Shown in pieces: positions 1 through 64,000 of a stretch of DNA of 64,000 nt. The translations under genes and the position numbers were made by a program. Positions within the stretch are counted from its first letter, which is position 1. Every line of letters begins with the position of its first letter. The notes under the pieces were generated by a model. The model was not told the DNA's origin. It did not search any database and was given only the letters and a program-made list of their open reading frames with translations. Source of the DNA: a virus; the IMG/VR virus record IMGVR_UViG_3300030104_002385, positions 1 to 64,000 of that record. The stretch is one strand, 5' to 3'.

Positions 1-1638
1 GACTTTCAGATCTTTGATTTAAACAGTGGTACTCAAACTGGGTTTAGAGTTAAGGCAAGAGTTAAGGCAGTATTTGACGATAGCGGTTCATCCACAGTAT
101 TCACAGGTACTTCATGGGAAATATTAGAGATATTATCACCTGGTGCCAATTATACAGTTGGTACTGTATTTCCTTTATCATATGTACATACCCTTCCTGA
201 TAACTCAACTGCTACATTGACCGTTAATTTAAAGATAACTGCCGTTGCCCCACAACCAACTGTAACAGGTCAAACTAATTTCGACGTTCTATTAATAGGT
301 GATACCATTAATGGGCATACTATAACATATGTTTGGCATAGTGATCTGGATAATTTTCCGTATCATATAATATACGTCAATGGAAGTGGTAGTAATTTTA
401 CTAAGGATACACAATATACATCTAATAGAGGTAATGTAATTACTGCAAAAGCAGGAAAAGGTATAGCAGATAGAGCAGCGTTGGTTGGAATGTATGAATT
501 TCTAGAAAAATCAACGCAATATGTTACTGTAGACGTAGATAAGAACGCACCAGACATCTTTAATCTGTTACAACAACCAGAAGTAACAGTAACACTTACA
601 AATGGAATAGTTACTAATCTTACTATAGTCAGTGGAGGATCTGGATGGGCTAGTTATAACCGTACTCCCAAAGTTATGATATCACCCCCGTCGGTCTCCA
701 CAGGTACTCAAGCAACTTGTAAGGCAGAATTTACTGGTGGAGTGCTAACTGCTATAAAAGTAGACATACCTGGTAGTGGATATTCATCTACAAACCTTCC
801 ACAGGTTTATATAACTAACGTTCATAAGGAAACGACTACTGTTTTAGAGAATGATGCGTATATTCCCGATGAATTTGAGAAATTTAAGAAGGATATTTAC
901 GATAATATACCTGGATTAGACTTTCAAGCGGATGATTTAGCAAAATTAGAGACCACACACATGTCTCAACCCGAAAAAACCATTGTAAATGACTTTGATC
1001 CGTCCTATAAAGTGAAATTAGACACTAATAGGAACAGAATTGACAAATTACCGCAACGAAAATACGCAAAAAACAGGACTCAGCACTTATATGAGAAGAC
1101 TGATGTCAAACATACCTTAGATAGCATTAAAGACATTGAAGAATTACCTAATTCTTACCTTGATTTGATGCAAAAGAACCAAATTGATGATAATAGAGCG
1201 TATCGAAGGAAGGATATTTCCGATATTACGCAGGAAACCGTACCTGATGTCACAGTTCACCGTGAAAGTTTCGTAGAGACCGTACAAGGAACCATGTCTA
1301 ATCTTCCTTACTCCTCACAATACACCAAATACCTAATGAGGCAGTACAGACCCGATACGAGAAGTGTTATAGATATAAATGTAACGCTATCTTGCACTCC
1401 TGTTAACGCAGGTTGTTCACATTTTGCTTGTAGTGCCCCTGCAGGTTCTACTGGTGGCACGACTGATAACGGAAATGGTACTTCAACTACCACATCTTAT
1501 GCAATGTCGGGTCTAATGGGTGATGGTTGTAAGTCATGGACTGCAACTGGTACCATGAAAATGTGGAATGAGTATACCAATCAACGGAATACTTGGAAAA
1601 GTGCAGTTAACGAAAACGGAAATCCCTATAATCCTTAA
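1..1638 (+). CDS. Virion structural protein, 5'-truncated, directly upstream of the PAAR gene
   Basis: Frame 1 is open from base 1 (DFQIFDLNSGTQTGFRVKARV...), so the TTG at 217 is not the true start. Contains the GSGW/GSGY-xxxP-V-I repeats seen in the other structural genes here and a Cys-containing C-terminus ending NGNPYNP. Confidence 0.6.
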   Translation, partial: DFQIFDLNSGTQTGFRVKARVKAVFDDSGSSTVFTGTSWEILEILSPGANYTVGTVFPLSYVHTLPDNSTATLTVNLKITAVAPQPTVTGQTNFDVLLIGDTINGHTITYVWHSDLDNFPYHIIYVNGSGSNFTKDTQYTSNRGNVITAKAGKGIADRAALVGMYEFLEKSTQYVTVDVDKNAPDIFNLLQQPEVTVTLTNGIVTNLTIVSGGSGWASYNRTPKVMISPPSVSTGTQATCKAEFTGGVLTAIKVDIPGSGYSSTNLPQVYITNVHKETTTVLENDAYIPDEFEKFKKDIYDNIPGLDFQADDLAKLETTHMSQPEKTIVNDFDPSYKVKLDTNRNRIDKLPQRKYAKNRTQHLYEKTDVKHTLDSIKDIEELPNSYLDLMQKNQIDDNRAYRRKDISDITQETVPDVTVHRESFVETVQGTMSNLPYSSQYTKYLMRQYRPDTRSVIDINVTLSCTPVNAGCSHFACSAPAGSTGGTTDNGNGTSTTTSYAMSGLMGDGCKSWTATGTMKMWNEYTNQRNTWKSAVNENGNPYNP

Positions 1639-1640
1639 AA

Positions 1641-2177
1641 ATGTCATCTCCAGCAGCAATTTATGGCGGTATGTGTAGTGGACATGGTGCTGGAATGTGT
1701 TCTTCACATCATCCAGGTTTAGGTGGTGGTGTTCTTGGTGGGTGTCCTCACGCTCCTACTGCACCACAGATAGTGCCAAAACCCGTAGCAGCGATGAATG
1801 CTACTACACTTTGGCCACCTTTAGTATTAGGTCCAGTTATGGCCTTTTCAAATGTGGTAATTAATGGTAGTATACCTATACGGGATCAAGATATTATCAC
1901 TCCTCATCCTACTCCTAGTGTACATAGTACATCATCTGTAGGATTTAAGTGTTTCTTTACCACAACAACCCCTGCTTGGCATTGTACAATCGGTGTTGCT
2001 GCTGGAAGAGAACTTGCTACTGGACATTCAAGGAAGTTGTATGCAACAACTAAGACTGTTTGGATCAATGGTATGAGGGCAGGTAAGGTAGGTGATTTAC
2101 TAGGAGATGCTACTCCCGCATTCCCTTGTACATCCGTTGTAGCAAAAGGGAGTATTAATGTATTCGTTGGAATTTAA
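1641..2177 (+). CDS. PAAR-domain baseplate spike-tip protein (T4 gp5.4-like), extended and His/Cys-rich
   Basis: PAAR-type motifs SNVVING, KTVWINGMRAGKVGD, C-terminal CTSVVAKGSINVFVG and N-terminal CSGHG; located just upstream of gp25/gp6. Confidence 0.85.
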   Translation: MSSPAAIYGGMCSGHGAGMCSSHHPGLGGGVLGGCPHAPTAPQIVPKPVAAMNATTLWPPLVLGPVMAFSNVVINGSIPIRDQDIITPHPTPSVHSTSSVGFKCFFTTTTPAWHCTIGVAAGRELATGHSRKLYATTKTVWINGMRAGKVGDLLGDATPAFPCTSVVAKGSINVFVGI

Positions 2178-2179
2178 TT

Positions 2180-2323
2180 ATGGCAACTAGAACTGGGGTT
2201 AACGGAAACGTATTTGTTGAAGCAATACCCAAAAAATCCCGTCAAGGGCAAGGTAAGCATACAAAATACGGTGCTACATCTCGTAATCACGCAAAAAAGA
2301 GGAGTAGAGGTCAAGGAAAATGA
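2180..2323 (+). CDS. Small, very basic protein (47 aa, MATRTGVNGNVFVEAIPKKSRQGQGKHTKYGATSRNHAKKRSRGQGK); below the ORF-track cutoff
   Basis: Translated by hand. Fills the gap between PAAR and heme oxygenase exactly, and its TGA overlaps the next ATG (ATGA at 2320-2323). Confidence 0.75.
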   Translation: MATRTGVNGNVFVEAIPKKSRQGQGKHTKYGATSRNHAKKRSRGQGK

Positions 2324-2955
2324 GTTTACGTGAAGCAACTGCTGAAAATCATAAAAATGCGGAAAAACAACCGTTTGTAGGCATTATGTTTGGTGGAAAA
2401 CTGCCAGATGAGGTATATGCCATATATTTGTGGAATTTATATCTACAATATGAAACTTTAGAGACATTTGCTCATGAAGCTGGCGTTCTTAATACAGATG
2501 AACTAGCGGAATTGTATAGAGCACCTAAAATTAAAGAAGATTATAAGGAACTGTGGCATAGATCTACACCTCCACCTACTCTTCAGACTACTTTAGACTT
2601 TAAAAAGCATCTTCAGGGGATATCTGGTGATCCAAAGGCACTTATGGCACATTGTTACACTCGTCACATGGGTGATTTAAGTGGTGGACAAATGTTAAAG
2701 GCGAGAGTACCTGGTTCTGCTAGAATGTATGACTTTGATGATACGGATACTTTAAAAGGAAAAATCCGTGAAAAACTCAGTGATGATCTTGAAGATGAGG
2801 TAAAAATCGCATATGATTTTGCTACTAAGATGTTTGCGGAGATGTTGATGTATCTTCCACCAGAATTGAATAAACCTTCAACTCCACCTCCAGTAAATAA
2901 AGTAAATTCAGAAAGAATTGCGGATGGTGACGTTTCTTGGGAGGAAGAAGAGTAA
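2320..2955 (+). CDS. ho1: Heme oxygenase (auxiliary metabolic gene)
   Basis: N-terminal LREATAENHKNAE with the proximal His; distal-helix motif AHCYTRHMGDLSGGQ; C-terminal EVKIAYDF. Confidence 0.93.
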   Translation: MSLREATAENHKNAEKQPFVGIMFGGKLPDEVYAIYLWNLYLQYETLETFAHEAGVLNTDELAELYRAPKIKEDYKELWHRSTPPPTLQTTLDFKKHLQGISGDPKALMAHCYTRHMGDLSGGQMLKARVPGSARMYDFDDTDTLKGKIREKLSDDLEDEVKIAYDFATKMFAEMLMYLPPELNKPSTPPPVNKVNSERIADGDVSWEEEE

Positions 2956-2958
2956 ATT

Positions 2959-3570
2959 ATGACAGTTGAAATGTTTAATCCTCGGTGGTATTACCGAGGA
3001 GATGTGAACCCTGAAGGTCAAAAACAAATTAAGGATTTATTTGAGAAATACTTAGAAGATCCTCGATATTTCAGTAAACCCGAAAGTTGGGAATGTACTT
3101 GTTCAAGTTCTTGGGAAAGACCTGAAAATGAGGAACTTCCTTGGATTCAATGGTTAGAAGTATTAAAACCCCAATTGAATGAATTTGTAGAGGAAATGAA
3201 ACCTAAAACGGATATTCAGATAATTCCTCAACAAGCTTGGGCAAATCATTACAATACTGGTCATTATCAAGAATACCATAAACATAGTGGTGTTTCTACT
3301 AATATTAGTGTTGTTTACTTTTATGATATTCCCGAAGACGATTGTGGGTTCAGATTTAATAATGATGAGTTCTACGAATACGATGGTTCTGGGTTAGATG
3401 CTCTTTTTGAACTTCCTGTAGGGTTTTATGTAACACCAAAGGATATTAAGACTGGTAGTGTTGTAATATTCCCCTCTCATTATGCTCATTCTGTAGTTCC
3501 TAACAGGTCAAATAACAGAAGAACTACGATGTCTGCCAATATATTTGTAATTCCCCAAAATCCAGCATAA
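2959..3570 (+). CDS. 2OG-Fe(II) oxygenase superfamily protein (cyanophage type)
   Basis: WANHYNTGHYQEYHKH (HxH), ISVVYF, and GSVVIFPSHYAHSVVPN..RRTTMSAN (distal His and 2OG-binding Arg). Confidence 0.88.
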   Translation: MTVEMFNPRWYYRGDVNPEGQKQIKDLFEKYLEDPRYFSKPESWECTCSSSWERPENEELPWIQWLEVLKPQLNEFVEEMKPKTDIQIIPQQAWANHYNTGHYQEYHKHSGVSTNISVVYFYDIPEDDCGFRFNNDEFYEYDGSGLDALFELPVGFYVTPKDIKTGSVVIFPSHYAHSVVPNRSNNRRTTMSANIFVIPQNPA

Positions 3571-3573
3571 ATA
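3566..3573 (+). promoter_or_regulatory. T4-type late promoter (CATAAATA) upstream of gp25
   Basis: One mismatch to TATAAATA, 27 nt before the gp25 ATG. Confidence 0.7.
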
Positions 3574-3600
3574 ATAATTGCAAGGGGTTTTTATGGTTAA

Positions 3601-4020
3601 ATGGCATTCAAAGAGGTTACAGGTAAGGATTTAAAGTTATCTCGTAGCTTTAAAGACATAAACCTTAGTATGGGGAGCAATCCTTTTACTAAGGATGTTT
3701 CTGTGGTCAAAAATAATAATGCTATAAAACAATCCATACGGAATTTAGTTCTGACTTCTCCTGGTGAAAAATTATTTCAACCTTGGTTGGGGTGTAGAGT
3801 AAAAGAGATGCTCTTTGAGCCTCTAGACATGTTTACAGCTCAAAGTATTCAAGATGAGATAATAAATACCATTAACCAACATGATGAGCGTATACAATTA
3901 CAAAGTGTAGAAGTTATCCCGAATTTTGGGAATGATAGATTGAATATCAGTATCGAATATAAAATTGTAGGTATACCAATAGTTGAGACAGTCGATTTCG
4001 TACTACAGAGACCTGAATAA
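3601..4020 (+). CDS. gp25: Baseplate wedge subunit gp25
   Basis: FKDINLS..NPFTKDV, AIKQSIRNLVLTSPGEKLFQPWLGC, LFEP and ERI motifs; sits before gp6. Confidence 0.95.
   Translation: MAFKEVTGKDLKLSRSFKDINLSMGSNPFTKDVSVVKNNNAIKQSIRNLVLTSPGEKLFQPWLGCRVKEMLFEPLDMFTAQSIQDEIINTINQHDERIQLQSVEVIPNFGNDRLNISIEYKIVGIPIVETVDFVLQRPE
3861..3868 (+). promoter_or_regulatory. Possible late promoter (AATAAATA) inside gp25, upstream of gp6
   Basis: NATAAATA box about 150 nt before the gp6 start; lies in coding sequence, so it may be chance. Confidence 0.4.
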
Positions 4021-6047
4021 TGCAACCGAATAATTTAACAGCATTAGATTTTGAAGATGTTAAAGCTTCTATTAAATCTTATCTTAGAACTAGAAATGAG
4101 TTCTCCGATTATGATTTTGAAGGGTCTGCTTTATCTTATCTGGTAGACACTTTAGCATATAACACATATTATACCGCATTTAACGCTAATATGGCGATGA
4201 ATGAGGCATTTTTGCCGTCTGCTACAGTAAGGGACAATGTTGTTAATATTGCCAAACTTTTAAATTATGTTCCTAGATCAATACTTGCTTCTAAGGCGTG
4301 TTTAACGTTCTCTGTACAGACACAACAGACAAATGGAGCATATCCATCAACTGTTACCTTAGCGAAAGGTCCAGTGTCATCTGGGGGTAACTTTATTTGG
4401 AATATTCTTGCATCAAAGACAGCAGAAGTTAATACTACAACAGGTATTGCGTTATTTGACAATGTTGAGGTAAAAGAGGGATCTATTATCAATTATGAGT
4501 ATGTTGTTAATACATTCCAAACACAGAATTTTATAGTACCATCAGAAGACGTTGATATTAATACTTTAGTTGTTAAAGTCAAGGCAAACGAAACTTCTAC
4601 AACATCTGACCTTTATAATAAGGTAGATACAGTTACTAATTTAACTGGTACTACAAGGGTGTATTTCCTTGCTGAAGGTGAGGATATGAGATATGAATTG
4701 AGATTTGGTGATGATAGTGTAGGTAGAAAACTTAAAGATGGTGAGGTTATCGAATTAGAATATTTGGTAACTTCAGGAACCGAAGCAAATGAAATTAATA
4801 GTTTTGATTATATTGGTAATATAACTGATAATTTGGGAATTACATATTCTACAGGAAATATAACAGTAGGTATCAAGCAAAAATCTCAATTGGGTGAAAT
4901 TGCTGAAACTATAGAATCTATCAAGTATAATGCTCCAAGATATTACTCTTCTCAGTATAGAGCAGTAACAGCACAAGATTATGCTGTTATTACTAAAAAC
5001 ATCTATTCTAATGCAGATAGTGTTATTGCTTATGGTGGAGATGCATTACAACCCCCAATTTACGGTAAGGTTTACGTTGCAGTAAAAACTAAGACTGGAT
5101 CTTTACTTAATGATGCAACTAAAAAGAGTATTGCTGCAGATCTTAGAAAATATGCGATGGCATCTATCGATCCTGTAATTATTGACCCAGATGATCTATA
5201 CATCTATCCAAAACTATTTGTTTTATACGATACTGGTGTTACAAACAATACTTCCCAAATAAAGACCGATATTCAATCAGCAATTAATGATTGGGCAACT
5301 CAAACACAAATCAATAACTTTAACTCGACATTTAAGAGTCAGCAATTCCAGAAAGCAGTTACTTTAGCAAATAAGGCAATTAGTGACGTTTCTCTTCAGT
5401 TGACTATTCTAAAATACATTAAACCAATCACCAACCAGACAAATACTTATTGTGTATCTACTGGTTCTAGTCTTTATAATAGTGCTCCAAGTAATACAGA
5501 CGGAACATCATGTAAGAAAGAACCTGTAATCCTCTCAGGAACCTTTAGAACTGCCGATAGACCAGGAATTGATCAACAGTTTGAAGATGATGGTTTTGGT
5601 AAACTCAGGACGTTCTACAACACAGGTAATAAGAAAGTCTATACTAATAATTCTGCTGGTACTGTAAATTATGATACTGGTGAAATTTGTATTGGACCAA
5701 TTACTGCTGTAGGTGCTGGAGACGATGTTCCACTCACAACTAACTTAAATCTTACTGATAGTGTAACAGGAACAGGATCTGTTATTGATACTGGTCTTTT
5801 AGCGACTGATTTATCAATTCCAGTTCTATTCATACCATCAAACATATCAGCAATCCCTGCATCAACTCCTGGCACTATTCTTAGTATCGTAAGTCCAGAG
5901 GTTACTGTAGCCGCTATTGGCACACCACCACCTTCCACTATACCACTAAATAGTTTGACACCAACAGTCTTCGCTCAACCACCTACTATTATCGTGGTCG
6001 ATGCTATAACCAACACTGGTTCACTAACCACTTCGAGTTGTTTCTAA
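4020..6047 (+). CDS. gp6: Baseplate wedge subunit gp6
   Basis: LDFEDVKASIKSYL, DYDFEGS, LAYNTYY, FLPSATVRDNVV, FGDDSVG, ETIESIKYNAP..QYRAVTAQDY; TAATG overlap with gp25. Confidence 0.95.
   Translation: MQPNNLTALDFEDVKASIKSYLRTRNEFSDYDFEGSALSYLVDTLAYNTYYTAFNANMAMNEAFLPSATVRDNVVNIAKLLNYVPRSILASKACLTFSVQTQQTNGAYPSTVTLAKGPVSSGGNFIWNILASKTAEVNTTTGIALFDNVEVKEGSIINYEYVVNTFQTQNFIVPSEDVDINTLVVKVKANETSTTSDLYNKVDTVTNLTGTTRVYFLAEGEDMRYELRFGDDSVGRKLKDGEVIELEYLVTSGTEANEINSFDYIGNITDNLGITYSTGNITVGIKQKSQLGEIAETIESIKYNAPRYYSSQYRAVTAQDYAVITKNIYSNADSVIAYGGDALQPPIYGKVYVAVKTKTGSLLNDATKKSIAADLRKYAMASIDPVIIDPDDLYIYPKLFVLYDTGVTNNTSQIKTDIQSAINDWATQTQINNFNSTFKSQQFQKAVTLANKAISDVSLQLTILKYIKPITNQTNTYCVSTGSSLYNSAPSNTDGTSCKKEPVILSGTFRTADRPGIDQQFEDDGFGKLRTFYNTGNKKVYTNNSAGTVNYDTGEICIGPITAVGAGDDVPLTTNLNLTDSVTGTGSVIDTGLLATDLSIPVLFIPSNISAIPASTPGTILSIVSPEVTVAAIGTPPPSTIPLNSLTPTVFAQPPTIIVVDAITNTGSLTTSSCF
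5945..5952 (+). promoter_or_regulatory. Possible late promoter (ACTAAATA) upstream of the giant gp7 gene
   Basis: TAAATA core 100 nt before the start at 6053; the same variant precedes gp19. Confidence 0.4.
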
Positions 6048-6052
6048 GTTAG

Positions 6053-9000
6053 ATGACAAATATCAATAAGGTTTCTCAGGCAATTAATGCCCAAACACCT
6101 GAGTTTATCAGGAGTGACTATAAACTATTCAACAAATTTGTTGAATATTACTATAGATCACAAGAAAAAACGGGTTTAGGTCAGAATTTACTTAACAATT
6201 TTCTTCAATATCTGGATATTGATAAGTTGGATATTAGTATCCTTGATGGTGCGACTAAGGTAGTAGAAGATGTAAAAGCAACTGATGAAACGATAGTAGT
6301 AGAAACAATTGATGCATTCTTAGAGAAGAATGGATCAGTAATGATAGGCGATGAGGTAATATATTACGAGAAAACGACTTCTGCTCCAAATATAGCATTA
6401 AGTCCAGGTATTTCATATGATCAGGTAAAATTAAAGTGGACTGGTCTTGCAAATCCACTTAAATCTTTTGATGGCACAACTACATCATTCCCATTAACTT
6501 CACAGAACAATCCAGTTGCTCCTCCTTCTGCACAACACTTGATTGTTAGTGTTTATGGTGAAACTTTAATTCCAAATACTGATTATACTGTTAGTGGAAC
6601 CAATATTGTATTTACAACTGCTCCTAGACTAAAATTAGCATCAGATGGTGAAAGTTTTACTTATATCACTTATTTGAGTGGTTTTGTTGAGAATACTATT
6701 GTTGGAACGGATAATATTTCTAATACATTTGGTGATAGTAAGAAACAATTTACTTTAACTAGAAATGGTGTAAGATATGCACCAGAAATTACTGAATATG
6801 TTATTGCTGTATATGATAATAAACTTTTAATACCTAAAGTAGACTTCTTCCTTGATGATGACCAGTTTATATTTAAAACTGCTCCTCTAAATGGTAGAGC
6901 ATTATCAGTATACGCTATTGAGGCACCTATTCCTTCTTTTGGTTCTAATGCTGTAGGATATTCTCGTGTTGATGATACTGGTAATATCACTAGTATTGCA
7001 ATTAATGCAAATGGTACTGGTTACAGGTATGAATATCCACCAAAAGTTTCTATTAACTCGGATACTGGTAGTGGTGCTTCTGCAACTGCTTTAGTTAATG
7101 GTATTAAGAGTGTTGCTCTTCTAGATGGTGGTAAAGGTTATAGTGATACTAACCCACCTACTGTTGTTATTCAAACTCCAACTAAAACTGGATCTAGTGT
7201 AGCATCTGTTAAGGCAACTGTTACTAATGGTGAGGTTTCTGGACTTGAAGTTACCAATTCTGGTAGTGGGTATACTTTTACTCCTAGACTTACTTTCTTA
7301 CAACCTGGAGGTGCTATATTAGGTGCTCCAACTATTTCTAGCGGTCAAATAACTGGTACTGTACCAATTACTACTGCTGGTCAAGGATATACAACGGTTC
7401 CAACCATTTATGTTGATGAACCAACTGGTTCTAACCCAATTAAAGCAAATTTAAGAGCAGTTTTAACAGATGGTAAGGTTACTGGTGTTACTATACTAAA
7501 TGCTGGTCAAGGATATGAAACTGTACCTAGAATAGCAATTATTGACCCAGTTGGTGCTCAAATTCTTCAAACATCGGTTGATGGTGATGGTCGTGTTATC
7601 AATATTGAGATTTTAAGTGGTGGTGGTGGATATGAAGATACCCCATCTGTTTATATTGTAGATGATAGAGTAAATGATCTAGGAGTTTATATTGGTGGTA
7701 CTGGAGCAACTGCTACAGCATCGATTTTCAATGGTCAGATCATTGATATCAACATTACCAATTTTGGTACTGGGTATAGTGCTGTAACACCTCCTCAAAT
7801 CATAATTCAGTCACCACCTTCAGCAGAAGCTTCTGCTACTATTGGTTTAAATGAAGTTACTGGATTTACAGTAAATCAGGCTGGTTCTGGATATACTAAA
7901 GCACAATTTGAAGGATGTGCTAGAGCAGCGAGTGCAATTAAAGAATATACTGAAGATGGTAATGCAGTATTCTCTAATAACACTGTTGCGTCTGCTGCAA
8001 CTAAAGAAACTACTGTTAAGTGTCTAGATGCTGTATTTGTTAAAAGATTACTTGATAAGTACACAGAACAGTTCTTACCTGATGTTCCTAGTTTAGATTA
8101 TACAAAAATTGATGTTAGAAACTCTATTAAGACAATTAAGGACTTCTATTCATCTAAAGGTACTTCTTATAGTATTGCTTACTTATTTAAGTTACTATAC
8201 GGTGAAACTGTAAGTATTTCTTATCCAAAAGACCAAATAATCAAACCTTCTGATGCTACTTGGTCAATTGACACCATTCTTCGTGCAACTTTAGTTAGTG
8301 GTAATCCTGATAATATTAGAGATGGTCTATTAACTCAAGATGCTGATATTGCAGATACTAATGTATTAGCAGCAAGTGCTTTAATAGAAAACTTTATTTC
8401 TATTAAAACATCAGAAACAGAGATATTTGAGTTAGTTTTATCAGAAGAAACTATTGTAGGAAAGTTCACAGTACCTTATAAGACAAGACTTGCTGAACCA
8501 TTAACTGCAACTGCTGGTATCATCACTGTTGACTCTACAATTGGTTGGCCAGAAAGAAACGGTGAATTTGTCATAGGTACAGGTGCTACAGCAGAAGTTG
8601 TACAATATAAGGAAAAATCACTTAACCAGTTTATAGAATGTACTCGTTCTGTAAATGGTGTTGTTGAAGATTGGGATTCTGCTACTGGAATAGCATCAAA
8701 CTTCACAGTGTATGTCAATAAAGGGACTTCTCAAGAAGTTGTGATGAATATTGTTGGTATTGTTGATGCAGAACAAACAACACTGACAGATACTGGATCT
8801 TACTACTTACCAGGTGATAAACTAACTGTTTCTAAGTTAGGTGGTACTGGCGAAGGAGCAGACTTAAAAACTTGGTTATATAACGTTAAAAAGTTGGTTA
8901 CTGTGACATCTATCACTTATGGTGGTGTTAATAATCAATCTGCAACTGTTACATGTGCTAATGCTCATGGTCTTCTTGTTGGTGATCAGGTAACTGTATA

Positions 9001-12000
9001 TGGTGCTAACCCCATTATCTACAACGGATCCTTCTTTGTAACATCTAGAGATACTGCGAATGTTTTCCAGTATCAATTACCTCAACCTGCTACAGTTGTA
9101 CCTCAAGGTAATATTCTTGTATCTGTTGACCTTAATAAAGGTAAGTCGGATAATACTGCTATTTTAAATGTTATTGGACCATATACAACTAACGTCCAGA
9201 ATACATTTTTCAATGATACCCATGTGTATGTTGCTTCTACAGGTATTCCAAACTATGAAATTGGACCTTTTCCAGGATCTGCACTTCTTCCAGGTAACCA
9301 ACGTAAATTAAATAGGTTCCCTAAAACTTCACAGACAATTTCAACTAAAAACCTAATATCAAGTAATGTACCTGTTGGTACATGGGTAAACGGTGTTTCT
9401 ATATGGTCTTATAAGTCTAAATTAACTAAAACTTTTGGTGCTTTAACTGCAATTTCAATTACTACAGCAGGTAAAGAATATGATGCTGCTTCTCCTCCAG
9501 CTATGACAATAGATGGTGGTGGAGGTAGTGGTGCTACTGCAAGTGTAACTGTTGATGGTTCTATCTCTGAGATCACAGTCACTGCAGGGGGTTCTGGGTA
9601 CACATCATCACCATTGGTGTCTATAGTCGGTGGTAATGGTGCTGGTGCTGCTGCAACTGCTATTATTACCAAAGGAGTTGTTTCACGTATTTTAATTAAC
9701 GATGGTGGTTCTGGATATACTTCACAACCTCAAATAACAATTGTTGGAGGTGGCGGATCTGGTGCAACTGCTACGGCATCTGTTCGTGGTCCTATTAAAA
9801 CTGTTGCTATTACAAGTGGTGGTGCATCTTATACCTCAGTACCAACAGTAAGTCTAAGTTCTGGTAGTGGTGCTGTTGCACAAGCAATCGTTAATGATGG
9901 TAGAATTATATCTATTGCTATCATTTCTGCTGGATCTGGATATACTACTGCACCTGAAGTAACTATTCAAGGTGTTGGATTTGGTGCTATTGCTAGAGCA
10001 ACTATTGACACTGATGGAGAAAATGCTGGAAGAGTAACTAATATTGAGATTATTAATAAGGGTATTAACTATGTTCAAGGAACTACACTTATTAACTTAA
10101 CTTCTATTGGATCTGAAGCTACTTTCACACCATCTGTGTTCCAGTGGACTTACAACCTTCAAGCAACATCAACATTCGATGCTGCGAAAGGTGCTGTATT
10201 TGAAGGTTATAACAACGAATATGGTGGTGAATATGCTCACTTATCCAATCCTCAGAAATTAAGATATATTCTTGGTGATAACTTATTCCAAAATACTGAT
10301 GGTGCTATTAAGGAGCAAGAGACACAATTAGCACACTCACCTATTATTGGTTGGGCATTTGATGGTAATCCGATATATGGACCTTATGGATACACTGATC
10401 CTACTGATCAAACCTCTACTATTACAAAATTAAACACATCATACAGATTAAAGACAAATTTAGTCTTTGATGCAACTAACAACCCATTTCCTTCTAGAAC
10501 TGCTGGTCCTCTTATAACAGATGAGGCTTCTGGTAATTTTGTTGAAGATTATGAGTATGTCTTTGGTTTAGGTGATTTAGATCAATATAATGGACGTTTT
10601 TGTAAGACACCCGATTTCCCAGATGGTAGATATGTATATTTCGTAACTATTGATGCTACAGAGGATGGTAATCCACTATTCCCTTATGTTATTGGTCCTA
10701 GTTACAACTCTGTTGTTGATACTTGGAACTTAACTCCTAATGCTATTCAACAGAACATTCCTACTGGTGTTGTTAGATATAGAGACCCATATGAGAATGT
10801 TGATATTGATGTTGAAAGAACTCCAAACGCAGCATCAAATGCATTAACTATGGAGAATGGTGATATTCTCTTATTTGATGCAGAGGATGATAACCGTGAT
10901 GGTGTTATCGAATCTGATGAAGTACCAAGACAAATGTTCGAGGAATCTCCTTTACAACTCTTTGATTACTTCCCTAAAGTTAAATTTGACTCTAAAGTTG
11001 ATATTGAAGTTGAGACTACTACTAAATTTGAAGATGCATCTGTTACTGGATTTACAGTTGAAAACCCAGGTAAAAACTATCAGGTAGATGATCGTCTTGT
11101 ATTTGATAATACAGATACTGATGGATCTGGTGTTTCTGCACGTGTTTCTAGAATTAAAGGTGAAACAGTTTCTGCTTACACATTTGAAAATATCAGTGGA
11201 TTCAATTTTGGTGTTCTACAAACTTCTATACCTCACAATATTGTTGCTGGCGATCAGGTATTTGTAGATTATACACCTATAATGGCGAATACCAATAAGA
11301 CATTTATTGTTCGTCAATTTAAAGGTATTGAGCAAATTGTTATTGACCAAACAGGATCAGGATATAATACTGACATTCCTCCATCAGTTATTATTGATGG
11401 TGATGGATCATCTGGAGAATTAGAAGCTACTGTTAGTTCTGTAGGATCTATTGATACTATTAATATCATAAATTCAGGATCTGGTTATACTAAGAACCCT
11501 AGAGTTATCCTAACTCACCCACAGATCTTTAAAAAAGCAGATTACTACATCTCTAAGATATCAAATAACAGTTATGTTAAAATTAATGATGTTCATGTAG
11601 CAGATAATAAAGAATCATACCTTTGTGGTATGACTAAGGATGCTAGTGGAAATCAAGTTGCTTTTATTGCTAAAGTTTCAGCAACTGGTGTTAAGCAATG
11701 GGAAAGAACTTTAGAAAGTAATACAGGTCAAAATTATACAGAATTCCAGAAAATTTTTGTTGATGGTAATAGTATATGGGTAGTTGGTGGTAATAAACCA
11801 AATGGTAATATGCTATCAGCATATAACCCTGATATAATCTTAGCAAAATACACACAAGCAGAAAATGGTCTAAGTGCTGCATTAACTTTCCAGAAAGGAT
11901 ATGCTGGTATTTCAGGTTCTACTCGTGCTGATTATGTAACTTCACTTAAGAAATATTCAGATACTCGTTTCATTATTGCTGGTTATACCAATACTAACTC

Positions 12001-15000
12001 AGGTGCTCCTTTCGATGCTTGGATTGCATCTATTGACACTACAGGTAATTTTGCTATTAAGAGAAAATTAGCAACTACTAATGCATCCGAGAAAATTACA
12101 GATCTAATTGTTAATGGTACAGATATCTACTTGTGTATGGAAGTTGCTACAACTTCCACTGAAGGAGATGTTAATCCTGCCATTGCTAAGATAACACTTG
12201 GGGTAAATGCATTTACAGTTGATTGGATTAAGCAATACACAAATGTTCTTTATTCTACTCTTGATACAAGCATATGTATTGATGAATTTAATGAAATCTA
12301 TCTCACATCAACTTTAAGACTTAAATCTGATGATACTACTAGAGATAGTTTCTGGGTAGGTAAAGTAGATTCTACAGGAGATTTACTATGGAACTATCGT
12401 TATGTTACTCCAGGTAGAGATATATCACTTGCTAAGAAATCTGTCATTGACATTTTTGGTGATTTAAACATTGCATTTACTAGAACAAATAATACAAACA
12501 CTTTTAAGACTGTAGATTCAGTTAAAATTGGTTATGATGGTAAACTTAAGAACCATAGTACAAATTCATTTACTAATGATAACGTAGAAGGTCTTACTGT
12601 ACACTCATTAGATGTTGATAATTCAGGTGATATTCATCTTTATGGTCAAACCAATTACAATAGAAATGAATTTATATTCGACTTTGCTTCTAATGCAACT
12701 ACCGATGTAACAGGACATTATACACTCAATACTACTTCTGCAACTAATTCAATTACTGTTGCTGGTAATCTTGCTAAGATTTATGGTTATAATCCTGCTG
12801 GTCTTAATAGTTCTTGGGTAAATTCTTACTTTGATATTTCTTCTTCTGCTTTAGGTACAAAATTAGCAAATGATTGGACTTTAGAGTTCTTTATTCATAG
12901 AGTAAGTTCAGAATCTCAAACTTTATCACAAACTAATCAAACTCTATTTGGTATCGGTGGAGCACAAGATGCTACTGGTGGATTATGGTTAGGATATGAT
13001 ATGAGTTCTGGTAAGTTGCAATTTGCAGCAACTAATAATTCAACTGCATTAAGTGGTGCTACACCAGTAGAATCTACACAAACCAACATGTTTGCTAATA
13101 ATAGTTGGCAAGTTATTGGTGTTAAGAAAGAAGGTAATGATTTCAAAGTATATGTCAATGGTATTCAGGTAATTACTGGTATTATTTCTAATACTGCTCT
13201 AGGTGCTAAAACACTATACTTTGGTAACCAAGTAGGTTGGGGTACTGGTGCTGGAGACTTTAAGAAAGAAAGACAAGGACAATTCTATATTGATAATATT
13301 AGACTTAGAAATGGAGCAGTTGTACCAACAGTTCCTAATGATATTCAGAACTTACCTCCAACTGATACTTTTGCATTAAGTTATAGTTGGAATGATACTT
13401 CATGGTTCACTACTAATCTAAACAGATATGATTATATCGATTATGTTGGTTGGGGATTAAAAGTTGATAAAGATGCTGATGCTGCAAGGATTGGTACTCA
13501 AAGTACTCAAACCAATACTCAAATTGGATTTACTAGAACTGCTGTAAGTCCTGTAACTGGAAGTGTATTAACTGTTACAACAACTGGAATATCTTTAGCA
13601 TCTGCTGGATTGCAGTCATTAGATTATGATGATGCAACTATAACACTTCTTCAAGATACTGAGACATTAACTTACACTCAGGATACATGGAGTTCCAGAA
13701 CAGCAACAGTACCTTCACCAGGTTCTCAAAAACTTAAGGTATCTGCTGTAGTTAAAGATCGTTATTTCTTTAAGGTTACAAATACAATTAAAATTGATAA
13801 TATTCAAGAATTAACTGTAAATCAGGCATTCAACTTCACCGTTGGTGCGAAATTAAGATTGAATAATGATTCTGGTACATTTGTTAATAGTGGTTACATA
13901 ATCAAGACAGATACTGTTAATAATAAGGTATATCTTGCTGTTAATAATAATGCTTGGACAGATGATTTAAATACTGGAAAATTAGTTACAGAACAGTTTA
14001 ATGAGCAAAGTACTTATGGTATTGTAGGACCAATTCCAAATGATACTAATATTATACAAAATTATGTTTTCTCAATGGTCAACAATACCACTCCTGGTAC
14101 TTTTGACATAGATTTAGATGATTATAATTTAGATGGCACTGGTTATAATGCTGGTGGTGGTCAGAACCTAGATGGATTTGCTAAGTTCAAACCATTCCTA
14201 GTTGCTGATTATTCAGTTAAAATTGAGGAAGTTGCTGGTGGGTCACCATTTATTGTTGGATCTGTAGTTAATATTGCTGCTAGTAATATTTCATTCAATG
14301 CAACATATACAACTGCTCAAGTTACAGGTCTAACTGCAGTTACTAAGATTACGTTAACTGCTAATTTAAATAAGACACTTCAAGTAACTGCTGTTGCTAA
14401 TACTAATGAAGTGTATGTTATCACAGCAACAAGTCATTATTTGAATAAGGGTGAAATATTATATGTTGATGGTAACCCATCACAGACTGTTGGTGGTACT
14501 GTTTATGATGAGTATGATGGTGCATTTGCTGTAGATACTATAGTAAGTCCTTTAGAATTTACATATAAATTACCAACTATTGCAATTACTGACCCTGCAA
14601 CATCTGCAGGTACTGTAAGTATCTTTGTTAAGTCACCAACTCTTAAAATGTACTATGGTCATCAGTATTTGTTTGACCTAAGTCACTCTTCTCTTGTAGG
14701 TGGTAACTTATCCTTCTCTAAGGATAACTTATACAAACTAGAGTATTCATTCAACTCTATTGAAAGAATAGGTATTCCTGGTGTTACAGGTGGTGGACAA
14801 CCAAGTCCTTCTGTTAAATTGAAAATTGATGATACTATTGTTACTAATATTTCATATTACTTTGATCCATCTAGAACAGGAGATAATTCCCCTGTTGTTG
14901 CTGGTAGTTACTTAGATGTTGTAGAATCTCCTTATAAAGGAACTTTTGATATTACATCTACTTCAGGACAGACAATTACTTCAGGACCAGATACATTCAA

Positions 15001-18000
15001 ATTCCTACTTGCTAATGAACCTGAAGGAAATGCTTCTATATCTCAAACATCTTATAGTACTAGTTCAGTTAAAGCAGTTGGTTCTATAAACGCTATTAGA
15101 ATTGTTAATCCAGGTGGTTTCTATACTAAATTACCTGTTGTTACTGGTATTTCATCAACCAGAAAGATTGAACGAGCAACCATTGAAGAACCAGGAACTG
15201 AATATGCTGTAGGAACTTATAATGGTGTACCTATTACTGGTGACGGTGAAGGTGGTCTTGTACAAATTACTGTTGCTGATGGTCTAGATGACGATGGTAT
15301 AACAATTCCAGGTCAAATTAATGCTGTTGTAATTACTTCAGCAGGTAAAGGATATACCACTGCATCTATTGACATTGATTCAGTAGCAGGAATTCTTGGA
15401 TCTGGATTGACTGGATCAGGAGCAAAAGTAAATGTAATTATCCCACCTTTCGGTACTGAAGCATCTATCTTCACTAAAGGTGATAAAGTTGGTAAGATTA
15501 AGAAACTTAAGAACAATAACTTTGGTTATGATTATCCTCATGACTATACTTTACGTCCTGAGATTACATTCCCATTAAATGCTCAGTTAACTTCTACAAG
15601 TATTCTTTCTAGTATTACAGTAACTAATCCAGGTTCTGGATATTCATTAGCACCTGCTGTAATAATTACAGGTGGTGGTGGATCTGGTGCTACTGCAGAA
15701 TCAAGTATTAAAAATGGTCGATTAGATAATATTGTTGTTAAAGATCCTGGTGCTGGTTATTCATCAACACCAACTATTAGTTTAAGATCTTCCTTTAACT
15801 ATGTTGTAAACCTTGACTTAGGTTTATTACAGTTTGCTTATCCTCATGGTATTGTTAATGGTGCTGCAGTAAGTGTAGCAGTTACTGATACTGGAGATGG
15901 TGCTGATTTCCCTCTTGCTGCTGGTGCTATTGGTCGTCTTAACGCAACTACTACCTATTATGCAATTGCTGGTGCTACTAACTCTTTAGAAGGTGATCAG
16001 TTAAAACTTGCAATTACTGCTTCAAACGCTGCTCTTGGAGACGCAATTTCCTTCGTTAACGCTGGTGAAGGTCGTCAAAGTGTATTAACTGAATCATTTG
16101 GTGGTGCTGCTGAAGCAAATGTTATTACTTCTACTTTCCTTGAAGGTGAATTGGTTTATCAGGGTGATACATTAGATGTTGCTACTGCAACTGGATATGT
16201 TTCTACAAACTCTGGTTGGCAGATTGGACCTAGAATTCTTAAGATTGTTGACTATACAGGAACCTTTGCTAATGGTCAAAAGATTACAGGTGTTATTTCT
16301 AAGTCTTCTGGTACTATAAGTGATCTTAAAGTTGCTCGTGGTGTTCTAGAGATTGGTTCTATTACCAAAACTACAGGTCAGTTTATCGATGATGTTGGTA
16401 AACCATCCGAAATTATTCAAAAAATCCAAGACTCTTACTATTATCAGGACTTCTCTTATGCTGTTAAGTCTGCAGTTTCTATTAGTGATTGGAAAGAAAT
16501 TCTTATTAGAAACGTACACCCTGCATCATTTAAGGTATTTGGTGAGTTAAATCTTAATGAATATGGTCAAATTCCTAATAAGGATACCTTCTTCCAGTTA
16601 ACTAAGTCTGTTGAACTTGCACAGGAAGCAATTGTTCCTAATATTCAGAACTTTGCTTTAGTTGAACCAATATACACAGAGTTCAATAATACCGAGGTTT
16701 TATTCCGTCAGAAGAGATTGACATCTTCAGAGAACATTTTGACCTCTGTTGTACAACGTATTGATGATATTTCTAACCTGTTTGATGGTCAAAAGATTGC
16801 ATTCCCTCTAACTGTTAATGGTAACAACGTTGTTGCTAATGCTAATCAGTTAATGATTGTTCTTAACGGTGTTGTACAAAACCCAGAGACATCATTCAAC
16901 ATTCAGTCAGATTCCATTGTATTCAGTGAACCACCTTCACCACCTGCAAGTGTTAAGTATGCTAACATAACAGTTTCTCAAATTCAAACTGTTGCTTTTG
17001 AGTTTACTAATATTAGCGGTATTTTCCCTAATATTGGAAATCCTCTTGTTGGTAGTAGTACAAATGCAAGATTAATTGTAACTAACGTTACTGGTAATAC
17101 TGTTTCTGGTTATATTACAGAAGGAACCTTTGTTATAGGTGAATTAGTTAGTGTTGGTGCAACAGGGTTCTCTGCTCTCTTAGCATCAAATACTGCTGTA
17201 TCAAATATTGGTCTATTTACATTTGGTGAGAATGTAACTAACTTAACTGGAGATATTGCAAAAGTTGAACAAATTAACTTAGCAACAGGTCAAGAAACTC
17301 CAGCAGCACAATTGCGTTATGCAGTTGGACCTTCAACTACAAGTATTGAGGTAATTCCTTATGGAGGTGCTTCATTATCACCAGTCACTGCTGGAACCTT
17401 TGTAGCAACTCAGAATTATCAATTTGGATCTGAGATATTCCTAGTCAATAGTATTACTGATAATGCAGACTCCACAACTCTTGGGGTATCAAGAGGACAG
17501 GTTGGAACTCAGGCAGTAGCACAACAAGAAAATACACCAGTTTATAGCACTGTTATTGCTGTTACTAATGCATTAACATTAAGTAAGACTGCTGGTACAT
17601 ATAAGTCAACTCCTGGATTATTTGATATTCAGTTGAATGATATTATTATTGGTTCTAATTCTGGAGTTGTTGCTAGTGTTGCATCTACTAGTGCGTATCA
17701 AGATCCTACAACCAATGAGTTTATAGGACAGGTTAATATTTCTCCTGGATCTTCTTTCTTTGGATTGTTATTTAACAGAATTACTTCTTCATCATATCCT
17801 AATGTTGTTCTAGATAACATTTCTCAATCTCAAGTTAATGTTGTAGATTTCACTGATAATCTTACTGCATTTGATAGTAAGTTCCCTGCAAATGAATTAA
17901 TCAATAATTATGTAATACCTTATGATAATGCTGTAGGAAGTATAGTTCAGGATGAATATGTTCGTAACTATAGGATCAATTATGGTAATAATGTTGGAGA

Positions 18001-21000
18001 CTTTACTAGTTCAGAAGATGGAAGAGTAAGAAAACTATCTTTCTACGACAAGCAAGGAACTGGTTTCTTTAATAATGGTCAGATCATAAGAACTAGGGAT
18101 ACAAAGGCAGAAGTTATCGGTTATAGTCAGGCACGTGATATTGTTTATCTTGGTAAGATAGGTAGAACACAATCAAATGGTGAAGATTATTACAAATTCA
18201 CCTTTAGTGAAGATGCTAAATTAGATACTACACAGAAAAAATTTGGTTTAACTTCATTAGAACTTGCAGCAGCAGATTATATTAGCACTCCTTCAACTAC
18301 AGAAATTGCTTTTGGTTCTGGTGTGTTCACTGTAGATCTATGGATAAGACCTGCTACTGCTTCATTAAGTGGTAATGTTGATATTTTTGATACAAGATCA
18401 TCAGGTGCAACTGAAGTTGCTGGTAGATTGTATTTGGCAACTGGTCAACCACGTTGGCATGTTAATGGTTCTGATTTAGTAACTACAAGTACCACTTTAA
18501 CTGCTGATACTTGGGTACATATTGCTATTGTCAGAGTATCCACTACAACAAAAATTTATATAAACGGTACTGAGGCAGGGACTGCTACTGATAACTCATC
18601 ATATATCGCAAAACCAATTCGTATCGGTGCTGATTATGCAGGTGCTAATGGATTTACTGGTCATGTTGATGAATTAAGAATTTCAAATACTTCTCGTTAT
18701 ACCACAGCATTTACTGCTCCTAATGGAATATACCAAGGTGATGCTAATACAAAATTACTACTTCACTTTGAAGGTATAGATGGTGGAGTACATGTTGAAG
18801 ATTGGTCTGGTGTAGAATCATTTACAGCAGGTGAATACTTCAATAATGATTCTATTATTGATACTGTGCGTAAAGTTGCTGGTAAGCATACTTGGGCTGG
18901 TGGTACAGCTAACAATGCTATTAGAATAACAGGTGGTGTAGAAAAGGATGTTACTGATGCTACTTACAATCCAAATACAGGTGACCTAGTATTAACAATT
19001 GGATCACACAGTTATACAACATCTAATACTATTACAATTAAACCAAACTCTTTGACATTTACCTGTGCTAAGGATAATAATGCTACTAATCATACCTATC
19101 CAAGAGTAACTGATCCTGCATATGGTGCAACATTAGCAATCTCAGCAGAAACTGCTACTACAATAACAGTTAATGTTGGTATAGCAAATAGAGGATTTGT
19201 TGGTAATACTCAGAGATACATTAATGCTGGAGATTTGATTACTTCAAACTTAGATTTTATTGCTAAGGAAGTTGTATATCTAATCAATCAGAAATTCCCT
19301 AACTTTACAGTTATTGGTGGTAATGTTAATTGCGAGGATGATGTTAGAGATGTTTGTAAGGCAATTGTATTTGATATTCAGAATGGTAGTAATAGTAAGA
19401 TATGGGATGCAGCGAGTTACTATGTTAATAGAGCAGATGTTAACAATGTTCAACTTCTCAACGTTGAGAAAGAAATTATAGAGACTGTTTGGGCATATGG
19501 AAAGTTAGATGAAATTCTTGACTTTATTGTTACTAACTCTCTATGGGATGTTCAAGGTGATCATGGATTAACTCAGAAGACTGATACTTCTATCACCGAT
19601 TCTACTACATCATCATTTACAGAAATTACTCCAACCAATGTAGTTTATAGTGCTGCAACAGGAGATCTTAAGATAACAAAATCATCTCATGGTTTTGTTG
19701 GTCCTTCTGCACTTACAGCAACAGGAGCAACTTATAATCCTGCAACAGGTATCTTAGAGATAACAAGTAACAGTCATGGTTTACTTAATGGTGATAAGGT
19801 TCAATTAGAAGATGATTCATTAACATTCACTTGTTCAATGGATGAGAACAGAAGCACTCATACTTATCCAAGATCTTCTGATCATGCAAGTCAAGGTTGG
19901 TTAAGTGTTCAGAATAAGCAAACTAATACTTTCCAACTTGATGTTGGTAAAACACCTAACGTAGGTTTCCAACCTTCAGCAGCAACTTATGATGCTGAAA
20001 GTGGTCTCTTAACAATGGATATTGGTGAACATCGTTTAAGAGCAGGTACTAATGTTAAATTAGCGAAGGAATCTTTATCATTCACTTGTGATATGGATGA
20101 TGATTTTACAACTAAGAAATATCCTAGAACAACTGATCCAGTATATAATGATTCTATTCCTATTCTATATGAAGGTTCTCGTCATACAATAACCTTTGCA
20201 ACATATACACCATCATCAGGTAAGATGGTTCTTACTTGTGGTAAGCAGTTTAGTGTTACTGACGCTGCATATGTACCTACAACTGGTGTTATGACACTGA
20301 CTGTTCCTAATCATGGACTTACTGTTAATGATCAGATTAAGATTGTTAATAACAGTATTGTATTTACTTGTGCAATGGATGACCATACTACTGATCATTC
20401 ATATCCAAGATCTACTGATCCTCAAAGTGATAAGAGATTGAGTTTAAGTAACATAACAACAAACACATTTGATGTTAATGTTGGTACTACTCCAGCAGTT
20501 AACTTTACTCCTGGTGCTGGTACAACATACAATCCTGCAACTGGTGATCTAGTACTAGCAATTGGAACTCACTCACTATCTGTTGGTGATGGTATTAGAA
20601 TTGCTGATAATTCACTTACATTTACTTGTAACTATAATGGTGATGGCAACTCAACTCAGAAGACATACCCAAGATCAAGTGGTGAAAATGGTACTGCTGG
20701 TGGAGCATCTAACAACACTGGAACTCCAGACCCTGCATATCAGACTTCCGTCTATATTACTGGTACAACTTCAACAACAATTACAGTTAACGTAGGAACA
20801 TCATCAGATACTTCTACTCATGTATTCGTAACTGCTAATTCAAATGCAATAGTCACAGGTGGTGATTATGCACACATCTTCCAATATGCAGTTCCTAATG
20901 GAATTACATATGACAATCATAGATTTGAAAATGGTGATAAGGTAAGACTTCTTGATAACTCATTGACATTTACTTGTCAGTTAGATGGAAATGATACCGA

Positions 21001-24000
21001 TCACGCATATCCAAGAGTAGGAAAAGATCCTTATGCTGGTAGACAGTTTAAGATTGCTAATAAGACAGATAAGACATTTGAAATAAATGTTGGCATCTCC
21101 CCTGATAAATCCACACATACATTTAAGTCTGCATATCCAGGTGGTCTTATCCATGTTGATAATACTGTAACTTTAGATGTAGGTAAGTCACCTAAGTTGG
21201 TTCATGATATCAGTAATGCAGTTTATACTCCTGCTGATGGTAACATGGTTCTTACACTTGGAACTCATGATTTGGTTGTAGGAGACAATATTAAATTGTT
21301 GAATGAAGCTGTTACATTTACTTGTGATCAAGATAGTGATGTATCTGAGCATGCATATCCAAGAACAACAATTGATACACATCAGGCAACTACTGGTACA
21401 TCTTATAATCCTACTACAGGTATTATGAGTATCACTACCACATCTGCTCATGGAATGAGAAATGGTGATTGGGTTAAATTTGATGATGACTCACTTACAT
21501 TCAATTGCAACTTTGATGGTTATCAAACCAATAAAACTTATCCAAGATCAACTGACCCTGTTAGTGGTAAGTGGATACAAGTTTCTAACGTAGCATCTAC
21601 TACATTTGATGTTCAAGTATTGGATGTTATTCCATCTACAAACTTAGATCCTCATATCTTTGTATCTGGTACAGCAACTGGTATTAAGCAAAAACGTGAC
21701 AAGACTTTTGATACTTCTGTTTCTATCACTGCTGTTGGAACTTCTAATAAGACTGCTTCTGGTGGAGCATACAATCCCGAAACTGGTGTTCTAACCATTA
21801 CTTCTAGTAGTCATGGATTAACTGGTGCTTCTGAGCATACTGTAACTAATTCAACTTATACACCTTCAACTGGTGTTTTAACATTGACCATCGCTGGTCA
21901 TGGATTTACAAATGGTGACAGAATAAGAATTAAAGATGATTCAATAACATTTACTTGTTCTAAGGATTATGATGCAACTATTCATACATATCCTCGTTCA
22001 ACTGATCCCGTAAGTAATAAGTTCTTACATATCGTTAACGTAACTACTAATACATTTGATGTTAATGTTGGCAAGTCTCAAGATCTATCTTCACATACAT
22101 TCATTTCAGCAACATCTAATGGTATTGAAAGGGCAGTTGCTTCAGTAAAATTAGACGCAGATTCAATCACATTTAGTTGTGATATGGGTGGTGGTGCAGT
22201 TAATAAGACTTATCCACGTACTACTGATCCAATTGCTAATCAATGGGTTCCAATTACTAATAGTCAAACCAATTCATTTGATATATTTGTAGGAAAAACT
22301 GTATTTGGTAATACTGCTCATTCATATCAATCTGCAACTTCTAATGGAATTAAGGTTCAGGATGGAACAGTTACAATTAACGTTGGTATTTCATCCAACA
22401 CAACAACTCATGCTTTCGTAGAAGCGAAGAAAGGAGCATTAATTGTTGGTGGTGTTTATACACATACATTCGTTCCTCAAGCAGCATATTCTGTAACTGA
22501 TGCATCTTATAACCCAACTTCAGGTGTTATGGAATTGACCATTAATGGTCATGGATTTGAAAATGGTGATTTCATTCAAATTGCCAACGAATCATTAACA
22601 TTCAGTTGTGGTTTCAATGGAGCATCTGGTACTGCTGCACAAAAAGCATATCCAAGAGCAACTGATTTCTCTAGTGGTAAATGGTTAGAAATATCTAACG
22701 TAGCTACTAATACATTCGATGTTCAAGTTCTAGAAACAGCACCTTCTACAAACACTGATACACATACATTTGTATCTGCTACTAGTGGTGGTGTAGTAAG
22801 ATCTGCTCTTAAGACAGGTGGTGCTTATACTCATACATTTAAGTCTGCAATTGCAAATGGTATTAAGAAGCAAGGACAAGCAATTACAATTAAACCAGAA
22901 GGTCTAACACTTAAGTGCAATATTGATGATAATGCAACTAAGCACATTTATCCTCGTAAGACTGATCCTGCTTATAATTCTGCGTTAGCAATTACAAAAT
23001 ATGATACTAATACATTTACTGTAAACGTAGGTAAGTCTCTTGCAAATGAAGAAAATACACCTTATACACCAACTGCAGCAACATACGATCCTTCAAACGG
23101 TAATATGGTTCTTACACTTGGTAAGCACACTTTGACTACAAGTGACAGTGTTTTAATTGAAGATGAATCATTGAAATTCTCTTGCACGATGGATAATAAT
23201 CAGTCTCCTAAAGCATATCCTCGTTCATTACATGATACTCGTGCTTCTGGAAGACCTGTTGCTATCACTGCTGTTGGTACAACTTCACATACAATAACTG
23301 CTGCTGATTATAATCCTGTAATAGGCGAATTGTTATTGACAGTTGCTAATCATGGATTATCTGAAGGTGACATGGTTAAGTTTGATGTTAATGCAATAAG
23401 ATTTACATGTGCTAAGGATAGTAATGCTACTAACCATGATTATCCAAGATCAACAGATCCAGTTGCTGATAAGTGGATCGAAGTAAGAAATGTAACCACA
23501 ACTCAATTCAGAGTAAATGTTGGTGTTTCTTCTGATACATCTCAGCATCAATTTGTTTCTGCAGTTAGTGGAGCACTTAAGAGTCAAACAGGAACAGTTA
23601 CTGTTAATGTTGGTTCTGCTGGTACTAACGCTCAATTCACACCTTCTGCAGCAACTTATGATGCTGAGACAGGTAACATGACTTTGACTATTGGTCAACA
23701 TGGTATGAAGAAGGGTTCAAGTGTTACTATTGCTAATGCTGGTTTGACATTCAACTGCACAATGAATGGAGGATCTTCTAATAAGCAATATCCAAGATCA
23801 ACAGACCCATATGGTAATCTTAAGTCTATCCCTGTTACACATATAGGACATACACATCATACAATTACTAATGCCACTTACAGTCCTGGTATTGGTAAGT
23901 TAACGATAACCATTCCTAGTCATGGTTTCTCTAATGGTGATTATGTTCAGATTGTAGATAATTCAATAACATTTAGATGTGAACTAGATGGCAATACCAC

Positions 24001-27000
24001 AGATCATGCATATCCTAGAACTGGATTTGATCGTGCAAGTGGTGGATGGTTCGCTGTTGCTGGTGCAGCAACTGATACTTTTGATATTAATGTCGGTGTA
24101 TCTTCAGATACATCCACTCATGTATTCAAATCTGCTACAACTAAAGGTCTTCGCAAACAAAGTGGTGTAATTACGGTTAATGTTGGTGCATCTCCAATTA
24201 AGGGATATGATGTTTCTAACGCTGTATTCACTCCTTCCACTGGTGTTTTAGTTCTAACCATTGGTGAGCATAGTCTTACATCTGGCACATCTCTCAAGAT
24301 TGCTAATAATTCACTCGTATTCCGTTGTGATGCTGATGGTCAAGCTTCTGATCACTCTTATCCTCGTGCAAATGGTCAAAGTGGTGCAACTGCTGATGAT
24401 CCAGCATATAATGATGCTGTAGAAATTGTTTCTGTAACTTCTAATACAGTTACACTTAACGTTGGTACATCTTCTAACACCACTACTCATGCATTCCAAA
24501 GCACTAATAATACTTACACTGCAAGTACTGCTGCTTATAATCCAACTACAGGTGTAATGACTATTACATCTAATGGTCATGGAATGATTAATGGTGAGCA
24601 TATCAAGATTGCTGATAATTCATTAACATTCACATGTGCTCAAGATAGTAATGCTACTAATCATTCATATCCACGCCCAACTGATCCTGTATCTAATAGA
24701 TGGTTAACAATTTCTAATGTACAAACTAATACATTTGATGTTCAGGTTCTAGATCAAGTTCCATCAACAAACTTAACTGCACATACATTCGTATCTGCTA
24801 CTGCAAATGGTATTACTAGAGCAGTATTGAGTACTGGTGGTGCTTATACTCATACATTTGTAACTGCTGCTTCAAATGCTGTTTCTTATACACCACAATC
24901 AACACATACTTTCGTAAGTGCAGATCCTGGTTCTATTAAGAAGATATCAACAACACATACATTTGTTTCTAGTATTACTAATTCCATTAAACTTCTTAAC
25001 CATAATACTGCTGATTGCACTGATGTTCAAACAAACATTGAGAACTTAATTAATATCTTAACTGATACACTCAATGCTGCTAATTTAGCAACTCCTGTAG
25101 ATCATCTAGGTGCTGTAACTAGGTCTAAACCAGACTATGAATTCCTTGGTGGTAAAGTAGGAACATACTATGAAGTTCCATTCCCAGTTTCTTATCATAA
25201 TAGTACAGATGATCAGATCTACGCTAATCAGATTGATCTTGATACACAGTATAGGTTCCGTGATGCTGCAAACTTAATACGTGTTAACCTCGGTCCTATT
25301 ATTGATAAGGCATCTGCTGATATGCTCAGTAGATATCCAGATCTTGCTTTGGATATGCCTAGAAATGCTAATGGTACATCTACTGATGGTACTCTCAGGT
25401 GTAAGACAGACTTGATACTTATTGCTGAAGAAATAATCAAAGATATTGAAGATGGTGGTAACCTCAACTCTGTTAATGTTGCTAAACAGTATCTCGGAAC
25501 AAATGATGTTCTCGTACATATTAGATTACAAGTATTCCAATCTGCATATGCTCATGAACGTCTAGGTTTCTATATGAAACAGGCAATCATTGGTAACTTA
25601 AGTGGTACAAATACAGATAAGATTATTGTTGGTGACTGGGATATCACTCAAGATCCTACTACAGGAACATTTACTCCTACTGGAGCAACTTATGATTATA
25701 CAACTGGTGATTTAGTTCTAACAATTGGATCTCATACTCTTGCAGTTGGTAGAATGATCCAACTTGCTGAGAACGGACTTACATTCTCATGTAACACAGG
25801 ATCTGGTGCTGTTAATAAAACATATCCTAGATCAATAGGTGCAAATACAGCAACTGGTGCAGACTATGCATACAATACCAATCTTGCAATTACTTCAAAA
25901 ACAGCAACAACAATTACTGTTAATGTAAATGGTGGTCAAGGTCCTATCAGTAATGCTAATACACATACATTTGTATCTGCCACAACTAATTCTGTCATAG
26001 TTCCTGGTGATTGTGCTAATGTTCAAGATGCAATTGATACTTTAGTTAATACAATTAATGATATTATTGCTCCTACAGAAGAAGCATTCGGTGTTGCTGC
26101 TGATAGACTTTACTTCAACAGAGATTACATTGCTGAAGAGATAACAAATAGAGTTACTGCAGAATTTACATATACTTTAAATGGTATAAACTATTCAGCA
26201 TTCACTTATCCTGGTGCTACTGGTGAAGCAACTTGCCGAAGAGATCTCAAACTAATCATTGTTAGTATGATATCTGATTTACAAACAGGTGGAAATAATA
26301 GTACAGTTGCTGCTATTGAAAAATATTTAACTTCTACATTATCAATCAGTTATGTTGAGAAAGAATTACTACCAACTCTATATGCTATAGAGCAGTTGAA
26401 AGAACTTGGTGATTATGCTATTAGAAATAGATTATTCAACGTTGGACATACAACAGTTGGTGATCAATATGCTGCACAGTTCACATCTCAATCTGCATTC
26501 CAAGATTCATTTAATCCACCAAATATCCTTCATGTTACAACAAGATTTAACGAACTTGTAGATTTTGCTCTTAATATTCTTGCTCCTAGCAGAAAAACTG
26601 GTAGAGGTGCTGCGAAGAATATTCTTTATAATAGAAACTATTATAAGCAAGAAATTACAAACCTTGTAAATTCTCAGTTTGGTTCTGGAACATGGACTTA
26701 TGATACATTCTTAGATGAAGTTGTTGACGATTTAGTTCATGACACTATCGTAACCAACACATTAGATAATCAGTTAGGTCGTTCAATTACAATTGAAAAT
26801 GTTATAGGTGTATTTGTTAAGGGTGAAACGGTTCGCTCTAATAATAATGGAACTGCTATAGTCCTTGAGTTTGTTGCTGATACAAACTTATTAATTGTAG
26901 GAACCTTCACTGGCAGTATGTGGAAAGGTGTAGATCTCATTGAAGGATCAGTTTCTGGTGCTGTTGCTGATATTAGCGTTGGTGGAGTTAGTGATGATTA

Positions 27001-29977
27001 TCATTACTATAACAATCCAGCAAATGTTAAAACACTTGCAACTGCTAGATTGATTACTTCTAATATTAGTGGTCAAATTTCTGGAGTTAACTTATTTGCA
27101 AATCCAGAAGCATTCACTCTTGATTGGTCTGGTAATAAGATGTTTATTACTGAAGATGCTATCACATCACCAGATGCAACTCCTACTGCCGAAAAGATTG
27201 TATCTACCGCAGATAATGATCTACACTCAATCATTAGAAATTATACTTTAAGTTCTTCTGATACATGGGATGATGGTGTTATTAAGTTTGACGATACTAA
27301 TAATAAGTTTGACGAAGGTTCTCTTACTAACCAGTCAACTCAAACATATACATGGTCAGTATTCATTAAGGCGGGTGAACTTAATAGATGTCGTATACAA
27401 CTAGATTTAGATGAAGGTCAGTCTGGTGTTCAAAGAGTATTCTTTGATCTTAACTTGACTAATGGAGTTATTGGATCTCTATTCACACCTCAAGGTGGTG
27501 TTACAGGAGACGCATATGGAGTTGTTCCTTACGGTGATGGTTGGTATAGAGCATATATCACCGCTACATTCTCGTTTGGTTTCTCAGCTTTACAAGCAGA
27601 AATTATCATTAACGACACTAACAATGCTCAAATATATGCAGGTAATAATAGTAATGGTGCTTATGTTTGGGGTGCAAAACTCAATAAAGGTGCATTAGAT
27701 CCTTATACATCTGTAGATGGTAAGGTATTCTTTGCTGATGCAGAATTTAATATTAAGAACTACGCACTAGATCGTCTTGAAGAATATACTCTTCAGGCAC
27801 TAGATGATACTTTAACCTCACCTGGTCCAAGTTCTACGTTCCTTAAGTTCTTTAGTATACCAGCAGCTGCCGAGTATGATAAGAGATCTGTTAGTGGTAT
27901 TGTAAGATCTAATTTAAATCTTTTACGTGAGCAATTAAAGCAAGATACTTATTACACAGGAATAGCACAAGTCAATGGACTTAGTATCCCAACATTAACC
28001 TATGGTACACGTTCCATTCCTGCTGGTGTTGGTGGTGGACTCCAATCTGCAGACTTCTTATATGGTTTAACTAGTGATGCTTATGCAGAACTAGAAGATA
28101 TTACCATGAACGAGGGTAGGGTAGTACAAGCATACCAAAGATTTAGAATTGATGGTGATATTACCGATGGTCCGTTCAGTATGAATGAGGTAGTCACTAA
28201 ACAAGGTGCTCCATCTATTACTGGTGTTGTTTACGGATTCCATCAGGATGAAAACTACAAGTACTTAGATGTACGTGTAACTGCTGGTCCTTGGGCAATT
28301 ACAGACACACTTGTTGGTGCTACAAACTCAACAACTGCTCAAATTAGTGCAATAGAAAGTAGAATTCAAATTATTGATCTTAAGGGTTCATTCGTTAATG
28401 ATATCCCATTCAAAGGATATACAAGTGGTGCTACTGCAACTCCTACAGGATTTATTAAGACTGATGCTGCTGTACTTACAAATACTGGTGGTACATTGAC
28501 AGTTGATACTGAAACATTAAATGGAACATTTGAAACCACGTGTGTTGTTTATCCTGAAAATTCTAGACAGTATATCGAAGTTTCTAAATTTGCTGGTCTT
28601 GATATTGGTATTGGTAGTAGAATTGCTTCTACTGGATACACTAGATTACAAATTGCTATTGTTAGTGGATTGAATAACTTTACTGTTGGAAATAAGATTT
28701 ATAAGGTAAATGCTGGTATTCAAGATACAAACACATTTGGTTATATAACTGAATTGGATCTTGATAATAATTACATATACGTGACTGAATACGCTGGATC
28801 ATTTGCTCTAGGTGACTTCATTGGTGATTATGGACTTGAATCAAATCCAATTGGTTACGCAACTGTAAGTACAAGGGTTGTGACACCTGGTGCTGCTGCA
28901 GCACAAGTACAAGATATTAGAGTTAGTGGTGTTAATAAGAGATTATATCTTTCAGACATAGTTGGAACATTTGATCTTAAGGATGCAATTGTTGGACCTG
29001 AAAGTTACGAGTCAATCATATTGACTAAGGTTGATCTCAAGGCACGTGTGAAGAGAGCATTTAAAGGATTTGATGGTACTACAACATCATTCAAGTTAAC
29101 ACAACAGAATGGTACTTCATACCTTCCAGATCCTGCTGGACACCTATTGGTATTCGTTAATGGTATTCTGCAACCTCCAGGTGCTGCAAACGCATATACA
29201 GCGTTCTCAGACACTATACAGTTTACAGAAGCACCAGATCTAGGAGCATCATTTACAGGGTTCTACGTAGGTAAGTTGAGACAGTTGGATGATATATCCT
29301 TCGAGTTCGACTCCTTACGTCAGTCATTCAACCTTAAACGTAATGATGTATTCTACTCACTAACACTAACAGAAGGTGTTCAATCTTCTACCATACGTCC
29401 AGAAAACAATATTCTTGTTTCGCTTAACGGTGTTCTTCAGGAACCTGGAATTGGTTTTGAAATTGTTGGTTCTAGAATTATCTTCTCTGAAATTCCTCGT
29501 GTGGGATCGACATTCGTTGCCTTCTCCTACGTTGGTTCTGAGGCAGACGTTGATGCTGCTGAGGTTGTACCTCCAGTCGAACCAGGTGACTTTATTGACA
29601 TCCAAGGTGAGACAGACTCCAGAGAAGTTGCTGTTATTGAATCATCAAACTCCTTAATCACCTTCGACTATCTTGGATCAGTCTTTGGTAAGGATGCTCA
29701 AGGATCAGCAGCAATAACCCAAGGGTTCATAGATACAGTCCAAGTTACTGCTGGTGGATCTGGATATACTTCTAGACCAACAGTAAGAATTGACTCGATC
29801 TCTGGTTTTGAGGGTTCTATCAAGGCACTAGTTGGTGTCGGTGGTGTTGAAATAAGTAATCCTGGATCTGGATATGAAACTCCAGGTATCGCAGTTGAAA
29901 CCTCAGTCCCTGACGATTGGACTGCTCCTGACTTAAGTGCTTATGGAGAAGAATTCGTCGATCCTGAAATAGGATAA
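6053..29977 (+). CDS. gp7: Giant baseplate wedge initiator (gp7-like), 7974 aa. Multi-domain: GxGY repeats, YHYH-like domain, probable beta-propeller, two LamG-like domains, helical repeats, 19 His/Cys/YPR domains
   Basis: Follows gp6. N-terminal PEFI...FVEYYY...YLDID and IKDFYSSKGT..LFKLLYGE, and internal KIQDSYYYQDFSYAVKS..W...VHPASFKVFG, match cyanophage gp7-type proteins. Uninterrupted ORF with consistent codon bias. Confidence 0.85.
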   Translation: MTNINKVSQAINAQTPEFIRSDYKLFNKFVEYYYRSQEKTGLGQNLLNNFLQYLDIDKLDISILDGATKVVEDVKATDETIVVETIDAFLEKNGSVMIGDEVIYYEKTTSAPNIALSPGISYDQVKLKWTGLANPLKSFDGTTTSFPLTSQNNPVAPPSAQHLIVSVYGETLIPNTDYTVSGTNIVFTTAPRLKLASDGESFTYITYLSGFVENTIVGTDNISNTFGDSKKQFTLTRNGVRYAPEITEYVIAVYDNKLLIPKVDFFLDDDQFIFKTAPLNGRALSVYAIEAPIPSFGSNAVGYSRVDDTGNITSIAINANGTGYRYEYPPKVSINSDTGSGASATALVNGIKSVALLDGGKGYSDTNPPTVVIQTPTKTGSSVASVKATVTNGEVSGLEVTNSGSGYTFTPRLTFLQPGGAILGAPTISSGQITGTVPITTAGQGYTTVPTIYVDEPTGSNPIKANLRAVLTDGKVTGVTILNAGQGYETVPRIAIIDPVGAQILQTSVDGDGRVINIEILSGGGGYEDTPSVYIVDDRVNDLGVYIGGTGATATASIFNGQIIDINITNFGTGYSAVTPPQIIIQSPPSAEASATIGLNEVTGFTVNQAGSGYTKAQFEGCARAASAIKEYTEDGNAVFSNNTVASAATKETTVKCLDAVFVKRLLDKYTEQFLPDVPSLDYTKIDVRNSIKTIKDFYSSKGTSYSIAYLFKLLYGETVSISYPKDQIIKPSDATWSIDTILRATLVSGNPDNIRDGLLTQDADIADTNVLAASALIENFISIKTSETEIFELVLSEETIVGKFTVPYKTRLAEPLTATAGIITVDSTIGWPERNGEFVIGTGATAEVVQYKEKSLNQFIECTRSVNGVVEDWDSATGIASNFTVYVNKGTSQEVVMNIVGIVDAEQTTLTDTGSYYLPGDKLTVSKLGGTGEGADLKTWLYNVKKLVTVTSITYGGVNNQSATVTCANAHGLLVGDQVTVYGANPIIYNGSFFVTSRDTANVFQYQLPQPATVVPQGNILVSVDLNKGKSDNTAILNVIGPYTTNVQNTFFNDTHVYVASTGIPNYEIGPFPGSALLPGNQRKLNRFPKTSQTISTKNLISSNVPVGTWVNGVSIWSYKSKLTKTFGALTAISITTAGKEYDAASPPAMTIDGGGGSGATASVTVDGSISEITVTAGGSGYTSSPLVSIVGGNGAGAAATAIITKGVVSRILINDGGSGYTSQPQITIVGGGGSGATATASVRGPIKTVAITSGGASYTSVPTVSLSSGSGAVAQAIVNDGRIISIAIISAGSGYTTAPEVTIQGVGFGAIARATIDTDGENAGRVTNIEIINKGINYVQGTTLINLTSIGSEATFTPSVFQWTYNLQATSTFDAAKGAVFEGYNNEYGGEYAHLSNPQKLRYILGDNLFQNTDGAIKEQETQLAHSPIIGWAFDGNPIYGPYGYTDPTDQTSTITKLNTSYRLKTNLVFDATNNPFPSRTAGPLITDEASGNFVEDYEYVFGLGDLDQYNGRFCKTPDFPDGRYVYFVTIDATEDGNPLFPYVIGPSYNSVVDTWNLTPNAIQQNIPTGVVRYRDPYENVDIDVERTPNAASNALTMENGDILLFDAEDDNRDGVIESDEVPRQMFEESPLQLFDYFPKVKFDSKVDIEVETTTKFEDASVTGFTVENPGKNYQVDDRLVFDNTDTDGSGVSARVSRIKGETVSAYTFENISGFNFGVLQTSIPHNIVAGDQVFVDYTPIMANTNKTFIVRQFKGIEQIVIDQTGSGYNTDIPPSVIIDGDGSSGELEATVSSVGSIDTINIINSGSGYTKNPRVILTHPQIFKKADYYISKISNNSYVKINDVHVADNKESYLCGMTKDASGNQVAFIAKVSATGVKQWERTLESNTGQNYTEFQKIFVDGNSIWVVGGNKPNGNMLSAYNPDIILAKYTQAENGLSAALTFQKGYAGISGSTRADYVTSLKKYSDTRFIIAGYTNTNSGAPFDAWIASIDTTGNFAIKRKLATTNASEKITDLIVNGTDIYLCMEVATTSTEGDVNPAIAKITLGVNAFTVDWIKQYTNVLYSTLDTSICIDEFNEIYLTSTLRLKSDDTTRDSFWVGKVDSTGDLLWNYRYVTPGRDISLAKKSVIDIFGDLNIAFTRTNNTNTFKTVDSVKIGYDGKLKNHSTNSFTNDNVEGLTVHSLDVDNSGDIHLYGQTNYNRNEFIFDFASNATTDVTGHYTLNTTSATNSITVAGNLAKIYGYNPAGLNSSWVNSYFDISSSALGTKLANDWTLEFFIHRVSSESQTLSQTNQTLFGIGGAQDATGGLWLGYDMSSGKLQFAATNNSTALSGATPVESTQTNMFANNSWQVIGVKKEGNDFKVYVNGIQVITGIISNTALGAKTLYFGNQVGWGTGAGDFKKERQGQFYIDNIRLRNGAVVPTVPNDIQNLPPTDTFALSYSWNDTSWFTTNLNRYDYIDYVGWGLKVDKDADAARIGTQSTQTNTQIGFTRTAVSPVTGSVLTVTTTGISLASAGLQSLDYDDATITLLQDTETLTYTQDTWSSRTATVPSPGSQKLKVSAVVKDRYFFKVTNTIKIDNIQELTVNQAFNFTVGAKLRLNNDSGTFVNSGYIIKTDTVNNKVYLAVNNNAWTDDLNTGKLVTEQFNEQSTYGIVGPIPNDTNIIQNYVFSMVNNTTPGTFDIDLDDYNLDGTGYNAGGGQNLDGFAKFKPFLVADYSVKIEEVAGGSPFIVGSVVNIAASNISFNATYTTAQVTGLTAVTKITLTANLNKTLQVTAVANTNEVYVITATSHYLNKGEILYVDGNPSQTVGGTVYDEYDGAFAVDTIVSPLEFTYKLPTIAITDPATSAGTVSIFVKSPTLKMYYGHQYLFDLSHSSLVGGNLSFSKDNLYKLEYSFNSIERIGIPGVTGGGQPSPSVKLKIDDTIVTNISYYFDPSRTGDNSPVVAGSYLDVVESPYKGTFDITSTSGQTITSGPDTFKFLLANEPEGNASISQTSYSTSSVKAVGSINAIRIVNPGGFYTKLPVVTGISSTRKIERATIEEPGTEYAVGTYNGVPITGDGEGGLVQITVADGLDDDGITIPGQINAVVITSAGKGYTTASIDIDSVAGILGSGLTGSGAKVNVIIPPFGTEASIFTKGDKVGKIKKLKNNNFGYDYPHDYTLRPEITFPLNAQLTSTSILSSITVTNPGSGYSLAPAVIITGGGGSGATAESSIKNGRLDNIVVKDPGAGYSSTPTISLRSSFNYVVNLDLGLLQFAYPHGIVNGAAVSVAVTDTGDGADFPLAAGAIGRLNATTTYYAIAGATNSLEGDQLKLAITASNAALGDAISFVNAGEGRQSVLTESFGGAAEANVITSTFLEGELVYQGDTLDVATATGYVSTNSGWQIGPRILKIVDYTGTFANGQKITGVISKSSGTISDLKVARGVLEIGSITKTTGQFIDDVGKPSEIIQKIQDSYYYQDFSYAVKSAVSISDWKEILIRNVHPASFKVFGELNLNEYGQIPNKDTFFQLTKSVELAQEAIVPNIQNFALVEPIYTEFNNTEVLFRQKRLTSSENILTSVVQRIDDISNLFDGQKIAFPLTVNGNNVVANANQLMIVLNGVVQNPETSFNIQSDSIVFSEPPSPPASVKYANITVSQIQTVAFEFTNISGIFPNIGNPLVGSSTNARLIVTNVTGNTVSGYITEGTFVIGELVSVGATGFSALLASNTAVSNIGLFTFGENVTNLTGDIAKVEQINLATGQETPAAQLRYAVGPSTTSIEVIPYGGASLSPVTAGTFVATQNYQFGSEIFLVNSITDNADSTTLGVSRGQVGTQAVAQQENTPVYSTVIAVTNALTLSKTAGTYKSTPGLFDIQLNDIIIGSNSGVVASVASTSAYQDPTTNEFIGQVNISPGSSFFGLLFNRITSSSYPNVVLDNISQSQVNVVDFTDNLTAFDSKFPANELINNYVIPYDNAVGSIVQDEYVRNYRINYGNNVGDFTSSEDGRVRKLSFYDKQGTGFFNNGQIIRTRDTKAEVIGYSQARDIVYLGKIGRTQSNGEDYYKFTFSEDAKLDTTQKKFGLTSLELAAADYISTPSTTEIAFGSGVFTVDLWIRPATASLSGNVDIFDTRSSGATEVAGRLYLATGQPRWHVNGSDLVTTSTTLTADTWVHIAIVRVSTTTKIYINGTEAGTATDNSSYIAKPIRIGADYAGANGFTGHVDELRISNTSRYTTAFTAPNGIYQGDANTKLLLHFEGIDGGVHVEDWSGVESFTAGEYFNNDSIIDTVRKVAGKHTWAGGTANNAIRITGGVEKDVTDATYNPNTGDLVLTIGSHSYTTSNTITIKPNSLTFTCAKDNNATNHTYPRVTDPAYGATLAISAETATTITVNVGIANRGFVGNTQRYINAGDLITSNLDFIAKEVVYLINQKFPNFTVIGGNVNCEDDVRDVCKAIVFDIQNGSNSKIWDAASYYVNRADVNNVQLLNVEKEIIETVWAYGKLDEILDFIVTNSLWDVQGDHGLTQKTDTSITDSTTSSFTEITPTNVVYSAATGDLKITKSSHGFVGPSALTATGATYNPATGILEITSNSHGLLNGDKVQLEDDSLTFTCSMDENRSTHTYPRSSDHASQGWLSVQNKQTNTFQLDVGKTPNVGFQPSAATYDAESGLLTMDIGEHRLRAGTNVKLAKESLSFTCDMDDDFTTKKYPRTTDPVYNDSIPILYEGSRHTITFATYTPSSGKMVLTCGKQFSVTDAAYVPTTGVMTLTVPNHGLTVNDQIKIVNNSIVFTCAMDDHTTDHSYPRSTDPQSDKRLSLSNITTNTFDVNVGTTPAVNFTPGAGTTYNPATGDLVLAIGTHSLSVGDGIRIADNSLTFTCNYNGDGNSTQKTYPRSSGENGTAGGASNNTGTPDPAYQTSVYITGTTSTTITVNVGTSSDTSTHVFVTANSNAIVTGGDYAHIFQYAVPNGITYDNHRFENGDKVRLLDNSLTFTCQLDGNDTDHAYPRVGKDPYAGRQFKIANKTDKTFEINVGISPDKSTHTFKSAYPGGLIHVDNTVTLDVGKSPKLVHDISNAVYTPADGNMVLTLGTHDLVVGDNIKLLNEAVTFTCDQDSDVSEHAYPRTTIDTHQATTGTSYNPTTGIMSITTTSAHGMRNGDWVKFDDDSLTFNCNFDGYQTNKTYPRSTDPVSGKWIQVSNVASTTFDVQVLDVIPSTNLDPHIFVSGTATGIKQKRDKTFDTSVSITAVGTSNKTASGGAYNPETGVLTITSSSHGLTGASEHTVTNSTYTPSTGVLTLTIAGHGFTNGDRIRIKDDSITFTCSKDYDATIHTYPRSTDPVSNKFLHIVNVTTNTFDVNVGKSQDLSSHTFISATSNGIERAVASVKLDADSITFSCDMGGGAVNKTYPRTTDPIANQWVPITNSQTNSFDIFVGKTVFGNTAHSYQSATSNGIKVQDGTVTINVGISSNTTTHAFVEAKKGALIVGGVYTHTFVPQAAYSVTDASYNPTSGVMELTINGHGFENGDFIQIANESLTFSCGFNGASGTAAQKAYPRATDFSSGKWLEISNVATNTFDVQVLETAPSTNTDTHTFVSATSGGVVRSALKTGGAYTHTFKSAIANGIKKQGQAITIKPEGLTLKCNIDDNATKHIYPRKTDPAYNSALAITKYDTNTFTVNVGKSLANEENTPYTPTAATYDPSNGNMVLTLGKHTLTTSDSVLIEDESLKFSCTMDNNQSPKAYPRSLHDTRASGRPVAITAVGTTSHTITAADYNPVIGELLLTVANHGLSEGDMVKFDVNAIRFTCAKDSNATNHDYPRSTDPVADKWIEVRNVTTTQFRVNVGVSSDTSQHQFVSAVSGALKSQTGTVTVNVGSAGTNAQFTPSAATYDAETGNMTLTIGQHGMKKGSSVTIANAGLTFNCTMNGGSSNKQYPRSTDPYGNLKSIPVTHIGHTHHTITNATYSPGIGKLTITIPSHGFSNGDYVQIVDNSITFRCELDGNTTDHAYPRTGFDRASGGWFAVAGAATDTFDINVGVSSDTSTHVFKSATTKGLRKQSGVITVNVGASPIKGYDVSNAVFTPSTGVLVLTIGEHSLTSGTSLKIANNSLVFRCDADGQASDHSYPRANGQSGATADDPAYNDAVEIVSVTSNTVTLNVGTSSNTTTHAFQSTNNTYTASTAAYNPTTGVMTITSNGHGMINGEHIKIADNSLTFTCAQDSNATNHSYPRPTDPVSNRWLTISNVQTNTFDVQVLDQVPSTNLTAHTFVSATANGITRAVLSTGGAYTHTFVTAASNAVSYTPQSTHTFVSADPGSIKKISTTHTFVSSITNSIKLLNHNTADCTDVQTNIENLINILTDTLNAANLATPVDHLGAVTRSKPDYEFLGGKVGTYYEVPFPVSYHNSTDDQIYANQIDLDTQYRFRDAANLIRVNLGPIIDKASADMLSRYPDLALDMPRNANGTSTDGTLRCKTDLILIAEEIIKDIEDGGNLNSVNVAKQYLGTNDVLVHIRLQVFQSAYAHERLGFYMKQAIIGNLSGTNTDKIIVGDWDITQDPTTGTFTPTGATYDYTTGDLVLTIGSHTLAVGRMIQLAENGLTFSCNTGSGAVNKTYPRSIGANTATGADYAYNTNLAITSKTATTITVNVNGGQGPISNANTHTFVSATTNSVIVPGDCANVQDAIDTLVNTINDIIAPTEEAFGVAADRLYFNRDYIAEEITNRVTAEFTYTLNGINYSAFTYPGATGEATCRRDLKLIIVSMISDLQTGGNNSTVAAIEKYLTSTLSISYVEKELLPTLYAIEQLKELGDYAIRNRLFNVGHTTVGDQYAAQFTSQSAFQDSFNPPNILHVTTRFNELVDFALNILAPSRKTGRGAAKNILYNRNYYKQEITNLVNSQFGSGTWTYDTFLDEVVDDLVHDTIVTNTLDNQLGRSITIENVIGVFVKGETVRSNNNGTAIVLEFVADTNLLIVGTFTGSMWKGVDLIEGSVSGAVADISVGGVSDDYHYYNNPANVKTLATARLITSNISGQISGVNLFANPEAFTLDWSGNKMFITEDAITSPDATPTAEKIVSTADNDLHSIIRNYTLSSSDTWDDGVIKFDDTNNKFDEGSLTNQSTQTYTWSVFIKAGELNRCRIQLDLDEGQSGVQRVFFDLNLTNGVIGSLFTPQGGVTGDAYGVVPYGDGWYRAYITATFSFGFSALQAEIIINDTNNAQIYAGNNSNGAYVWGAKLNKGALDPYTSVDGKVFFADAEFNIKNYALDRLEEYTLQALDDTLTSPGPSSTFLKFFSIPAAAEYDKRSVSGIVRSNLNLLREQLKQDTYYTGIAQVNGLSIPTLTYGTRSIPAGVGGGLQSADFLYGLTSDAYAELEDITMNEGRVVQAYQRFRIDGDITDGPFSMNEVVTKQGAPSITGVVYGFHQDENYKYLDVRVTAGPWAITDTLVGATNSTTAQISAIESRIQIIDLKGSFVNDIPFKGYTSGATATPTGFIKTDAAVLTNTGGTLTVDTETLNGTFETTCVVYPENSRQYIEVSKFAGLDIGIGSRIASTGYTRLQIAIVSGLNNFTVGNKIYKVNAGIQDTNTFGYITELDLDNNYIYVTEYAGSFALGDFIGDYGLESNPIGYATVSTRVVTPGAAAAQVQDIRVSGVNKRLYLSDIVGTFDLKDAIVGPESYESIILTKVDLKARVKRAFKGFDGTTTSFKLTQQNGTSYLPDPAGHLLVFVNGILQPPGAANAYTAFSDTIQFTEAPDLGASFTGFYVGKLRQLDDISFEFDSLRQSFNLKRNDVFYSLTLTEGVQSSTIRPENNILVSLNGVLQEPGIGFEIVGSRIIFSEIPRVGSTFVAFSYVGSEADVDAAEVVPPVEPGDFIDIQGETDSREVAVIESSNSLITFDYLGSVFGKDAQGSAAITQGFIDTVQVTAGGSGYTSRPTVRIDSISGFEGSIKALVGVGGVEISNPGSGYETPGIAVETSVPDDWTAPDLSAYGEEFVDPEIG
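6950..7895 (+). repeat. Array of ~35-aa GxGY-xxxP-V-I...A-A-A repeats in gp7
   Basis: Repeated NGTGY, GGKGY, SGSGY, AGQGY, GGGGY, FGTGY units; further arrays at ~9430-10090, ~15070-15780 and in the 31244 and gp8 genes. Confidence 0.85.
12760..13330 (+). other. LamG/concanavalin-A-like domain 1 within gp7
   Basis: DWTLEFFI ... WQVIGVKKEGNDFKVYVNG ... FYIDNIRL pattern. Confidence 0.75.
18200..18775 (+). other. LamG/concanavalin-A-like domain 2 within gp7
   Basis: FGSGVFTVDLWIRP ... WVHIAIVR...KIYING ... FTGHVDELRISNTSRY ... NTKLLLHFEG. Confidence 0.85.
18884..26005 (+). repeat. 19 copies of a ~90-110-aa domain (YxPxTG-L-LT-H / GD-I-I-SLTFxC-x-YPR / TDP-TNTF-VNVG / HTFVSA), 17 of them mutually nested
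   Basis: 19 occurrences of (F/L)xC-x10-14-YPR counted in the translation, each matched to an opening Y-x-x-x-x-G...H segment and a closing H-x-F segment. Confidence 0.9.
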
Positions 29978-29986
29978 TCAAACACT

Positions 29987-29994
29987 AATAAATA
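29987..29994 (+). promoter_or_regulatory. T4-type late promoter (AATAAATA)
   Basis: Intergenic, 19 nt before the ATG at 30014. Confidence 0.75.
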
Positions 29995-30013
29995 ACTAAA
30001 AAAGTAGCGAGTA

Positions 30014-31240
30014 ATGGCTAAACAATCTCTAGGTCTTGGTACTGCAGCAAACGACAATACAGGGGATACTCTGAGAGTTGGTGGTGACAAGATAAATGAT
30101 AACTTTAATGAGATTTACAGTGCTATTGGTAACGGTACAACATTAACCCTCAGCGTTACTAACCCTGCTGTTGGTCAGGTGTTGCGTTATAATGGTTCTA
30201 GTTTTCTCCCGTCGGATTATTCCAATTTAACATCAGCTTTAGATGTTAATGGAAATTCCATTATTTCTAGTACCAATGGCAATATAGTAATTGCTCCTAA
30301 TGGGACTGGAGATGTAACAATATCTAATGGTGGTGTTACTAACACATTTGAAGGTAGTGATGGAACAATAGATTTACCAACAAAGGTAAAGTATAAGAAT
30401 GAGTATGCTAGTGTTGGTGCAGCTCCTGCTGCAGCGACATACACGGGATATTTCTTTACTGTAGATGGTGATGACAATCCATATGTAAACATTAATATTA
30501 CTGCTGGCGGTGCTGGTGATGTTAGGGCAAAGGTTGCAACAGAATATTCTAGTGTTGATCTTTTATCAGACGTTGATACTACAACGGCTGCTCCTACTAA
30601 TAACCAAGTTTTGAAATGGGATTCTACTGCTAGTAAGTGGAAACCTGGAGATGATTCTGCTGGTATTTCTTCTATTAACCTTTGGTCATCTATTGTAGGT
30701 GATACTGGTACAACAACAGCAAATAGTCAGACAGACACATTAACTATTGCAGGTGGCACAAATATAACTACTGCAATTTCTGGAGATACTTGTACAATCA
30801 ACTTCTCTGGAACTTTAACAACTACACTTGCTGCTTTAACAGATACTGATACTTCTAGTGTAGTACAAGGTGATTCATTATTCTATAATGGAACTGGTTG
30901 GATTGTAACTAGAAGTCCAATTATATGGTGGGAAGTAAATGCAAGTGGTTCATCTGATTATACTATCAATGGACCTGGTTTTGCATCTCCTCAAAGTGAT
31001 CCTACTTTGTATGTTCAAAGAGGATTTACTTATGCATTTGACAATACTATACAATCTACTGCACATCCTTTTAGAATACAAAGTACTCAAGGATTGAGTG
31101 GTACTCCATATACAGATGGTCAATCTGGTAGTGGAACTGCGGTTCTTTATTGGACTGTACCTATGAATGCTCCAAGCACACTTTACTATCAATGTACAAT
31201 CCATGCTGCGATGCAAGGACAAATTAACGTTGTGAGTTAA
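30014..31240 (+). CDS. Baseplate/tail-fibre connector with gp9/gp10-type N-terminus and a C-terminal cupredoxin-like domain
   Basis: MAKQSLGLGTAANDNTGDTLRVGGDKINDNFNEIY is the gp9/gp10 N-terminal signature; the C-terminus has HPFRI...LYYQCTIHAAMQGQI. Confidence 0.8.
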   Translation: MAKQSLGLGTAANDNTGDTLRVGGDKINDNFNEIYSAIGNGTTLTLSVTNPAVGQVLRYNGSSFLPSDYSNLTSALDVNGNSIISSTNGNIVIAPNGTGDVTISNGGVTNTFEGSDGTIDLPTKVKYKNEYASVGAAPAAATYTGYFFTVDGDDNPYVNINITAGGAGDVRAKVATEYSSVDLLSDVDTTTAAPTNNQVLKWDSTASKWKPGDDSAGISSINLWSSIVGDTGTTTANSQTDTLTIAGGTNITTAISGDTCTINFSGTLTTTLAALTDTDTSSVVQGDSLFYNGTGWIVTRSPIIWWEVNASGSSDYTINGPGFASPQSDPTLYVQRGFTYAFDNTIQSTAHPFRIQSTQGLSGTPYTDGQSGSGTAVLYWTVPMNAPSTLYYQCTIHAAMQGQINVVS

Positions 31241-31243
31241 TAA

Positions 31244-34200
31244 ATGGCAAGAACTGTTTCTGGAAGTGGTGCTGTAATCGAACCAATTTTTGATGAAGTA
31301 TTTGGTGTTCGTGCAGTCAAAGTAGTCAACGGAGGTACTGGATATACATCAGCAGACCCTCCAAGGTTGACGGTGACGGGTTGTGGTACTCCGACTCAAG
31401 AAGCATTATTATATCCTATTATAGATCAGGATTCTGGTAGAATAATCCATGTACGTGTTCTTAATAGAGGTAAGGGATACGATCCTTTAAGATTGGGAAT
31501 TTATCCTCAAGCAGAAACTCCCAATGTAGTAGATTCATTTGATATTAATAAGGTTTGGCAATCACATCCAAATTCCCCTACTACTGGTTTATTTGCTTTA
31601 AATACTGCTACACCACCACAAAAGACTGATAGATTAAGGATACAATCTGATAACCATCCCAAACCCACTCCTACACAGGCTGAGAGGGTTCCTGGTGGTG
31701 GTCCTTTAGTTGATAGGGCATTTGATCAGACTTTCATTTATAGAGGTGGTAAAGACGTTCCTAATCCTGGTACTAGAGAAGCACAACCAGATAAGGTTAC
31801 AGGTATTTTAGCGAATGGTGGTTTATTACATACTCCAGAATGGGGTCCAGATGGTAATCCATTTCCAGGATTTGCTCTTGATAGTGTAAAGAACAGTTAC
31901 GTAAAGAATAATACAACATATGATGCTGTAGTTGAGAATAATATTAGTTATTATCAATCAAGTAGAGTTCTTAATGAATTTGCACTTAAAAATGGTACTT
32001 TTGAATTTGGTAACTTAATCCAATTTACATGGTATGTCAAAGTAGAATTTGATAATATCATGTTAACAGTTACTAATATTGATGAATCTATAGGAACTAT
32101 TGAAGTAGGAAGAACTGTTGATGTAATTAGTGGAAATGGTAGAGGTGAAGTTGCAAAAATTGTTAGAGATGGTAGTAATAATATTACTAGAATATATCTT
32201 AGACAAACAAGTGGAACTTTTAATGATCAAGATTTAGTTTTAGGATCAACAGGATTTGGATTTAAAATTAATACAGTCCCTACATTATTACCCAACGGTA
32301 TTTTTTATATCGATTTTGGTACAGATTCTGATGAATTTGGTCCATTTATTTCAGGAACATATTACTTTGCACCACAAAATATTAAGGTTCAAAGAAATTA
32401 TTTAATTATTTGGAACCAATCAGATAGCAGTAATGGTATAACTGGTACTCATACTCAAGGACACCCTATGCAGTTTAGCATAACTGCTGATGGTACATTA
32501 AATGGTGGTACTCTTTATTACAACAGCACTTCTTTAGATTATCCTGCTGCGGATTATGAGAATGAGTTCCAACCATTATTGATAATGAATGCTGATGAAA
32601 ATACTAATCGCATTTATTATTTTTGTAAGCATCACAGATATATGTCTGGATATGCTGGAGATGAGGGATATATTACGTTTGAGGCAGAGATCGATGACGA
32701 CCCATTAGCTAATGATTATTACGTAACTGACTTTTTTGCAACTGGTCCTGATTATTCAAGACATGCTGATGGACATTCCAAGATTGTTGGTATGTCATTT
32801 GATGGATATCCTATTTACGGACCTTATGGATATACCTCTACTGGTACTGTTGCTAAAGAAGTATCTGGATTTAGATTTAAAACAACTGGGGAACTTGATG
32901 GTGGTAGACCAGAGGTAATTACAGCATCTACAGAAACATTTGTTGTAACTGTTTCTAGTGGTAAGTTCTTATTTGGTGGTACTACTCCACCATTCTTAGA
33001 TTTGAAGAGAGGGAAAACATATGTCTTCCAGCAAAATGATGCTAGTAATGATAATGAAGCACTACTAATATCATCTACTGAAGATGGTTGGCATGCTGGT
33101 GTAGCAGGTACTGCATCGTACGTTTACACTACAGGAGTTAAGTATTACTTAGAAAGTGTAGAAAAAACATATACTGAATACTTAGCTGGATTTGATACAG
33201 CTACTGCAAGAGAATTAAGGTTTACAGTACCTTCAAATTCTATCACTGCATTATATACATTTGCTGAAACAACGGCATCTGTTGGTGTAAGAACTGTTCA
33301 GGAAGGTTATATTCTTGGTGATGTAGTTCAGGATAATATTTGGGATAATTCATCTACTTGGGATAGTGGTACTGCTTATGCTCAATATGCTACTGTAAGA
33401 AACTCATCTGGAATAATTTATGAAGCAACTGCTGCTATTAGTAGTGGTGGATCACAACCTGTACATACAAGTGGCACTACTAGTAATTGGAAATATGTGC
33501 AACCTGTTGGAACTTTAGATGAGCATAATGGTAAGTTTGGAGTAACTCCTGAGTATCCAAATGGAACGTATGCTTACTTTATGACAGAGGATGGTGCAGG
33601 TACTCCTGTTTTTCCTTATGTTATTGGTCCAAGATTTTACGGAGTTCCTTTATTTGAAGGCGATACACCTCCTGAAGCAAACAATGTATTCCCTGCTGGT
33701 GCAGAAGGTGAGGTTGTTTTAAGTACCGATAATCCAGGTACGATTGCTTACGTTAAGATGACCCAAAAGGGTGATAACTATTTTGGTTCTGCAACTGCAA
33801 GAATTTTAGGTGGTACAGGAACAGGTGCTACAGGAAGTCCAACAGTTCAAACAATTACGGGTCTTTCACTACTTAGTGGTGGTAGGCAATATGCATCTCC
33901 CCCAACATTAATCTTTGAAGGTGGTGGTGGATCTGGTGCAGAAGGTGCTGCTGCGATTGATACTTTAGGTAAGGTTACTTCAATATCTGTTGTAGATAGT
34001 GGTGAATATTATCAAGAACCTCCTTACATTTTAATCAATGGTGGTGGAGGTTTAGGTGCAAAAGCAATTGCAACTATTTCTCAAGGTTCTATTAGTTCTA
34101 TAACAGTTACTGATCAAGGTAAAGGATATACTTCTCAACCATCTGTTATATTCACAAAACTCGTTAATCTTAAACGTAAGACTAGAGCAAGACAGGCATA

Positions 34201-35629
34201 TAACTCAGGTGCAAATTATCTTACTGGTCTTGTTAAGGATATGACTGCATCGGATACAACAGTATTTGTTGATTCTACTGATGCATATCCTGGTTCTGGA
34301 AAACTTATTATTAATAAGGAAACTATATCATATACAAGTAAAGCAGCTGGTAAATTCTCTGGTATAACTAGAGGTGTTAATTTTAATTACGACCAGAGAG
34401 TTATACTTGATGCTGGACAGAACGCAGAAGATGGTAGTTCAAACTACAAATTCAAGGTAGGTGACCGTGTTATTAGAAGAGTTGAAAATGCTGGTAACAA
34501 GATTGCTAAAGTATATGATTGGGATTCTTCTACTAGAGAGTTACTTGTTACATTTGAAGTTGATGAATTAGCATTTATTGATGCTGGTATTCCATCTACA
34601 GAAGATGCTATTGTACAGTTTGATGGTGGTGTTGCTGATAGTGCTAATTCAGCATATCAACCACACACTATTCTTGATTTACAAAATAGTGTAATAACAA
34701 CTTTAACAGTACCTATTTCGACTTTACAGGATAAAGCATTCCAAGATATTTTGCCTACATCAATAGGTGATGGTATTCCTGACTTAGTAAATACATCAAC
34801 AGATTATGAAAATCAGATACAATTAGATGGTGGTATCTTTAGTTCACTTTACGGTATTGAAGAAACATTGGGTGGTCAGAATACAACTTTATTCCAAGTT
34901 GGAGATAGTATTAAAGATGGTGATATACCATTTAAGTATGCGACTATATCAACTGCAGGTGGATTGAGTGATGGTGTAGAACATACTGCACTTACTACAT
35001 TATATCTTGATAACGCCACTGGTAATGGTGGTAGTTATAACGTTAATGAAATTGTTACTGGTTCTATATCTGGAGTTCAAGGAACAGTTGTTTCTTGGGA
35101 TACTACAAATCAAATATTGGTTCTTAAAGCAGTAACACCATTTAACACTGGTAATATAAATGTTGGAGTTAATGGTTTACTTTATGAGTTCTCTCACAAT
35201 TCCAGTATAATTGATTTTATCATTCAAAATCCAGGAACTAACTATAGTGCAATTCCGCTTTTAGAAATACAAGGACTATTATCACCTACAAGTGAAACCA
35301 GAAATGCGGAAACGATAAACTGGGGTGGTCCTATGGGTGATATACAGGCAACTGGTACTGCAGTAATGACGATTGCAGGAGACCAAGTTGCATCAATCAA
35401 TATAACTAATGGTGGTTATGGATATAAGAAAACTATAGATAGTCAGTATTATGATCATCCATATGTTTTATTTACGGATAGTTCTAATAATATACTAGAT
35501 GGTAAATTTAATAGCACTTCAAGCGGTGCTATAGCACAGGCAGTATTGGGTGGAGAACTCTGCACAGGTACTGGTGGTGCTTCTTATAGAATTAAAAGAA
35601 TTGAGTATCAAACACAGGTTCGTGCGTAA
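31244..35629 (+). CDS. Large virion structural protein (1461 aa) with YHYH-like domain, cupredoxin-like inserts, a small CBM-like module and GxGY repeats
   Basis: HSKIVGMSFDGYPIYGPYGY and LDEHNGKFGVTPEYPNGTYAYF; GHPMQFS...YYFCKHHRYM; located in the baseplate cluster. Confidence 0.75.
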   Translation: MARTVSGSGAVIEPIFDEVFGVRAVKVVNGGTGYTSADPPRLTVTGCGTPTQEALLYPIIDQDSGRIIHVRVLNRGKGYDPLRLGIYPQAETPNVVDSFDINKVWQSHPNSPTTGLFALNTATPPQKTDRLRIQSDNHPKPTPTQAERVPGGGPLVDRAFDQTFIYRGGKDVPNPGTREAQPDKVTGILANGGLLHTPEWGPDGNPFPGFALDSVKNSYVKNNTTYDAVVENNISYYQSSRVLNEFALKNGTFEFGNLIQFTWYVKVEFDNIMLTVTNIDESIGTIEVGRTVDVISGNGRGEVAKIVRDGSNNITRIYLRQTSGTFNDQDLVLGSTGFGFKINTVPTLLPNGIFYIDFGTDSDEFGPFISGTYYFAPQNIKVQRNYLIIWNQSDSSNGITGTHTQGHPMQFSITADGTLNGGTLYYNSTSLDYPAADYENEFQPLLIMNADENTNRIYYFCKHHRYMSGYAGDEGYITFEAEIDDDPLANDYYVTDFFATGPDYSRHADGHSKIVGMSFDGYPIYGPYGYTSTGTVAKEVSGFRFKTTGELDGGRPEVITASTETFVVTVSSGKFLFGGTTPPFLDLKRGKTYVFQQNDASNDNEALLISSTEDGWHAGVAGTASYVYTTGVKYYLESVEKTYTEYLAGFDTATARELRFTVPSNSITALYTFAETTASVGVRTVQEGYILGDVVQDNIWDNSSTWDSGTAYAQYATVRNSSGIIYEATAAISSGGSQPVHTSGTTSNWKYVQPVGTLDEHNGKFGVTPEYPNGTYAYFMTEDGAGTPVFPYVIGPRFYGVPLFEGDTPPEANNVFPAGAEGEVVLSTDNPGTIAYVKMTQKGDNYFGSATARILGGTGTGATGSPTVQTITGLSLLSGGRQYASPPTLIFEGGGGSGAEGAAAIDTLGKVTSISVVDSGEYYQEPPYILINGGGGLGAKAIATISQGSISSITVTDQGKGYTSQPSVIFTKLVNLKRKTRARQAYNSGANYLTGLVKDMTASDTTVFVDSTDAYPGSGKLIINKETISYTSKAAGKFSGITRGVNFNYDQRVILDAGQNAEDGSSNYKFKVGDRVIRRVENAGNKIAKVYDWDSSTRELLVTFEVDELAFIDAGIPSTEDAIVQFDGGVADSANSAYQPHTILDLQNSVITTLTVPISTLQDKAFQDILPTSIGDGIPDLVNTSTDYENQIQLDGGIFSSLYGIEETLGGQNTTLFQVGDSIKDGDIPFKYATISTAGGLSDGVEHTALTTLYLDNATGNGGSYNVNEIVTGSISGVQGTVVSWDTTNQILVLKAVTPFNTGNINVGVNGLLYEFSHNSSIIDFIIQNPGTNYSAIPLLEIQGLLSPTSETRNAETINWGGPMGDIQATGTAVMTIAGDQVASINITNGGYGYKKTIDSQYYDHPYVLFTDSSNNILDGKFNSTSSGAIAQAVLGGELCTGTGGASYRIKRIEYQTQVRA

Positions 35630-35632
35630 CGA

Positions 35633-35640
35633 CATAAATA
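35633..35640 (+). promoter_or_regulatory. T4-type late promoter (CATAAATA) upstream of gp8
   Basis: Intergenic NATAAATA box 26 nt before the ATG. Confidence 0.78.
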
Positions 35641-35666
35641 AACAAGAGGACAATAGTCACTAGGAC

Positions 35667-37199
35667 ATGGCAGCTCTATTAACTGATCAATTTAGGATTT
35701 TTTCAGCAAAAAAATTCATTAAGGCACTTGAAGGTCCAGATGCGACTCAATCCGATACGGCAGCTGGTGCCAATCGTGATAGGGTATATCTGTTCATTGG
35801 AAGACCACAATCGTGGGATAACGAAAACTCTCCACCGCAAGCGGTAGATTCATTTTCGGAATTCTCTGGATCATATGATGATATGATCTCTCTGAAAAGA
35901 GTACTTGCTGCTGATACCGTACAGGTTGTTCGTAGGATTGACTGGGTTTCCCCAGAACAAACTACTGGTGGATTAGGTTTCACCTATGACATGTATCGTC
36001 ATGATTATTCACCAACTAAAACTGCTGCATCTGGTGCTACTAAACTGTATGATTCTGACTTTTACGTTGTAAACTCTCAGTATCAAGTATATAAGTGCAT
36101 CTATAACGGAACGTCTCCTAGCGATCCTAACGGAAAACCCTCGACTGTTGAACCTACTGGTACATCTACTTCAATCATTACTACTGGTGATGGTTATAGA
36201 TGGAAGTACATGTATACTATTCCTGTTGCATCTGTTCTTAAGTTCTTCTCGAACGATTATATGCCAGTTTTCACTAACGCTGCAGTGAAAACTAATGCTG
36301 TTGAAGGTGAAATTGATACAGTAGTTATTACTGCTGCAGGTACAGGTTATAATAATGGAACGTATGATAACGTTTCTATCAACGGTGATGGTACTGGTGG
36401 TCGTCTTAGCGTTGTTATAGACGGAGGTAAGATTATTTCTGCTACTGTTACTAGTGGTGGTACTGGTTATACTTTTGCTAAAATATCTGTTGATAATATT
36501 ACAGGTATTGGTACTGGTACTGGTGGGCAGGTTGATGTTATCATTCCACCTCCTGGTGGTCATGGAAGTGATGCAGTGGTTGAAATTGGTGCTTTCAGAA
36601 CCATGATTAACGCCAAACTATCATATGATGAAGGTGCTGGAGATTTCCCAGTTGATAACGACTACAGAAGAATTGGTTTAATTACCAATCCTCTTAAGTT
36701 TGGTACAACTGAGTTGATATCAGACCTTACAGTTTCTGCTACTAAAGCAGTTATATTCTCTCCTACATTCCAAGGTAATTATGTCCCAGATGAAATTATC
36801 ACTCAAACTAGAGTTGTTGGTGGTGCAAACGTCACTGCTCGTGCGAGAGTTATATCCTGGAACTCGACTACTAAACTATTAAAGTACTATCAAAATGCTG
36901 TTGATGGGATTTTCCCAGAAGTTACTGGTACACAAAACGAGTTTGATGGTTCCAACCCTATAAGTGGTGCAACTTCAGGTGCAGCTGGGCAACCAGATGT
37001 AAACTTCCCTGCAGTTCCAAACTCATCTTCTAGAACTATTAATAACACCGAATATGACCTCGGTATGAGATTTAATAACGGTTACGCAAAACCAGAGATT
37101 AAGTCAAATAGCGGTCAGGTTGTTTACATAGATAATAGAAGATCAATCAGTCGTGCAAACGACCAAGTAGAAGATATTAAAATCGTAATAGAATTCTAA
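35667..37199 (+). CDS. gp8: Baseplate wedge subunit gp8
   Basis: YLFIGRPQSW, YDMYRHDY, YQVYKCIYNG, GDGYRWKYMYTI, PPGGHG, C-terminal YIDNR...QVEDIKIVIEF. Confidence 0.92.
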   Translation: MAALLTDQFRIFSAKKFIKALEGPDATQSDTAAGANRDRVYLFIGRPQSWDNENSPPQAVDSFSEFSGSYDDMISLKRVLAADTVQVVRRIDWVSPEQTTGGLGFTYDMYRHDYSPTKTAASGATKLYDSDFYVVNSQYQVYKCIYNGTSPSDPNGKPSTVEPTGTSTSIITTGDGYRWKYMYTIPVASVLKFFSNDYMPVFTNAAVKTNAVEGEIDTVVITAAGTGYNNGTYDNVSINGDGTGGRLSVVIDGGKIISATVTSGGTGYTFAKISVDNITGIGTGTGGQVDVIIPPPGGHGSDAVVEIGAFRTMINAKLSYDEGAGDFPVDNDYRRIGLITNPLKFGTTELISDLTVSATKAVIFSPTFQGNYVPDEIITQTRVVGGANVTARARVISWNSTTKLLKYYQNAVDGIFPEVTGTQNEFDGSNPISGATSGAAGQPDVNFPAVPNSSSRTINNTEYDLGMRFNNGYAKPEIKSNSGQVVYIDNRRSISRANDQVEDIKIVIEF

Positions 37200-37203
37200 A
37201 CGA

Positions 37204-40200
37204 ATGGCACAAAATACTAACTTAAACGTCACCCCGTATTACGACGACTTTGATAAAAGTAAAAACTTTTATCGAGTGCTGTTCCGACCTGGATTTCCTA
37301 TACAGGCAAGAGAACTATCCACGATGCAAAGCATCATGCAAAATCAGGTTGAGAACATTGGTTCTCATACCTTTAAAGATGGTGCAATGGTCATACCAGG
37401 TCAGGTTGGTTATGACTTAAATGTTGACTGTATCATGCTTCAAGAAAGTTTTCTTGGTGCTGATGTTGAGAATTATCGTAGTCAACTTACAGGTAAAATT
37501 ATTACAGGTTTGACTTCTGGTGTTAAAGCCAAAGTCCTTTATAGTATATCTGCTGCTGAATCTGACAAAAGCTACATTACAATATATGTAAAGTATATTG
37601 AATCTGGTGGTGCTGCATTAAATCAAGATACATTTTCAAATAATGAACAGTTAATTACTGAAAGTGAAATTACTTTTGGAACTACTTTGATTGAAGTTGG
37701 TTCACCATTTGCACAGTTGTTACCTACTTCAGCAATTCAAACAGGATCTGTTGCTTATGTACAATCTGGTGTATACTTTATTAGAGGGTTCTTTGTAGAC
37801 GTACCCTATCAATATATCCTTCTTGATCAATATGGAACTTCACCAAAATATAGAATTGGACTTGAAATCCTCGAGTCAATTGTTACCCCAGAAGATGACC
37901 TTAGCCTCAATGATAACGCTGCAGGAACATCTAATTATGCTGCTCCTGGTGCTCATAGGTTCAGAGTAACAACAAACTTAATTAAAAAATTACTTACAGA
38001 TGATGCTGATAAGGACTTTATAGAATTACTAAGACTTAATGGTAATAAGGTTGAGAAGATTGTTGATCGTAGTGCTTACGATGAATTAGAGAAAAGTCTT
38101 GCCTTAAGAACATTTGAAGAAAATGGTGACTATGTTGTAAAAGATTTCCAAATCAGTATGAGGGAAAACCTCAATGATGGATTTAATAATGGTGTTTATT
38201 CCATTGGAGATATTACAAGTGGTGGTGCAACTGCTACTGAATCTAATTACTCTGTTGAAATTGGACCTGGTATTGCGTATGTAAGGGGTTATAGAGTTAA
38301 GACTACAGCACCAACCTACATTGACTTAATAAAACCAAGAGAAACGGATTCTGCACAGAACACTAACATAGCATTTGAACTTGGAAACTGGTCTACTATA
38401 GAAAACCTATTTGGTTTCCCTAATGTTGCTGGATCTACAATTACTAATGCATATCAAACTTTAGAATTACGTGATACTTTAACAGCAAGTGCTGGAACTG
38501 CTGCTGGTAATCTTATTGGTTATGCTAGAGTTGCTTCATGTGAATATGTAAGTAATCCAGATACGACATTTGGTAATACTGATGACAGGTATAAATTAAA
38601 TCTGTTTGATGTACAAATGGTAACTACAATTCAGTTGAATTCTGCTAAGACTATTGCTCAAGGATCAATAGTTGTTGGTGCAACAACTGGTGCAAGAGGT
38701 TATTTAATTGATGCTGTAACTGCAGCAACTCATATAAACTTGTATCAAGTAGAAGGAACATTTGCTGCTAGTGAGTATTTACTTTTAGATGGTGAACAAT
38801 TAGATACGATTACTAATGTTCACACATACAAATATTCAGATACCAGACAGATTGTTGGTAAAGATGAAGGTACTACTGCTGTAGAATTTACTTGTGATGT
38901 TCGTTTAGAAGATGCACTATTCCTTCAAGGTGCTACATTTACCTATGATGCGACTGGTGGTTCTGAAAAGATTACTGGTTTAAATTCTAATTTTGCATCT
39001 GATTTAAGACCAGGTGATAGAATTTACTTCTCTGAGACTAAGTATGTTGATGTTGATTTTGTAGATCCTACTAACTTAGCATCTTCAAACGTATCTACAA
39101 TATTCAACTATCAAGCTCAAACTGTTAATGTTACTCCTGGTGCTGGTGGTGCTGCTCCTACTGCAGGAACTTATACTGTAATGGTAAGATATAGATCTAA
39201 ATTAAATCAAACTGAAAATGCAGATCTATTCAGTGCTCTAACTAAACCATATGTTAAGAGTATTTCTGATGAATCTATGGTTTGTAGAAGAACCTTTGAT
39301 GCTCAAACTGTTGCATCAAGTTCTATCTCCATAACCCTTCCTGAAAATGAGCAGTTTGAACCAATAACAGATCAGAATTATACTATTACTGTACTCGGTA
39401 GTACTAACGGTACTTATCCTGCTGGTGATCAAATACCTATTGATATAGCAAACTCTGGTGCTTTAGGATATACTTCTTTCACATCTTCTGAAAGAACTAC
39501 TATTCAGATAGATAACCTAACAAATATATCATCTGTTAAGGTAACAGCAACAATTTCTAAGAACGTAACGCAGAGAAAGACAAAGGCGTTACAGAAAATG
39601 TTTATCTTAAAAGTCAATAAGACTACTAAGAATTTAGATAAGATAAATTACGGTTTAACATATTCAAACTTATATGGAACAAGAATACAAGATAAAGATG
39701 TATCTCTTGGTCTAGTAGATTCTTATAAAGTTCATGCTGTGTATGAATCATTAGATGATAGTGATCCAGTAATACCATCTGTTACTTTAGTTGAACCTAC
39801 ATTCTTTGCTGTAGGAACAGTTGTAACTGGTAGAACTTCCAAAGCAAGGGCAACAGTAGTTGATTTTAACTCAAGTACTTTAAAACTAACAATCGTTTAT
39901 CTATCTGGTGCATTCACATCTGGTGAAACTGTTAATGGTTTCAATACTGCAGGTGCTGCTATTAGTGGAATTATCAATGATTCTGTTGGATCTGTTGTAG
40001 CAGGTTCTAAAGTAATTACAGATCGATATATTGTAGATAATGGTCAAACACCATTCATGTATACTTGTGCTAGATTAACTAGAAAGAAAGGATTTGTTCA
40101 ACCAATTAGAAAGTTAAAAATCGTTATAGATTACTATAGTCATTCTGCTACTGGAGATTACTTTGGTGGTCAGTCTTACTTAGAAACTGATTATAAGAAT

Positions 40201-43200
40201 ATCAATATATTTGAGAATAGGTTTATGGCTGACTTCTTGGACTTCCGTCCAGGTGTCAAGAACTTATATACTGGAACAGGAACCGTTGCTTCACCAGCAT
40301 ATGTAAACTGTTCTACGTTTGACTTTAAGTCAAGAGTATTTCCAACTTCAGGTACTCCTGCTGCTACATTATTTGATATACCAAAACTCAATAGCAACTT
40401 TAAGTGTGACTTTGATTGGTATCTTGCTAGAATTGATAAACTATATTTACTACCTAATGGTAAATTCCAAATCATTAAAGGTAAGTCTTCAGAAAATCCT
40501 TCTGAACCAGATAACCTTAATGATGGTATGCTCTTAGGAATATTAAGACATGCACCATATGGATTTAATCCAAATAAAGATGTATCTATAGCTAAATCTG
40601 ATCATAAGAGATTTACTATGAGAGACATTGGTGCTCTAGAAAAACGTCTTGATCAGGTTGAATATTTTACATCTCTCAATATGTTGGAGACAGATACCTT
40701 CAACATTGAAGTTACTGATGCTTCTGGTAAGAACCGTTTGAAGAATGGTTTCCTTGTAGATGATTTTACAGATCATTCAAAATCAAACCTCAAATCAGAA
40801 GATTGGGGTGCATCTCTAGACTTTAGGGAAGGTGTTGCACGTCCATCTCACTTCACAACAAACGTTTCATTGATTATTAATGAAACATTATCTCAAAATT
40901 ATCAGAAGACTGGTCCTGTTGTTACCCTTCCATATACAGAAGAAGCATTAATAACACAACCATATGCATCTAGGACTGAAAACGTTAACCCATTTAACGT
41001 CTTTACATACATCGGACGTATTGATTTAACTCCAGCATCAGATGACTGGGTTGATACTAATAGATTACCTGAAGCTGTTCAAAGTATAGAAGGTGACTTT
41101 AGAGATACAACAGAAAGATTGAATACAGATCAAAATGGATTTGCTGGAACTCAGTGGGGTTCATGGGAAACTACATGGACAGGATCGGGAACGAGAGAAT
41201 CATTAGGAAGAAGAAATACAAGTAGACGTAGTGATTGGGGTGGTGGACTTGCAGTTGATGAAACTACAAGAATAACCGTACCTTCTAGACAGACAAGAGC
41301 TGGTGTTAGAACAAGAGTTGTACCCAGAATTGATAGAATTTCTCAAGGAGATACAGTTGTTTCTAGAACATCTACACCTTGGATCCGTTCCAGAAACATT
41401 GATGTTAGTGTTGTACGTATGAAGCCTAGAACTTCATTCTTCTCATTCTTTGATGGACAATCAGTTAATGACTACTTCACACCTAAGATTATTGAACTTA
41501 TTAAGGATAGTACAACTGATGCTAGAACAAACTCAACACCATTTGTTGTTGGTGAAACAGTAACAGGTCTTACTAGTGGATGCAAATTGAAAGTTGCAGC
41601 TCCTGATGACTACTACAAATTCAATCCATATGATGATACTGAATTAGCAAGTTCTTATTCTTCTACTACAGCATTCTTAAATATTGATACTGTATCACTT
41701 GCTGCACAAGCAACAGGTACTTACTACGGTAACATGCAAGTTGGTGAAGTATTATTAGGTACTTCTGGTGCTAGAGCAGTAGTTAGAGATCGTAGATTTA
41801 TTACTGACAGAAGAGGACAATATAGAGGAAGTTTATTCATTCCACCAGCAAATGTAGATACAAACCCACGTTGGGCAACTGGTACTAGAGTTCTTAGATT
41901 TACAACAAGTGCTACAGATTCTAGAACAGGGGGAACTGTTTCATCATCTGCACAAGCAGATTATCAAGCAACAGGTACTCTTGAAACTATTCAAGAAAAT
42001 ATACTTGCTGTAAGAAATGCTGATGTTGTTACTGACACTGTAACTCAAACTGAAAGTAGAAATACAGTCAGAACAGAAACACGTCAGGTTGGTTGGTATG
42101 ACCCTCTTGCACAGTCCTTTATTATTGACGAGGAAGGTGGTTCATATGTAACTTCAGTTGATGTTTACTTTAATGCTAAGGATGCTAATATTCCTATTTC
42201 CATGCAGATACGTTCTATGGAAAATGGATATCCAACTACATCAATTTTACCATTTTCTGATACTACATTAAATCCTGATAATATTCAAATCTCTGAGACA
42301 GGTTCTATTGCTACGAAGTTTACCTTCCAAGCACCAGTTTATATACCACAGTCTCAAGAACATTGTTTCGTTCTCTTATCAGACTCTAACTCTTATCAAG
42401 TTTGGATTTCTAGGATGGGTGAATTGGATATTACTGGAGATAGAACTATATCTGAACAACCTTATGCTGGTGTTCTGTTTAAATCACAGAACGCATCAAC
42501 ATGGACTGCTGATCAGTATGAGGACATGAAGTTTATTGTTAACAGAGCAGTCTTTAATACTAGCGTTAATTCACAATTAGTTTTAAACAATGCTTCATTA
42601 GATAGGGGTAATGGAGGACAAGTAGTTCTTCAAACAGATGCTATACAAACATTCCAACCAGAATTGCAGTTGGTAATGAATGCTAACAACCTTCCATATA
42701 CAGTTGGATCTAGACTTTATCAGAAGACTACTAATGCTGAAGGTACAGTTACTTCAGTTGGATCTAGTGGATCTGCAGTTCTCTTAACTATTAATGATAT
42801 TTCAGGTACTTGGGCTGCTGGTTCTAATACTGGTGGTGTTATTTCCAATAGAGTTGTTTCATCCAAAGCACTTGCTACTATGGTAGTAACTGGTGCATCA
42901 GGTGACTTCACGGTTGGAGAAACAATCACTGGTAACTCAGCTACTGCTCCTACTGCAGAAGTTGTTACTTGGACTGCTGGTACAAATACACTTACACTTA
43001 AGTATGTTTCTACTGACTTTACTGCATCTACTGAAACTATTACTGGTGCTCTATCCTCAAAAACTGCAACTGTGGGTTCTATAACTTATAGTGGTGATAC
43101 TATCGTTGCTTCTGCAGTTGCTGATGCTTTCGTAGGAACTTCACCAACATATACAAGTTCTCAAAGAAAGATTAGAGTATTCCATTCTAACCATGCTATG

Positions 43201-44376
43201 CATGATTTAGATAACAACGTCATTATCTCTGGTATAGAATCTGAAGTTACACCAACATATTTAACATCTGCAATTGCTGCAGGTGATACCAGTTTACAGG
43301 TTAATGATGCTAGTGCGTTCCATAAGATTATTAATGGAGTTGCAATAAGTGCATCTAACGTTGCATACATTAAGATCAATGATGAGATTATGTCTTACAG
43401 TGCCATTAGTAATGACGGTAAAACAATTACTGTTTATGAAAGAGGTGTATCAGGAACTGCTGTAACACAAGCAGACGAATCTATTGTCGAATGTTACAAC
43501 TTAGATGGTATACCATTGACAGAACTTAATAAGACACATACAGCATTACAGACACCAACCCTAGATTCATATGATCTAGTAACGACTTCTATTGCTATAC
43601 AAGGAATTAAGTCAGGTGGATCTTCGATACTTGCTTCTCAGAATATACAGTATGAATATGTAACACCTTCTGTTCAAAAGGTTCTATTACCTAATACGGA
43701 TATGACAGGTAGGGTTAATTCAATTAGTGGAACTTCTATTAATAATGGTGTTACTCTAAGTCAGAATTCATTCAGTAATAATGGTAAGTTCTATGATGTT
43801 CTGATTAATCGTAGTAATGAGTTCATAAGTCCTCAATTAATATGTTCAAATATTAATGAATCAACAGAATTGGGTGGTGCGAAATCATTTAGATTAGATT
43901 TAAATCTAACAAGTACTGATAGCAACGTTTCACCAATTATTGATACTGATAGAATGTCTATTATCTTGACATCTAATAGGATTAATAATCCAAGTAATGT
44001 AGATTCTGCTAAGTTACCAGTTGGTGATGAGCATGAAGCTGCTTATATAACTAAGATTGCTGATCTAACAAATCCATCTTCATCTATCAAACTAATATTT
44101 TCGGGATACCGTCCACCAGATACACTTATTAAACCTCTATATAGAGTATTGCCATCTGGATCAACTGACTCCATTGAGAAATATGGATTTGAGTTCTTCC
44201 CAACTAATGATGCAACTATTCCAAACACAACAGAATTGGAAGAGTATAGGGAATATGATTATGAGGTTTCTGGATTAGACTTCACACAATATCAAATTAA
44301 GGTATTGTTTGTGTCTGCTAACCAAGCATCTATCCCAAGAATAAGTGACCTAAGAGCGATTGCACTTGCTATCTAA
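37204..44376 (+). CDS. Large virion structural protein, VrlC/DUF4815-like (2390 aa)
   Basis: NLNVTPYYDDFD..NFYRVLFRPGFPIQARELSTMQS, APGAHRF, RLKNGFLVDDF, DPLAQSF, GVLFKSQNASTWT..QYEDMKF, C-terminal PRISDLRAIAL. Confidence 0.85.
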   Translation: MAQNTNLNVTPYYDDFDKSKNFYRVLFRPGFPIQARELSTMQSIMQNQVENIGSHTFKDGAMVIPGQVGYDLNVDCIMLQESFLGADVENYRSQLTGKIITGLTSGVKAKVLYSISAAESDKSYITIYVKYIESGGAALNQDTFSNNEQLITESEITFGTTLIEVGSPFAQLLPTSAIQTGSVAYVQSGVYFIRGFFVDVPYQYILLDQYGTSPKYRIGLEILESIVTPEDDLSLNDNAAGTSNYAAPGAHRFRVTTNLIKKLLTDDADKDFIELLRLNGNKVEKIVDRSAYDELEKSLALRTFEENGDYVVKDFQISMRENLNDGFNNGVYSIGDITSGGATATESNYSVEIGPGIAYVRGYRVKTTAPTYIDLIKPRETDSAQNTNIAFELGNWSTIENLFGFPNVAGSTITNAYQTLELRDTLTASAGTAAGNLIGYARVASCEYVSNPDTTFGNTDDRYKLNLFDVQMVTTIQLNSAKTIAQGSIVVGATTGARGYLIDAVTAATHINLYQVEGTFAASEYLLLDGEQLDTITNVHTYKYSDTRQIVGKDEGTTAVEFTCDVRLEDALFLQGATFTYDATGGSEKITGLNSNFASDLRPGDRIYFSETKYVDVDFVDPTNLASSNVSTIFNYQAQTVNVTPGAGGAAPTAGTYTVMVRYRSKLNQTENADLFSALTKPYVKSISDESMVCRRTFDAQTVASSSISITLPENEQFEPITDQNYTITVLGSTNGTYPAGDQIPIDIANSGALGYTSFTSSERTTIQIDNLTNISSVKVTATISKNVTQRKTKALQKMFILKVNKTTKNLDKINYGLTYSNLYGTRIQDKDVSLGLVDSYKVHAVYESLDDSDPVIPSVTLVEPTFFAVGTVVTGRTSKARATVVDFNSSTLKLTIVYLSGAFTSGETVNGFNTAGAAISGIINDSVGSVVAGSKVITDRYIVDNGQTPFMYTCARLTRKKGFVQPIRKLKIVIDYYSHSATGDYFGGQSYLETDYKNINIFENRFMADFLDFRPGVKNLYTGTGTVASPAYVNCSTFDFKSRVFPTSGTPAATLFDIPKLNSNFKCDFDWYLARIDKLYLLPNGKFQIIKGKSSENPSEPDNLNDGMLLGILRHAPYGFNPNKDVSIAKSDHKRFTMRDIGALEKRLDQVEYFTSLNMLETDTFNIEVTDASGKNRLKNGFLVDDFTDHSKSNLKSEDWGASLDFREGVARPSHFTTNVSLIINETLSQNYQKTGPVVTLPYTEEALITQPYASRTENVNPFNVFTYIGRIDLTPASDDWVDTNRLPEAVQSIEGDFRDTTERLNTDQNGFAGTQWGSWETTWTGSGTRESLGRRNTSRRSDWGGGLAVDETTRITVPSRQTRAGVRTRVVPRIDRISQGDTVVSRTSTPWIRSRNIDVSVVRMKPRTSFFSFFDGQSVNDYFTPKIIELIKDSTTDARTNSTPFVVGETVTGLTSGCKLKVAAPDDYYKFNPYDDTELASSYSSTTAFLNIDTVSLAAQATGTYYGNMQVGEVLLGTSGARAVVRDRRFITDRRGQYRGSLFIPPANVDTNPRWATGTRVLRFTTSATDSRTGGTVSSSAQADYQATGTLETIQENILAVRNADVVTDTVTQTESRNTVRTETRQVGWYDPLAQSFIIDEEGGSYVTSVDVYFNAKDANIPISMQIRSMENGYPTTSILPFSDTTLNPDNIQISETGSIATKFTFQAPVYIPQSQEHCFVLLSDSNSYQVWISRMGELDITGDRTISEQPYAGVLFKSQNASTWTADQYEDMKFIVNRAVFNTSVNSQLVLNNASLDRGNGGQVVLQTDAIQTFQPELQLVMNANNLPYTVGSRLYQKTTNAEGTVTSVGSSGSAVLLTINDISGTWAAGSNTGGVISNRVVSSKALATMVVTGASGDFTVGETITGNSATAPTAEVVTWTAGTNTLTLKYVSTDFTASTETITGALSSKTATVGSITYSGDTIVASAVADAFVGTSPTYTSSQRKIRVFHSNHAMHDLDNNVIISGIESEVTPTYLTSAIAAGDTSLQVNDASAFHKIINGVAISASNVAYIKINDEIMSYSAISNDGKTITVYERGVSGTAVTQADESIVECYNLDGIPLTELNKTHTALQTPTLDSYDLVTTSIAIQGIKSGGSSILASQNIQYEYVTPSVQKVLLPNTDMTGRVNSISGTSINNGVTLSQNSFSNNGKFYDVLINRSNEFISPQLICSNINESTELGGAKSFRLDLNLTSTDSNVSPIIDTDRMSIILTSNRINNPSNVDSAKLPVGDEHEAAYITKIADLTNPSSSIKLIFSGYRPPDTLIKPLYRVLPSGSTDSIEKYGFEFFPTNDATIPNTTELEEYREYDYEVSGLDFTQYQIKVLFVSANQASIPRISDLRAIALAI

Positions 44377-44603
44377 TGAAACAACCAATTGAAAATCATG
44401 ATGGGTGGTGGAAAGACACCACCACTGGTGCTATTCAATCTGCCGATACTAAGGCATATGAAAAATATATGAAGATGTATAAGGCAGATCGGAATAAAGA
44501 AGAAGAATATCAGGCTTTACAAAATGATGTTTCTACGCTAAAATCTGATATGGGTGAGATAAAAGCCCTCTTAACCCAGTTAGCTAACAAAGAAAGGACT
44601 TAA
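44376..44603 (+). CDS. Hypothetical protein with C-terminal coiled coil
   Basis: TAATG coupling to the upstream gene; DTTTGAI motif; heptad LQNDVSTLKSDMGEIKALL. Confidence 0.75.
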   Translation: MKQPIENHDGWWKDTTTGAIQSADTKAYEKYMKMYKADRNKEEEYQALQNDVSTLKSDMGEIKALLTQLANKERT

Positions 44604-44605
44604 TT

Positions 44606-44884
44606 ATGCCAACGACTACTGCATCAATAGATGCCCCTGCTACACCTAATGTACCTACTACACCAGTTTCTGAAACTGGAACTCCTGTAGAAAAGGTATC
44701 TCAGGATGAGATGCTCAAGAATTTTCAAGATAGATTAAAAAATATCCTTAATGAGAATAAGCAGATTTCAGACAAACTTAAAGAAAATGAAATTATAGCA
44801 CTTAAATTACAAGGTGCTATAGAAGCATTAACTTATTATAATCCACAAGAAGAAACGGTGGATAACGTTACAACTGAAGAATAA
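44606..44884 (+). CDS. Hypothetical coiled-coil protein (possible fibre chaperone)
   Basis: Pro/Thr-rich N-terminus, heptad core ending LKLQGAIEAL; preceded by aaagga and followed by a terminator. Confidence 0.7.
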   Translation: MPTTTASIDAPATPNVPTTPVSETGTPVEKVSQDEMLKNFQDRLKNILNENKQISDKLKENEIIALKLQGAIEALTYYNPQEETVDNVTTEE

Positions 44885-44886
44885 TT

Positions 44887-44912
44887 AAAGGGGGATTAAG
44901 TTCCCCCTTTTT
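44887..44912 (+). terminator. Rho-independent terminator
   Basis: AAAGGGGGA-ttaagt-TCCCCCTTT stem-loop running into a T tract directly after the stop codon. Confidence 0.85.
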
Positions 44913-44917
44913 AATGA

Positions 44918-44925
44918 CATAAATA
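44918..44925 (+). promoter_or_regulatory. T4-type late promoter (CATAAATA) for the fibre gene
   Basis: Immediately downstream of the terminator, 36 nt before the ATG at 44962. Confidence 0.8.
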
Positions 44926-44961
44926 ACTGAGAAGCATGTTTTATAGAGTTGTTCCAATAAA

Positions 44962-47900
44962 ATGGCAAATAGAATACAGTTAAGACGAGGTGGTGCTCAG
45001 GAATGGGCAAACTCAAACCCTACATTGGCACAAGGTGAATTAGGGATAGAATTAGACACAGGCCGATTTAAACTTGGCGATGGTGTTTCAGCATGGAACT
45101 CTTTGAGATACGAGAGACCAGTTGAATCAACATCTAATACAGCAAATACGTTAGTACAGAGAGACGCAGACGGCAATTTTTCTGCTGGTACTATAACGTC
45201 AACTCTAATTGGTAACGCTTCAACTGCTACACGTCTTGCTTCAACTAGACAAATTCAACTCTCTGGGGATGTACAATCATCTGGTGTATTCGATGGTTCT
45301 GCAAACCTAACATTAAACTCAGCATTAGGTTTAGTATCAACACTACCTCATTATGATGGTACTGCAACACCTACAGGTACATATACAAAACTTACTGTAG
45401 ATGCAAAGGGTAGAATTACTAATGCTACAAACCCAACAACTCTTGCTGATTACAATCTTAATGGAACCGTAGAAGGTTCATCTGCACAACCATATGATTT
45501 AGACCTTGTTGCTGTTGCAGGTCTTACTAGTACTGGTTTAATATCTAGAACTAGTACTGGTACTATGGCAACCAGAGCAATTGCTGGTACTGCCACAAGA
45601 ATTGCTATTACAGATGGTAGTGGTCTTTCTGGAAACCCAACAATTGATCTTATAACAACTGCTGTTACTGGTGCTGCTTATAACACAGCATCTCTAACAT
45701 CTATTGCTGGATCACAAACTGTTAATACTACAGCATATACAGTTGATGATTACGGTAGACTAACAGCATCAGTAGCACTTCCTATTGCAACTGCTGTAGA
45801 GGGAACAGATGCACTTGCATATGCTGCAGGTACTACATATGTTCGTGATGATAAAATTACTAATGCATCAAAACTTTATCAAGCAATAGCAGGTATTGCT
45901 GCTGGTGCTGGTGCTCCAACTCATTCAGATGCTACTGATGCTGGATCTTGGAGATATCTTGGTGCAGTTACAACTAAACAAAAAGGATTAGCGTCATTCG
46001 CACAGGAAGATTTTGACGTATCTGCAGCAGGTCATGTCACTATTTCTGCTAATGGGGTTGATAATACTCAACTACAAAATAGACGTATCGGTTTTGCTGA
46101 TGGAAATACTGTAGAGAATTTTGAATTAGATCAGGAACTCACAGCAACATCTGGTTATAGAGGTTTTAATTATTTAAATTATATAAAGGTCAATGACACT
46201 TCAGGTAATCTTCTGTTTGGTGCTAATAACACTGGCGATAGTAGTGCTGGTGAGATCGATGTCAATGTAAGATCATACTTTAGTGATCCAGATATTACTT
46301 TGGATGGTGCTGTTGCACAAACTTTAGACAAGACTGGAGATGGTAATCTAACATTCCAGACTACACAGAACTCAACATCCGCTAGAACATTAAGTATTTT
46401 AGCAACTAATGCTGGCACTGGTGCTAGTGGTGTTGTAGTAACTGCAGAAAATACAGTTACTATCACTGCATCAGACGCTGCTGGTAAAGTTCAAATAGAA
46501 GACATATATCTTCAAGGAGATTATATCGCTTCCTCTGCTGCTACTATGATCTTGGATCCTGGTGATGACAGAGCGACTAGTGGTAAAGTTCAGATAATGG
46601 GGGATTTACAAGTTGATGGAACGACTACGACAGTTAATTCAACCGTTACTACGTTGGATGATCCTATTATCACTCTTGGCGGTGATACTGCTCCAGGTTC
46701 AGATGACGGTAAGGATAGAGGAGTTGAATTCAGATATTACGACACACAAGCAAGAGTTGGATTCTTTGGTTACGACGATTCGGCCGCTGATCTTGGAGGC
46801 CATTCAGGAGCGTTCTCATTCGTCTACGATGCCACAAATACCGCAGAGGTATTCGCTGGAACAGATGCAGGGATCATCGCTGGTAACTTAAAATTAACAA
46901 CTAATACTAACTCAACCTCAAATACTACTGGAGATTTAGTAGTAGCAGGTGGTGTTGGTATTGGAGATGATGTTAATATTGGTGGTACTTTAGATGTTGA
47001 TACTAACTTCAGAACTCATGGTACATCTAGGTTTGATGATGAAGTAGTTATTCAAGGTGCATCTAAAGACTTCATAATGAAGAACGGAAGTGGTACTGCA
47101 AAATTTACAGCAGGATCTACAACTGGTAACCTTACTATGGCAGGTGTTCTTGCCGTCACAGGTAATGTAGATGTTAATAGTAATAAGTTTAATATAACAG
47201 CAGCATCTGGTAATACTGCTATTGCTGGTACTCTAACGGTATCAGATGAGACTATAGTTAAGGCAGACAATAAAACCTTTAAAGTTCAAACTGCTGCTGG
47301 AGTAGATAAGTTTGTTGTTGATACAGATAACGGTAATCTAGATTCTGCAGGTGGTGCAAATATTGCAGGACTTGTTTATCTTGAAAGTACAGATGAACCT
47401 GATATCTTATCTGGTGCTCCACATACAATTCAGAATGCCGACTACGGTGCATTACGAGTAGATGGTGGTGGATACTTTGATAAGAACGTTCTCTTTAATG
47501 GTGACATCTTCCTGAATGGTGACTTTAACCAGCAAGAAGACGCAACTGAGAACTACGGTTTAAGGAACTATCTATCCATCAGATACAAGATGCGAGCAGG
47601 TTCTGTTGCTGCATATACTCCAAGTTATTCAAACCATAACACTTCTAACTTAAGAGTTTTTGGTGGTGCTGGTATTAACACAACACTACACGTTGGTGGA
47701 ACTGGTGCTAGTCAAGGTTTATTTGTAGGTAAAAAGAACTCTGGAGATACAGTTAAGTTTAGTGTTCTAGGTGCTTCAGGAGATATCACATCTGAAGGTA
47801 CACTAACACAGAATGGTAATGCTGAGTTTAATGGAACTGTAGATGTCGATGGTAACTTTGCTGTTCGTAATAGTACAACAGATAAGTTTACTGTTGCTTC

Positions 47901-50900
47901 TTCTACTGGTAATGCAGTTGGTGAAGGAGATCTAAACATTAAAGGTGCAGTTGATTTTGATACTACACTTAATGTTGATGGTGCTACAACTATCCAAGAT
48001 GATCTTATCGTCAAGTCTGACAATAAGACGTTCAAGGTTCAGAATGCATCTGCTGCAGATAAGTTTACTATTGATACTGATAATGGTAATACAGAGACAC
48101 AAGGTACATTAACAGTACAAGGTCAAACAAACATCATTGACTCTCTTGTAATTAATGCAGCGAATGAAAATTTATATATTCAGAATGGTTCTGCTGTTAC
48201 TAAATTCTCAGTTGATACTGATAACGGTAACACTAACATTATTGGTACTCTTACCGTTGGTGATGCTACACAGATTAATGACACCTTCGGTGTTTCTGGT
48301 GTAGTAACAGCAACAAATAACACAGAGCAAACACTTACTGGTTCATATGCTGCTGATGGTTCTGTAAGACTTTCTGGTGGTGTTGGATTAGCAAAGAACT
48401 TAGCAGTTGGTGGAGACGCAAGAGTATACGGTACTTTAGAAGTAACACAGACTGTAGATATTAATGACGCTGTTGATGTATCAGGTAATTTAGTTGTAAG
48501 TAATACACAAGAAGCAACATCTCTTGCAGATGCTTCTGTTGCTCTACAAGTTGCTGGTGGTGCAACGATTGATAAGAACACCTACATTGGTGGAAACCTT
48601 GTAGTCTATGATGCTGGTAATACTCGTGCTGCATTTACAGTAACTAACAGTTCAGGTGATGGTGAGTTCCACAATGACCTTACAATTGGAGGTAACTTAA
48701 TAGTCAATGGATCAACAACTACTGTCAATAGCACGGTCACAACTCTCGATGACCCTATTATTACTTTGGGTGGTGACACAGCACCATCGTCTAATGATGC
48801 TAAGGATCGTGGTGTTGAATTCCGTTACTATGACGGCTCTGCTAAAATTGGGTTCTTCGGATTTGATAGATCCACACAAGAATTTGCATTCCTAACAAGT
48901 GCAACTAATACTTCAGAGGTTCTAGCAGGTACAGATGGTCCATTAAGAGTTGGATCTATTAATGTAACTGGTGCTGGTACTTCAGTTGATATTGATAATA
49001 ATTTAAATGTAGATGGTACAGCAACAGTTGATGGTCAAATAATTTCTCAACTTGCTCAAGGTACTGCTCCATTTGTAATTGCATCTACAACTAAAGTTAA
49101 TAACCTTAACGCAGATCTACTAGATGGCATGACAACTGCTACTGCTAATACAGTATCTACAGTTGTTAATAGAGATGCATCTGGAAACTTTGCTGCAGGA
49201 ACAATTACTGCTGCCCTAACAGGTAATGCAGATACTTCTACTGAAGCAACAAATGTAACTGTTAGTGCTAACAATACTGCTAATGAAACTGTATATTTAA
49301 CATTCGTTGATGGTGCCACTGGCACTCAAGGAGTTGAAACTGATACAGGACTTAATTACAATCCAAGTACAGGAATTCTAACTACTACCCAAGTAACTGG
49401 TAATGTAGTTGGAGATGTAACTGGAGATCTTACAGGTACTGCTGATGTTGCAACTACAATTACTCTTGCTGACGAATCTACTGACACTTCATGTAACGTT
49501 CTATTCGCAACAGCAGCAACTGGCAATCTTGCAGCGAAGACTGGTACTAACCTCACGTTCAATTCCAACACTGGTATTTTAACTGCTACTGGATTTAGTG
49601 GTCCTATTACTGGTGAAGTTACAGGTAATGCTGCTACTGCTACAGTCCTCGCTACAGCGAGAAATATTGGTGGGGTATCATTCAATGGTTCTGCTGATAT
49701 AACCCTTCCAGGCGTTAATTCAAGCGGTAATCAGGACACCTCTGGTAATGCTGCTACTGCTACTGCTCTTGCAACAGCAAGAAACATTGGTGGAGTATCA
49801 TTTGATGGTACTGCTGCAATTAACCTTCCAGGCGTTAATACAGCAGGTAATCAGGACACCTCTGGAAATGCTGCAACTTCTACTCAGGCAGCAAACCTAA
49901 CCAATCATAATACTGGTGGTCTATCAGAAGGAACTAACCTCTATTATACAGAAGCAAGAGTACAAGCAAAACTAGATAATGCTTATTCTCAGTTGAAGTC
50001 TATGCTCAATAACCTTGCAACTTCAACTACATTGACTATGAATTTATCTGGAGACCCAACACCAGGTGTCGTTGTTACTCTCGGATCAATTACTGCTAAT
50101 GGTATTGGTGGATTTTCGAGTGCTTCAAACGTTGCTACATCAGGTGGAACAGGATCTTCATTAACAGTTGATACTACAGTTAACGCTGCTGGTGCTATAA
50201 CTGGAATAGCATTGAATACTGCTGGTACAGACTATCTTGTATCTGATACTTTGACAATCACTAACCCAAATCTGGGTGGTGTTTCTGCTCTTAACGTTGG
50301 TACTTTAAGTGCTGGTACTGGATATGCTACAGGAACTACTATCGCAACAACTTCGTCTGGATCTGGTAGTGCATGTACAGTTGATATTACTGGTGTTAGT
50401 GGCACTGGTGCCATCACTGGTATATCAATCAATGCAAATGGTTCTGGTTATGCAATCGGTGAAACACTAACAATCGCCAATGCTAATGCCACTGGTGCTA
50501 AGACCCTCGGTTCTATCGCTACTGCTGGTACAGGTTATGCTGCTGGATCTGCTATTGCTACTTCTGCTTCTGGATCTGGATCTTCTGCAACTGTTGACAT
50601 TACAGTTGATGGATCTGGTGCTGTAACAGGTGTCACAATTAATGATGATGGTACTGGATATGCAGCATCTGAAGTATTGACAATTACTAACGCTAATGCA
50701 TCTGGTGTTAAAACACTCGGATCTATTAGTGTTGCTGGTACTGGATATACTACAGCATCTGGAGTTGCTACAACTTCATCTGGTTCAGGAACTGGATTGA
50801 CAGTTGATGTAACAGTATCTTCAGGTGGTCTTGCAACTCTAACAATTAATAATGATGGTTCTGGATATGCTGCATCAGACACTATTACAGTTGTTAATGC

Positions 50901-51468
50901 TAACGCATCTGGAGTTAAAACTCTTGGAACTATCTCTGCTGCTGGTACTGGATATACTGAAGGAAGTGCTACTGGTGTTTCAACAACAGCAAGTGGATCA
51001 GGTACTGGTCTGACGGTAGATATTGTTGTTGATGCATCTGGTAACGTTACTAGTGTTGCAATTAATAATGATGGTTCTGGATACGCAGCATCTGAAGTTA
51101 TCACAATTGCAGGTGAAGGTGATGGTAATGCTACTATCCCAGTCTCTGCTATTCATGGAAATGGAGGAACATCATCTGTTTCTGCTATTCATGGTAACGG
51201 TGCAACGATCCCTGTATCAGCAATACATGGTAATGGTGCATCGATTAATACTTCTACAGTATTCACCAATGCTACATTCGCTCTATCTGACATCACAACG
51301 ATGGAAGTTGGTGCAACTGTAACAGGTGGAACCTCTGGTACAACTGGTGTTATTACTGCTCTTGGTACTAATGCAATTACAGTTAATACCGTTGACGGAT
51401 TCTTCAAAGTCGGAGAAACCGTTGGTGCTAATGATGTTACTAACTTGACGATCTCCTCATTCGCTTAA
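44962..51468 (+). CDS. Long fibre protein (2168 aa) with Mtd/hyaluronidase-type N-terminal attachment domain
   Basis: RIQLRRG...W...NPTLAQGELGIELDTGRFKLGDG..AWNSL N-terminus; VDAKGRIT and GNASTATRL fibre motifs; Gly/Thr/Ala-rich beta repeats; lies just before gp13. Confidence 0.85.
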   Translation: MANRIQLRRGGAQEWANSNPTLAQGELGIELDTGRFKLGDGVSAWNSLRYERPVESTSNTANTLVQRDADGNFSAGTITSTLIGNASTATRLASTRQIQLSGDVQSSGVFDGSANLTLNSALGLVSTLPHYDGTATPTGTYTKLTVDAKGRITNATNPTTLADYNLNGTVEGSSAQPYDLDLVAVAGLTSTGLISRTSTGTMATRAIAGTATRIAITDGSGLSGNPTIDLITTAVTGAAYNTASLTSIAGSQTVNTTAYTVDDYGRLTASVALPIATAVEGTDALAYAAGTTYVRDDKITNASKLYQAIAGIAAGAGAPTHSDATDAGSWRYLGAVTTKQKGLASFAQEDFDVSAAGHVTISANGVDNTQLQNRRIGFADGNTVENFELDQELTATSGYRGFNYLNYIKVNDTSGNLLFGANNTGDSSAGEIDVNVRSYFSDPDITLDGAVAQTLDKTGDGNLTFQTTQNSTSARTLSILATNAGTGASGVVVTAENTVTITASDAAGKVQIEDIYLQGDYIASSAATMILDPGDDRATSGKVQIMGDLQVDGTTTTVNSTVTTLDDPIITLGGDTAPGSDDGKDRGVEFRYYDTQARVGFFGYDDSAADLGGHSGAFSFVYDATNTAEVFAGTDAGIIAGNLKLTTNTNSTSNTTGDLVVAGGVGIGDDVNIGGTLDVDTNFRTHGTSRFDDEVVIQGASKDFIMKNGSGTAKFTAGSTTGNLTMAGVLAVTGNVDVNSNKFNITAASGNTAIAGTLTVSDETIVKADNKTFKVQTAAGVDKFVVDTDNGNLDSAGGANIAGLVYLESTDEPDILSGAPHTIQNADYGALRVDGGGYFDKNVLFNGDIFLNGDFNQQEDATENYGLRNYLSIRYKMRAGSVAAYTPSYSNHNTSNLRVFGGAGINTTLHVGGTGASQGLFVGKKNSGDTVKFSVLGASGDITSEGTLTQNGNAEFNGTVDVDGNFAVRNSTTDKFTVASSTGNAVGEGDLNIKGAVDFDTTLNVDGATTIQDDLIVKSDNKTFKVQNASAADKFTIDTDNGNTETQGTLTVQGQTNIIDSLVINAANENLYIQNGSAVTKFSVDTDNGNTNIIGTLTVGDATQINDTFGVSGVVTATNNTEQTLTGSYAADGSVRLSGGVGLAKNLAVGGDARVYGTLEVTQTVDINDAVDVSGNLVVSNTQEATSLADASVALQVAGGATIDKNTYIGGNLVVYDAGNTRAAFTVTNSSGDGEFHNDLTIGGNLIVNGSTTTVNSTVTTLDDPIITLGGDTAPSSNDAKDRGVEFRYYDGSAKIGFFGFDRSTQEFAFLTSATNTSEVLAGTDGPLRVGSINVTGAGTSVDIDNNLNVDGTATVDGQIISQLAQGTAPFVIASTTKVNNLNADLLDGMTTATANTVSTVVNRDASGNFAAGTITAALTGNADTSTEATNVTVSANNTANETVYLTFVDGATGTQGVETDTGLNYNPSTGILTTTQVTGNVVGDVTGDLTGTADVATTITLADESTDTSCNVLFATAATGNLAAKTGTNLTFNSNTGILTATGFSGPITGEVTGNAATATVLATARNIGGVSFNGSADITLPGVNSSGNQDTSGNAATATALATARNIGGVSFDGTAAINLPGVNTAGNQDTSGNAATSTQAANLTNHNTGGLSEGTNLYYTEARVQAKLDNAYSQLKSMLNNLATSTTLTMNLSGDPTPGVVVTLGSITANGIGGFSSASNVATSGGTGSSLTVDTTVNAAGAITGIALNTAGTDYLVSDTLTITNPNLGGVSALNVGTLSAGTGYATGTTIATTSSGSGSACTVDITGVSGTGAITGISINANGSGYAIGETLTIANANATGAKTLGSIATAGTGYAAGSAIATSASGSGSSATVDITVDGSGAVTGVTINDDGTGYAASEVLTITNANASGVKTLGSISVAGTGYTTASGVATTSSGSGTGLTVDVTVSSGGLATLTINNDGSGYAASDTITVVNANASGVKTLGTISAAGTGYTEGSATGVSTTASGSGTGLTVDIVVDASGNVTSVAINNDGSGYAASEVITIAGEGDGNATIPVSAIHGNGGTSSVSAIHGNGATIPVSAIHGNGASINTSTVFTNATFALSDITTMEVGATVTGGTSGTTGVITALGTNAITVNTVDGFFKVGETVGANDVTNLTISSFA
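49624..49876 (+). repeat. 120-bp tandem duplication (~2.1 copies) in the fibre gene
   Basis: GNAATAT.LATARNIGGVSF.G.A.I.LPGVN..GNQDTS repeats from 49624, 49744 and 49864, with shared DNA runs such as ggtaatcaggacacctctgg. Confidence 0.9.
50065..51300 (+). repeat. Five ~70-aa repeats followed by five ~12-aa repeats (nested domain block) in the fibre C-terminus
   Basis: Openers at ~50065, 50272, 50488, 50698 and 50905; closers GNATIPVSAIH, GNGGTSSVSAIH, GNGATIPVSAIH, GNGASINTSTVF, TNATFALSDITT at 51124-51300. Confidence 0.85.
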
Positions 51469-51473
51469 AATAA

Positions 51474-52280
51474 ATGTCCACAACTAGACCCGCAAGTAAA
51501 ACTGAATTGAAGAACTATGCTCTTCGTAGGTTAGGATATCCTACGATAGACATTAACGTTGCTACTGAACAACTAGATGACCTAGTTGAAGAAGTAATTG
51601 ATTACTATCAGGAATATCATTATAACGGAAGTTATAAGACGTTCATGAGAGTTGAAGTTACACAGGCAATGTTGACTGCAGGACAAGGGTTTACTCAGCA
51701 AGGTTCAACTCCTTGGTATGGTGCGGATAATTATATCGACACACCTCCAGGTATGTTAAACATCAATCATGTTTATACAAACATTGGTTTGTCAAAAATG
51801 TCTAGTGGTAATATATTCAATATTAAATATCAACTTTTCTTGAATGATATTCATAATATGACACATGGTCGTATTTTACATTACTATATGACTTCTCAAT
51901 ATCTTGAGACTTTAGATTGGATAACCAACTCTCAAGCAAATCGTAGAGTTAAATGGAATGAAATGCAAGGCAAACTTTATATGGACTTTGATTGGAAAGA
52001 TATTGCAGTGGGTGATTTTATTATGGTTGATTGTAACATGCGTCAAGACCCAGATACATACACTGACATGTATAATGATAATTGGTTAAAGGATTATACC
52101 GAAGCATTGTTCCAACAACAGTGGGGTAGAAATCTAAGTAAGTATGATGGTATTCAGATGATAGGTGGTGTTACACTTAATGGTAGACAAATACTTGAAG
52201 ATGGTAGTACTTATAAAACTTCTTTGGAAGAGAAGTTACGTGATACTTATGAACTTCCACCTATGGACTTAGTAGGGTAA
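51474..52280 (+). CDS. gp13: Neck protein gp13
   Basis: LKNYALRRLGYPTIDINV..EQLDD, YNDNWLKDY..AL..QQWGRNLSKY.GIQM.GGVTLNG. Confidence 0.95.
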   Translation: MSTTRPASKTELKNYALRRLGYPTIDINVATEQLDDLVEEVIDYYQEYHYNGSYKTFMRVEVTQAMLTAGQGFTQQGSTPWYGADNYIDTPPGMLNINHVYTNIGLSKMSSGNIFNIKYQLFLNDIHNMTHGRILHYYMTSQYLETLDWITNSQANRRVKWNEMQGKLYMDFDWKDIAVGDFIMVDCNMRQDPDTYTDMYNDNWLKDYTEALFQQQWGRNLSKYDGIQMIGGVTLNGRQILEDGSTYKTSLEEKLRDTYELPPMDLVG

Positions 52281-52287
52281 TTACTAA

Positions 52288-53214
52288 ATGGCATATTCAA
52301 ATTCACCAGCACAGGATTACGTTCAGTCTGACTATAGTAATTCTTCACGTTTGAACGTTAATGGGTCTGCTCAAGAGCAGAAGTTTATAGAAAATCTAAT
52401 TGTAGAAACAATTGAAATTTACGGGCAAAATATTTACTACGTGCCGAGAACTATTGTCAACCGTGATAGTGTCTTCGGAGAGGATTCTGATGGCAAATTT
52501 GAAAGTGCCAAAGCGATTCGTGCCTATGTCAATAATGTTGAAGGATGGGAAGGACAAGGCGAACTTCTTACGAAGTTTGGGATCCGCATCGAGGATAAGA
52601 CAACATTTGTATTCTCCCGTGAAAAATTTAAAGAAAAGGTTGATGACAGCACTGTCCTCAATGTCGAAGGAAGACCCAACGAAGGGGATTTAATTTGGTT
52701 CCCTATAACTAAACATTTATTTGAAATTAAGTTTGTAGAAGTCGAACGTCCTTTCTATCAGTTAGGTAAGAATTACGTTTGGGAATGTCAGTGCGAACTC
52801 TTTGAGTACAGTGATGAGGAGATTGACACTGGTCTTACAGAACTTGATGCTATTGAGACTGCCTTTGCTAATGCAATTACAGTTGGTCTTGCTGCTGGTG
52901 GTTCTGGAGACTTCACTGTTGGTGAGACTGTTACTGGAGGTAGTTCTAATGTAACTGCTGAAGTTAAGTCTTGGGATTCTAGTACTAGAACACTTATTGT
53001 TATTAACCGTTCTGGTACATTTACTATACCAGAAACATTGACAGGTGGTACATCTAGTGCATCTTGGACTACTGCTACATATAATACAATAGACAATAAA
53101 AATACAACGTACGATCAGAACTACGAATTTGAAACTGCTGATAATGATATCATAGACTTCAGTGAAGCAAACCCATTCGGATCAGTTGGATCATCCACTG
53201 ACTTAACAATCTAA
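52288..53214 (+). CDS. gp14: Neck protein gp14
   Basis: EQ..IENLIVETIEIYG..IYYVPR, KFGI, RPNEGDLIWFP, FEIKFVE..PFYQLGK, CELFEYSDE, DFSEANPFG. Confidence 0.95.
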   Translation: MAYSNSPAQDYVQSDYSNSSRLNVNGSAQEQKFIENLIVETIEIYGQNIYYVPRTIVNRDSVFGEDSDGKFESAKAIRAYVNNVEGWEGQGELLTKFGIRIEDKTTFVFSREKFKEKVDDSTVLNVEGRPNEGDLIWFPITKHLFEIKFVEVERPFYQLGKNYVWECQCELFEYSDEEIDTGLTELDAIETAFANAITVGLAAGGSGDFTVGETVTGGSSNVTAEVKSWDSSTRTLIVINRSGTFTIPETLTGGTSSASWTTATYNTIDNKNTTYDQNYEFETADNDIIDFSEANPFGSVGSSTDLTI

Positions 53215-54245
53215 TGCTAGGAACCTACAACTATAACCAAATATTTAGAAAGACTATTGTTTCTTTTGGTACTCTTTTCAATAACATTGAAATAAGAAGA
53301 TCAGATGAGGTAATGAAAGTTCCTCTAGCTTATGGTCCAAAACAAAAATTCTTAGCACGTCTGGATCAAAACCCAGATCCAACCAATAAAAGGGTTCAAA
53401 TTACATTACCCAGACTTTCGTTTGAAATAAATTCTGTTAGTTATGATTCTACAAGGAAAGTCTCACCCACACAAAAGATCAAATTCAAGAAAGACGTAGA
53501 TGAAGTTAAGTCAGCTTTCATGCCTGTGCCTTATAATATTGGATTTGAATTGGCAATTATATCGAAAAATCAAGATGACGGATTACAAATCATTGAACAA
53601 ATTCTTCCGTACTTTCAACCTCATTATAATCTCTCAGTTAAACTCCAAACATCAATAGGGGAAACTAAAGATGTTCCTGTAGTATTACAGAACATAGATT
53701 ATGAGGATGATTACGAAGGAGATTTTGCAAGTCGTAGAGCAATTATATACACATTACAATTTATTGCTAAGACTTATCTATACGGTCCTGTTACAGAGGC
53801 TAAGACAATCAAAAAGGTTATTACCGATTCTTATACCTCTGTCAATACGACTACAGCACCAAGAGAGAAGAGGTATACTGTTACACCTCAAGCATTAACA
53901 GATCAGGATGGAGTAGGACTTACTACTCTTACTGCTGCAATGGACATTAACGATGGAATTATATCTGTTGCTAGTGTATCATCTCTTGCACAAGGAGATG
54001 ACATTCAGATTGGTACTGAGGTTATGCATATTAACAGAGTTGTTGGTAGTACGCTTCATATCAGTCGAGGATGGAACAGCACAACTATTGCAGGACATGC
54101 AAATGGATCAGGAATTCTTAAGTTAGATGCTGCAGATGATGCACTATTAACTTCTGAGGATGATTTCGGATTTGGTGAAATATTCTCAGACTTTACTGAT
54201 CTCAAGAAACGCAACCCAGTTAGCGGTGCTGATGAAACAATCTAA
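53214..54245 (+). CDS. gp15: Tail sheath stabiliser/terminator gp15
   Basis: FGTLFNNI, VPLAYGPKQKFLARL, LPRLSFE, MPVPYNI.FEL, QIIEQILPYFQP, AKTYLYGP. Confidence 0.95.
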   Translation: MLGTYNYNQIFRKTIVSFGTLFNNIEIRRSDEVMKVPLAYGPKQKFLARLDQNPDPTNKRVQITLPRLSFEINSVSYDSTRKVSPTQKIKFKKDVDEVKSAFMPVPYNIGFELAIISKNQDDGLQIIEQILPYFQPHYNLSVKLQTSIGETKDVPVVLQNIDYEDDYEGDFASRRAIIYTLQFIAKTYLYGPVTEAKTIKKVITDSYTSVNTTTAPREKRYTVTPQALTDQDGVGLTTLTAAMDINDGIISVASVSSLAQGDDIQIGTEVMHINRVVGSTLHISRGWNSTTIAGHANGSGILKLDAADDALLTSEDDFGFGEIFSDFTDLKKRNPVSGADETI

Positions 54246-54247
54246 TT

Positions 54248-54661
54248 ATGGATGAAGATTTTACAGGATTAACAAAAGCTTTTGGTGAAGAACCTTCTGA
54301 ACTGGAACAACATGTTGAGAAAACTAAATCACTGAGAACTGATACTCCTGACGTACAACAGGATTACGAGACTTCTCGTGCTCAACTACATAGCCTAGTA
54401 ATGAAAGGGCAGGAGGCAGTAGATGGTATACTTGATGTGGCACGAGCAAGTGATCATCCAAGAGCTTATGAAGTTGCTGGTCAACTCATCAAACACGTGG
54501 CAGATACGACAGACAAGTTGATAGATCTGCAAACAAAAATGAAAGAATTAGATAAAGAAGATAAGAAAGGTCCGACTAGTGTCACTAATGCTATGTTTGT
54601 CGGGAGTACTTCTGATCTTCAGAAGATGTTAAAAAACATAAATAAAGAGGAATCTAACTAA
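54248..54661 (+). CDS. gp16: Terminase small subunit gp16
   Basis: DYETSRAQL...GQEAV...SDHPRAYEVAGQLIK, NAMFVGSTSDLQKML. Confidence 0.93.
   Translation: MDEDFTGLTKAFGEEPSELEQHVEKTKSLRTDTPDVQQDYETSRAQLHSLVMKGQEAVDGILDVARASDHPRAYEVAGQLIKHVADTTDKLIDLQTKMKELDKEDKKGPTSVTNAMFVGSTSDLQKMLKNINKEESN
54637..54644 (+). promoter_or_regulatory. Late promoter (CATAAATA) at the 3' end of gp16
   Basis: NATAAATA 28 nt before the ATG at 54673. Confidence 0.65.
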
Positions 54662-54672
54662 CTCGACACGAC

Positions 54673-55206
54673 ATGACTGTACTTAATGTATTAAGCACAA
54701 ATGCAATATCTGGATCTGGAACGGAATATCAAACTATTCAGACTGGATTTTATCGTATAAGTGCTACTGCTGCAACGACTGTTCAATTTGGTGCTGGTCC
54801 TGCAATCCAAGTGTTTGCAAATTCACCTGTTCTTTTGAAAGGTGGTAAACCAGGTCAAGCAAGAGTTGTTAAAGCGATTGATGATTCTACTGCAGATTAT
54901 ATCCTTGGGCAACACCTTCAGGATTCATCTAGCAATCATCCTTTCTCGGTTGGTGATTTTATCGCAGTTGTAGATGCTTCTACTGATCCTGCAATTGATA
55001 GTAATTTTCTATCTGCTGGAACTGTTGGTAAAAAAATTACCGCAATTGATGGTAATAAAATAAGTACAGATATTGATTCTTCTTCAGCATCTGCTGATTA
55101 CACATACGCACAGTCTGGTAATCAAGCAATCGTGCAACGTGCCATAAAGATCACAGCTGGCGGTCAGGCAATTACGGTTGAAGAGGTACAAGTGGTCGGA
55201 GGTTAA
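54673..55206 (+). CDS. Hypothetical protein, probably structural
   Basis: Beta-rich; contains NHPFSVGDFIAV, resembling the HGLxxGDxV modules of gp7; late promoter upstream. Confidence 0.7.
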   Translation: MTVLNVLSTNAISGSGTEYQTIQTGFYRISATAATTVQFGAGPAIQVFANSPVLLKGGKPGQARVVKAIDDSTADYILGQHLQDSSSNHPFSVGDFIAVVDASTDPAIDSNFLSAGTVGKKITAIDGNKISTDIDSSSASADYTYAQSGNQAIVQRAIKITAGGQAITVEEVQVVGG

Positions 55207-55207
55207 G

Positions 55208-55879
55208 ATGCCTTTGGTTAATCAAGAAGCCGAACGTATAGTTCGTGGAATGAAAAGTAAAAGTGGTCATCGCTTTAGAAAACTCTATGGGAAGCGTGAT
55301 AAAGAAGTGATGCATGCAACGGCAAATAAATTAGCTCAAAAGGAACAACTGAAAGTTATGTATTATTCAGACTTTATAAAACTTGCAGAAGGTAATCCTA
55401 CTACCAGAATGCTTACCAAGTCAAAGACAAAAACGACTGGTAATATATCTGCGGATAGAGGATCCGATGAATCTAAGAACCGTGAGAAACGTAAAGGTCT
55501 GGAAAAAGATTTTAAAAAGAAAGGTATTGGATATAAAAAGGGTGTAGGTGAATACAAATATAAATCTGATGATGGAAAAGAAGGGACTGGAAGAGAGGTC
55601 TCTTACCAAACAAGCAAACCTGATAACATGAGCAAGCGTAGGTTTGGTAAAACAATGAGAAGATTAGGACGTAAGCATGGACAGGAATCCGTCATCACCA
55701 AAGATAAGGACAAACCTGCAAGATTACATGATACCCAATCCAAGAAACCAGATAAATCTATTAACTTAGGTAAGTCTGCACCAGGCAAACATCCCAAAGG
55801 AGATGGTGAAACATCAGGGACTAAAGTTAGGTCAGGTAAATTATCTAAAACATCAAAGCCAGCGTACCACTACAAATAA
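55208..55879 (+). CDS. Highly basic Lys/Arg-rich hypothetical protein (possible internal head/DNA-binding protein)
   Basis: The ATG at 55208, just after the previous stop, is preferred to the TTG at 55178; composition is extremely K/R/G/S-rich. Confidence 0.7.
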   Translation: MPLVNQEAERIVRGMKSKSGHRFRKLYGKRDKEVMHATANKLAQKEQLKVMYYSDFIKLAEGNPTTRMLTKSKTKTTGNISADRGSDESKNREKRKGLEKDFKKKGIGYKKGVGEYKYKSDDGKEGTGREVSYQTSKPDNMSKRRFGKTMRRLGRKHGQESVITKDKDKPARLHDTQSKKPDKSINLGKSAPGKHPKGDGETSGTKVRSGKLSKTSKPAYHYK

Positions 55880-55896
55880 GTAAAGGACGCAAAACC

Positions 55897-56052
55897 ATGT
55901 CAGAATCTGAACGTAAGTACAGAGAAGAATTAGATCGATATAGACAATTATTAAATAGGCAAAAAGAAGAGGATGAAAAGAAAGGTTTAAAACCCTATAG
56001 TCATCCAGATCACTACGATAAACTGTGTTCAAAGGAGAACAAAGGTAGTTAA
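55897..56052 (+). CDS. Small hypothetical protein (51 aa, MSESERKYREELDRYRQLL...)
   Basis: Translated by hand; aaagga 8-14 nt upstream; fills the intergenic gap. Confidence 0.6.
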   Translation: MSESERKYREELDRYRQLLNRQKEEDEKKGLKPYSHPDHYDKLCSKENKGS

Positions 56053-56063
56053 TTATACTTACA

Positions 56064-56077
56064 TGGTATAATAAATA
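56064..56077 (+). promoter_or_regulatory. Overlapping extended -10 box (TGGTATAAT) and late box (AATAAATA)
   Basis: Sequence tggtataataaata in the intergenic region before the ATG at 56104. Confidence 0.6.
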
Positions 56078-56103
56078 CTTATCAGTATGGGATTGAAAAA
56101 ATC

Positions 56104-56334
56104 ATGCCCCTGACTCATCAGAAGCATTATACCGTAGGTTACCATGACCTACAAAAAAACAAAGGAGAAATTTGCGAGTATGCCGTAGATGCATATTCAG
56201 CAATGCAACAAGCAAAAGAGGATGTACCTTTTCTAGAAGGGCATCCTCATTTTATTGATTCGTGTGAAATGAATCCAACTGAGATTGATAACATTACTCG
56301 GTTGATGGCATCAGGAATTCCAATGGGACATTAA
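56104..56334 (+). CDS. Small hypothetical protein (76 aa)
   Basis: HYTVGYHD...EICEYAVDAY.A...A.EDVPFL..HPHFID; has its own promoter. Confidence 0.75.
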   Translation: MPLTHQKHYTVGYHDLQKNKGEICEYAVDAYSAMQQAKEDVPFLEGHPHFIDSCEMNPTEIDNITRLMASGIPMGH

Positions 56335-56336
56335 TT

Positions 56337-56450
56337 ATGACTACTATAACAAAAAATAAACATGAGATAATGTGGTGGATGAGTAGACTCACCATCATGG
56401 GAACATCTCTAGGTATGGCAACATGGCTTGCAGCACAAGCATGGGTTTAG
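56337..56450 (+). CDS. Small hydrophobic peptide (37 aa, MTTITKNKHEIMWWMSRLTIMGTSLGMATWLAAQAWV)
   Basis: Translated by hand; starts 2 nt after the previous stop; stop overlaps the next gene's likely start at 56441. Confidence 0.6.
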   Translation: MTTITKNKHEIMWWMSRLTIMGTSLGMATWLAAQAWV

Positions 56451-56674
56451 ATTATTCATATGTAGAGGCACAAGTCACTGAGGGTAAAAAGTATTATGAT
56501 AAAGATGGGTGGGAGATTTCTCCACCCATTTCTGATAGGGAATGTATCTATCGTGCCCTAGAGAACTGTCAAAACCTTGCTGGACTTGATAGAAAACAAG
56601 TTCAGAAATTGATGGAAGATTTCAAGACTAAGAAAACTGAATTCGTACGCAACGAAGAGTACCCTGTGCTATAA
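56441..56674 (+). CDS. Hypothetical protein
   Basis: ORF track gives 56423; the in-frame ATG at 56441 minimises overlap with the upstream peptide gene. Confidence 0.65.
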   Translation: MGLDYSYVEAQVTEGKKYYDKDGWEISPPISDRECIYRALENCQNLAGLDRKQVQKLMEDFKTKKTEFVRNEEYPVL

Positions 56675-56675
56675 T
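56667..56675 (+). promoter_or_regulatory. Extended -10 element (TGCTATAAT) upstream of the PsbN-like gene
   Basis: Perfect TGnTATAAT 29 nt before the ATG at 56705; no clear -35; a near-late box TATAAATT follows at 56681. Confidence 0.5.
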
Positions 56676-56704
56676 TACTATATAAATTATGAACTATATT
56701 AACA

Positions 56705-57010
56705 ATGATTTTTCTATCAAAACCATCTGTATATAATCTTCCTGGTACATGGGAGAAGCAACCCGATGTTCTCGTTCAACATTTAAATCTTACACCTGAT
56801 CAAGGATTAATTTTATTCTTTGGTTTATTATTAGGTGCTTTAGTTGCGTATGGTATTTACTATACATTTGGAGCAGGAAAGAAAGAACTGAGGGATCAGA
56901 TTGACGAACATGCTAAGATGCATGAACTAGGTATTGCTCACGGACATGAAGGGAAGAGAGCAATGATAACAAAAGTAGATAAGGACTACCCCAAACATCA
57001 ACATAAATAA
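56705..57010 (+). CDS. psbN: PsbN-like membrane protein (photosystem II assembly factor family) with N- and C-terminal extensions
   Basis: Single TM helix followed by YGIYYTFGAGKKELRDQIDEH, matching the PsbN pattern Y-x-(L/I)-Y-x-x-FG-x4-LRD-x-x-(D/E)EH. Confidence 0.7.
   Translation: MIFLSKPSVYNLPGTWEKQPDVLVQHLNLTPDQGLILFFGLLLGALVAYGIYYTFGAGKKELRDQIDEHAKMHELGIAHGHEGKRAMITKVDKDYPKHQHK
57002..57009 (+). promoter_or_regulatory. Late promoter (CATAAATA)
   Basis: Overlaps the stop of the PsbN-like gene, 21 nt before the ATG at 57031. Confidence 0.6.
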
Positions 57011-57030
57011 AATTAACAACTTAATAATAT

Positions 57031-57330
57031 ATGCTATCAACACAATATCGTTTGAGATTAGCATCTATATGTAAGGACATAGGTGCTGGAGTTGAAGTAA
57101 GTCTAGATGATATGATCTGGGCAGAGAAACTAGCAAAAGCAAATACTGCTGCTAGAGGTATGTTACAGAGTGCTAGAAGAAGTAGTACAGATCCTACAGA
57201 CTCTTTTCTGAATAGCTTGAATATAGGAGACCCCGATTCAAGCAATCACCGTAGGGGTTTTGGAGATCCACAAGATGTGGTAGACTGGTTCCATCAAGAA
57301 CGATCTGATGATTGGAGACAACGTGATTAA
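57031..57330 (+). CDS. Hypothetical protein of a type common in cyanomyoviruses
   Basis: MLSTQYRLRL..IC..I..G.EV.L.DMIWAEKLAKAN ... GDPD..NH..GF ... DWRQRD. Confidence 0.8.
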   Translation: MLSTQYRLRLASICKDIGAGVEVSLDDMIWAEKLAKANTAARGMLQSARRSSTDPTDSFLNSLNIGDPDSSNHRRGFGDPQDVVDWFHQERSDDWRQRD

Positions 57331-57655
57331 AAAGTTAACTAAGGAGGAGATAGGTTACAAAACTACCGATAAAATTCGTCAGATGTGGCTCCTTAATCCC
57401 CATGATCATCACATGTTATATGTGAGAGATGATGGGACTTTTTATGGGTTTACTCACATGAAAGGGGAGGATCCAGAGGAATGGTTTTGGGAAGCACATG
57501 GTATACAGACTGAGTTATTTCCACCTGAACCACCTAAGTCTAATCCACCGACAGAAGAGCAGATTGCTCGTGCCCCACATCTCAATATGTTAGAGAAATA
57601 CTATGGTAAGGGTTGGAAACCTGAACCAGTTGAAGGGTTGGGAGATCACTTCTAA
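57308..57655 (+). CDS. Hypothetical protein (start may be the GTG at 57323)
   Basis: ORF track; tightly packed with neighbours; Trp/Pro/His-rich. Confidence 0.7.
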   Translation: MIGDNVIKKLTKEEIGYKTTDKIRQMWLLNPHDHHMLYVRDDGTFYGFTHMKGEDPEEWFWEAHGIQTELFPPEPPKSNPPTEEQIARAPHLNMLEKYYGKGWKPEPVEGLGDHF

Positions 57656-57813
57656 TGTTTGTTGTACCAGAATACACTTGTAAACATCCTATATTTCCTC
57701 ATCACAATACTGTTGATATAATGTATGATGCTATTAACAAACATGAGTGTGAGCAAAAGGATTGGTATGCATACCTCGATTTTATAAGTAACAATCAATA
57801 TGACTTCCAATAA
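57655..57813 (+). CDS. Small hypothetical protein (52 aa, MFVVPEYTCKHPIFPHHNTV...)
   Basis: Translated by hand; TAATG coupling at 57653-57657; fills the gap. Confidence 0.65.
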   Translation: MFVVPEYTCKHPIFPHHNTVDIMYDAINKHECEQKDWYAYLDFISNNQYDFQ

Positions 57814-58099
57814 CGGTTACACACAAGAGATGATCAAGGAGATGCTAGGCACTGCTTGGTTGGACAAATCCAATATGCCTGAGACTGGTAATCAAATTAG
57901 AAGAAGAAAGGGACAAGAGATGAGAGCAGGAACAAGACCTTATCCTAAGTATCCATCAAAGGAGTCAAGAATATTAGACACTTCAGGTATGTTTGATGAT
58001 GAGGGACAATATGTTTACCCACCTAACAGTGGATTTAATTGGGTGGAGAAATGTGATCCTAATCACGAAGGATATCTGCCAGGTGGTAAAGTATCATGA
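57800..58099 (+). CDS. Hypothetical protein
   Basis: ORF track; short overlaps with both neighbours. Confidence 0.65.
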   Translation: MTSNNGYTQEMIKEMLGTAWLDKSNMPETGNQIRRRKGQEMRAGTRPYPKYPSKESRILDTSGMFDDEGQYVYPPNSGFNWVEKCDPNHEGYLPGGKVS

Positions 58100-58272
58100 G
58101 TGAAGTAGTATGGTCAGTTAATATAATGGTTGCTATTCTACTTGTAGCTGTAGGTATTGTAATCTACTACATATTTAAGTACGATGAATTTTGGCCAAAT
58201 GGGAGCGATGACACCACCGAGCAGGAAGAGCTGCTACAACTTTCGAGTGACGGAGATAAACCGTGTTCTTGA
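58096..58272 (+). CDS. Small single-TM membrane protein (58 aa, MSEVVWSVNIMVAILLVAVGIVIYYIFKYDEFWPNG...)
   Basis: Translated by hand; ATGA overlap with the upstream stop; hydrophobic 23-residue stretch. Confidence 0.6.
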   Translation: MSEVVWSVNIMVAILLVAVGIVIYYIFKYDEFWPNGSDDTTEQEELLQLSSDGDKPCS

Positions 58273-58663
58273 CGGTGATACTATTGACGTTACCATTGAC
58301 CTCGGTTTTGATCTATTCAAGAAAGAAAGAGTTAGAGTTGCAGGAGTTGATACGCCAGAGAAAAGAACAAGAAACCTTGAGGAGAAGGCATTGGGAATAG
58401 ATGCTACTAATTGGTTGAAACAAAAACTAGAAGATACTATTGCAGGTGATGGAGATGAACTTACTGTTAGAACAGAACTTGTGGGTGGGACTGGGAAGTA
58501 TGGTAGGCTTCTTGGTTGGCTCTATATTAACGAGGATACTGTTTCATTAAACGAACAGATGATTACTGAAGGGTATGCTCACGCATATGATGGTGGAACC
58601 AAAGATATGAACCTTGAAAAACTACGTGTTATACGTAGATCATTCGGAACACTAAATGAGTAA
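58199..58663 (+). CDS. Staphylococcal-nuclease-like (SNase/thermonuclease) protein
   Basis: RVLDGDTIDV, RVRVAGVDTPE, GKYGRLLG, LNEQMITEGYA; start 58199 or 58184. Confidence 0.9.
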   Translation: MGAMTPPSRKSCYNFRVTEINRVLDGDTIDVTIDLGFDLFKKERVRVAGVDTPEKRTRNLEEKALGIDATNWLKQKLEDTIAGDGDELTVRTELVGGTGKYGRLLGWLYINEDTVSLNEQMITEGYAHAYDGGTKDMNLEKLRVIRRSFGTLNE

Positions 58664-60320
58664 AACGCAAGAACTATACTTAGGCAATCCTAATCTAAAG
58701 AAGGCAAACGTTTCCCAAAACTTCACTAAGAAACAAATTGCTGAGTATTTGAAATGTGCTGAAAATCCTGTTTACTTTATTAGGGAATATATTAAAATTG
58801 TATCACTTGATGAAGGTGTTATACCCTTTACCATGTATGATTTTCAGGAAGACATGGTACAAAAGTTTCACGACAATAGATTTAATATAGCAAAACTTCC
58901 TCGTCAGTCTGGTAAGTCAACTATTGTTACAGCATACTTACTATGGTATGTTCTTTTTAATGATAATGTTAACGTAGCAATACTTGCTAACAAAGCAGCA
59001 ACTGCTCGTGAGATGTTAGGTAGGTTACAATTATCATATGAGAACTTACCAAAATGGTTACAGCAGGGTATACTAGGATGGAACAAAGGTAGTCTAGAGA
59101 TAGAAAATGGATCAAAGATACTAGCAGCATCTACGTCTGCAAGTGCTGTCCGAGGTATGTCATTTAACATCATCTTCCTTGATGAATTTGCGTTCGTTCC
59201 TAACCATATTGCAGAACAATTCTTTAGTTCTGTTTATCCCACTATATCTTCTGGTACAAAAACCAAAGTCATCATCATCTCCACTCCACATGGAATGAAC
59301 ATGTTCTATAAGTTGTGGCATGATGCAGAGCGTAAGTCAAATGAATATATTCCTACAGAAGTACATTGGTCTGAGATACCTGGTAGGGATGAAGTATGGA
59401 AAGAACAAACTATAAGAAATACATCAGAAGCACAATTCAAAGTTGAGTTTGAATGTGAGTTCTTAGGATCAGTTGATACATTAATCAGTCCAAGTAAGTT
59501 GAGAGTCATGCCATATGAAGAACCAATACAACAAAATAGAGGGTTGGCAGTCTATGAGCAAGTCCAAGAAGATCATAATTATATCTTAACTGTTGACGTG
59601 GCTCGTGGTATTGGTGGTGATTATTCAGCATTTTGCGTAATGGATACAACTACGTTACCATATAGACTGGTAGCAAGGTATAAGAATAATGAAATCAAAC
59701 CTATCATATTACCTAATATTATTGTTGAAGTAGCTAAGAATTATAATGGTGCTTATGTTCTTTGTGAAGTAAATGATATTGGTGGGCAAGTAGCAGATAT
59801 AATTCAATACGATTTAGAATACGAGAATTTATTACAAGCTGCTATGAGAGGAAGAGCAGGTCAACAATTAGGACAGGGGTTCTCAGGTAAGAAAACTCAG
59901 TTAGGAGTTAAGATGTCAACTGCTGTAAAGCAGGTAGGTTGCTCTAACCTAAAAGCATTAATAGAAGATGATAAATTGATGATACCCGACTATGATACGA
60001 TTGCGGAATTGACAACGTTTATTCAAAAGGGTAATTCATTCCAAGCGGAAGATGGATGTCACGATGATCTTGCTATGTGTTTAGTGATATTTGGGTGGAT
60101 GGCGATGCAAGAATACTTTAAAGAGATGCATGACAACGATGTTAGACAACGCATTTATGATGATCAGCGAGAAAATATTGAACAGGACATGGCACCATTT
60201 GGATTTATCAGTGATGGTATGGATGATGAGGTTATTGTAGATGCTCAAGGAGAGAGATGGGAAGTTGCGGAGAAGCTGTCGGAATACGGGGATAGGGCTT
60301 ACATGTGGGAGTTTCAGTGA
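58656..60320 (+). CDS. gp17: Terminase large subunit gp17
   Basis: YLGNPNLK, Walker A PRQSGKST, Walker B IIFLDEFAF, STPHG, nuclease motifs VDVARG.GGDYS and HDDLAM. Confidence 0.98.
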   Translation: MSKTQELYLGNPNLKKANVSQNFTKKQIAEYLKCAENPVYFIREYIKIVSLDEGVIPFTMYDFQEDMVQKFHDNRFNIAKLPRQSGKSTIVTAYLLWYVLFNDNVNVAILANKAATAREMLGRLQLSYENLPKWLQQGILGWNKGSLEIENGSKILAASTSASAVRGMSFNIIFLDEFAFVPNHIAEQFFSSVYPTISSGTKTKVIIISTPHGMNMFYKLWHDAERKSNEYIPTEVHWSEIPGRDEVWKEQTIRNTSEAQFKVEFECEFLGSVDTLISPSKLRVMPYEEPIQQNRGLAVYEQVQEDHNYILTVDVARGIGGDYSAFCVMDTTTLPYRLVARYKNNEIKPIILPNIIVEVAKNYNGAYVLCEVNDIGGQVADIIQYDLEYENLLQAAMRGRAGQQLGQGFSGKKTQLGVKMSTAVKQVGCSNLKALIEDDKLMIPDYDTIAELTTFIQKGNSFQAEDGCHDDLAMCLVIFGWMAMQEYFKEMHDNDVRQRIYDDQRENIEQDMAPFGFISDGMDDEVIVDAQGERWEVAEKLSEYGDRAYMWEFQ

Positions 60321-60331
60321 CGTTTCAAAAA

Positions 60332-60339
60332 TATAAATA
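60332..60339 (+). promoter_or_regulatory. T4 late promoter, perfect TATAAATA, for gp18
   Basis: Exact consensus, intergenic; RBS aaggag follows. Confidence 0.9.
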
Positions 60340-60381
60340 ATCTTAGACAACTGACAAGGCAATTACAAGGAGTTTATAAAC

Positions 60382-62634
60382 ATGGCAGCCAATCAATTAT
60401 CGCCAGGTGTAGTCGTTCAGGAAAGAGACCTGACAACGATTACCACTCTGTCAACAGCAAACGTTGGTGTAATAGCAGCACCTTTCGATATTGGTCCTGT
60501 CGAAGAAATAGTAGATATTAGTACCGAAAGAGGACTAGTAGATAAATTCGGTAAACCAAACGATGCAAACTATGAGTTTTGGTTCACTGCATCACAATAC
60601 TTAGCATACGGTGGTTCACTTAAAGCAATTAGAACTAATGCAGCATCTCTAAAAAATGCTGTTAATACAGGAACTGCTCCTCTAGTTAAGAACTTAGATG
60701 ATTATGATGCTAACTGGGTTGCCTCAAATAATAACTGGAATTGGTCTGCTAGAACTCCTGGTACCAAAGGAAATTCGATTGGTGTATTTGTAACTGATGC
60801 TGGTGCTGATCAGATTGGTGTAATACCTGCTCCTGGATCTGGTAACGATTATGAATTCGTTGCAGATGCTGCAGTTTCTGCTACATCTGGTGCTGCTGGT
60901 AAAGTATTTAAGTATTCAATTCGTCTAACAGTAACAACAGTTGTTGGTGATTTCACTCCTGGTGCTACTACAACAATTAACATTGGTGGTTCAAATGAAA
61001 CTGTTAATGTTCTTGCTTACGATCCAGCTAATAAGTATATTGAAATTGGACTACCTTCTGGTGGTGTAACTGGTATCATTGCTGATGGTCAGACAATTAC
61101 CCAAGGAGCAAATACTGCTGTTATCGCAACTACTGGTATTGAGCGTCGTCTATACATTGCTAAAAACAAAGGATCTATAGATTTCGCTGCTGCTGATAGT
61201 GTTCAGGATACTAACTCAACTGCTGTTGCAATTACTTCAGTAAGAGTTGAGTATAACGAGCGTGAGTATCTTCCTGGTATTAAGTGGATTAACGTTGCTA
61301 CACGTCCTGGAACTTCACAGTCAGTTGATGCTGCTGGTGGTTTCCGTGATGAAGTACACATTATTGTAACAGACGTTGATGGTTCTATCACTGGTACTGC
61401 TGGTGCTGTTCTTGAGCGTTTCATCGGATTGTCCAAAGCATCTGATGCTAAGACATCTGTTGGTGAGACTAACTACTACGTAGAAGTAATTAAGCAAAAG
61501 TCTAATTACATCTATTGGGGTAAGCATGAAGCTACTGTATTCAATGCAACTGGTACTCCTTCTGATGGAGATTGGGGATTGAGTGGTGCTTCTAAGCAGT
61601 TCAACTTACTACGTTCTGCTGATGGATCTACTGATTATCCTGTAGGTCGTACAACTGTTGGTTCTAAAAATAACTCAACATTCTACTACAGACTTGCATC
61701 TGGTGCAGACTACACAACTTCAGGTGGTAGTTACGCTGTTACTAATGCAGACTTCGAGACTGCTTATAATTTAGTTGCTGACCCTGAGTCACAAACAATC
61801 GACTTTATCCTTACTGGTCCTTCTGGTGCTGATAATGGTGCTGCTCTTTCTAAAATAACTGCAATTGCAAACATTGTTGAAGAGCGTAGAGATTGTCTAG
61901 CATTTGTTTCTCCACGTAGAGGAAACGTTGTTGGTGTAAGTAATGCACAAACAGCAACAGATAATACTATTGAGTTCTTCGATTTACTTCCAAGTTCTTC
62001 TTACATGGTATTTGACTCAGGATACAAGTACATCTATGACAAGTTTAATGATGTATATCGTTACATCCCTTGCAATGGTGATACTGCAGGTCTATGTTTA
62101 CAAACAACTGAAGTTGCTGAAGCATGGTTCTCACCTGCTGGTTTCCAAAGAGGAACTCTAAGAAATGCAATTAAACTTGCTTTCACACCTAATAAGTTAC
62201 AAAGAGATCAACTTTATGCTTCACGCATAAACCCAGTTGTATCTTTCCCTGGACAGGGTATTGTATTATTCGGTGATAAAACTGCTCTTGGATATGCATC
62301 TGCATTTGATAGAATTAACGTACGTCGTTTGTTCTTGACAATTGAGAGAGTTATATCTGGTGCTGCTAAGGCACAACTCTTCGAGCAAAACGATGAGTCA
62401 CAAAGAAGTCTATTCCTCAACATCGTTGAACCTTACATGCGTGATGTTCAAGGTCGTCGTGGTGTAACTGACTTCTTAGTTAAGTGTGATAGTGACAATA
62501 ACCCTGCTGAGTCAATTGACCGTGGTGAATTCTACGCAGAGATATTTGTAAAACCAACTCGCACAATTAACTACATCACTCTAAGTTTTGTTGCTACAAG
62601 AACTGGTGTTGCATTTAGCGAAGTCGCTAACTAG
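60382..62634 (+). CDS. gp18: Tail sheath protein gp18
   Basis: LSPGVVVQERDLT, WFSPAGFQRG, LYASRINPV..FPGQG.VLFGDKT, FDRINVRRLF, FVKPTRTINYITLSFVATRTG. Confidence 0.98.
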   Translation: MAANQLSPGVVVQERDLTTITTLSTANVGVIAAPFDIGPVEEIVDISTERGLVDKFGKPNDANYEFWFTASQYLAYGGSLKAIRTNAASLKNAVNTGTAPLVKNLDDYDANWVASNNNWNWSARTPGTKGNSIGVFVTDAGADQIGVIPAPGSGNDYEFVADAAVSATSGAAGKVFKYSIRLTVTTVVGDFTPGATTTINIGGSNETVNVLAYDPANKYIEIGLPSGGVTGIIADGQTITQGANTAVIATTGIERRLYIAKNKGSIDFAAADSVQDTNSTAVAITSVRVEYNEREYLPGIKWINVATRPGTSQSVDAAGGFRDEVHIIVTDVDGSITGTAGAVLERFIGLSKASDAKTSVGETNYYVEVIKQKSNYIYWGKHEATVFNATGTPSDGDWGLSGASKQFNLLRSADGSTDYPVGRTTVGSKNNSTFYYRLASGADYTTSGGSYAVTNADFETAYNLVADPESQTIDFILTGPSGADNGAALSKITAIANIVEERRDCLAFVSPRRGNVVGVSNAQTATDNTIEFFDLLPSSSYMVFDSGYKYIYDKFNDVYRYIPCNGDTAGLCLQTTEVAEAWFSPAGFQRGTLRNAIKLAFTPNKLQRDQLYASRINPVVSFPGQGIVLFGDKTALGYASAFDRINVRRLFLTIERVISGAAKAQLFEQNDESQRSLFLNIVEPYMRDVQGRRGVTDFLVKCDSDNNPAESIDRGEFYAEIFVKPTRTINYITLSFVATRTGVAFSEVAN

Positions 62635-62657
62635 ATTACAATTACATAGATTAAGAG

Positions 62658-62683
62658 TAGCGGAGTATATCTCCGCTATTTTT
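62658..62683 (+). terminator. Rho-independent terminator after gp18
   Basis: TAGCGGAG-tatat-CTCCGCTA followed by TTTTT. Confidence 0.85.
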
Positions 62684-62703
62684 ATGTTGAAAATATTCAT
62701 TTT

Positions 62704-62711
62704 TCTAAATA
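62704..62711 (+). promoter_or_regulatory. Late promoter variant (TCTAAATA) for gp19
   Basis: TAAATA core between the terminator and the gp19 RBS. Confidence 0.65.
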
Positions 62712-62739
62712 TTAAGGACAAGGGAGTAACATAACAATC

Positions 62740-63330
62740 ATGGCACAAAAAGGAACTATTGATGATTTTAAGGCGAAAGTCGCAGCAGATTTTGCCCGTC
62801 CTAATCTATTCCAAGTGGATTTGGCATTCCCATCAACAATACCACAGTTGAATAATTCTGCAATTACTGATACTGGTAAGTTTACAGTCCGTGCAGCAAA
62901 TTTACCTGCTTCACAGATTGGTGTAATAGAAGTTCCTTTTAGGGGAAGGGTTTTAAAGATTGCAGGAGATCGTACATTCGAGCCTTGGACAATCACAATT
63001 CAGAACGACAGCAACTTCGTTCTTAGAAGTGCGTTTGAACTTTGGGCACAATCTATTCAAGCATACAATGAGAACTTTACTCAAGCAAAAGGTTTGGGTG
63101 ATACTGATGACGCAACAGGTTACTTCGCTGATATGCAAGTTCATCAGTTAGCAAGAGATATTAAGGATGGTGATGCACCTAAGATCCTTAAGTCTTATAA
63201 GTTCTACAACGTCTTCCCATCAAGTATCGCAGCCATAGATCTTGACTTCGGAAACAATGACGCAATCGAGGAGTTCACTGTTGAACTACAAGTTCAGTAC
63301 TGGACAGATATGCCTCTCAAAAATTCATGA
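62740..63330 (+). CDS. gp19: Tail tube protein gp19
   Basis: ARPNLFQV, AANLPAS.IG.IEVPFRGR.LKIAGDRTFEPWTIT, IEEFTVELQVQYW. Confidence 0.97.
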   Translation: MAQKGTIDDFKAKVAADFARPNLFQVDLAFPSTIPQLNNSAITDTGKFTVRAANLPASQIGVIEVPFRGRVLKIAGDRTFEPWTITIQNDSNFVLRSAFELWAQSIQAYNENFTQAKGLGDTDDATGYFADMQVHQLARDIKDGDAPKILKSYKFYNVFPSSIAAIDLDFGNNDAIEEFTVELQVQYWTDMPLKNS

Positions 63331-63341
63331 TCAGGCAACCT

Positions 63342-63349
63342 GATAAATA
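63342..63349 (+). promoter_or_regulatory. Late promoter (GATAAATA) for gp20
   Basis: NATAAATA 25 nt before the gp20 ATG. Confidence 0.75.
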
Positions 63350-63374
63350 GAACAGGAACAATAGAAATTTAGTA

Positions 63375-64000
63375 ATGTCGCAACTCTTTGGATTTAGTTT
63401 AGAGAGGGCAAAGAAGGTTCCAAAGGGGCCTTCTTTTGTTCAGAAGGATAGTTTAGATGGATCACAACCTATAGTAGGTGGTGGTTACTATGGCTATTCT
63501 ATTGACATGGATGGTACTGTTCGTAATGAGTATGAATTGATCACCCGTTATAGGGAGATGGTTTTACAACCAGAATGTGATAGTGCTGTCGATGATGTAG
63601 TTAATGAAACAATATGTGGAAACTTTGATGATGTTCCTATTGCTGTAGAGCTATCAAATTTAAAAGCATCTGAAAAAATTAAGAAATTAATTCGTGAGGA
63701 GTTCGATGAAATCCTACGTCTTCTTGATTTTGATAATAGATCTTACGAAATCTTCCGTCGATGGTATGTTGATGGGAGACTTTTTTATCATAAGGTAATC
63801 GATCCTAAAAACCCTAAAGGTGGATTGATAGAACTTAGATATATCGATCCTCGTAAGATACGTAAAGTAACTGAGTACGATCAAAAACGTCCAGAAGAAT
63901 TCAGATCTACTGATCTCAATACTCAACTCACACAGAAGTCAGCATCATATTATCTGTATAATCCAAAAGGATTAAGGAACGCAACAAATCAGGGTATGAA
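63375..64000 (+). CDS. gp20: Portal vertex protein gp20 (3'-truncated by the window end; absent from the ORF track)
   Basis: Translated by hand: MSQLFGFSL...ELITRYREM..QPECDSAVDDVVNE...IFRRWYVDGRLFYHKVID...ELRYIDPRKIRKV. Confidence 0.96.
   Translation, partial: MSQLFGFSLERAKKVPKGPSFVQKDSLDGSQPIVGGGYYGYSIDMDGTVRNEYELITRYREMVLQPECDSAVDDVVNETICGNFDDVPIAVELSNLKASEKIKKLIREEFDEILRLLDFDNRSYEIFRRWYVDGRLFYHKVIDPKNPKGGLIELRYIDPRKIRKVTEYDQKRPEEFRSTDLNTQLTQKSASYYLYNPKGLRNATNQGM

What the first reader, a model, noticed from the sequence alone, without database searches (positions are those of the whole stretch)
19619..24997. Recursively self-inserted protein domains: a 17-node branched tree encoded in one linear ORF
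SEEN: the repeat has four ordered segments: A (Y-x-P-x-TG-x-L-x-LT-x-x-x-H), B (GD-x-I-x-I-xxx-SLTFxC...YPR), C (TDP...IT..TTNTF-x-VNVG) and D (HTFVSA..NGI). Read linearly the segments look scrambled, but as brackets they balance exactly, 17 each of A, B, C and D. Numbering copies by opening order gives 1(2(3(4(5(6)),7(8,9(10)),11)),12(13,14(15,16(17)))), depth 6, 7 leaves. Copy 1 opens at ~19625 (TPTNVVYSAATGDLKITKSSHGF), resumes B about 1050 aa later at ~22874 (GQAITIKPEGLTLKC...YPR) and closes at 24956. Copy 4 is split inside A (KMVLTCGKQ ... NHRFENG). Four HTFV closers pile up at 24782, 24851, 24905 and 24956. Six insertion points are used: within A, A|B, after YPR, within C, C|D and within D. 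Copy 3 hosts three children. INFERENCE: the domain has adjacent N and C termini and permissive loops, so the chain would fold inside-out into a dendritic, multivalent appendage on the baseplate rather than beads on a string. I know of no description of such a tree-like architecture in a virion protein, but I could not search the literature.
Basis: partly seen in the sequence, partly recalled or inferred. Interest (0 to 1): 0.95.

Follow-up and report, generated by a model that had tools for sequence, protein, structure and literature searches.

The report
Self-nested barrel tree in cyanophage gp7
A 7,974-residue baseplate protein of a marine T4-like cyanophage carries 17 copies of one small beta-barrel domain inserted into each other's loops six levels deep, giving a branched tree rather than a chain; this build is published only for cyanobacterial RNA polymerase.

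Summary
I built a profile from the 8 uninterrupted copies, cut out every full-length match, and rescanned. This consumes giant-protein residues 4526-6312 (nt 19628-24988) in 6 rounds. It yields 17 spliced domains that each match the profile end to end, with no residue left over. In 100 random orders of the same 33 pieces the parser never got beyond 13 domains or 3 rounds.

My tree is 1(2(3(4(5(6)),7(8,9(10))),11),12(13,14(15,16,17))).

- **Relatives:** Related cyanophages carry other trees. One relative, 69% identical, differs by exactly two whole-domain indels.
- **Insertion sites:** They fall in four inter-strand loops of the predicted barrel.
- **Structure prediction:** AlphaFold2 models sub-tree 7(8,9(10)) with pLDDT 87.8. 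The split hosts show the same strand pattern as the leaves.
- **Fold:** The fold resembles the E1 FCCH domain and the endosialidase barrel domain. There is no Pfam family for it.

The architecture has one published precedent, the Si3 insertion of cyanobacterial RNA polymerase (8 copies solved; a six-level nest in an AlphaFold-based survey). I found no description of it in a virion protein. This scan has already found the same architecture in other cyanophage genomes. The function, probably multivalent adhesion, is inferred and not shown.

The parts
6053..29977 (+). Giant ORF, 7,974 aa, in the gp7 (baseplate wedge) position
   Evidence: PHROG virion structural and baseplate wedge families. Flanked by gp25-, gp6-, gp9-, gp10- and gp8-like genes. 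Synteny with P-SSM2, S-P4 and P-RSM4.
19628..24988 (+). Domain 1 (root). Pieces: 19628-19714 (A), 22865-23062 (B, C), 24938-24988 (D). It encloses the whole 17-domain tree.
   Evidence: Spliced score 76-81 bits over hmm 2-97/100. Fragment co-fold gave weak support only.
19715..22864 (+). Domain 2. Pieces: 19715-19966 (A, B, C), 22478-22486, 22796-22864 (D). Hosts domains 3 and 11.
   Evidence: 97-105 bits.
19967..22477 (+). Domain 3. Pieces: 19967-20182 (A, B, Ca), 21143-21202 (Cb), 22439-22477 (short D). Hosts domains 4 and 7.
   Evidence: 58-66 bits. Closest paralogue is domain 14, at 50%.
20183..21142 (+). Domain 4. Pieces: 20183-20248 (first part of A), 20906-21142 (rest). Split inside A at column 20. 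Hosts domain 5.
   Evidence: 94-97 bits.
20249..20905 (+). Domain 5. Pieces: 20249-20518 (A, B, C), 20852-20905 (D). Hosts domain 6.
   Evidence: 97-100 bits.
20519..20851 (+). Domain 6 (leaf, contiguous)
21203..22438 (+). Domain 7. Pieces: 21203-21388 (A, B), 21686-21751 (Ca), 22352-22438 (Cb, D). Hosts domains 8 and 9. This sub-tree was folded.
   Evidence: AF2 pLDDT 87.8, pTM 0.68.
21389..21685 (+). Domain 8 (leaf), inserted after YPR of domain 7
   Evidence: Matches beta-barrel folds in the model at residues 54-169.
21752..22351 (+). Domain 9. Pieces: 21752-21835 (A), 22127-22351 (B, C, D). Hosts domain 10.
   Evidence: Structural rows span model residues 181..386 and 178..387 with 80 residues aligned.
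21836..22126 (+). Domain 10 (leaf). Folded alone.
   Evidence: AF2 pLDDT 97.2, pTM 0.87. Fold searches.
22487..22795 (+). Domain 11 (leaf).
   Evidence: 59% identical to domain 17.
23063..24937 (+). Domain 12. Pieces: 23063-23287, 23576-23635, 24884-24937. Hosts domains 13 and 14.
23288..23575 (+). Domain 13 (leaf). Absent from relative L006, whose host is contiguous at this point.
23636..24883 (+). Domain 14. Pieces: 23636-23857, 24149-24205, 24509-24514, 24815-24883. Hosts domains 15, 16 and 17.
23858..24148 (+). Domain 15 (leaf)
   Evidence: 56% identical to domain 4.
24206..24508 (+). Domain 16 (leaf in my parse; short D)
24515..24814 (+). Domain 17 (leaf)
25670..25996 (+). Domain 18, an un-nested copy outside the tree
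18950..19189 (+). Copy 0: A, B and C only (hmm 3-82), with no D after it
   Evidence: D-only HMM upstream was not significant.

Best explanation
The region encodes 17 copies of a cyanophage-specific domain of about 100 residues. The domain is an eight-stranded beta-barrel with the motifs Y-x-P-x-TG...HG, GD...TFTC...YPR, TDP...VNVG and HTFVSA.

Complete copies have been inserted, again and again, into four surface loops of other copies. Each host domain is therefore written in 2-4 separated pieces, and the chain encodes a branched tree six levels deep. After translation each set of pieces is expected to reassemble into one barrel. The result would be a compact branched cluster of barrels in the distal part of the gp7-position baseplate wedge giant.

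The tree grows and shrinks by gain or loss of whole domains and by duplication of whole branches. The most likely role is a peripheral baseplate decoration that makes many weak contacts with the cyanobacterial cell surface.

Shown: the nesting at sequence level, its conservation and variability in relatives, and insertion sites that lie in predicted loops. Predicted: folding of split hosts into barrels. Inferred: overall shape and adhesive function.
For: Sequence level:
- The recursive-excision parse gives 17 end-to-end domains in 6 rounds with 0 residues left. Permuted piece orders gave at most 13 domains and at most 3 rounds.
- All 18 copies keep G13, H22, C41, YPR and H87, even when the pieces lie up to about 1,050 residues apart.

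Relatives:
- Homologous giants and IMG/VR contigs show other trees. S-P4 has 1(2(3(4,5,6(7,8)))), P-RSM4 has 1(2,3(4)), others have tandem four-deep nests, and some have purely tandem arrays.
- L006 is 69% identical over 1,689 aligned residues. It differs from the window by two indels, each the size of one whole leaf.

Insertion sites:
- They cluster at profile columns 20-28, 55, 72 and 79-80. All of these lie between strands of the pLDDT-97.2 leaf model.

Structure prediction:
- AF2 of sub-tree 7(8,9(10)) gave pLDDT 87.8 and pTM 0.68. Split hosts show the same b1-b8 pattern as leaves.
- Barrel folds align over model ranges 181..386 and 178..387 with only 80 residues aligned, as expected if host 9's two pieces are matched and leaf 10 is skipped; the tool reports only the first and last aligned residue.

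Pairing of D pieces with hosts:
- In a subtype-consistency test, the nested assignment beat 99.25% of 5,040 permutations.

Root pieces A1 + B1C1 + D1 folded together:
- Weak support: score 0.49 against a best control of 0.28.
- In calibration the mark was reached by 58 of 80 solved complexes and 2 of 110 mismatched pairs. At scores of 0.60 or less it was reached by only 7 of those 80, and by both of the mismatches that passed.
- The runs agree in at least 83% of contacts, and the partner pLDDT is at least 60.

Evolution and context:
- Paralogy 3~14, 4~15, 7~16 and 8~11~17, plus a 187-nt DNA repeat at 72% identity, indicate branch duplication.
- The gene sits in a baseplate context. A homologous giant (T4-GC969) was detected in S-SM1 virions (PMC3037559; S-P4 annotation).
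- A ConA-like lectin domain lies just upstream.
Against: - No coordinates or PAE were available, so contacts between distant pieces were never measured directly.
- Only 4 of the 17 nodes were modelled together. The D pile-ups (D6/D5 and D17/D14/D12/D1) were not modelled.
- The root co-fold gave only weak support.
- In Si3, nested domains sometimes swap strands (PMC11515920), so exact one-set-one-barrel pairing may not hold everywhere.
- The placement of copies 11 and 17 is ambiguous.
- The tree is no more divergent than its flanks (69% against 62% identity with L006), which does not suggest a fast-evolving receptor-binding tip.
Confidence: 0.8

Rival explanations
1. The pieces of a host domain are completed by pieces from another copy of the giant protein in the baseplate (inter-subunit swapping), or by non-nested (crossing) partners in the same chain. 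The bracket order would then be an evolutionary trace and not the folding plan.
For: Recursively inserted HABAS domains in Si3 exchange secondary-structure elements (PMC11515920). Baseplate wedge proteins are present in several copies per virion (established T4 knowledge). ABC of domain 14 resembles ABC of domain 3, but the DNA repeat links D14 with D2. The root co-fold was only weak.
Against: AF2 folds the monomeric sub-tree with pLDDT 87.8. The nested D assignment beats 99.25% of permutations. Swapping D2 and D3 lowers the consistency score from 0.33 to -0.19.
Confidence: 0.1
2. There is no nesting in 3D. The motifs are strands of an extended beta-fibre or solenoid in which each segment pairs with its linear neighbours, and the balanced order is a by-product of segmental duplications.
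For: Many phage fibre proteins are built from short beta repeats. No experimental structure exists. Purely tandem arrays of the same domain exist in relatives.
Against: The exact Dyck-type balance leaves no leftover residue, which none of 100 permuted orders approached. Spliced hosts score 58-105 bits end to end. Indels are whole domains. Insertion points are restricted to four loops. The AF2 model and the barrel alignments spanning host 9 also argue against it.
Confidence: 0.05
3. The pattern is an artefact, either a misassembly of a repetitive region or chance.
For: The region is repetitive at protein level.
Against: DNA copies are only 60-84% identical over at most 187 nt. The ORF is uninterrupted. 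An independent metagenome contig (L006) is colinear over the whole tree, and L005 and L007 are colinear over the parts they cover. The permutation control also argues against chance.
Confidence: 0.01

Closest known systems
Si3 insertion of cyanobacterial RNA polymerase beta' (RpoC2): recursively inserted SBHM/HABAS domains (PMC10895346, PMC11515920, PMC13114784)
   Same: One small beta domain is inserted into loops of other copies of itself. Hosts are built from distant stretches of chain. Nesting is several levels deep: eight SBHMs are solved, four of them discontinuous, and a 'six-level' nest was reported in an AlphaFold-based survey. Some nodes bifurcate. A GD-type motif sits in a strand-loop.
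   Different: The protein and its role differ: this is a virion baseplate giant, not an enzyme's trigger loop. The fold's best matches here are FCCH, endosialidase-barrel and FNR-like barrels. This tree has about twice as many nodes (17) and four reusable insertion loops. Tree topology varies widely between close relatives, from tandem arrays to depth 8. This one has no experimental structure.
E1 ubiquitin-activating enzyme FCCH domain and the beta-barrel domain of phage endosialidases (Pfam E1_FCCH, End_beta_barrel)
   Same: Closest solved folds:
. From my own knowledge, both are themselves domains inserted into a larger host domain.
T4 gp7 baseplate wedge protein and cyanophage 'gp7' giants (P-SSM2 gp7, T4-GC969 of S-SM1 and S-P4)
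   Same: The gene sits between gp6 and the gp9/gp10/gp8 homologues. There are N-terminal baseplate-wedge PHROG matches. A homologue was detected in virions.
   Different: It is 7,974 aa, against about 1,000 aa for T4 gp7. The nested barrel tree lies in a distal region with no T4 counterpart.

Membership tests
Recursive homotypic domain insertion (architecture class exemplified by RNAP Si3) | A complete copy of a domain interrupts the sequence of another copy of the same domain | tested here: met
   HMM hits with complementary profile ranges flank full-length hits. For example, aa 5234-5257 (hmm 2-25) and 5364-5433 (hmm 29-100) flank leaf 5262-5358. Spliced hosts align end to end.
Recursive homotypic domain insertion (architecture class exemplified by RNAP Si3) | Recursion: inserted copies are themselves hosts, over several levels | tested here: met
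   Six excision rounds, depth 6, 9 host nodes. Permuted controls reached at most 3 rounds.
Recursive homotypic domain insertion (architecture class exemplified by RNAP Si3) | Split hosts fold into the same domain in three dimensions | tested here: inconclusive
   AF2 sub-tree pLDDT 87.8 with the leaf-like strand pattern in hosts 7 and 9. Barrel alignments span host 9. The root co-fold was weak. No coordinates, PAE or experimental structure were available.
SBHM / HABAS domain superfamily | Sandwich-barrel hybrid motif fold or sequence homology | tested here: inconclusive
   The fold searches listed FCCH, endosialidase-barrel and FNR-like barrels as best matches. There was no Pfam match. A family that is not listed is not excluded.
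E1_FCCH (PF16190) / End_beta_barrel (PF12195) | Pfam gathering score reached | tested here: not met
   24.3 bits against a cut-off of 29.5, and 17 bits against 35. Only 3 and 2 of 43 leaves match, with best E-values of 4e-4 and 1e-2 respectively.
E1_FCCH (PF16190) / End_beta_barrel (PF12195) | Same barrel fold | tested here: met
T4-type gp7 baseplate wedge protein | Gene position in the wedge module (gp25, gp6, gp7, then gp8/gp9/gp10) | tested here: met
   PHROG matches of the flanking ORFs. Same order in P-SSM2, S-P4, P-RSM4 and S-SSM4.
T4-type gp7 baseplate wedge protein | Sequence homology to the wedge core | tested here: inconclusive
   PF23786 Baseplate_wedge scored 23.3 bits against a cut-off of 27. 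There are strong PHROG 'baseplate wedge subunit' matches, such as phrog_2885 at 1e-253.
T4-type gp7 baseplate wedge protein | Presence in the virion | not testable with these tools
   Only by homology: T4-GC969 was detected in S-SM1 virions (PMC3037559).

The most novel reading that the evidence does not exclude
The barrel tree is a genuinely dendritic, multivalent adhesin. In this reading its branching pattern, not just its residues, is the evolvable trait that tunes host recognition. Its discontinuous barrels would be held together by a His-Cys-His metal site contributed by the A, B and D pieces. It would be the largest natural branched protein built from one self-inserting domain, and a model for how long chains fold when partners lie 1,000 residues apart.
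Probability: 0.2. Interest if true: 0.85.

Novelty: new variant of a known kind. Interest (0 to 1): 0.74.

Why it matters
Domain insertion is usually a single event between unrelated domains. Here one fold has inserted into itself 16 times in a single chain, at four reusable loops. Relatives sample many other trees, from plain tandem arrays to nests eight deep. This gives a natural series for three questions:
- How do proteins grow by insertion?
- How does a barrel fold when its strands are separated by up to about 1,050 residues?
- Does branching geometry matter for phage adsorption to Prochlorococcus and Synechococcus?

It also matters for annotation. Linear domain callers split these giants into fragments and miss the architecture. 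For protein design, it offers an insertion-tolerant scaffold.

Tried and rejected
- **Foldseek with the whole 413-residue sub-tree.** It gave only meaningless global hits (TM about 0.1). I folded a leaf alone instead.
- **Pfam.** There was no family for the domain. The ESM Atlas gave only unnamed viral clusters and a viral E1_FCCH-labelled cluster.
- **Circular permutation of copy 0 (D before A).** A D-only HMM on the upstream 'HTWAGGTAN' scored -1.9 bits (E 0.23). This is unproven.
- **Hypervariability.** The tree is 69% identical to L006 against 62% for the flanks. The tree is not more divergent per residue; the variation is by whole domains.
- **Misassembly.** There are no long near-identical DNA repeats.
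- **Other ORFs in the window.** None carries the domain.
- **Megablast.** It found only short patches in known phages. The window's own record is withheld.
- **A-to-BCD pairing test for hosts 1, 4 and 9.** The diagonal was highest for hosts 4 and 9 but not for host 1. With only 6 permutations it has no statistical power.
- **Direct contact measurement.** I could not obtain coordinates or PAE from the models, so contacts were not measured.


Full report
**Context.** The finding lies in a single ORF, 6053..29977 on the + strand, of 7,974 aa. The ORF matches PHROG 'virion structural protein' and 'baseplate wedge subunit' families. It is flanked by gp25-like, gp6-like, gp9-like, gp10-like and gp8-like genes. 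The same order is seen in Prochlorococcus phage P-SSM2, where the gene is annotated gp7, and in S-P4, P-RSM4 and S-SSM4. The window is therefore a T4-like marine cyanomyovirus and the protein occupies the gp7 position. Megablast finds only short patches in known phages. A homologous giant (T4-GC969) was detected by proteomics in S-SM1 virions (PMC3037559; the S-P4 annotation names that cluster).

**Checking the observation.** I avoided relying on a manual parse.
- I aligned the eight copies that are visibly uninterrupted and built an HMM from them.
- Scanning the giant gave truncated matches whose profile ranges complement each other around full-length matches. One example is aa 5234-5257 (hmm 2-25) and 5364-5433 (hmm 29-100) around leaf 5262-5358. 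Another is aa 4711-4730 (hmm 1-20) and 4951-5032 (hmm 17-100).
- I then wrote a 'reduce' parser: excise every full-length hit, close the gap, rescan.
- On the giant it removed 9, 3, 3, 1, 1 and 1 domains in six rounds. It consumed aa 4526-6312 completely.
- All 17 spliced domains align over profile positions 1-2 to 95-101, at 58-152 bits.
- In 100 random permutations of the same 33 pieces the parser found only 8-13 domains, left at least 419 residues, and never went beyond 3 rounds.
- A broader HMM built from 140 leaves of many phages gave the same tree.

**The tree.** My tree is 1(2(3(4(5(6)),7(8,9(10))),11),12(13,14(15,16,17))). An un-nested copy 18 lies at nt 25670-25996. A short 'VRSAL'/'TRAVL' linker follows each of these leaves, and 'ERAVAS' follows leaf 10, so the placement cannot be settled from sequence alone.

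**Not an artefact.** DNA copies are 60-84% identical over at most 187 nt, which is too divergent to cause a misassembly. Independent metagenome contigs are colinear with the window.

**Relatives.** The same parser applied to homologous giants gives different trees:
- S-P4: 1(2(3(4,5,6(7,8)))).
- P-RSM4: 1(2,3(4)).
- S-SSM4: 2(3(4)).
- IMG/VR contigs: tandem arrays of four-deep nests, mixed arrays such as 1(2) 3 4 5(6) 7 8 9, and purely tandem arrays.

A profile search of 1.84 billion representative proteins finds 758 clusters (E of 1e-3 or less). Among the best 150 the parser finds nests up to depth 8, a protein with 24 domains in six four-deep nests, and plain tandem arrays of 9-10 copies.

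The closest relative, L006, is 69% identical over 1,689 aligned residues. Its tree is 1(2(3(4(5(6,7)),8(9,10(11))),12),13(14(15,16,17))). A global alignment shows just two long gaps. One covers an extra leaf in L006. The other covers window leaf 13, where L006's host domain is contiguous. So the same host exists in both split and unsplit form, which is the classical signature of domain insertion or deletion. The tree is no more divergent per residue than its flanks, at 69% against 62%. Variation is modular.

**Insertion sites and fold.** I mapped every break onto profile columns across all parsed proteins. This gives four hot spots: columns 20-28 (24 events), 55 (12), 72 (53) and 79-80 (103).

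A leaf (copy 10) folded with a 43-row alignment gives pLDDT 97.2 and pTM 0.87. Its eight strands are at residues 5-9, 14-18, 29-31, 37-41, 49-52, 63-65, 73-77 and 87-92. Copy 10 aligns to the profile without gaps, so each hot spot falls in a loop: b2-b3, b5-b6, b6-b7 or b7-b8.

An even number of antiparallel strands should put the two termini at the same end of the barrel. That is what an insertable domain needs. This is an inference; I could not inspect coordinates.

Closest solved folds:
- Further hits include decoration domains of phage tail proteins and FNR-type FAD-binding barrels.

These agree with the sub-threshold Pfam hits to E1_FCCH and End_beta_barrel. In the viral predicted-structure library the only strong matches are unnamed cyanophage structural proteins. 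The domain has no Pfam family.

**Do the split hosts fold?** Sub-tree 7(8,9(10)) is aa 5051-5463. I folded it with orthologues and leaves as the alignment. The result was pLDDT 87.8, pTM 0.68, and no segment below pLDDT 50. Hosts 7 and 9 show the same strand series as the leaves.

For the root, I co-folded its three pieces as separate chains:
- The result was weak support: score 0.49 against a best control of 0.28.
- In calibration the mark was reached by 58 of 80 solved complexes and 2 of 110 mismatched pairs. At scores of 0.60 or less it was reached by only 7 of those 80, and by both mismatches that passed.
- The runs agree in at least 83% of contacts, and the partner pLDDT is at least 60.

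To test which D closes which host, I compared each host's A-B-C similarity profile to the leaves with the similarity profile of each candidate D. The nested assignment beats 99.25% of the 5,040 permutations.

All 18 copies keep G13, H22, C41, YPR and H87. This includes copy 1, whose A lies about 1,050 residues from its B. That conservation is hard to explain unless each A-B-C-D set forms one unit.

**History.** The closest paralogues are 3~14 (50%), 4~15 (56%), 7~16 (48%) and 8~11~17 (55-59%). A 187-nt repeat of 72% identity links [C11-D11-linker-D2] with [C17-D17-linker-D14]. This fits duplication of a whole branch of the type host(child, child, child), followed by further insertions into copies 4 and 7. 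How a complete copy is placed in a loop at the DNA level remains unexplained. An offset tandem duplication would only make tandem arrays.

**Comparison with what is known.** Literature searches found one published system of this kind, the Si3 insertion of cyanobacterial RNA polymerase beta'.
- The crystal structure has eight SBHM domains, four of them built from distant stretches of chain (PMC10895346).
- The domains are described as HABAS domains 'recursively inserted' and sometimes strand-swapped (PMC11515920).
- A 2026 survey of 2.7 million domains cites it as the extreme case, a 'six-level' nest (PMC13114784).

I found no description of such an architecture in a virion protein or for this domain. 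The present case shares the principle. It differs in protein class, fold, number of nodes (17), degree of branching, and the great variability of tree shape among relatives.

Earlier agents of this scan reported the same architecture in gp7-like giants of other cyanophage genomes. Those are unpublished AI notes. My parse of relatives agrees with them in substance.

**Function.** Nothing here tests function. Three points make a peripheral, carbohydrate- or surface-binding decoration the most likely role. The gene sits in the baseplate module. A ConA-like lectin domain lies just upstream. The fold resembles the endosialidase barrel, which from my own knowledge is lectin-like. I rate this at roughly 40%.

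**Verdict.** The claim of complete novelty is tempered by Si3. I classify it as a new variant of a known kind, with high interest for protein evolution and phage structure.

Noticed in passing
window 18950-19189 (giant aa 4300-4379): Copy 0 of the barrel has A, B and C (93 bits) but no D after it. A helical region follows. The D-like 'HTWAGGTAN' just upstream is not significant with a D-only HMM, so circular permutation is unproven.
   Followed up: partly
all 18 copies, e.g. window 21836-22126: Invariant G13, H22, C41, Y52-P53-R54 and H87. The His, Cys and His residues come from the A, B and D pieces, so a metal site or other staple joining discontinuous pieces is conceivable.
   Followed up: no
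window ~18272-18694 and ~10127-10657: A ConA-like Laminin_G_3 domain (79 bits) lies just upstream of the barrel region. A YHYH domain (116 bits) lies at giant aa 1359-1535.
   Followed up: no
window 22127-22144, 22796-22810, 24815-24829: A short 'xRAVxS/L' linker follows leaves 10, 11 and 17 where the chain returns to its host. D segments of hosts with a column-79 insert start with 'TGGxYxH'.
   Followed up: partly
L025:1-7278 and P0002: Some relatives carry tandem arrays of identical four-deep nests, 1(2(3(4))), repeated 4-6 times (up to 24 domains). This suggests that whole nests are duplicated as units.
   Followed up: partly
P0010 (4,419 aa): This representative protein has a nest eight levels deep, 1(2(3(4(5(6(7,8(9))))))). 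That is deeper than the window's tree and deeper than the published six-level case.
   Followed up: partly
window 19190-19627 and 24989-25669: Helical-looking regions flank the tree on both sides, and another follows copy 18. I did not test whether the tree is itself an insert in a helical domain.
   Followed up: no
L008-L013, about nt 2926-3000: In the 40%-identical relatives the sub-tree equivalent to domain 7 lacks the host's A segment at that position. D-like sequence precedes B instead, which implies a different break point for that host.
   Followed up: no

What the first reader, a model, noticed from the sequence alone, without database searches (positions are those of the whole stretch)
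19970..24850. Sub-trees appear duplicated as whole branches, with copy subtype tied to insertion site
SEEN: copy 3 (FQPSAATYDAESG) and copy 14 (FTPSAATYDAETG) are both split at the same point in segment C by a child starting HTIT (copy 4 HTITFATYTP, copy 15 HTITNATYSP; likewise copy 13 HTITAADYNP inside copy 12). Both carry a C|D child of a second subtype (copy 7 HDISNAVYTP...SSNTTTHAF; copy 16 YDVSNAVFTP...SSNTTTHAF). Leaves 8, 11 and 17 share the tail FDVQVL-x-x-x-PSTN, and 11 and 17 both sit inside a D segment. INFERENCE: the tree grows by in-frame recombination that copies host-plus-guest units. This would be a DNA-level route to combinatorial variation in branch topology.
Basis: partly seen in the sequence, partly recalled or inferred. 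Interest (0 to 1): 0.75.

Follow-up and report, generated by a model that had tools for sequence, protein, structure and literature searches.

The report
Duplicated branches in nested phage domain tree
In a giant baseplate protein of a marine cyanophage, 17 copies of one small beta-barrel domain sit inside each other's loops, and two branches of this tree are old copies of one host-plus-guest unit, so the tree grew by copying whole branches, not by an active shuffling system.

Summary
The finding lies in a 7,974-aa gp7-position baseplate protein of an uncultured T4-like cyanophage. Residues 4525-6313 are one ~100-aa beta-barrel domain interrupted recursively by 16 copies of itself, six levels deep, at four fixed loops.

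With the extra sub-branches spliced out, branch D3[D4][D7]+D11 aligns end to end with branch D14[D15][D16]+D17 (415 columns, 51.6% identity, one 17-aa gap). Trees pair D4-D15 (98/92), D7-D16 (85/81) and, once orthologues are added, D3-D14. Block duplication of a host-plus-guest unit is therefore supported.

The duplication is old. DNA identity is 65-72%, and both branches are present in every orthologue whose DNA covers both branches (45-60% identity in this region). Orthologues differ only by whole-domain or whole-branch gains and losses at the same loops. Other relatives carry a 414-aa four-domain nested unit 3-4 times.

"Subtype tied to site" holds only coarsely. Internal loops take only "guest-clade" domains, yet FDVQVL leaves occur at all four sites. 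I found no sign of programmed or ongoing shuffling.

The closest published case is the nested Si3 insert of cyanobacterial RNA polymerase. This scan has already noted the nested architecture in at least 8 other genomes.

The parts
6053..29977 (+). Giant ORF (7,974 aa) in the gp7 position of a T4-like baseplate module
   Evidence: Single open frame. Pfam Baseplate_wedge PF23786 scores 31.3 bits against a cut-off of 27, and phrog_701 matches. Neighbours run in T4 gene order, from gp25-like and gp6-like upstream through to sheath and tube downstream.
19625..24991 (+). Root domain D1 (segments 19625-19714, 22871-23062, 24944-24991), which encloses the whole 17-domain tree
   Evidence: Leaf peeling removes it last, in round 6, and the spliced domain scores 103 bits over profile positions 2-99.
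19967..22870 (+). Left branch: host D3 (19967-20182, 21152-21202, 22445-22486), guest D4 at site 69, second host D7 at site 86, then leaf D11 (22487-22801) and the following D strand
   Evidence: After the extra sub-branches are spliced out, it aligns colinearly with the right branch.
20249..20908 (+). Extra sub-branch D5+D6 inside D4 (site 21). It is absent from the right branch and from class-B orthologues
   Evidence: The nucleotide offset step 3669 to 3003 equals this block. The D4 equivalent is an uninterrupted leaf in P0006, P0008, P0011, L028, L049, L058 and L027.
21386..22357 (+). Extra children of D7: D8 (21386-21691, site 57) and D9+D10 (21752-22357, site 70). D16 has no such children
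   Evidence: The offset step 3003 to 2079 corresponds to these blocks.
23063..24943 (+). Host D12 (23063-23287, 23585-23635, 24890-24943) with guest D13 (23288-23584) at site 70 and the D14 branch at site 85
   Evidence: The D13 equivalent is missing in P0003, L078, L121, L037, L050 and L111.
23636..24889 (+). Right branch: host D14 (23636-23854, 24158-24205, 24821-24889) with guest D15 (23855-24157) at site 70, and D16 (24206-24514) and D17 (24515-24820) at site 86
   Evidence: The AlphaFold2 model built with 11 orthologous rows has mean pLDDT 85.5, and most host segments score 79-93.
22817..22840 (+). First copy of the 24-nt exact repeat encoding GGAYTHTF, at the junction of leaf D11 with the next D strand
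   Evidence: This is the longest exact direct repeat in 18800-26100. Codon-shuffled controls give 12-20 nt.
24836..24859 (+). Second copy of the 24-nt exact repeat, at the junction of leaf D17 with D14's D strand
24821..24991 (+). Three tandem D strands that close D14, D12 and D1 in that order
   Evidence: Sequence read. The peeling parse assigns one strand to each open domain.

Best explanation
The stretch encodes the decorated middle of a giant gp7-position baseplate wedge protein of a T4-like marine cyanophage. One ~100-aa six-stranded beta-barrel domain is nested in copies of itself at four permissive loops. In profile positions these are about 21-28, 57, 69-70 and 86.

Two branches of the tree descend from one ancestral unit: D3[D4@70][D7@86]+D11 and D14[D15@70][D16@86]+D17. 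That unit was a host barrel, a guest at site 70, a second host-type barrel and an FDVQVL leaf at site 86, plus a closing strand. It was copied once as a single DNA block (shown). Afterwards the left copy gained whole sub-branches, or the right copy lost them: D5+D6, D8, D9+D10 and one extra 17-aa D strand (inferred).

The duplication predates the divergence of all recovered orthologues. Since then the tree has changed only by gain or loss of whole domains or branches at the same loops. The broad rule that internal loops accept only guest-clade barrels probably reflects structural compatibility (inferred). The route was probably rare recombination between diverged repeats or illegitimate recombination, filtered by selection for foldable products. 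It was not a dedicated variation system (inferred).
For: - **Nesting.** Six peeling rounds; all spliced domains score 98-133 bits. Fragment coordinates are complementary under a leaf-only profile.
- **Colinearity.** Nucleotide matches D3-D14, D4-D15, D7-D16 and D11-D17 lie in order with offsets 3669, 3003, 2079 and 2028. The offset steps correspond to whole sub-branches.
- **Block alignment.** The reduced left branch aligns with the right branch over 415 columns at 51.6% identity with one 17-aa gap. Background domain pairs are about 40% identical.
- **Permutation tests.** p = 0.0001 to 0.001.
- **Trees.** D4-D15 98/92 and 100/95; D7-D16 85/81 and 92/81. The D3 and D14 orthogroups are sisters at SH-aLRT 83. 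D3+D14 and D11+D17 are not rejected by the AU test (p 0.40 and 0.28).
- **Orthologues.** Both branches are present in every orthologue whose DNA covers both branches; topologies differ by whole-domain indels.
- **Family precedent.** A four-domain nested unit is repeated 3-4 times, with 66-89% identity position by position and 30-55% between positions. The position clades have 99-100% support.
- **Fold.** Leaf pLDDT is 94.5. The D14 sub-tree has pLDDT 85.5, with long paired strands (66-76 and 173-183) running from host into guest at site 70.
Against: - In the orthologue tree (quick method), D7 and D16 orthogroups are not sisters, and D4/D15 fall in an unresolved 16-row clade.
- D11 and D17 each have a closer relative in a distant phage (L005_1 at 100/94; L005_10) than each other. 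The leaf pair may therefore be older than, or separate from, the block.
- The order of leaf and D strand differs between the branches. The extra 17-aa strand lies before D11 on the left, and the D strand after D11 formally belongs to D2, not D3.
- With only ~100 columns per domain, many forks cannot be resolved.
- No model coordinates were available, so the packing of host segments is inferred from confidence and secondary structure only.
Confidence: 0.75

Rival explanations
1. Independent insertions under a site-subtype rule. Each loop accepts only a particular barrel subtype, so similar children at similar sites arose by separate insertions from a shared pool, not by copying a whole branch.
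For: Internal-loop sites hold only guest-clade domains: 8 of 8, against 2 of 11 at site 86 or top level (Fisher p = 0.0007). The same holds in L005 and L007. D11 and D17 have closer relatives in L005 than each other.
Against: Four pairs are colinear, with similar linkers and junctions. D4-D15 are sisters at 98-100%. FDVQVL leaves occur at all four sites, and HT-x-T guests occur at both the 26 and the 70 sites, so no fine rule exists. Block duplication is directly seen in relatives.
Confidence: 0.12
2. Gene conversion between two unrelated branches made them look alike. This would be concerted evolution, not common origin.
For: A 24-nt exact repeat lies at the equivalent leaf-to-D-strand junctions (22817 and 24836). 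It is longer than in 20 codon-shuffled controls, which gave at most 20 nt.
Against: Overall DNA identity between the branches is only 65-72%. The D3, D14, D4, D15, D7 and D16 orthogroups are each separately monophyletic across phages, so there is no ongoing homogenisation. The exact run covers only 8 fully conserved codons.
Confidence: 0.05
3. An active or frequent recombination process reshuffles branches within phage populations, giving combinatorial appendage variants on short time scales.
For: Topology differs among relatives. In other relatives the unit copies keep identical runs of up to 56 nt, and unit number varies between 3 and 4.
Against: The window has no repeat longer than 24 nt. 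Orthologues at about 50% identity differ by only one to four domain indels. Twenty runs from 11 studies hold at least 55% of the words of this stretch. In the four runs laid, the near-identical contig pieces listed show the window's arrangement, and one of 2,198 nt spans about a dozen junctions; all 'joints' have short sides (34 nt or less) at 85% likeness and are unreliable. No reverse transcriptase or recombinase was found among the ORFs scanned.
Confidence: 0.04

Closest known systems
Si3 insertion of cyanobacterial RNA polymerase beta' (RpoC2): recursively nested sandwich-barrel hybrid motif / HABAS domains
   Same: Homologous small beta domains are inserted into each other recursively. 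A 2026 survey reports six nesting levels, eight domains in the Si3 region and bifurcating nodes for Prochlorococcus RpoC2, as its most complex case (PMC13114784; PMC11515920).
   Different: The protein and setting differ: a phage baseplate rather than the RNAP trigger loop. The fold probably differs too, since the best structural matches here are E1 FCCH and endosialidase barrels at Z about 7. This tree has 17 domains. Here there is also evidence for duplication of a whole host-plus-guest branch and for branch-level differences among orthologues. I found no mention of that for Si3 in the passages I read.
T4 gp7 baseplate wedge protein and its giant cyanophage homologues (phrog_701; P-SSM2 'gp7 baseplate wedge initiator')
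   Same: It sits at the same gene position between gp6-like and gp8/9-like genes, has a Pfam Baseplate_wedge match, and matches phrog_701 over its full length.
   Different: From my own knowledge, T4 gp7 has about 1,000 aa and no such domain tree. The nested region is unannotated in Pfam, and I found no paper that describes it.
Tandem-repeat expansion of domains in phage fibre and adhesin proteins by segmental duplication
   Same: Growth is by duplication of DNA blocks encoding whole domains, with faster divergence than the rest of the protein. The nest is 46-57% identical to orthologues, against 65-72% for the whole protein.
   Different: The duplicated unit is not a linear run of domains. 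It is a nested host with its guests, and the two copies sit at different depths of one tree rather than side by side.
E1 ubiquitin-activating enzyme FCCH domain and the endosialidase beta-barrel domain
   Same: Both are small beta-barrels with an HG-x-x-GD hairpin. They are the best structural matches (Z 6.8-7.1, rmsd 2.5-3.2 over 72-78 residues). There is also a weak Pfam PF16190 hit. From my own knowledge, both are themselves inserted domains.
   Different: The sequence match is below the Pfam cut-off (18.7 against 29.5 bits). Z about 7 is within the range of common arrangements. No homology is shown.

Membership tests
T4 gp7-like baseplate wedge protein | Sequence match to the baseplate wedge family | tested here: met
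   PF23786 scores 31.3 bits against a cut-off of 27 at residues 682-729. phrog_701 matches over its full length.
T4 gp7-like baseplate wedge protein | Gene position between gp6-like and gp8/gp9/gp10-like genes in a T4-type module | tested here: met
   Upstream are phrog_261 and phrog_219 (wedge subunits). Downstream are phrog_677, phrog_708 and phrog_438, then neck, terminase, sheath and tube genes.
T4 gp7-like baseplate wedge protein | Physical presence in the baseplate wedge | not testable with these tools
   This needs virion proteomics or cryo-EM of a cultured relative.
Recursive self-nested domain insertion (Si3-type architecture) | Homologous domains interrupt one another with balanced, multi-level nesting | tested here: met
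   Six peeling rounds. All 18 spliced copies score 98-133 bits end to end, and no residue in 4524-6315 is left unassigned.
Recursive self-nested domain insertion (Si3-type architecture) | Domains are sandwich-barrel hybrid motif / HABAS folds | tested here: inconclusive
   None of the top 50 structural matches is titled as an RNA polymerase or hybrid-motif entry. The best are FCCH and endosialidase barrels at Z about 7. A family that is not listed is not excluded.
Recursive self-nested domain insertion (Si3-type architecture) | Located in the RNA polymerase beta' trigger loop | tested here: not met
   The host protein is a phage baseplate protein. It works like Si3 but is not a member.
Segmental (block) duplication of a host-plus-guest unit | Colinear series of paralogous members, including junctions | tested here: met
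   Ordered nucleotide matches whose offset steps correspond to whole sub-branches. 415 aligned columns at 51.6% identity with one gap. Permutation p 0.0001-0.001.
Segmental (block) duplication of a host-plus-guest unit | Each positional pair is sister in the domain tree | tested here: inconclusive
   D4-D15 98/92 and D7-D16 85/81. The D3 and D14 orthogroups are sisters at 83, but D7/D16 and D4/D15 are unresolved in the orthologue tree. D11/D17 are not sisters but not rejected (AU p 0.28).
E1 FCCH domain (PF16190) | Pfam match above the gathering score | tested here: not met
   18.7 bits against a cut-off of 29.5, E = 0.0019.
Programmed diversity system (diversity-generating retroelement or invertible cassettes) | Near-identical template and variable repeats | tested here: not met
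   The longest exact direct repeat in 18800-26100 is 24 nt. Copies are 65-72% identical. Inverted repeats were not searched.
Programmed diversity system (diversity-generating retroelement or invertible cassettes) | Reverse transcriptase or site-specific recombinase nearby | tested here: not met
   None among the 19 other ORFs scanned against PHROGs. Small ORFs in 55200-58600 and the last, cut ORF were not scanned.
Programmed diversity system (diversity-generating retroelement or invertible cassettes) | Structural variants within one population | tested here: inconclusive
   Only assembled contigs were available. The near-identical pieces listed show the window's arrangement, and the joints have short sides at 85% likeness.

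The most novel reading that the evidence does not exclude
Every barrel accepts guests at the same four loops. In-register recombination between paralogous barrels that occupy equivalent site paths in different branches, or in co-infecting phages, would therefore always give a balanced, foldable tree. Under this reading, whole-branch swap, duplication and loss would be a favoured evolutionary route by which cyanophages remodel a branched baseplate appendage, perhaps tracking host surface changes. That would make this a natural system in which protein topology, not only sequence, is the variable trait.
Probability: 0.2. Interest if true: 0.75.

Novelty: new variant of a known kind. Interest (0 to 1): 0.55.

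Why it matters
Recursive insertion of a domain into copies of itself is known from one published case, the Si3 insert of cyanobacterial RNA polymerase. How such trees grow is not settled.

Here the history can be read. One host-plus-guest unit was copied as a block, and related phages differ by whole branches at four fixed loops. Another lineage repeats a four-domain nested unit 3-4 times. This gives a concrete, testable model for how nested architectures evolve: block duplication, then whole-domain gain and loss at permissive loops. It also offers a large natural data set for studying domain-insertion tolerance, since the search returned 471 giant homologues with E ≤ 1e-20.

For phage biology, it marks the fastest-evolving part of a baseplate protein as a candidate host-interaction surface whose shape changes in steps of whole domains.

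Tried and rejected
- Megablast of 18800-26100 against phage records found only 50-100-nt patches. There is no close cultured relative.
- A PDB sequence search with one leaf found nothing at E ≤ 10. Foldseek against PDB found nothing at E ≤ 0.001.
- The first IMG/VR search with the nest protein returned only relatives at about 30% identity. A degenerate DNA pattern for NVGTSSNTT-x-H was needed to reach orthologues.
- Peeling with a profile made only from uninterrupted leaves stalled at D5, whose D strand is divergent. It therefore could not reach D4, D3, D2 or D1. The full profile completes the parse but was built from the hand-spliced copies.
- Laying metagenome contigs at 85% likeness gave hundreds of 'joints'. 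All have sides of 34 nt or less and most likely come from other cyanophages' copies of the domain. I do not count them as variants, and parts without cover prove nothing.
- I considered a crossover between the two 24-nt GGAYTHTF repeats as a working recombination site. I rejected it as productive, because the deletion product would leave D1 without its middle segments. This is reasoning on the parse.
- I considered a permuted domain model with the D strand first. I rejected it for the tree, because three D strands stand in tandem at its end and none at its start.
- Literature searches found no description of this architecture in virions.
Full report
**What the region is.** The window is the first 64 kb of a 92.7-kb IMG/VR viral contig. 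All large genes lie on the + strand. They follow the T4 late-gene order: wedge subunits (phrog_261, phrog_219), a giant ORF, phrog_677, phrog_708, phrog_438, neck proteins, terminase, sheath and tube.

The finding lies in that giant ORF, 6053-29977, which encodes 7,974 aa. The ORF matches Pfam Baseplate_wedge above its cut-off and phrog_701 over its full length. It sits where T4 has gp7. Cultured relatives are T4-like cyanophages of Synechococcus and Prochlorococcus, all below 60% identity in this region.

**The nesting is real.** There are 19 YPR motifs between aa 4300 and 6650. Reading the sequence, I parsed one root domain (D1) whose three pieces enclose 16 further copies (D2-D17). Single copies D0 and D18 stand beside helical domains on either side.

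- Spliced together, all 19 copies align over their full length.
- A leaf-peeling procedure finds uninterrupted domains, cuts them out and repeats. It reproduced my parse in six rounds, and every spliced domain scored 98-133 bits over profile positions 1-5 to 96-100.
- That profile came from my spliced copies, so I repeated the test with a profile built from uninterrupted leaves only. Four split hosts (D7, D9, D12, D14) then re-formed at 74-88 bits. The remaining fragments had complementary profile coordinates, for example 2-21 with 18-97 for D4 and 2-25 with 25-83 for D1.
- Insertions fall at four places only, in profile positions: about 21-28, 57, 69-70 and 86. Site 21-28 is the HG loop. Site 57 follows YPR-x-x. 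Site 69-70 is the hairpin before the T-x-T-V-N-V-G strand. Site 86 precedes the last T-H-T-F strand.

**Structure prediction.** AlphaFold2 gives a confident small beta-barrel for a leaf (pLDDT 94.5, pTM 0.85, 81-row alignment). For the D14 sub-tree it gives pLDDT 85.5 with 11 orthologous rows. In that model, strands 66-76 and 173-183 run without a break from host into guest and back. This fits a guest carried on an extended host hairpin at site 70.

I had no model coordinates, so the closure of split hosts rests on confidence values and secondary structure. The best fold matches are the beta-barrel of phage phi92 endosialidase and the E1 FCCH domain (Z 6.8-7.1). Foldseek found nothing significant in PDB.

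Every quoted motif is at the stated place. D3, D14 and D12 are split at position 69-70 by children that start HTIT. D7 and D16 are site-86 children that share SSNTTTHAF. D8, D11 and D17 share FDVQVL-xxx-PSTN.

One statement needs correction. D11 and D17 are not inside a D segment. Each follows a sibling and precedes its parent's D strand. In the four cases where a site-86 child is followed directly by its parent's D strand, the junction reads GG-x-Y-[TA]-H-[TI]-F. The three tandem D strands at 24821-24991 close D14, D12 and D1, so the brackets balance.

**Are the two branches copies of one unit?** Five lines of evidence bear on this.

- *Nucleotide matches.* They are weak (65-72%) but ordered: D3-D14, D4-D15, D7-D16 and D11-D17, at offsets 3669, 3003, 2079 and 2028. 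The steps between offsets correspond to whole sub-branches: D5+D6, D8+D9+D10 and a 17-aa D strand.
- *Block alignment.* With those sub-branches spliced out, the left branch aligns to the right branch over 415 columns at 51.6% identity with a single 17-residue gap. Unrelated domain pairs are about 40% identical. Linkers are alike too, for example SIPILYEGSR-HTIT against SIPVTHIGHTH-HTIT.
- *Permutation tests.* On the four pair identities these give p = 0.0001 for any pairs, 0.001 when the superclade pattern is kept, and 0.0004 when the left branch is fixed.
- *Trees.* They pair D4-D15 (98/92; 100/95 in a larger set) and D7-D16 (85/81; 92/81). With orthologues added, the D3 and D14 orthogroups are sisters (SH-aLRT 83), with D12 next. 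D3+D14 and D11+D17 are not rejected by the AU test.
- *Weak points.* In the orthologue tree D7/D16 and D4/D15 are unresolved. D11 and D17 each have a closer relative in a distant phage than each other. The left branch carries its extra D strand before the leaf.

**Age and relatives.** A search of 5.8 billion proteins found full-length orthologues at 65-72% identity overall and 46-57% in the nest. IMG/VR holds further ones. Every orthologue whose DNA covers both branches carries both a D3-type and a D14-type branch. The duplication is therefore older than this group.

The orthologues' trees differ by whole domains or branches at the same loops:

- D5+D6 is absent from seven orthologues.
- Two orthologues (P0005 and L078) have an extra site-86 child in D5.
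- The D11 equivalent has a site-57 child in the class-B orthologues.
- D13 is absent from six.

A more distant lineage (L006-L016) carries a 414-aa unit of four nested domains, X(@86 Y(@86 Z(@70 W))), three or four times. Identity between units is 66-89% position by position, against 30-55% between positions. DNA identity is 74-81%, and the position clades have 99-100% support. That is direct evidence that host-plus-guest units are copied as blocks in this family.

**Subtype and site.** The 19 domains split into two superclades (98/94). All eight children at internal loops belong to the guest clade. Nine of the eleven domains at site 86 or at top level belong to the host clade (Fisher p = 0.0007, not corrected for relatedness).

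At finer scale the link fails. FDVQVL leaves sit at sites 57 and 86 here and at 26, 57 and 69 in L005. HT-x-T starts occur at both the 26 and the 70 sites.

**Is the variation active?** I found no support for that.

- The longest exact repeat is 24 nt, at the two GGAYTHTF junctions.
- No reverse transcriptase or recombinase is among the ORFs I scanned.
- The barrel domain occurs in no other ORF of the window.
- Twenty public runs from 11 studies hold at least 55% of the words of this stretch. In the four runs laid, the near-identical contig pieces listed show the window's arrangement, including one 2,198-nt piece across about a dozen junctions. The many 'joints' at 85% likeness are unreliable.

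**What is known.** A 2026 survey of 2.7 million domains gives six-level recursive nesting in Prochlorococcus RpoC2 Si3 as its most complex case (PMC13114784; see also PMC11515920). The architecture here therefore works like Si3, in a different protein and probably a different fold. I found no paper describing it in a virion.

This scan has already reported the nested tree in at least eight other cyanophage genomes and on this stretch. It held no note on branch duplication.

**Verdict.** The claim of a route to combinatorial variation holds only in the slow, comparative sense.

Noticed in passing
window 22817-22840 and 24836-24859: A 24-nt exact repeat (GGTGGTGCTTATACTCATACATTT, encoding GGAYTHTF) lies at the equivalent leaf-to-D-strand junctions of the two branches. 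It is the longest exact repeat in 18800-26100 and longer than in 20 codon-shuffled controls. It could be a remnant of the duplication, a micro-conversion or chance.
   Followed up: partly
window 20858-20881, 22448-22471, 22817-22840, 24836-24859: In the four cases where a site-86 child is followed directly by its parent's last strand, the junction reads GG-x-Y-[TA]-H-[TI]-F. This looks like a conserved connector for that insertion site.
   Followed up: partly
window 22430-22486: The left branch has a 17-aa stretch with no counterpart in the right branch. It consists of the tail of D7 plus most of the D strand I assign to D3 (…GGVYTHTFVPQ). The strand after D11, which I assign to D2, aligns with D14's own strand. 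Which strand completes which barrel cannot be settled from sequence.
   Followed up: partly
window 18944-19198 (D0) and the upstream residues HTWAGGTANNAIRI: The copy upstream of the tree has no D strand after its C segment and has a D-like strand before its A segment. My parser skips this copy because its profile match ends at position 82.
   Followed up: no
L006, L007, L012, L013, L016 (IMG/VR loci): A 414-aa unit of four nested barrels is repeated 3-4 times per protein, separated by other sequence. Units are 74-81% identical in DNA, with identical runs of up to 56 nt. L012 has three units where L006 and L007 have four.
   Followed up: yes
L006 versus L007: The two proteins are 93-95% identical but differ by an indel of about 274 aa between the third and fourth nested units. 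This is a recent large in-frame change.
   Followed up: no
P0006, P0008, P0011, L028, L049, L058, L027: In this class of orthologues the leaf equivalent to D11 is itself a host, with a child at site 57. The D4 equivalent is an uninterrupted leaf.
   Followed up: partly
window 6053-29977: The nested region diverges faster than the rest of the protein. It is 46-57% identical to orthologues, against 65-72% over the whole length.
   Followed up: partly
window 1641-3570: A PAAR-like protein (phrog_281), an unknown protein and a 2OG-Fe(II) oxygenase (phrog_81) sit between baseplate genes, upstream of the gp25-like gene.
   Followed up: no
window 37204-44376 and 44962-51468: Two further giant ORFs (2,390 and 2,168 aa; phrog_358 of unknown function and phrog_697 structural protein) lack the nested barrel domain.
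   Followed up: partly

What the first reader, a model, noticed from the sequence alone, without database searches (positions are those of the whole stretch)
50030..51468. Second, unrelated Russian-doll block: five-deep linear nesting in the fibre tip
SEEN: five ~70-aa repeats (G.KTLG.I..AGTGY ... GSG...TVD ... I.I.NDGSGY...E.LTI.NAN) are followed by exactly five short strands (GNATIPVSAIH, GNGGTSSVSAIH, GNGATIPVSAIH, GNGASINTSTVF, TNATFALSDITT). The three most similar openers are the last three and the three most similar closers are the first three, the mirror symmetry expected for nesting. The block itself interrupts an outer module (TTLTMNLSG... | MEVGATVTGGTSG...FFKVGETV). INFERENCE: the chain runs out through five domains and returns by donating one strand to each, giving a telescoping rod whose length can change by one opener plus one closer.
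Basis: partly seen in the sequence, partly recalled or inferred. Interest (0 to 1): 0.8.

Follow-up and report, generated by a model that had tools for sequence, protein, structure and literature searches.

The report
Five nested barrels in cyanophage fibre
The last 480 residues of a giant fibre protein of a marine T4-like cyanophage most likely form a rod of five small beta-barrels plugged one inside the next, each finished by one short strand supplied by the chain on its way back; related phages carry one to eight such levels, always in matched pairs.

Summary
Observation confirmed and interpretation supported. The ORF 44962-51468 (+, 2168 aa) is the giant cyanomyovirus fibre that sits just upstream of gp13. 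Its C-terminus holds five ~70-aa modules followed by five 11-12-aa strands, all placed between the first strand and the last 55 residues of a small terminal barrel.

- **Counts:** in 63 distinct homologous C-termini plus database representatives, modules and closing strands are equal in every case, with n = 1, 2, 3, 4, 5, 6 or 8. Block length is 82.3 x n - 0.9 aa (r 0.999).
- **Order:** sequence classes of openers and closers run in mirror order.
- **Model:** AlphaFold2 gives pLDDT 87.9. Structural alignments to single-domain chains span 28..510, 45..454, 114..441, 256..418 and 328..406, exactly the nested pairs. The pair of the third opener and third closer was not seen directly.
- **Innermost module alone:** it folds as a six-stranded barrel (pLDDT 94.9) closest to T4 sheath gp18 domain I (Z 4.6, 23% identity), a weak match.

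'Telescoping' holds only as stepwise length change in evolution. The far tip is the innermost barrel, not the protein's C-terminus. Nested insertion is known from gp18 and cyanobacterial RNA polymerase Si3. This regular, same-domain, variable-depth form is a new variant. This scan has already found the same nest in orthologous fibres of at least five other genomes. All evidence is computational.

The parts
44962..51468 (+). Whole gene: 2168-aa giant fibre / virion structural protein (phrog_697; 'YadA domain-containing structural protein', T4-GC 402), immediately upstream of gp13
   Evidence: ORF. phrog_697 E = 0 and gp13/gp14/gp15 homologues downstream. N-terminal Mtd_N domain. Same position in P-RSM4, P-SSM4, S-SM1 and others.
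49951..50016 (+). Helix (22 residues) that ends the fibre shaft, just before the nested block
   Evidence: DSSP H6-27 in the AF2 model. Nearly invariant in 60 homologues.
50026..50067 (+). First strand of the outer (base) barrel (TTLTMNLSG) plus the DPTPG linker into the insertion
   Evidence: Strand E33-37. VIA alignments of single small barrels span 28..510 with 67 aligned residues and 13-22..501-510.
50068..50277 (+). Opener 1 (five strands of barrel 1, outermost of the stack)
   Evidence: HMM 92.5 bits. Five strands. VIA range 45..454 with 75 aligned residues, which is opener 1 plus closer 5.
50278..50493 (+). Opener 2
   Evidence: HMM 88.3 bits. VIA ranges 114..441/443 with 71-79 aligned residues, which is opener 2 plus closer 4.
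50494..50703 (+). Opener 3
   Evidence: HMM 106.4 bits. Five strands. Pairing with closer 3 is inferred from the four levels around it and was not seen directly.
50704..50910 (+). Opener 4
   Evidence: HMM 99.4 bits. VIA range 256..418 with 72 aligned residues, which is opener 4 plus closer 2.
50911..51156 (+). Innermost, contiguous barrel (opener 5 plus closer 1): the distal tip of the rod
   Evidence: Folds alone with pLDDT 94.9, pTM 0.82 and six strands. VIA 328..406/407 and 3..82 against T4 gp18 residues 98..188. The 82-position HMM matches it end to end, but matches openers 1-4 only to position 68-70.
51157..51192 (+). Closer 2 (sixth strand of barrel 4)
   Evidence: Strand E412-418. VIA range 256..418.
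51193..51228 (+). Closer 3 (inferred sixth strand of barrel 3)
   Evidence: Strand E422-430. Assignment by position and by mirror class order.
51229..51264 (+). Closer 4 (sixth strand of barrel 2)
   Evidence: Strand E435-442. VIA range 114..441.
51265..51300 (+). Closer 5 (sixth strand of barrel 1)
   Evidence: Strand E446-453. VIA range 45..454.
51301..51468 (+). Last 55 residues plus stop: the rest of the outer (base) barrel, constant in length in all homologues
   Evidence: Always 55 aa. VIA 28..510 and 454..510. Weakly similar to the C-terminal extension of the window's gp14.

Best explanation
The C-terminal 480 residues of the fibre build a rod by recursive domain insertion of one small six-stranded beta-barrel.

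**Path of the chain.** After the last shaft helix the chain lays down the first strand of a base barrel. It then runs outward, making the first five strands of barrels 1 to 5 in turn. Each next barrel is inserted in the loop between strands 5 and 6 of the one before. At the far end barrel 5 is completed in one piece. The chain then runs back, giving each open barrel its sixth strand (closer k completes opener 6-k). It ends by completing the base barrel next to the shaft.

**Consequences.** Every junction is crossed by two chain segments, which should make the rod stiffer than beads on a string (inferred). The distal tip is the innermost barrel, which is also the most variable in type between phages, so it is the likeliest contact point with the host (inferred). 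Between phages the rod changes length only in whole units of one opener plus its partner closer, about 82 residues. This needs two coordinated changes at mirror positions, probably a double out-of-register recombination (inferred).

**Status of the claims.**
- Shown: the repeats, the 1:1 counts, the mirror class order, and the predicted pairing for five of six levels.
- Not shown: oligomeric state, real structure, function.
For: **Counts**
- Modules and closers are equal in 7 of 7 named phages.
- The same holds in all 63 distinct C-termini from 80 viral contigs.
- Block length is 82.3 x n - 0.9 aa with r = 0.999. Openers average 69.6 aa and closers 11.7 aa.
- n = 1 and n = 2 forms also obey the rule.

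**Order**
- Class strings are palindromic, for example GMLIIA|gjjdck.
- The extra third opener of class L always comes with an extra closer at third-from-last, its mirror position. This holds in all 23 L-containing sequences.
- Mutual information between opener and closer class is 2.25 bits in mirror order. It is 1.27 bits in parallel order and at most 0.49 bits in 1000 within-protein shuffles.
- Across 44 proteins, each opener's divergence correlates best with its nested partner closer (0.46, 0.58, 0.61, 0.77).

**Structure**
- The AF2 model of 510 residues has pLDDT 87.9 and pTM 0.62, with five strands per opener and one per closer.
- VIA-align ranges of about 70-residue single domains are 28..510, 45..454, 114..441/443, 256..418 and 328..406.
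- The innermost unit alone folds with pLDDT 94.9 and six strands.
- The complete-module HMM matches openers 1-4 only up to position 68-70 of 82, so they lack the last strand.
- The first half of the module aligns to the second half with the closer equivalent to strand 3 (hhalign P = 0.003).
Against: - No coordinates or contact map could be read, so pairing rests on the first and last aligned residues of structural matches.
- The opener 3 with closer 3 pair did not appear in either list.
- The model is a monomer, while fibres of this kind are usually trimers. In a trimer the closers could pair differently.
- The sequences are related, so the statistics over homologues are not independent samples.
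- Within-protein mirror correlation is mixed in homologues whose innermost module is of the divergent class: mean 0.43 in mirror order against 0.26 in parallel, with mirror order better in 27 of 44.
- The half-to-half similarity is weak (hhalign probability 10%).
Confidence: 0.85

Rival explanations
1. The nest is real in topology but domain-swapped. In the native trimer each returning strand completes a barrel of a neighbouring chain, not of its own, knitting three rods into one bundle.
For: Fibres of this family are expected to be trimers (general knowledge of phage fibres). The block follows a short helix that could be a coiled coil. Only a monomer was modelled. Equal counts and mirror order fit this reading equally well.
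Against: The innermost unit folds on its own as a closed six-stranded barrel with pLDDT 94.9. The monomer model satisfies all pairs within one chain at high confidence. The turns between closers are only 3-4 residues long, which leaves little slack to reach another chain.
Confidence: 0.07
2. The five short strands form a structure of their own, such as a beta-meander or a trimeric beta-helix stalk. This runs beside a string of five-stranded, open modules, and the equal counts only reflect matching lengths.
For: The closers are a regular 12-residue repeat, as in some fibre beta-helices. DSSP alone cannot say which strands they pair with.
Against: Single compact domains align across opener k and closer 6-k in the model. 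Opener and closer classes co-vary pair by pair in mirror order, not only in number. The contiguous innermost unit uses its closer as the sixth barrel strand and superposes on the whole of T4 gp18 domain I, including that strand.
Confidence: 0.06
3. An ordinary tandem-repeat (beads-on-a-string) region followed by an unrelated low-complexity tail, with the equal counts a coincidence.
For: The openers are tandem in sequence, and Gly/Ser/Thr-rich composition could mimic repeats.
Against: Equality holds for n = 1 to 8 in every one of 63 distinct sequences and across several innermost-module types. The regression intercept is about zero. Openers 1-4 lack the last strand that opener 5 has.
Confidence: 0.01

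Closest known systems
T4 tail sheath protein gp18 (PDB 3FO8, 3FOA): domain I inserted in II, in III, in IV
   Same: A phage structural protein built by domain-in-domain insertion, described as such in PMC3004832. Its domain I (residues 98-188, a six-stranded barrel that is itself an insert) is the best structural match of the module here: Z 4.4-4.6, rmsd 3.1 A, 75 of 82 residues, 23-24% identity, whole domain covered.
   Different: gp18 nests four different folds, once each, to a fixed depth. Here one fold is nested in itself five times (one to eight in relatives), and each host domain is split so that only a single strand returns. gp18 domain I has an alpha-helix that the module lacks. The Z score is modest, so homology is not established.
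Si3 insertion of cyanobacterial RNA polymerase beta' (RpoC2; PDB 8EMB)
   Same: Repeats of one small beta domain (SBHM), several of them discontinuous in sequence, form an elongated body in which the chain goes out and comes back (PMC10895346). A survey of 2.7 million domains singles it out for six-level recursive insertion (PMC13114784).
   Different: A different fold as far as tested: only a weak Foldseek row for 8EMB, E 0.2 and TM 0.1. Si3 is branched and irregular, with mixed continuous and split domains, and has a fixed architecture. The fibre nest is strictly linear, regular, and varies in depth between close relatives.
Other nests of the same module in marine phage structural proteins
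   Same: The module is common in cyanophage fibre, baseplate and virion proteins (BFVD TM 0.7-0.86; 429 representatives at E <= 0.001). Some unrelated proteins show runs of strand-less modules, one full module, then a run of short strands with another motif.
   Different: Those proteins are not annotated or described. Their architectures look partly branched and were only read by eye here.

Membership tests
Cyanomyovirus giant fibre (phrog_697; T4-GC 402, 'YadA domain-containing structural protein') | Full-length similarity to the family profile | tested here: met
   phrog_697 E = 0, 2638 bits, residues 1-1534 plus the C-terminus. tblastn finds the C-terminus in 244 cyanophage records.
Cyanomyovirus giant fibre (phrog_697; T4-GC 402, 'YadA domain-containing structural protein') | Gene lies directly upstream of the neck protein gene gp13 | tested here: met
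   In the window, gp13, gp14 and gp15 homologues follow at 51474, 52288 and 53214. The order is the same in six named phages.
YadA-type trimeric autotransporter adhesin domains | Match to Pfam YadA head, stalk or anchor models | tested here: not met
   A Pfam scan of the whole 2168-aa protein at E <= 1 lists only PF18454 (Mtd_N). The database name is not reproduced, and it does not concern the C-terminal block.
Recursive (nested) domain insertion, A1-B1-C-B2-A2 pattern | Host domain is discontinuous in sequence and the insert lies wholly inside the gap | tested here: met
   In the model, about 70-residue compact matches span 28..510, 45..454, 114..441, 256..418 and 328..406. This rests on a prediction, not a solved structure.
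Recursive (nested) domain insertion, A1-B1-C-B2-A2 pattern | An inserted domain is itself host to a further insert, repeatedly | tested here: met
   Five of six levels were seen as ranges. The level of opener 3 with closer 3 is inferred from its neighbours, the counts and the mirror class order.
T4 gp18 domain I-like barrel | Structural superposition over the whole domain at a convincing score | tested here: inconclusive
   Top three VIA rows are Z 4.4-4.6, rmsd 3.0-3.1 A, 75-76 aligned residues, 23-24% identity, chain range 98..188. Foldseek gives TM 0.55-0.58 at E about 2. There is no sequence match in the PDB.
T4 gp18 domain I-like barrel | Six-stranded barrel plus one alpha-helix (PMC3004832) | tested here: not met
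   The model has six strands and no helix.
SBHM / hybrid-motif domains of RNA polymerase Si3 | Fold match of the module to an SBHM | tested here: inconclusive
   The whole model gives only a weak Foldseek row for 8EMB (E 0.2, TM 0.1). No SBHM entry is among the 50 listed VIA rows for the single module.

The most novel reading that the evidence does not exclude
Marine phage fibres use a general, evolvable building principle that has not been described. A rod is made by inserting one small barrel into itself again and again, to at least nine levels counting the base barrel in eight-module relatives. That is deeper than the six levels reported as the extreme in a survey of 2.7 million domains. 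Rod length is tuned in exact steps because selection accepts only paired gain or loss of an opener and its distant partner strand.
Probability: 0.6. Interest if true: 0.75.

Novelty: new variant of a known kind. Interest (0 to 1): 0.62.

Why it matters
- **Protein architecture.** If the model is right, this is one of the deepest and by far the most regular cases of domain-in-domain building. It also comes with a natural series of 1 to 8 levels, which shows how such nests grow.
- **Reading the fibre.** The business end of this host-recognition fibre would be a hairpin turn (the innermost barrel), not the protein's C-terminus. That matters for interpreting host-range mutations in these abundant ocean viruses; the orthologue in S-TIM4 mutates during adaptation to new hosts (PMC6224464).
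- **Evolution.** A change in length needs two matched changes hundreds of residues apart, yet no mismatched form was seen.
- **Engineering.** It suggests a length-adjustable rigid scaffold for protein design.

Tried and rejected
- **Foldseek against the PDB, whole model:** nothing at E <= 0.001. The elongated multi-domain shape defeats global scores.
- **Foldseek against the PDB, single module:** also nothing at E <= 0.001.
- **Profile search of PDB sequences with the module alignment:** best E 0.064, unrelated S-layer proteins.
- **Pfam on the module and on the last 55 residues:** nothing above noise.
- **Mirror versus parallel correlation within single proteins:** clear for the window (0.90 against 0.05) but mixed over 44 homologues. 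I replaced it by class order and cross-protein correlation.
- **Cutting closers as fixed 12-mers:** this slipped register because some are 11 residues long. I replaced it by a small dynamic-programming segmentation.
- **Search for the opener 3 with closer 3 range:** a second VIA look at the whole model returned only the base barrel.
- **Internal duplication of the module:** half against half gives only weak support (hhalign P 0.003, probability 10%).
- **Model coordinates:** not available in the script box, so no contact map could be computed.
- **Literature searches:** no description of this fibre's C-terminal architecture was found.
Full report
**Where it is**

The finding lies at the end of one long ORF, 44962-51468 on the + strand, 2168 aa.
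- The protein matches the cyanomyovirus 'structural protein' family phrog_697 over its whole length (E = 0).
- It is followed at once by homologues of the T4 neck and tail-terminator genes gp13, gp14 and gp15.
- Its only Pfam domain is an N-terminal Mtd_N.
- The C-terminal 508 residues find 244 cyanophage records. There the gene is called 'YadA domain-containing structural protein' (T4-GC 402), 'fiber' or 'structural protein', and it also lies just before gp13.
- The window is therefore part of a marine T4-like cyanophage of about 36-39% G+C.
- The orthologue in S-TIM4 (ORF108) was mutated in all populations during experimental adaptation to new hosts. Its authors regard it as part of the tail-fibre apparatus (PMC6224464).

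**The observation**

- After a helix and the strand TTLTMNLSG with the linker DPTPG come five modules of 69-72 residues.
- Five strands of 11-12 residues follow, and then 55 final residues.
- A module HMM scores 88-106 bits on each copy.
- The closers register as a 36-bp tandem repeat.
- Openers 3-5 are the most alike, at 60-63% identity. Among closers 1-3, the pairs 1-3 and 2-3 are 75% identical and the pair 1-2 is 50%.
- The two similarity matrices agree in mirror order (r = 0.90) and not in parallel order (r = 0.05).

**Test 1: counts in homologues**

In six named phages the numbers of modules and closers, counted by eye, are as follows:

| Phage | Modules / closers |
|---|---|
| S-SM1 | 2 / 2 |
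| P-SSM7 | 3 / 3 |
| S-RIM14 | 3 / 3 |
| S-SSM4 | 3 / 3 |
| P-RSM4 | 4 / 4 |
| P-SSM4 | 6 / 6 |

Eighty viral contigs gave 63 distinct C-termini when combined with the window and the six named phages.
- The module number from the HMM is 2, 3, 4, 5, 6 or 8.
- The stretch between the last module and the constant 55-residue end falls into non-overlapping length classes, one per module number.
- Block length fits 82.3 x n - 0.9 residues (r = 0.999). Openers average 69.6 residues and closers 11.7. Every module is thus accompanied by one closer, and nothing is left over.
- Representatives from a library of 1.8 billion proteins add forms with one module and one closer, and two with two.
- I found no sequence with unequal numbers.

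**Test 2: order and co-variation**

I clustered openers and closers into sequence classes after a register-aware segmentation.
- The class strings are palindromic, for example GMLIIA|gjjdck and GMIII|jjjck.
- The most telling case is opener class L. It appears only as a third opener and is always accompanied by one extra closer at the third-from-last position, its mirror partner. This holds in all 23 L-containing sequences, although the two elements are up to several hundred residues apart.
- Mutual information between opener and closer class is 2.25 bits in mirror order, 1.27 in parallel order, 1.1-1.5 when the mirror order is shifted, and at most 0.49 in 1000 within-protein shuffles.
- Across 44 proteins with four or more levels, the divergence of each opener correlates best with that of its nested partner closer (0.46, 0.58, 0.61, 0.77 on the diagonal).
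- These sequences are related, so the numbers are descriptive rather than probabilities.

**Test 3: predicted structure**

AlphaFold2 on window 49936-51465 with 59 homologues (alignment A1) gave mean pLDDT 87.9 and pTM 0.62. The model has five strands in every opener and one in every closer.

When the whole model is aligned to 48,161 solved chains, matches to single small barrels of about 60-90 residues have these first and last aligned residues:

| Model range | Aligned residues | Nested pair |
|---|---|---|
| 28..510 | 67 | outer strand plus last 55 residues |
| 45..454 | 75 | opener 1 plus closer 5 |
| 114..441 or 443 | 71-79 | opener 2 plus closer 4 |
| 256..418 | 72 | opener 4 plus closer 2 |
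| 328..406 or 407 | 72-76 | opener 5 plus closer 1 |

- With rmsd near 3 A to a globular domain, such ranges are possible only if the distant pieces sit together in space.
- They are exactly the pairs nesting predicts.
- The pair of opener 3 and closer 3 did not appear in this list, nor in a second look that was filled by the base barrel. It is inferred.

**The module**

- The contiguous innermost unit (window 50911-51156) folds alone with pLDDT 94.9 and pTM 0.82 into six strands, the closer being the sixth.
- An HMM of this complete unit matches openers 1-4 only to position 68-70 of 82. They lack the last strand in place.
- The first half of the module aligns to the second half with the closer opposite strand 3. 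This is weak (P = 0.003) but consistent with the closer being an integral strand of a duplicated barrel.
- The best solved match is domain I of the T4 sheath protein gp18 and its Klebsiella phage counterpart: Z 4.4-4.6, rmsd 3.0-3.1 A, 75-76 residues, 23-24% identity, covering exactly residues 98-188.
- Translation-factor-type barrels follow at Z 3.8 or less.
- These scores are modest. There is no PDB sequence match and no Pfam family. I therefore treat it as 'gp18 domain I-like' in fold, not as a proven relative.
- In predicted viral structures the module is common in cyanophage fibres, baseplate and virion proteins, at TM 0.7-0.86.
- The base barrel resembles aIF2-gamma domain III and the N-terminal barrels of F1/V1 ATPases (Z 5-5.9) and a baseplate protein of a Klebsiella phage (Z 6.9).

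**How it most likely works**

- **Shown:** the repeats, the strict pairing of numbers, the mirror order, and the predicted pairing for five of six levels.
- **Rod shape (inferred).** In a six-stranded up-and-down barrel the loop between strands 5 and 6 lies at the pole opposite the two termini. Inserting the next barrel there stacks the barrels in a line.
- **Stiffness (inferred).** Each joint is crossed by two chain segments, which should stiffen the rod.
- **Tip (inferred).** The protein's C-terminus returns to the base, and the distal tip is the innermost barrel. That barrel is the most varied in class among relatives (classes I, A, B, C, H), which fits a role in contact with the host.
- **Growth (inferred).** Growth by one level needs a new opener and a new closer at mirror positions. 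A double crossover that is out of register by one unit in opposite senses in the two arrays would do this in one step. Products with only one array changed should misfold, which would explain why none is seen. Intragenic recombination between repeats of this gene has been reported (PMC6224464).
- Nothing supports physical telescoping.

**Rivals**

- **Domain-swapped trimer:** closers complete a neighbour's barrels. This cannot be excluded, because only a monomer was modelled.
- **Separate closer sheet or helix:** contradicted by the ranges, by pair-wise class co-variation, and by the innermost unit using its closer as a barrel strand.
- **Coincidence:** excluded by the counts.

**What is known**

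- Domain-in-domain nesting is described for T4 gp18: I in II in III in IV (PMC3004832).
- Self-nesting of one small fold is described for the Si3 insertion of cyanobacterial RNA polymerase (PMC10895346).
- A 2026 survey of 2.7 million domains presents Si3 as the example of six-level recursion (PMC13114784).
- The fibre nest has six levels in this window (base barrel plus five) and, by count and class order, nine in eight-module relatives.
- It differs by being strictly linear, made of one fold, split so that only one strand returns, and variable in depth between close relatives.
- My literature searches found no description of it.
- I rate it a new variant of a known kind.

**Earlier notes of this scan**

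- The same architecture has already been reported by this scan in orthologous fibres of at least five other genomes, with the same reading.
- A different, branched nest was reported in the gp7-like protein of this genome.
- I used those notes only after my own tests. They agree but are not independent evidence.

**Limits**

- All evidence is computational.
- There is no contact map, no multimer model and no experiment.
- One of the six levels is inferred.

Noticed in passing
window 52288-53214 (+), gp14 homologue, residues ~205-270: The neck protein gp14 carries a C-terminal extension beyond the T4_neck-protein domain. The extension resembles the fibre's last 55 residues (VGxTVTGG... motif; BLASTP E 0.001, 34% over 41 residues). 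It looks like an uninterrupted copy of the base barrel.
   Followed up: partly
window 35667-37199 (+), baseplate wedge subunit (phrog_438), residues 221-286: One copy of the same barrel module (HMM E 4e-7), ending at profile position 71. It also lacks the last strand in place and may be another split domain.
   Followed up: no
window 6053-29974 (+), 7974-aa gp7-like protein, residues ~1132-1312; window 31244-35626 (+), 1461-aa baseplate wedge protein, residues ~893-937: Further weak matches to the fibre module (E 1e-5 to 1e-3). They lie outside the region of the gp7 nest noted earlier by the scan. The module seems to be reused in several baseplate proteins of this phage.
   Followed up: no
proteins P0019 (1604 aa), P0027 (1182 aa), P0049 (1197 aa): Unrelated phage structural proteins show runs of strand-less modules, one complete module, then a run of short strands with a different motif (SSGFxVPVAxV, period 13). 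Nesting of this module is therefore not confined to the gp13-adjacent fibre. Some cases look branched (oFoF).
   Followed up: partly
window 49624-49884 (+): A 120-bp tandem repeat (2.2 copies, 85% matches) encodes a 40-residue fibre-shaft repeat (…ATARNIGGVSF.G…NLPGVN…GNQDTSGNAAT…) just upstream of the nested block.
   Followed up: no
window ~46620-46900 and ~48740-49020 (+), fibre residues ~555-645 and ~1260-1350: Two distant copies of a ~90-residue segment within the same protein (TTTVNSTVTTLDDPIITLGGDTAP…DRGVEFRYYD…), seen in the translation. The fibre contains long-range internal duplications besides the C-terminal nest.
   Followed up: no
window 37204-44376 (+): A 2390-aa ORF between the baseplate wedge gene and the fibre matches only families of unknown function (phrog_358, E = 0). 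It is another giant, uncharacterised virion-module gene.
   Followed up: no
window 51154-51156 and equivalents in homologues (last residue of the first closers): The histidine that ends the innermost closer (…SAIH) is invariant in all 49 innermost units aligned. The outer closers end in F, A or T instead. The residue may pack at the joint between levels; this is unexplained.
   Followed up: no
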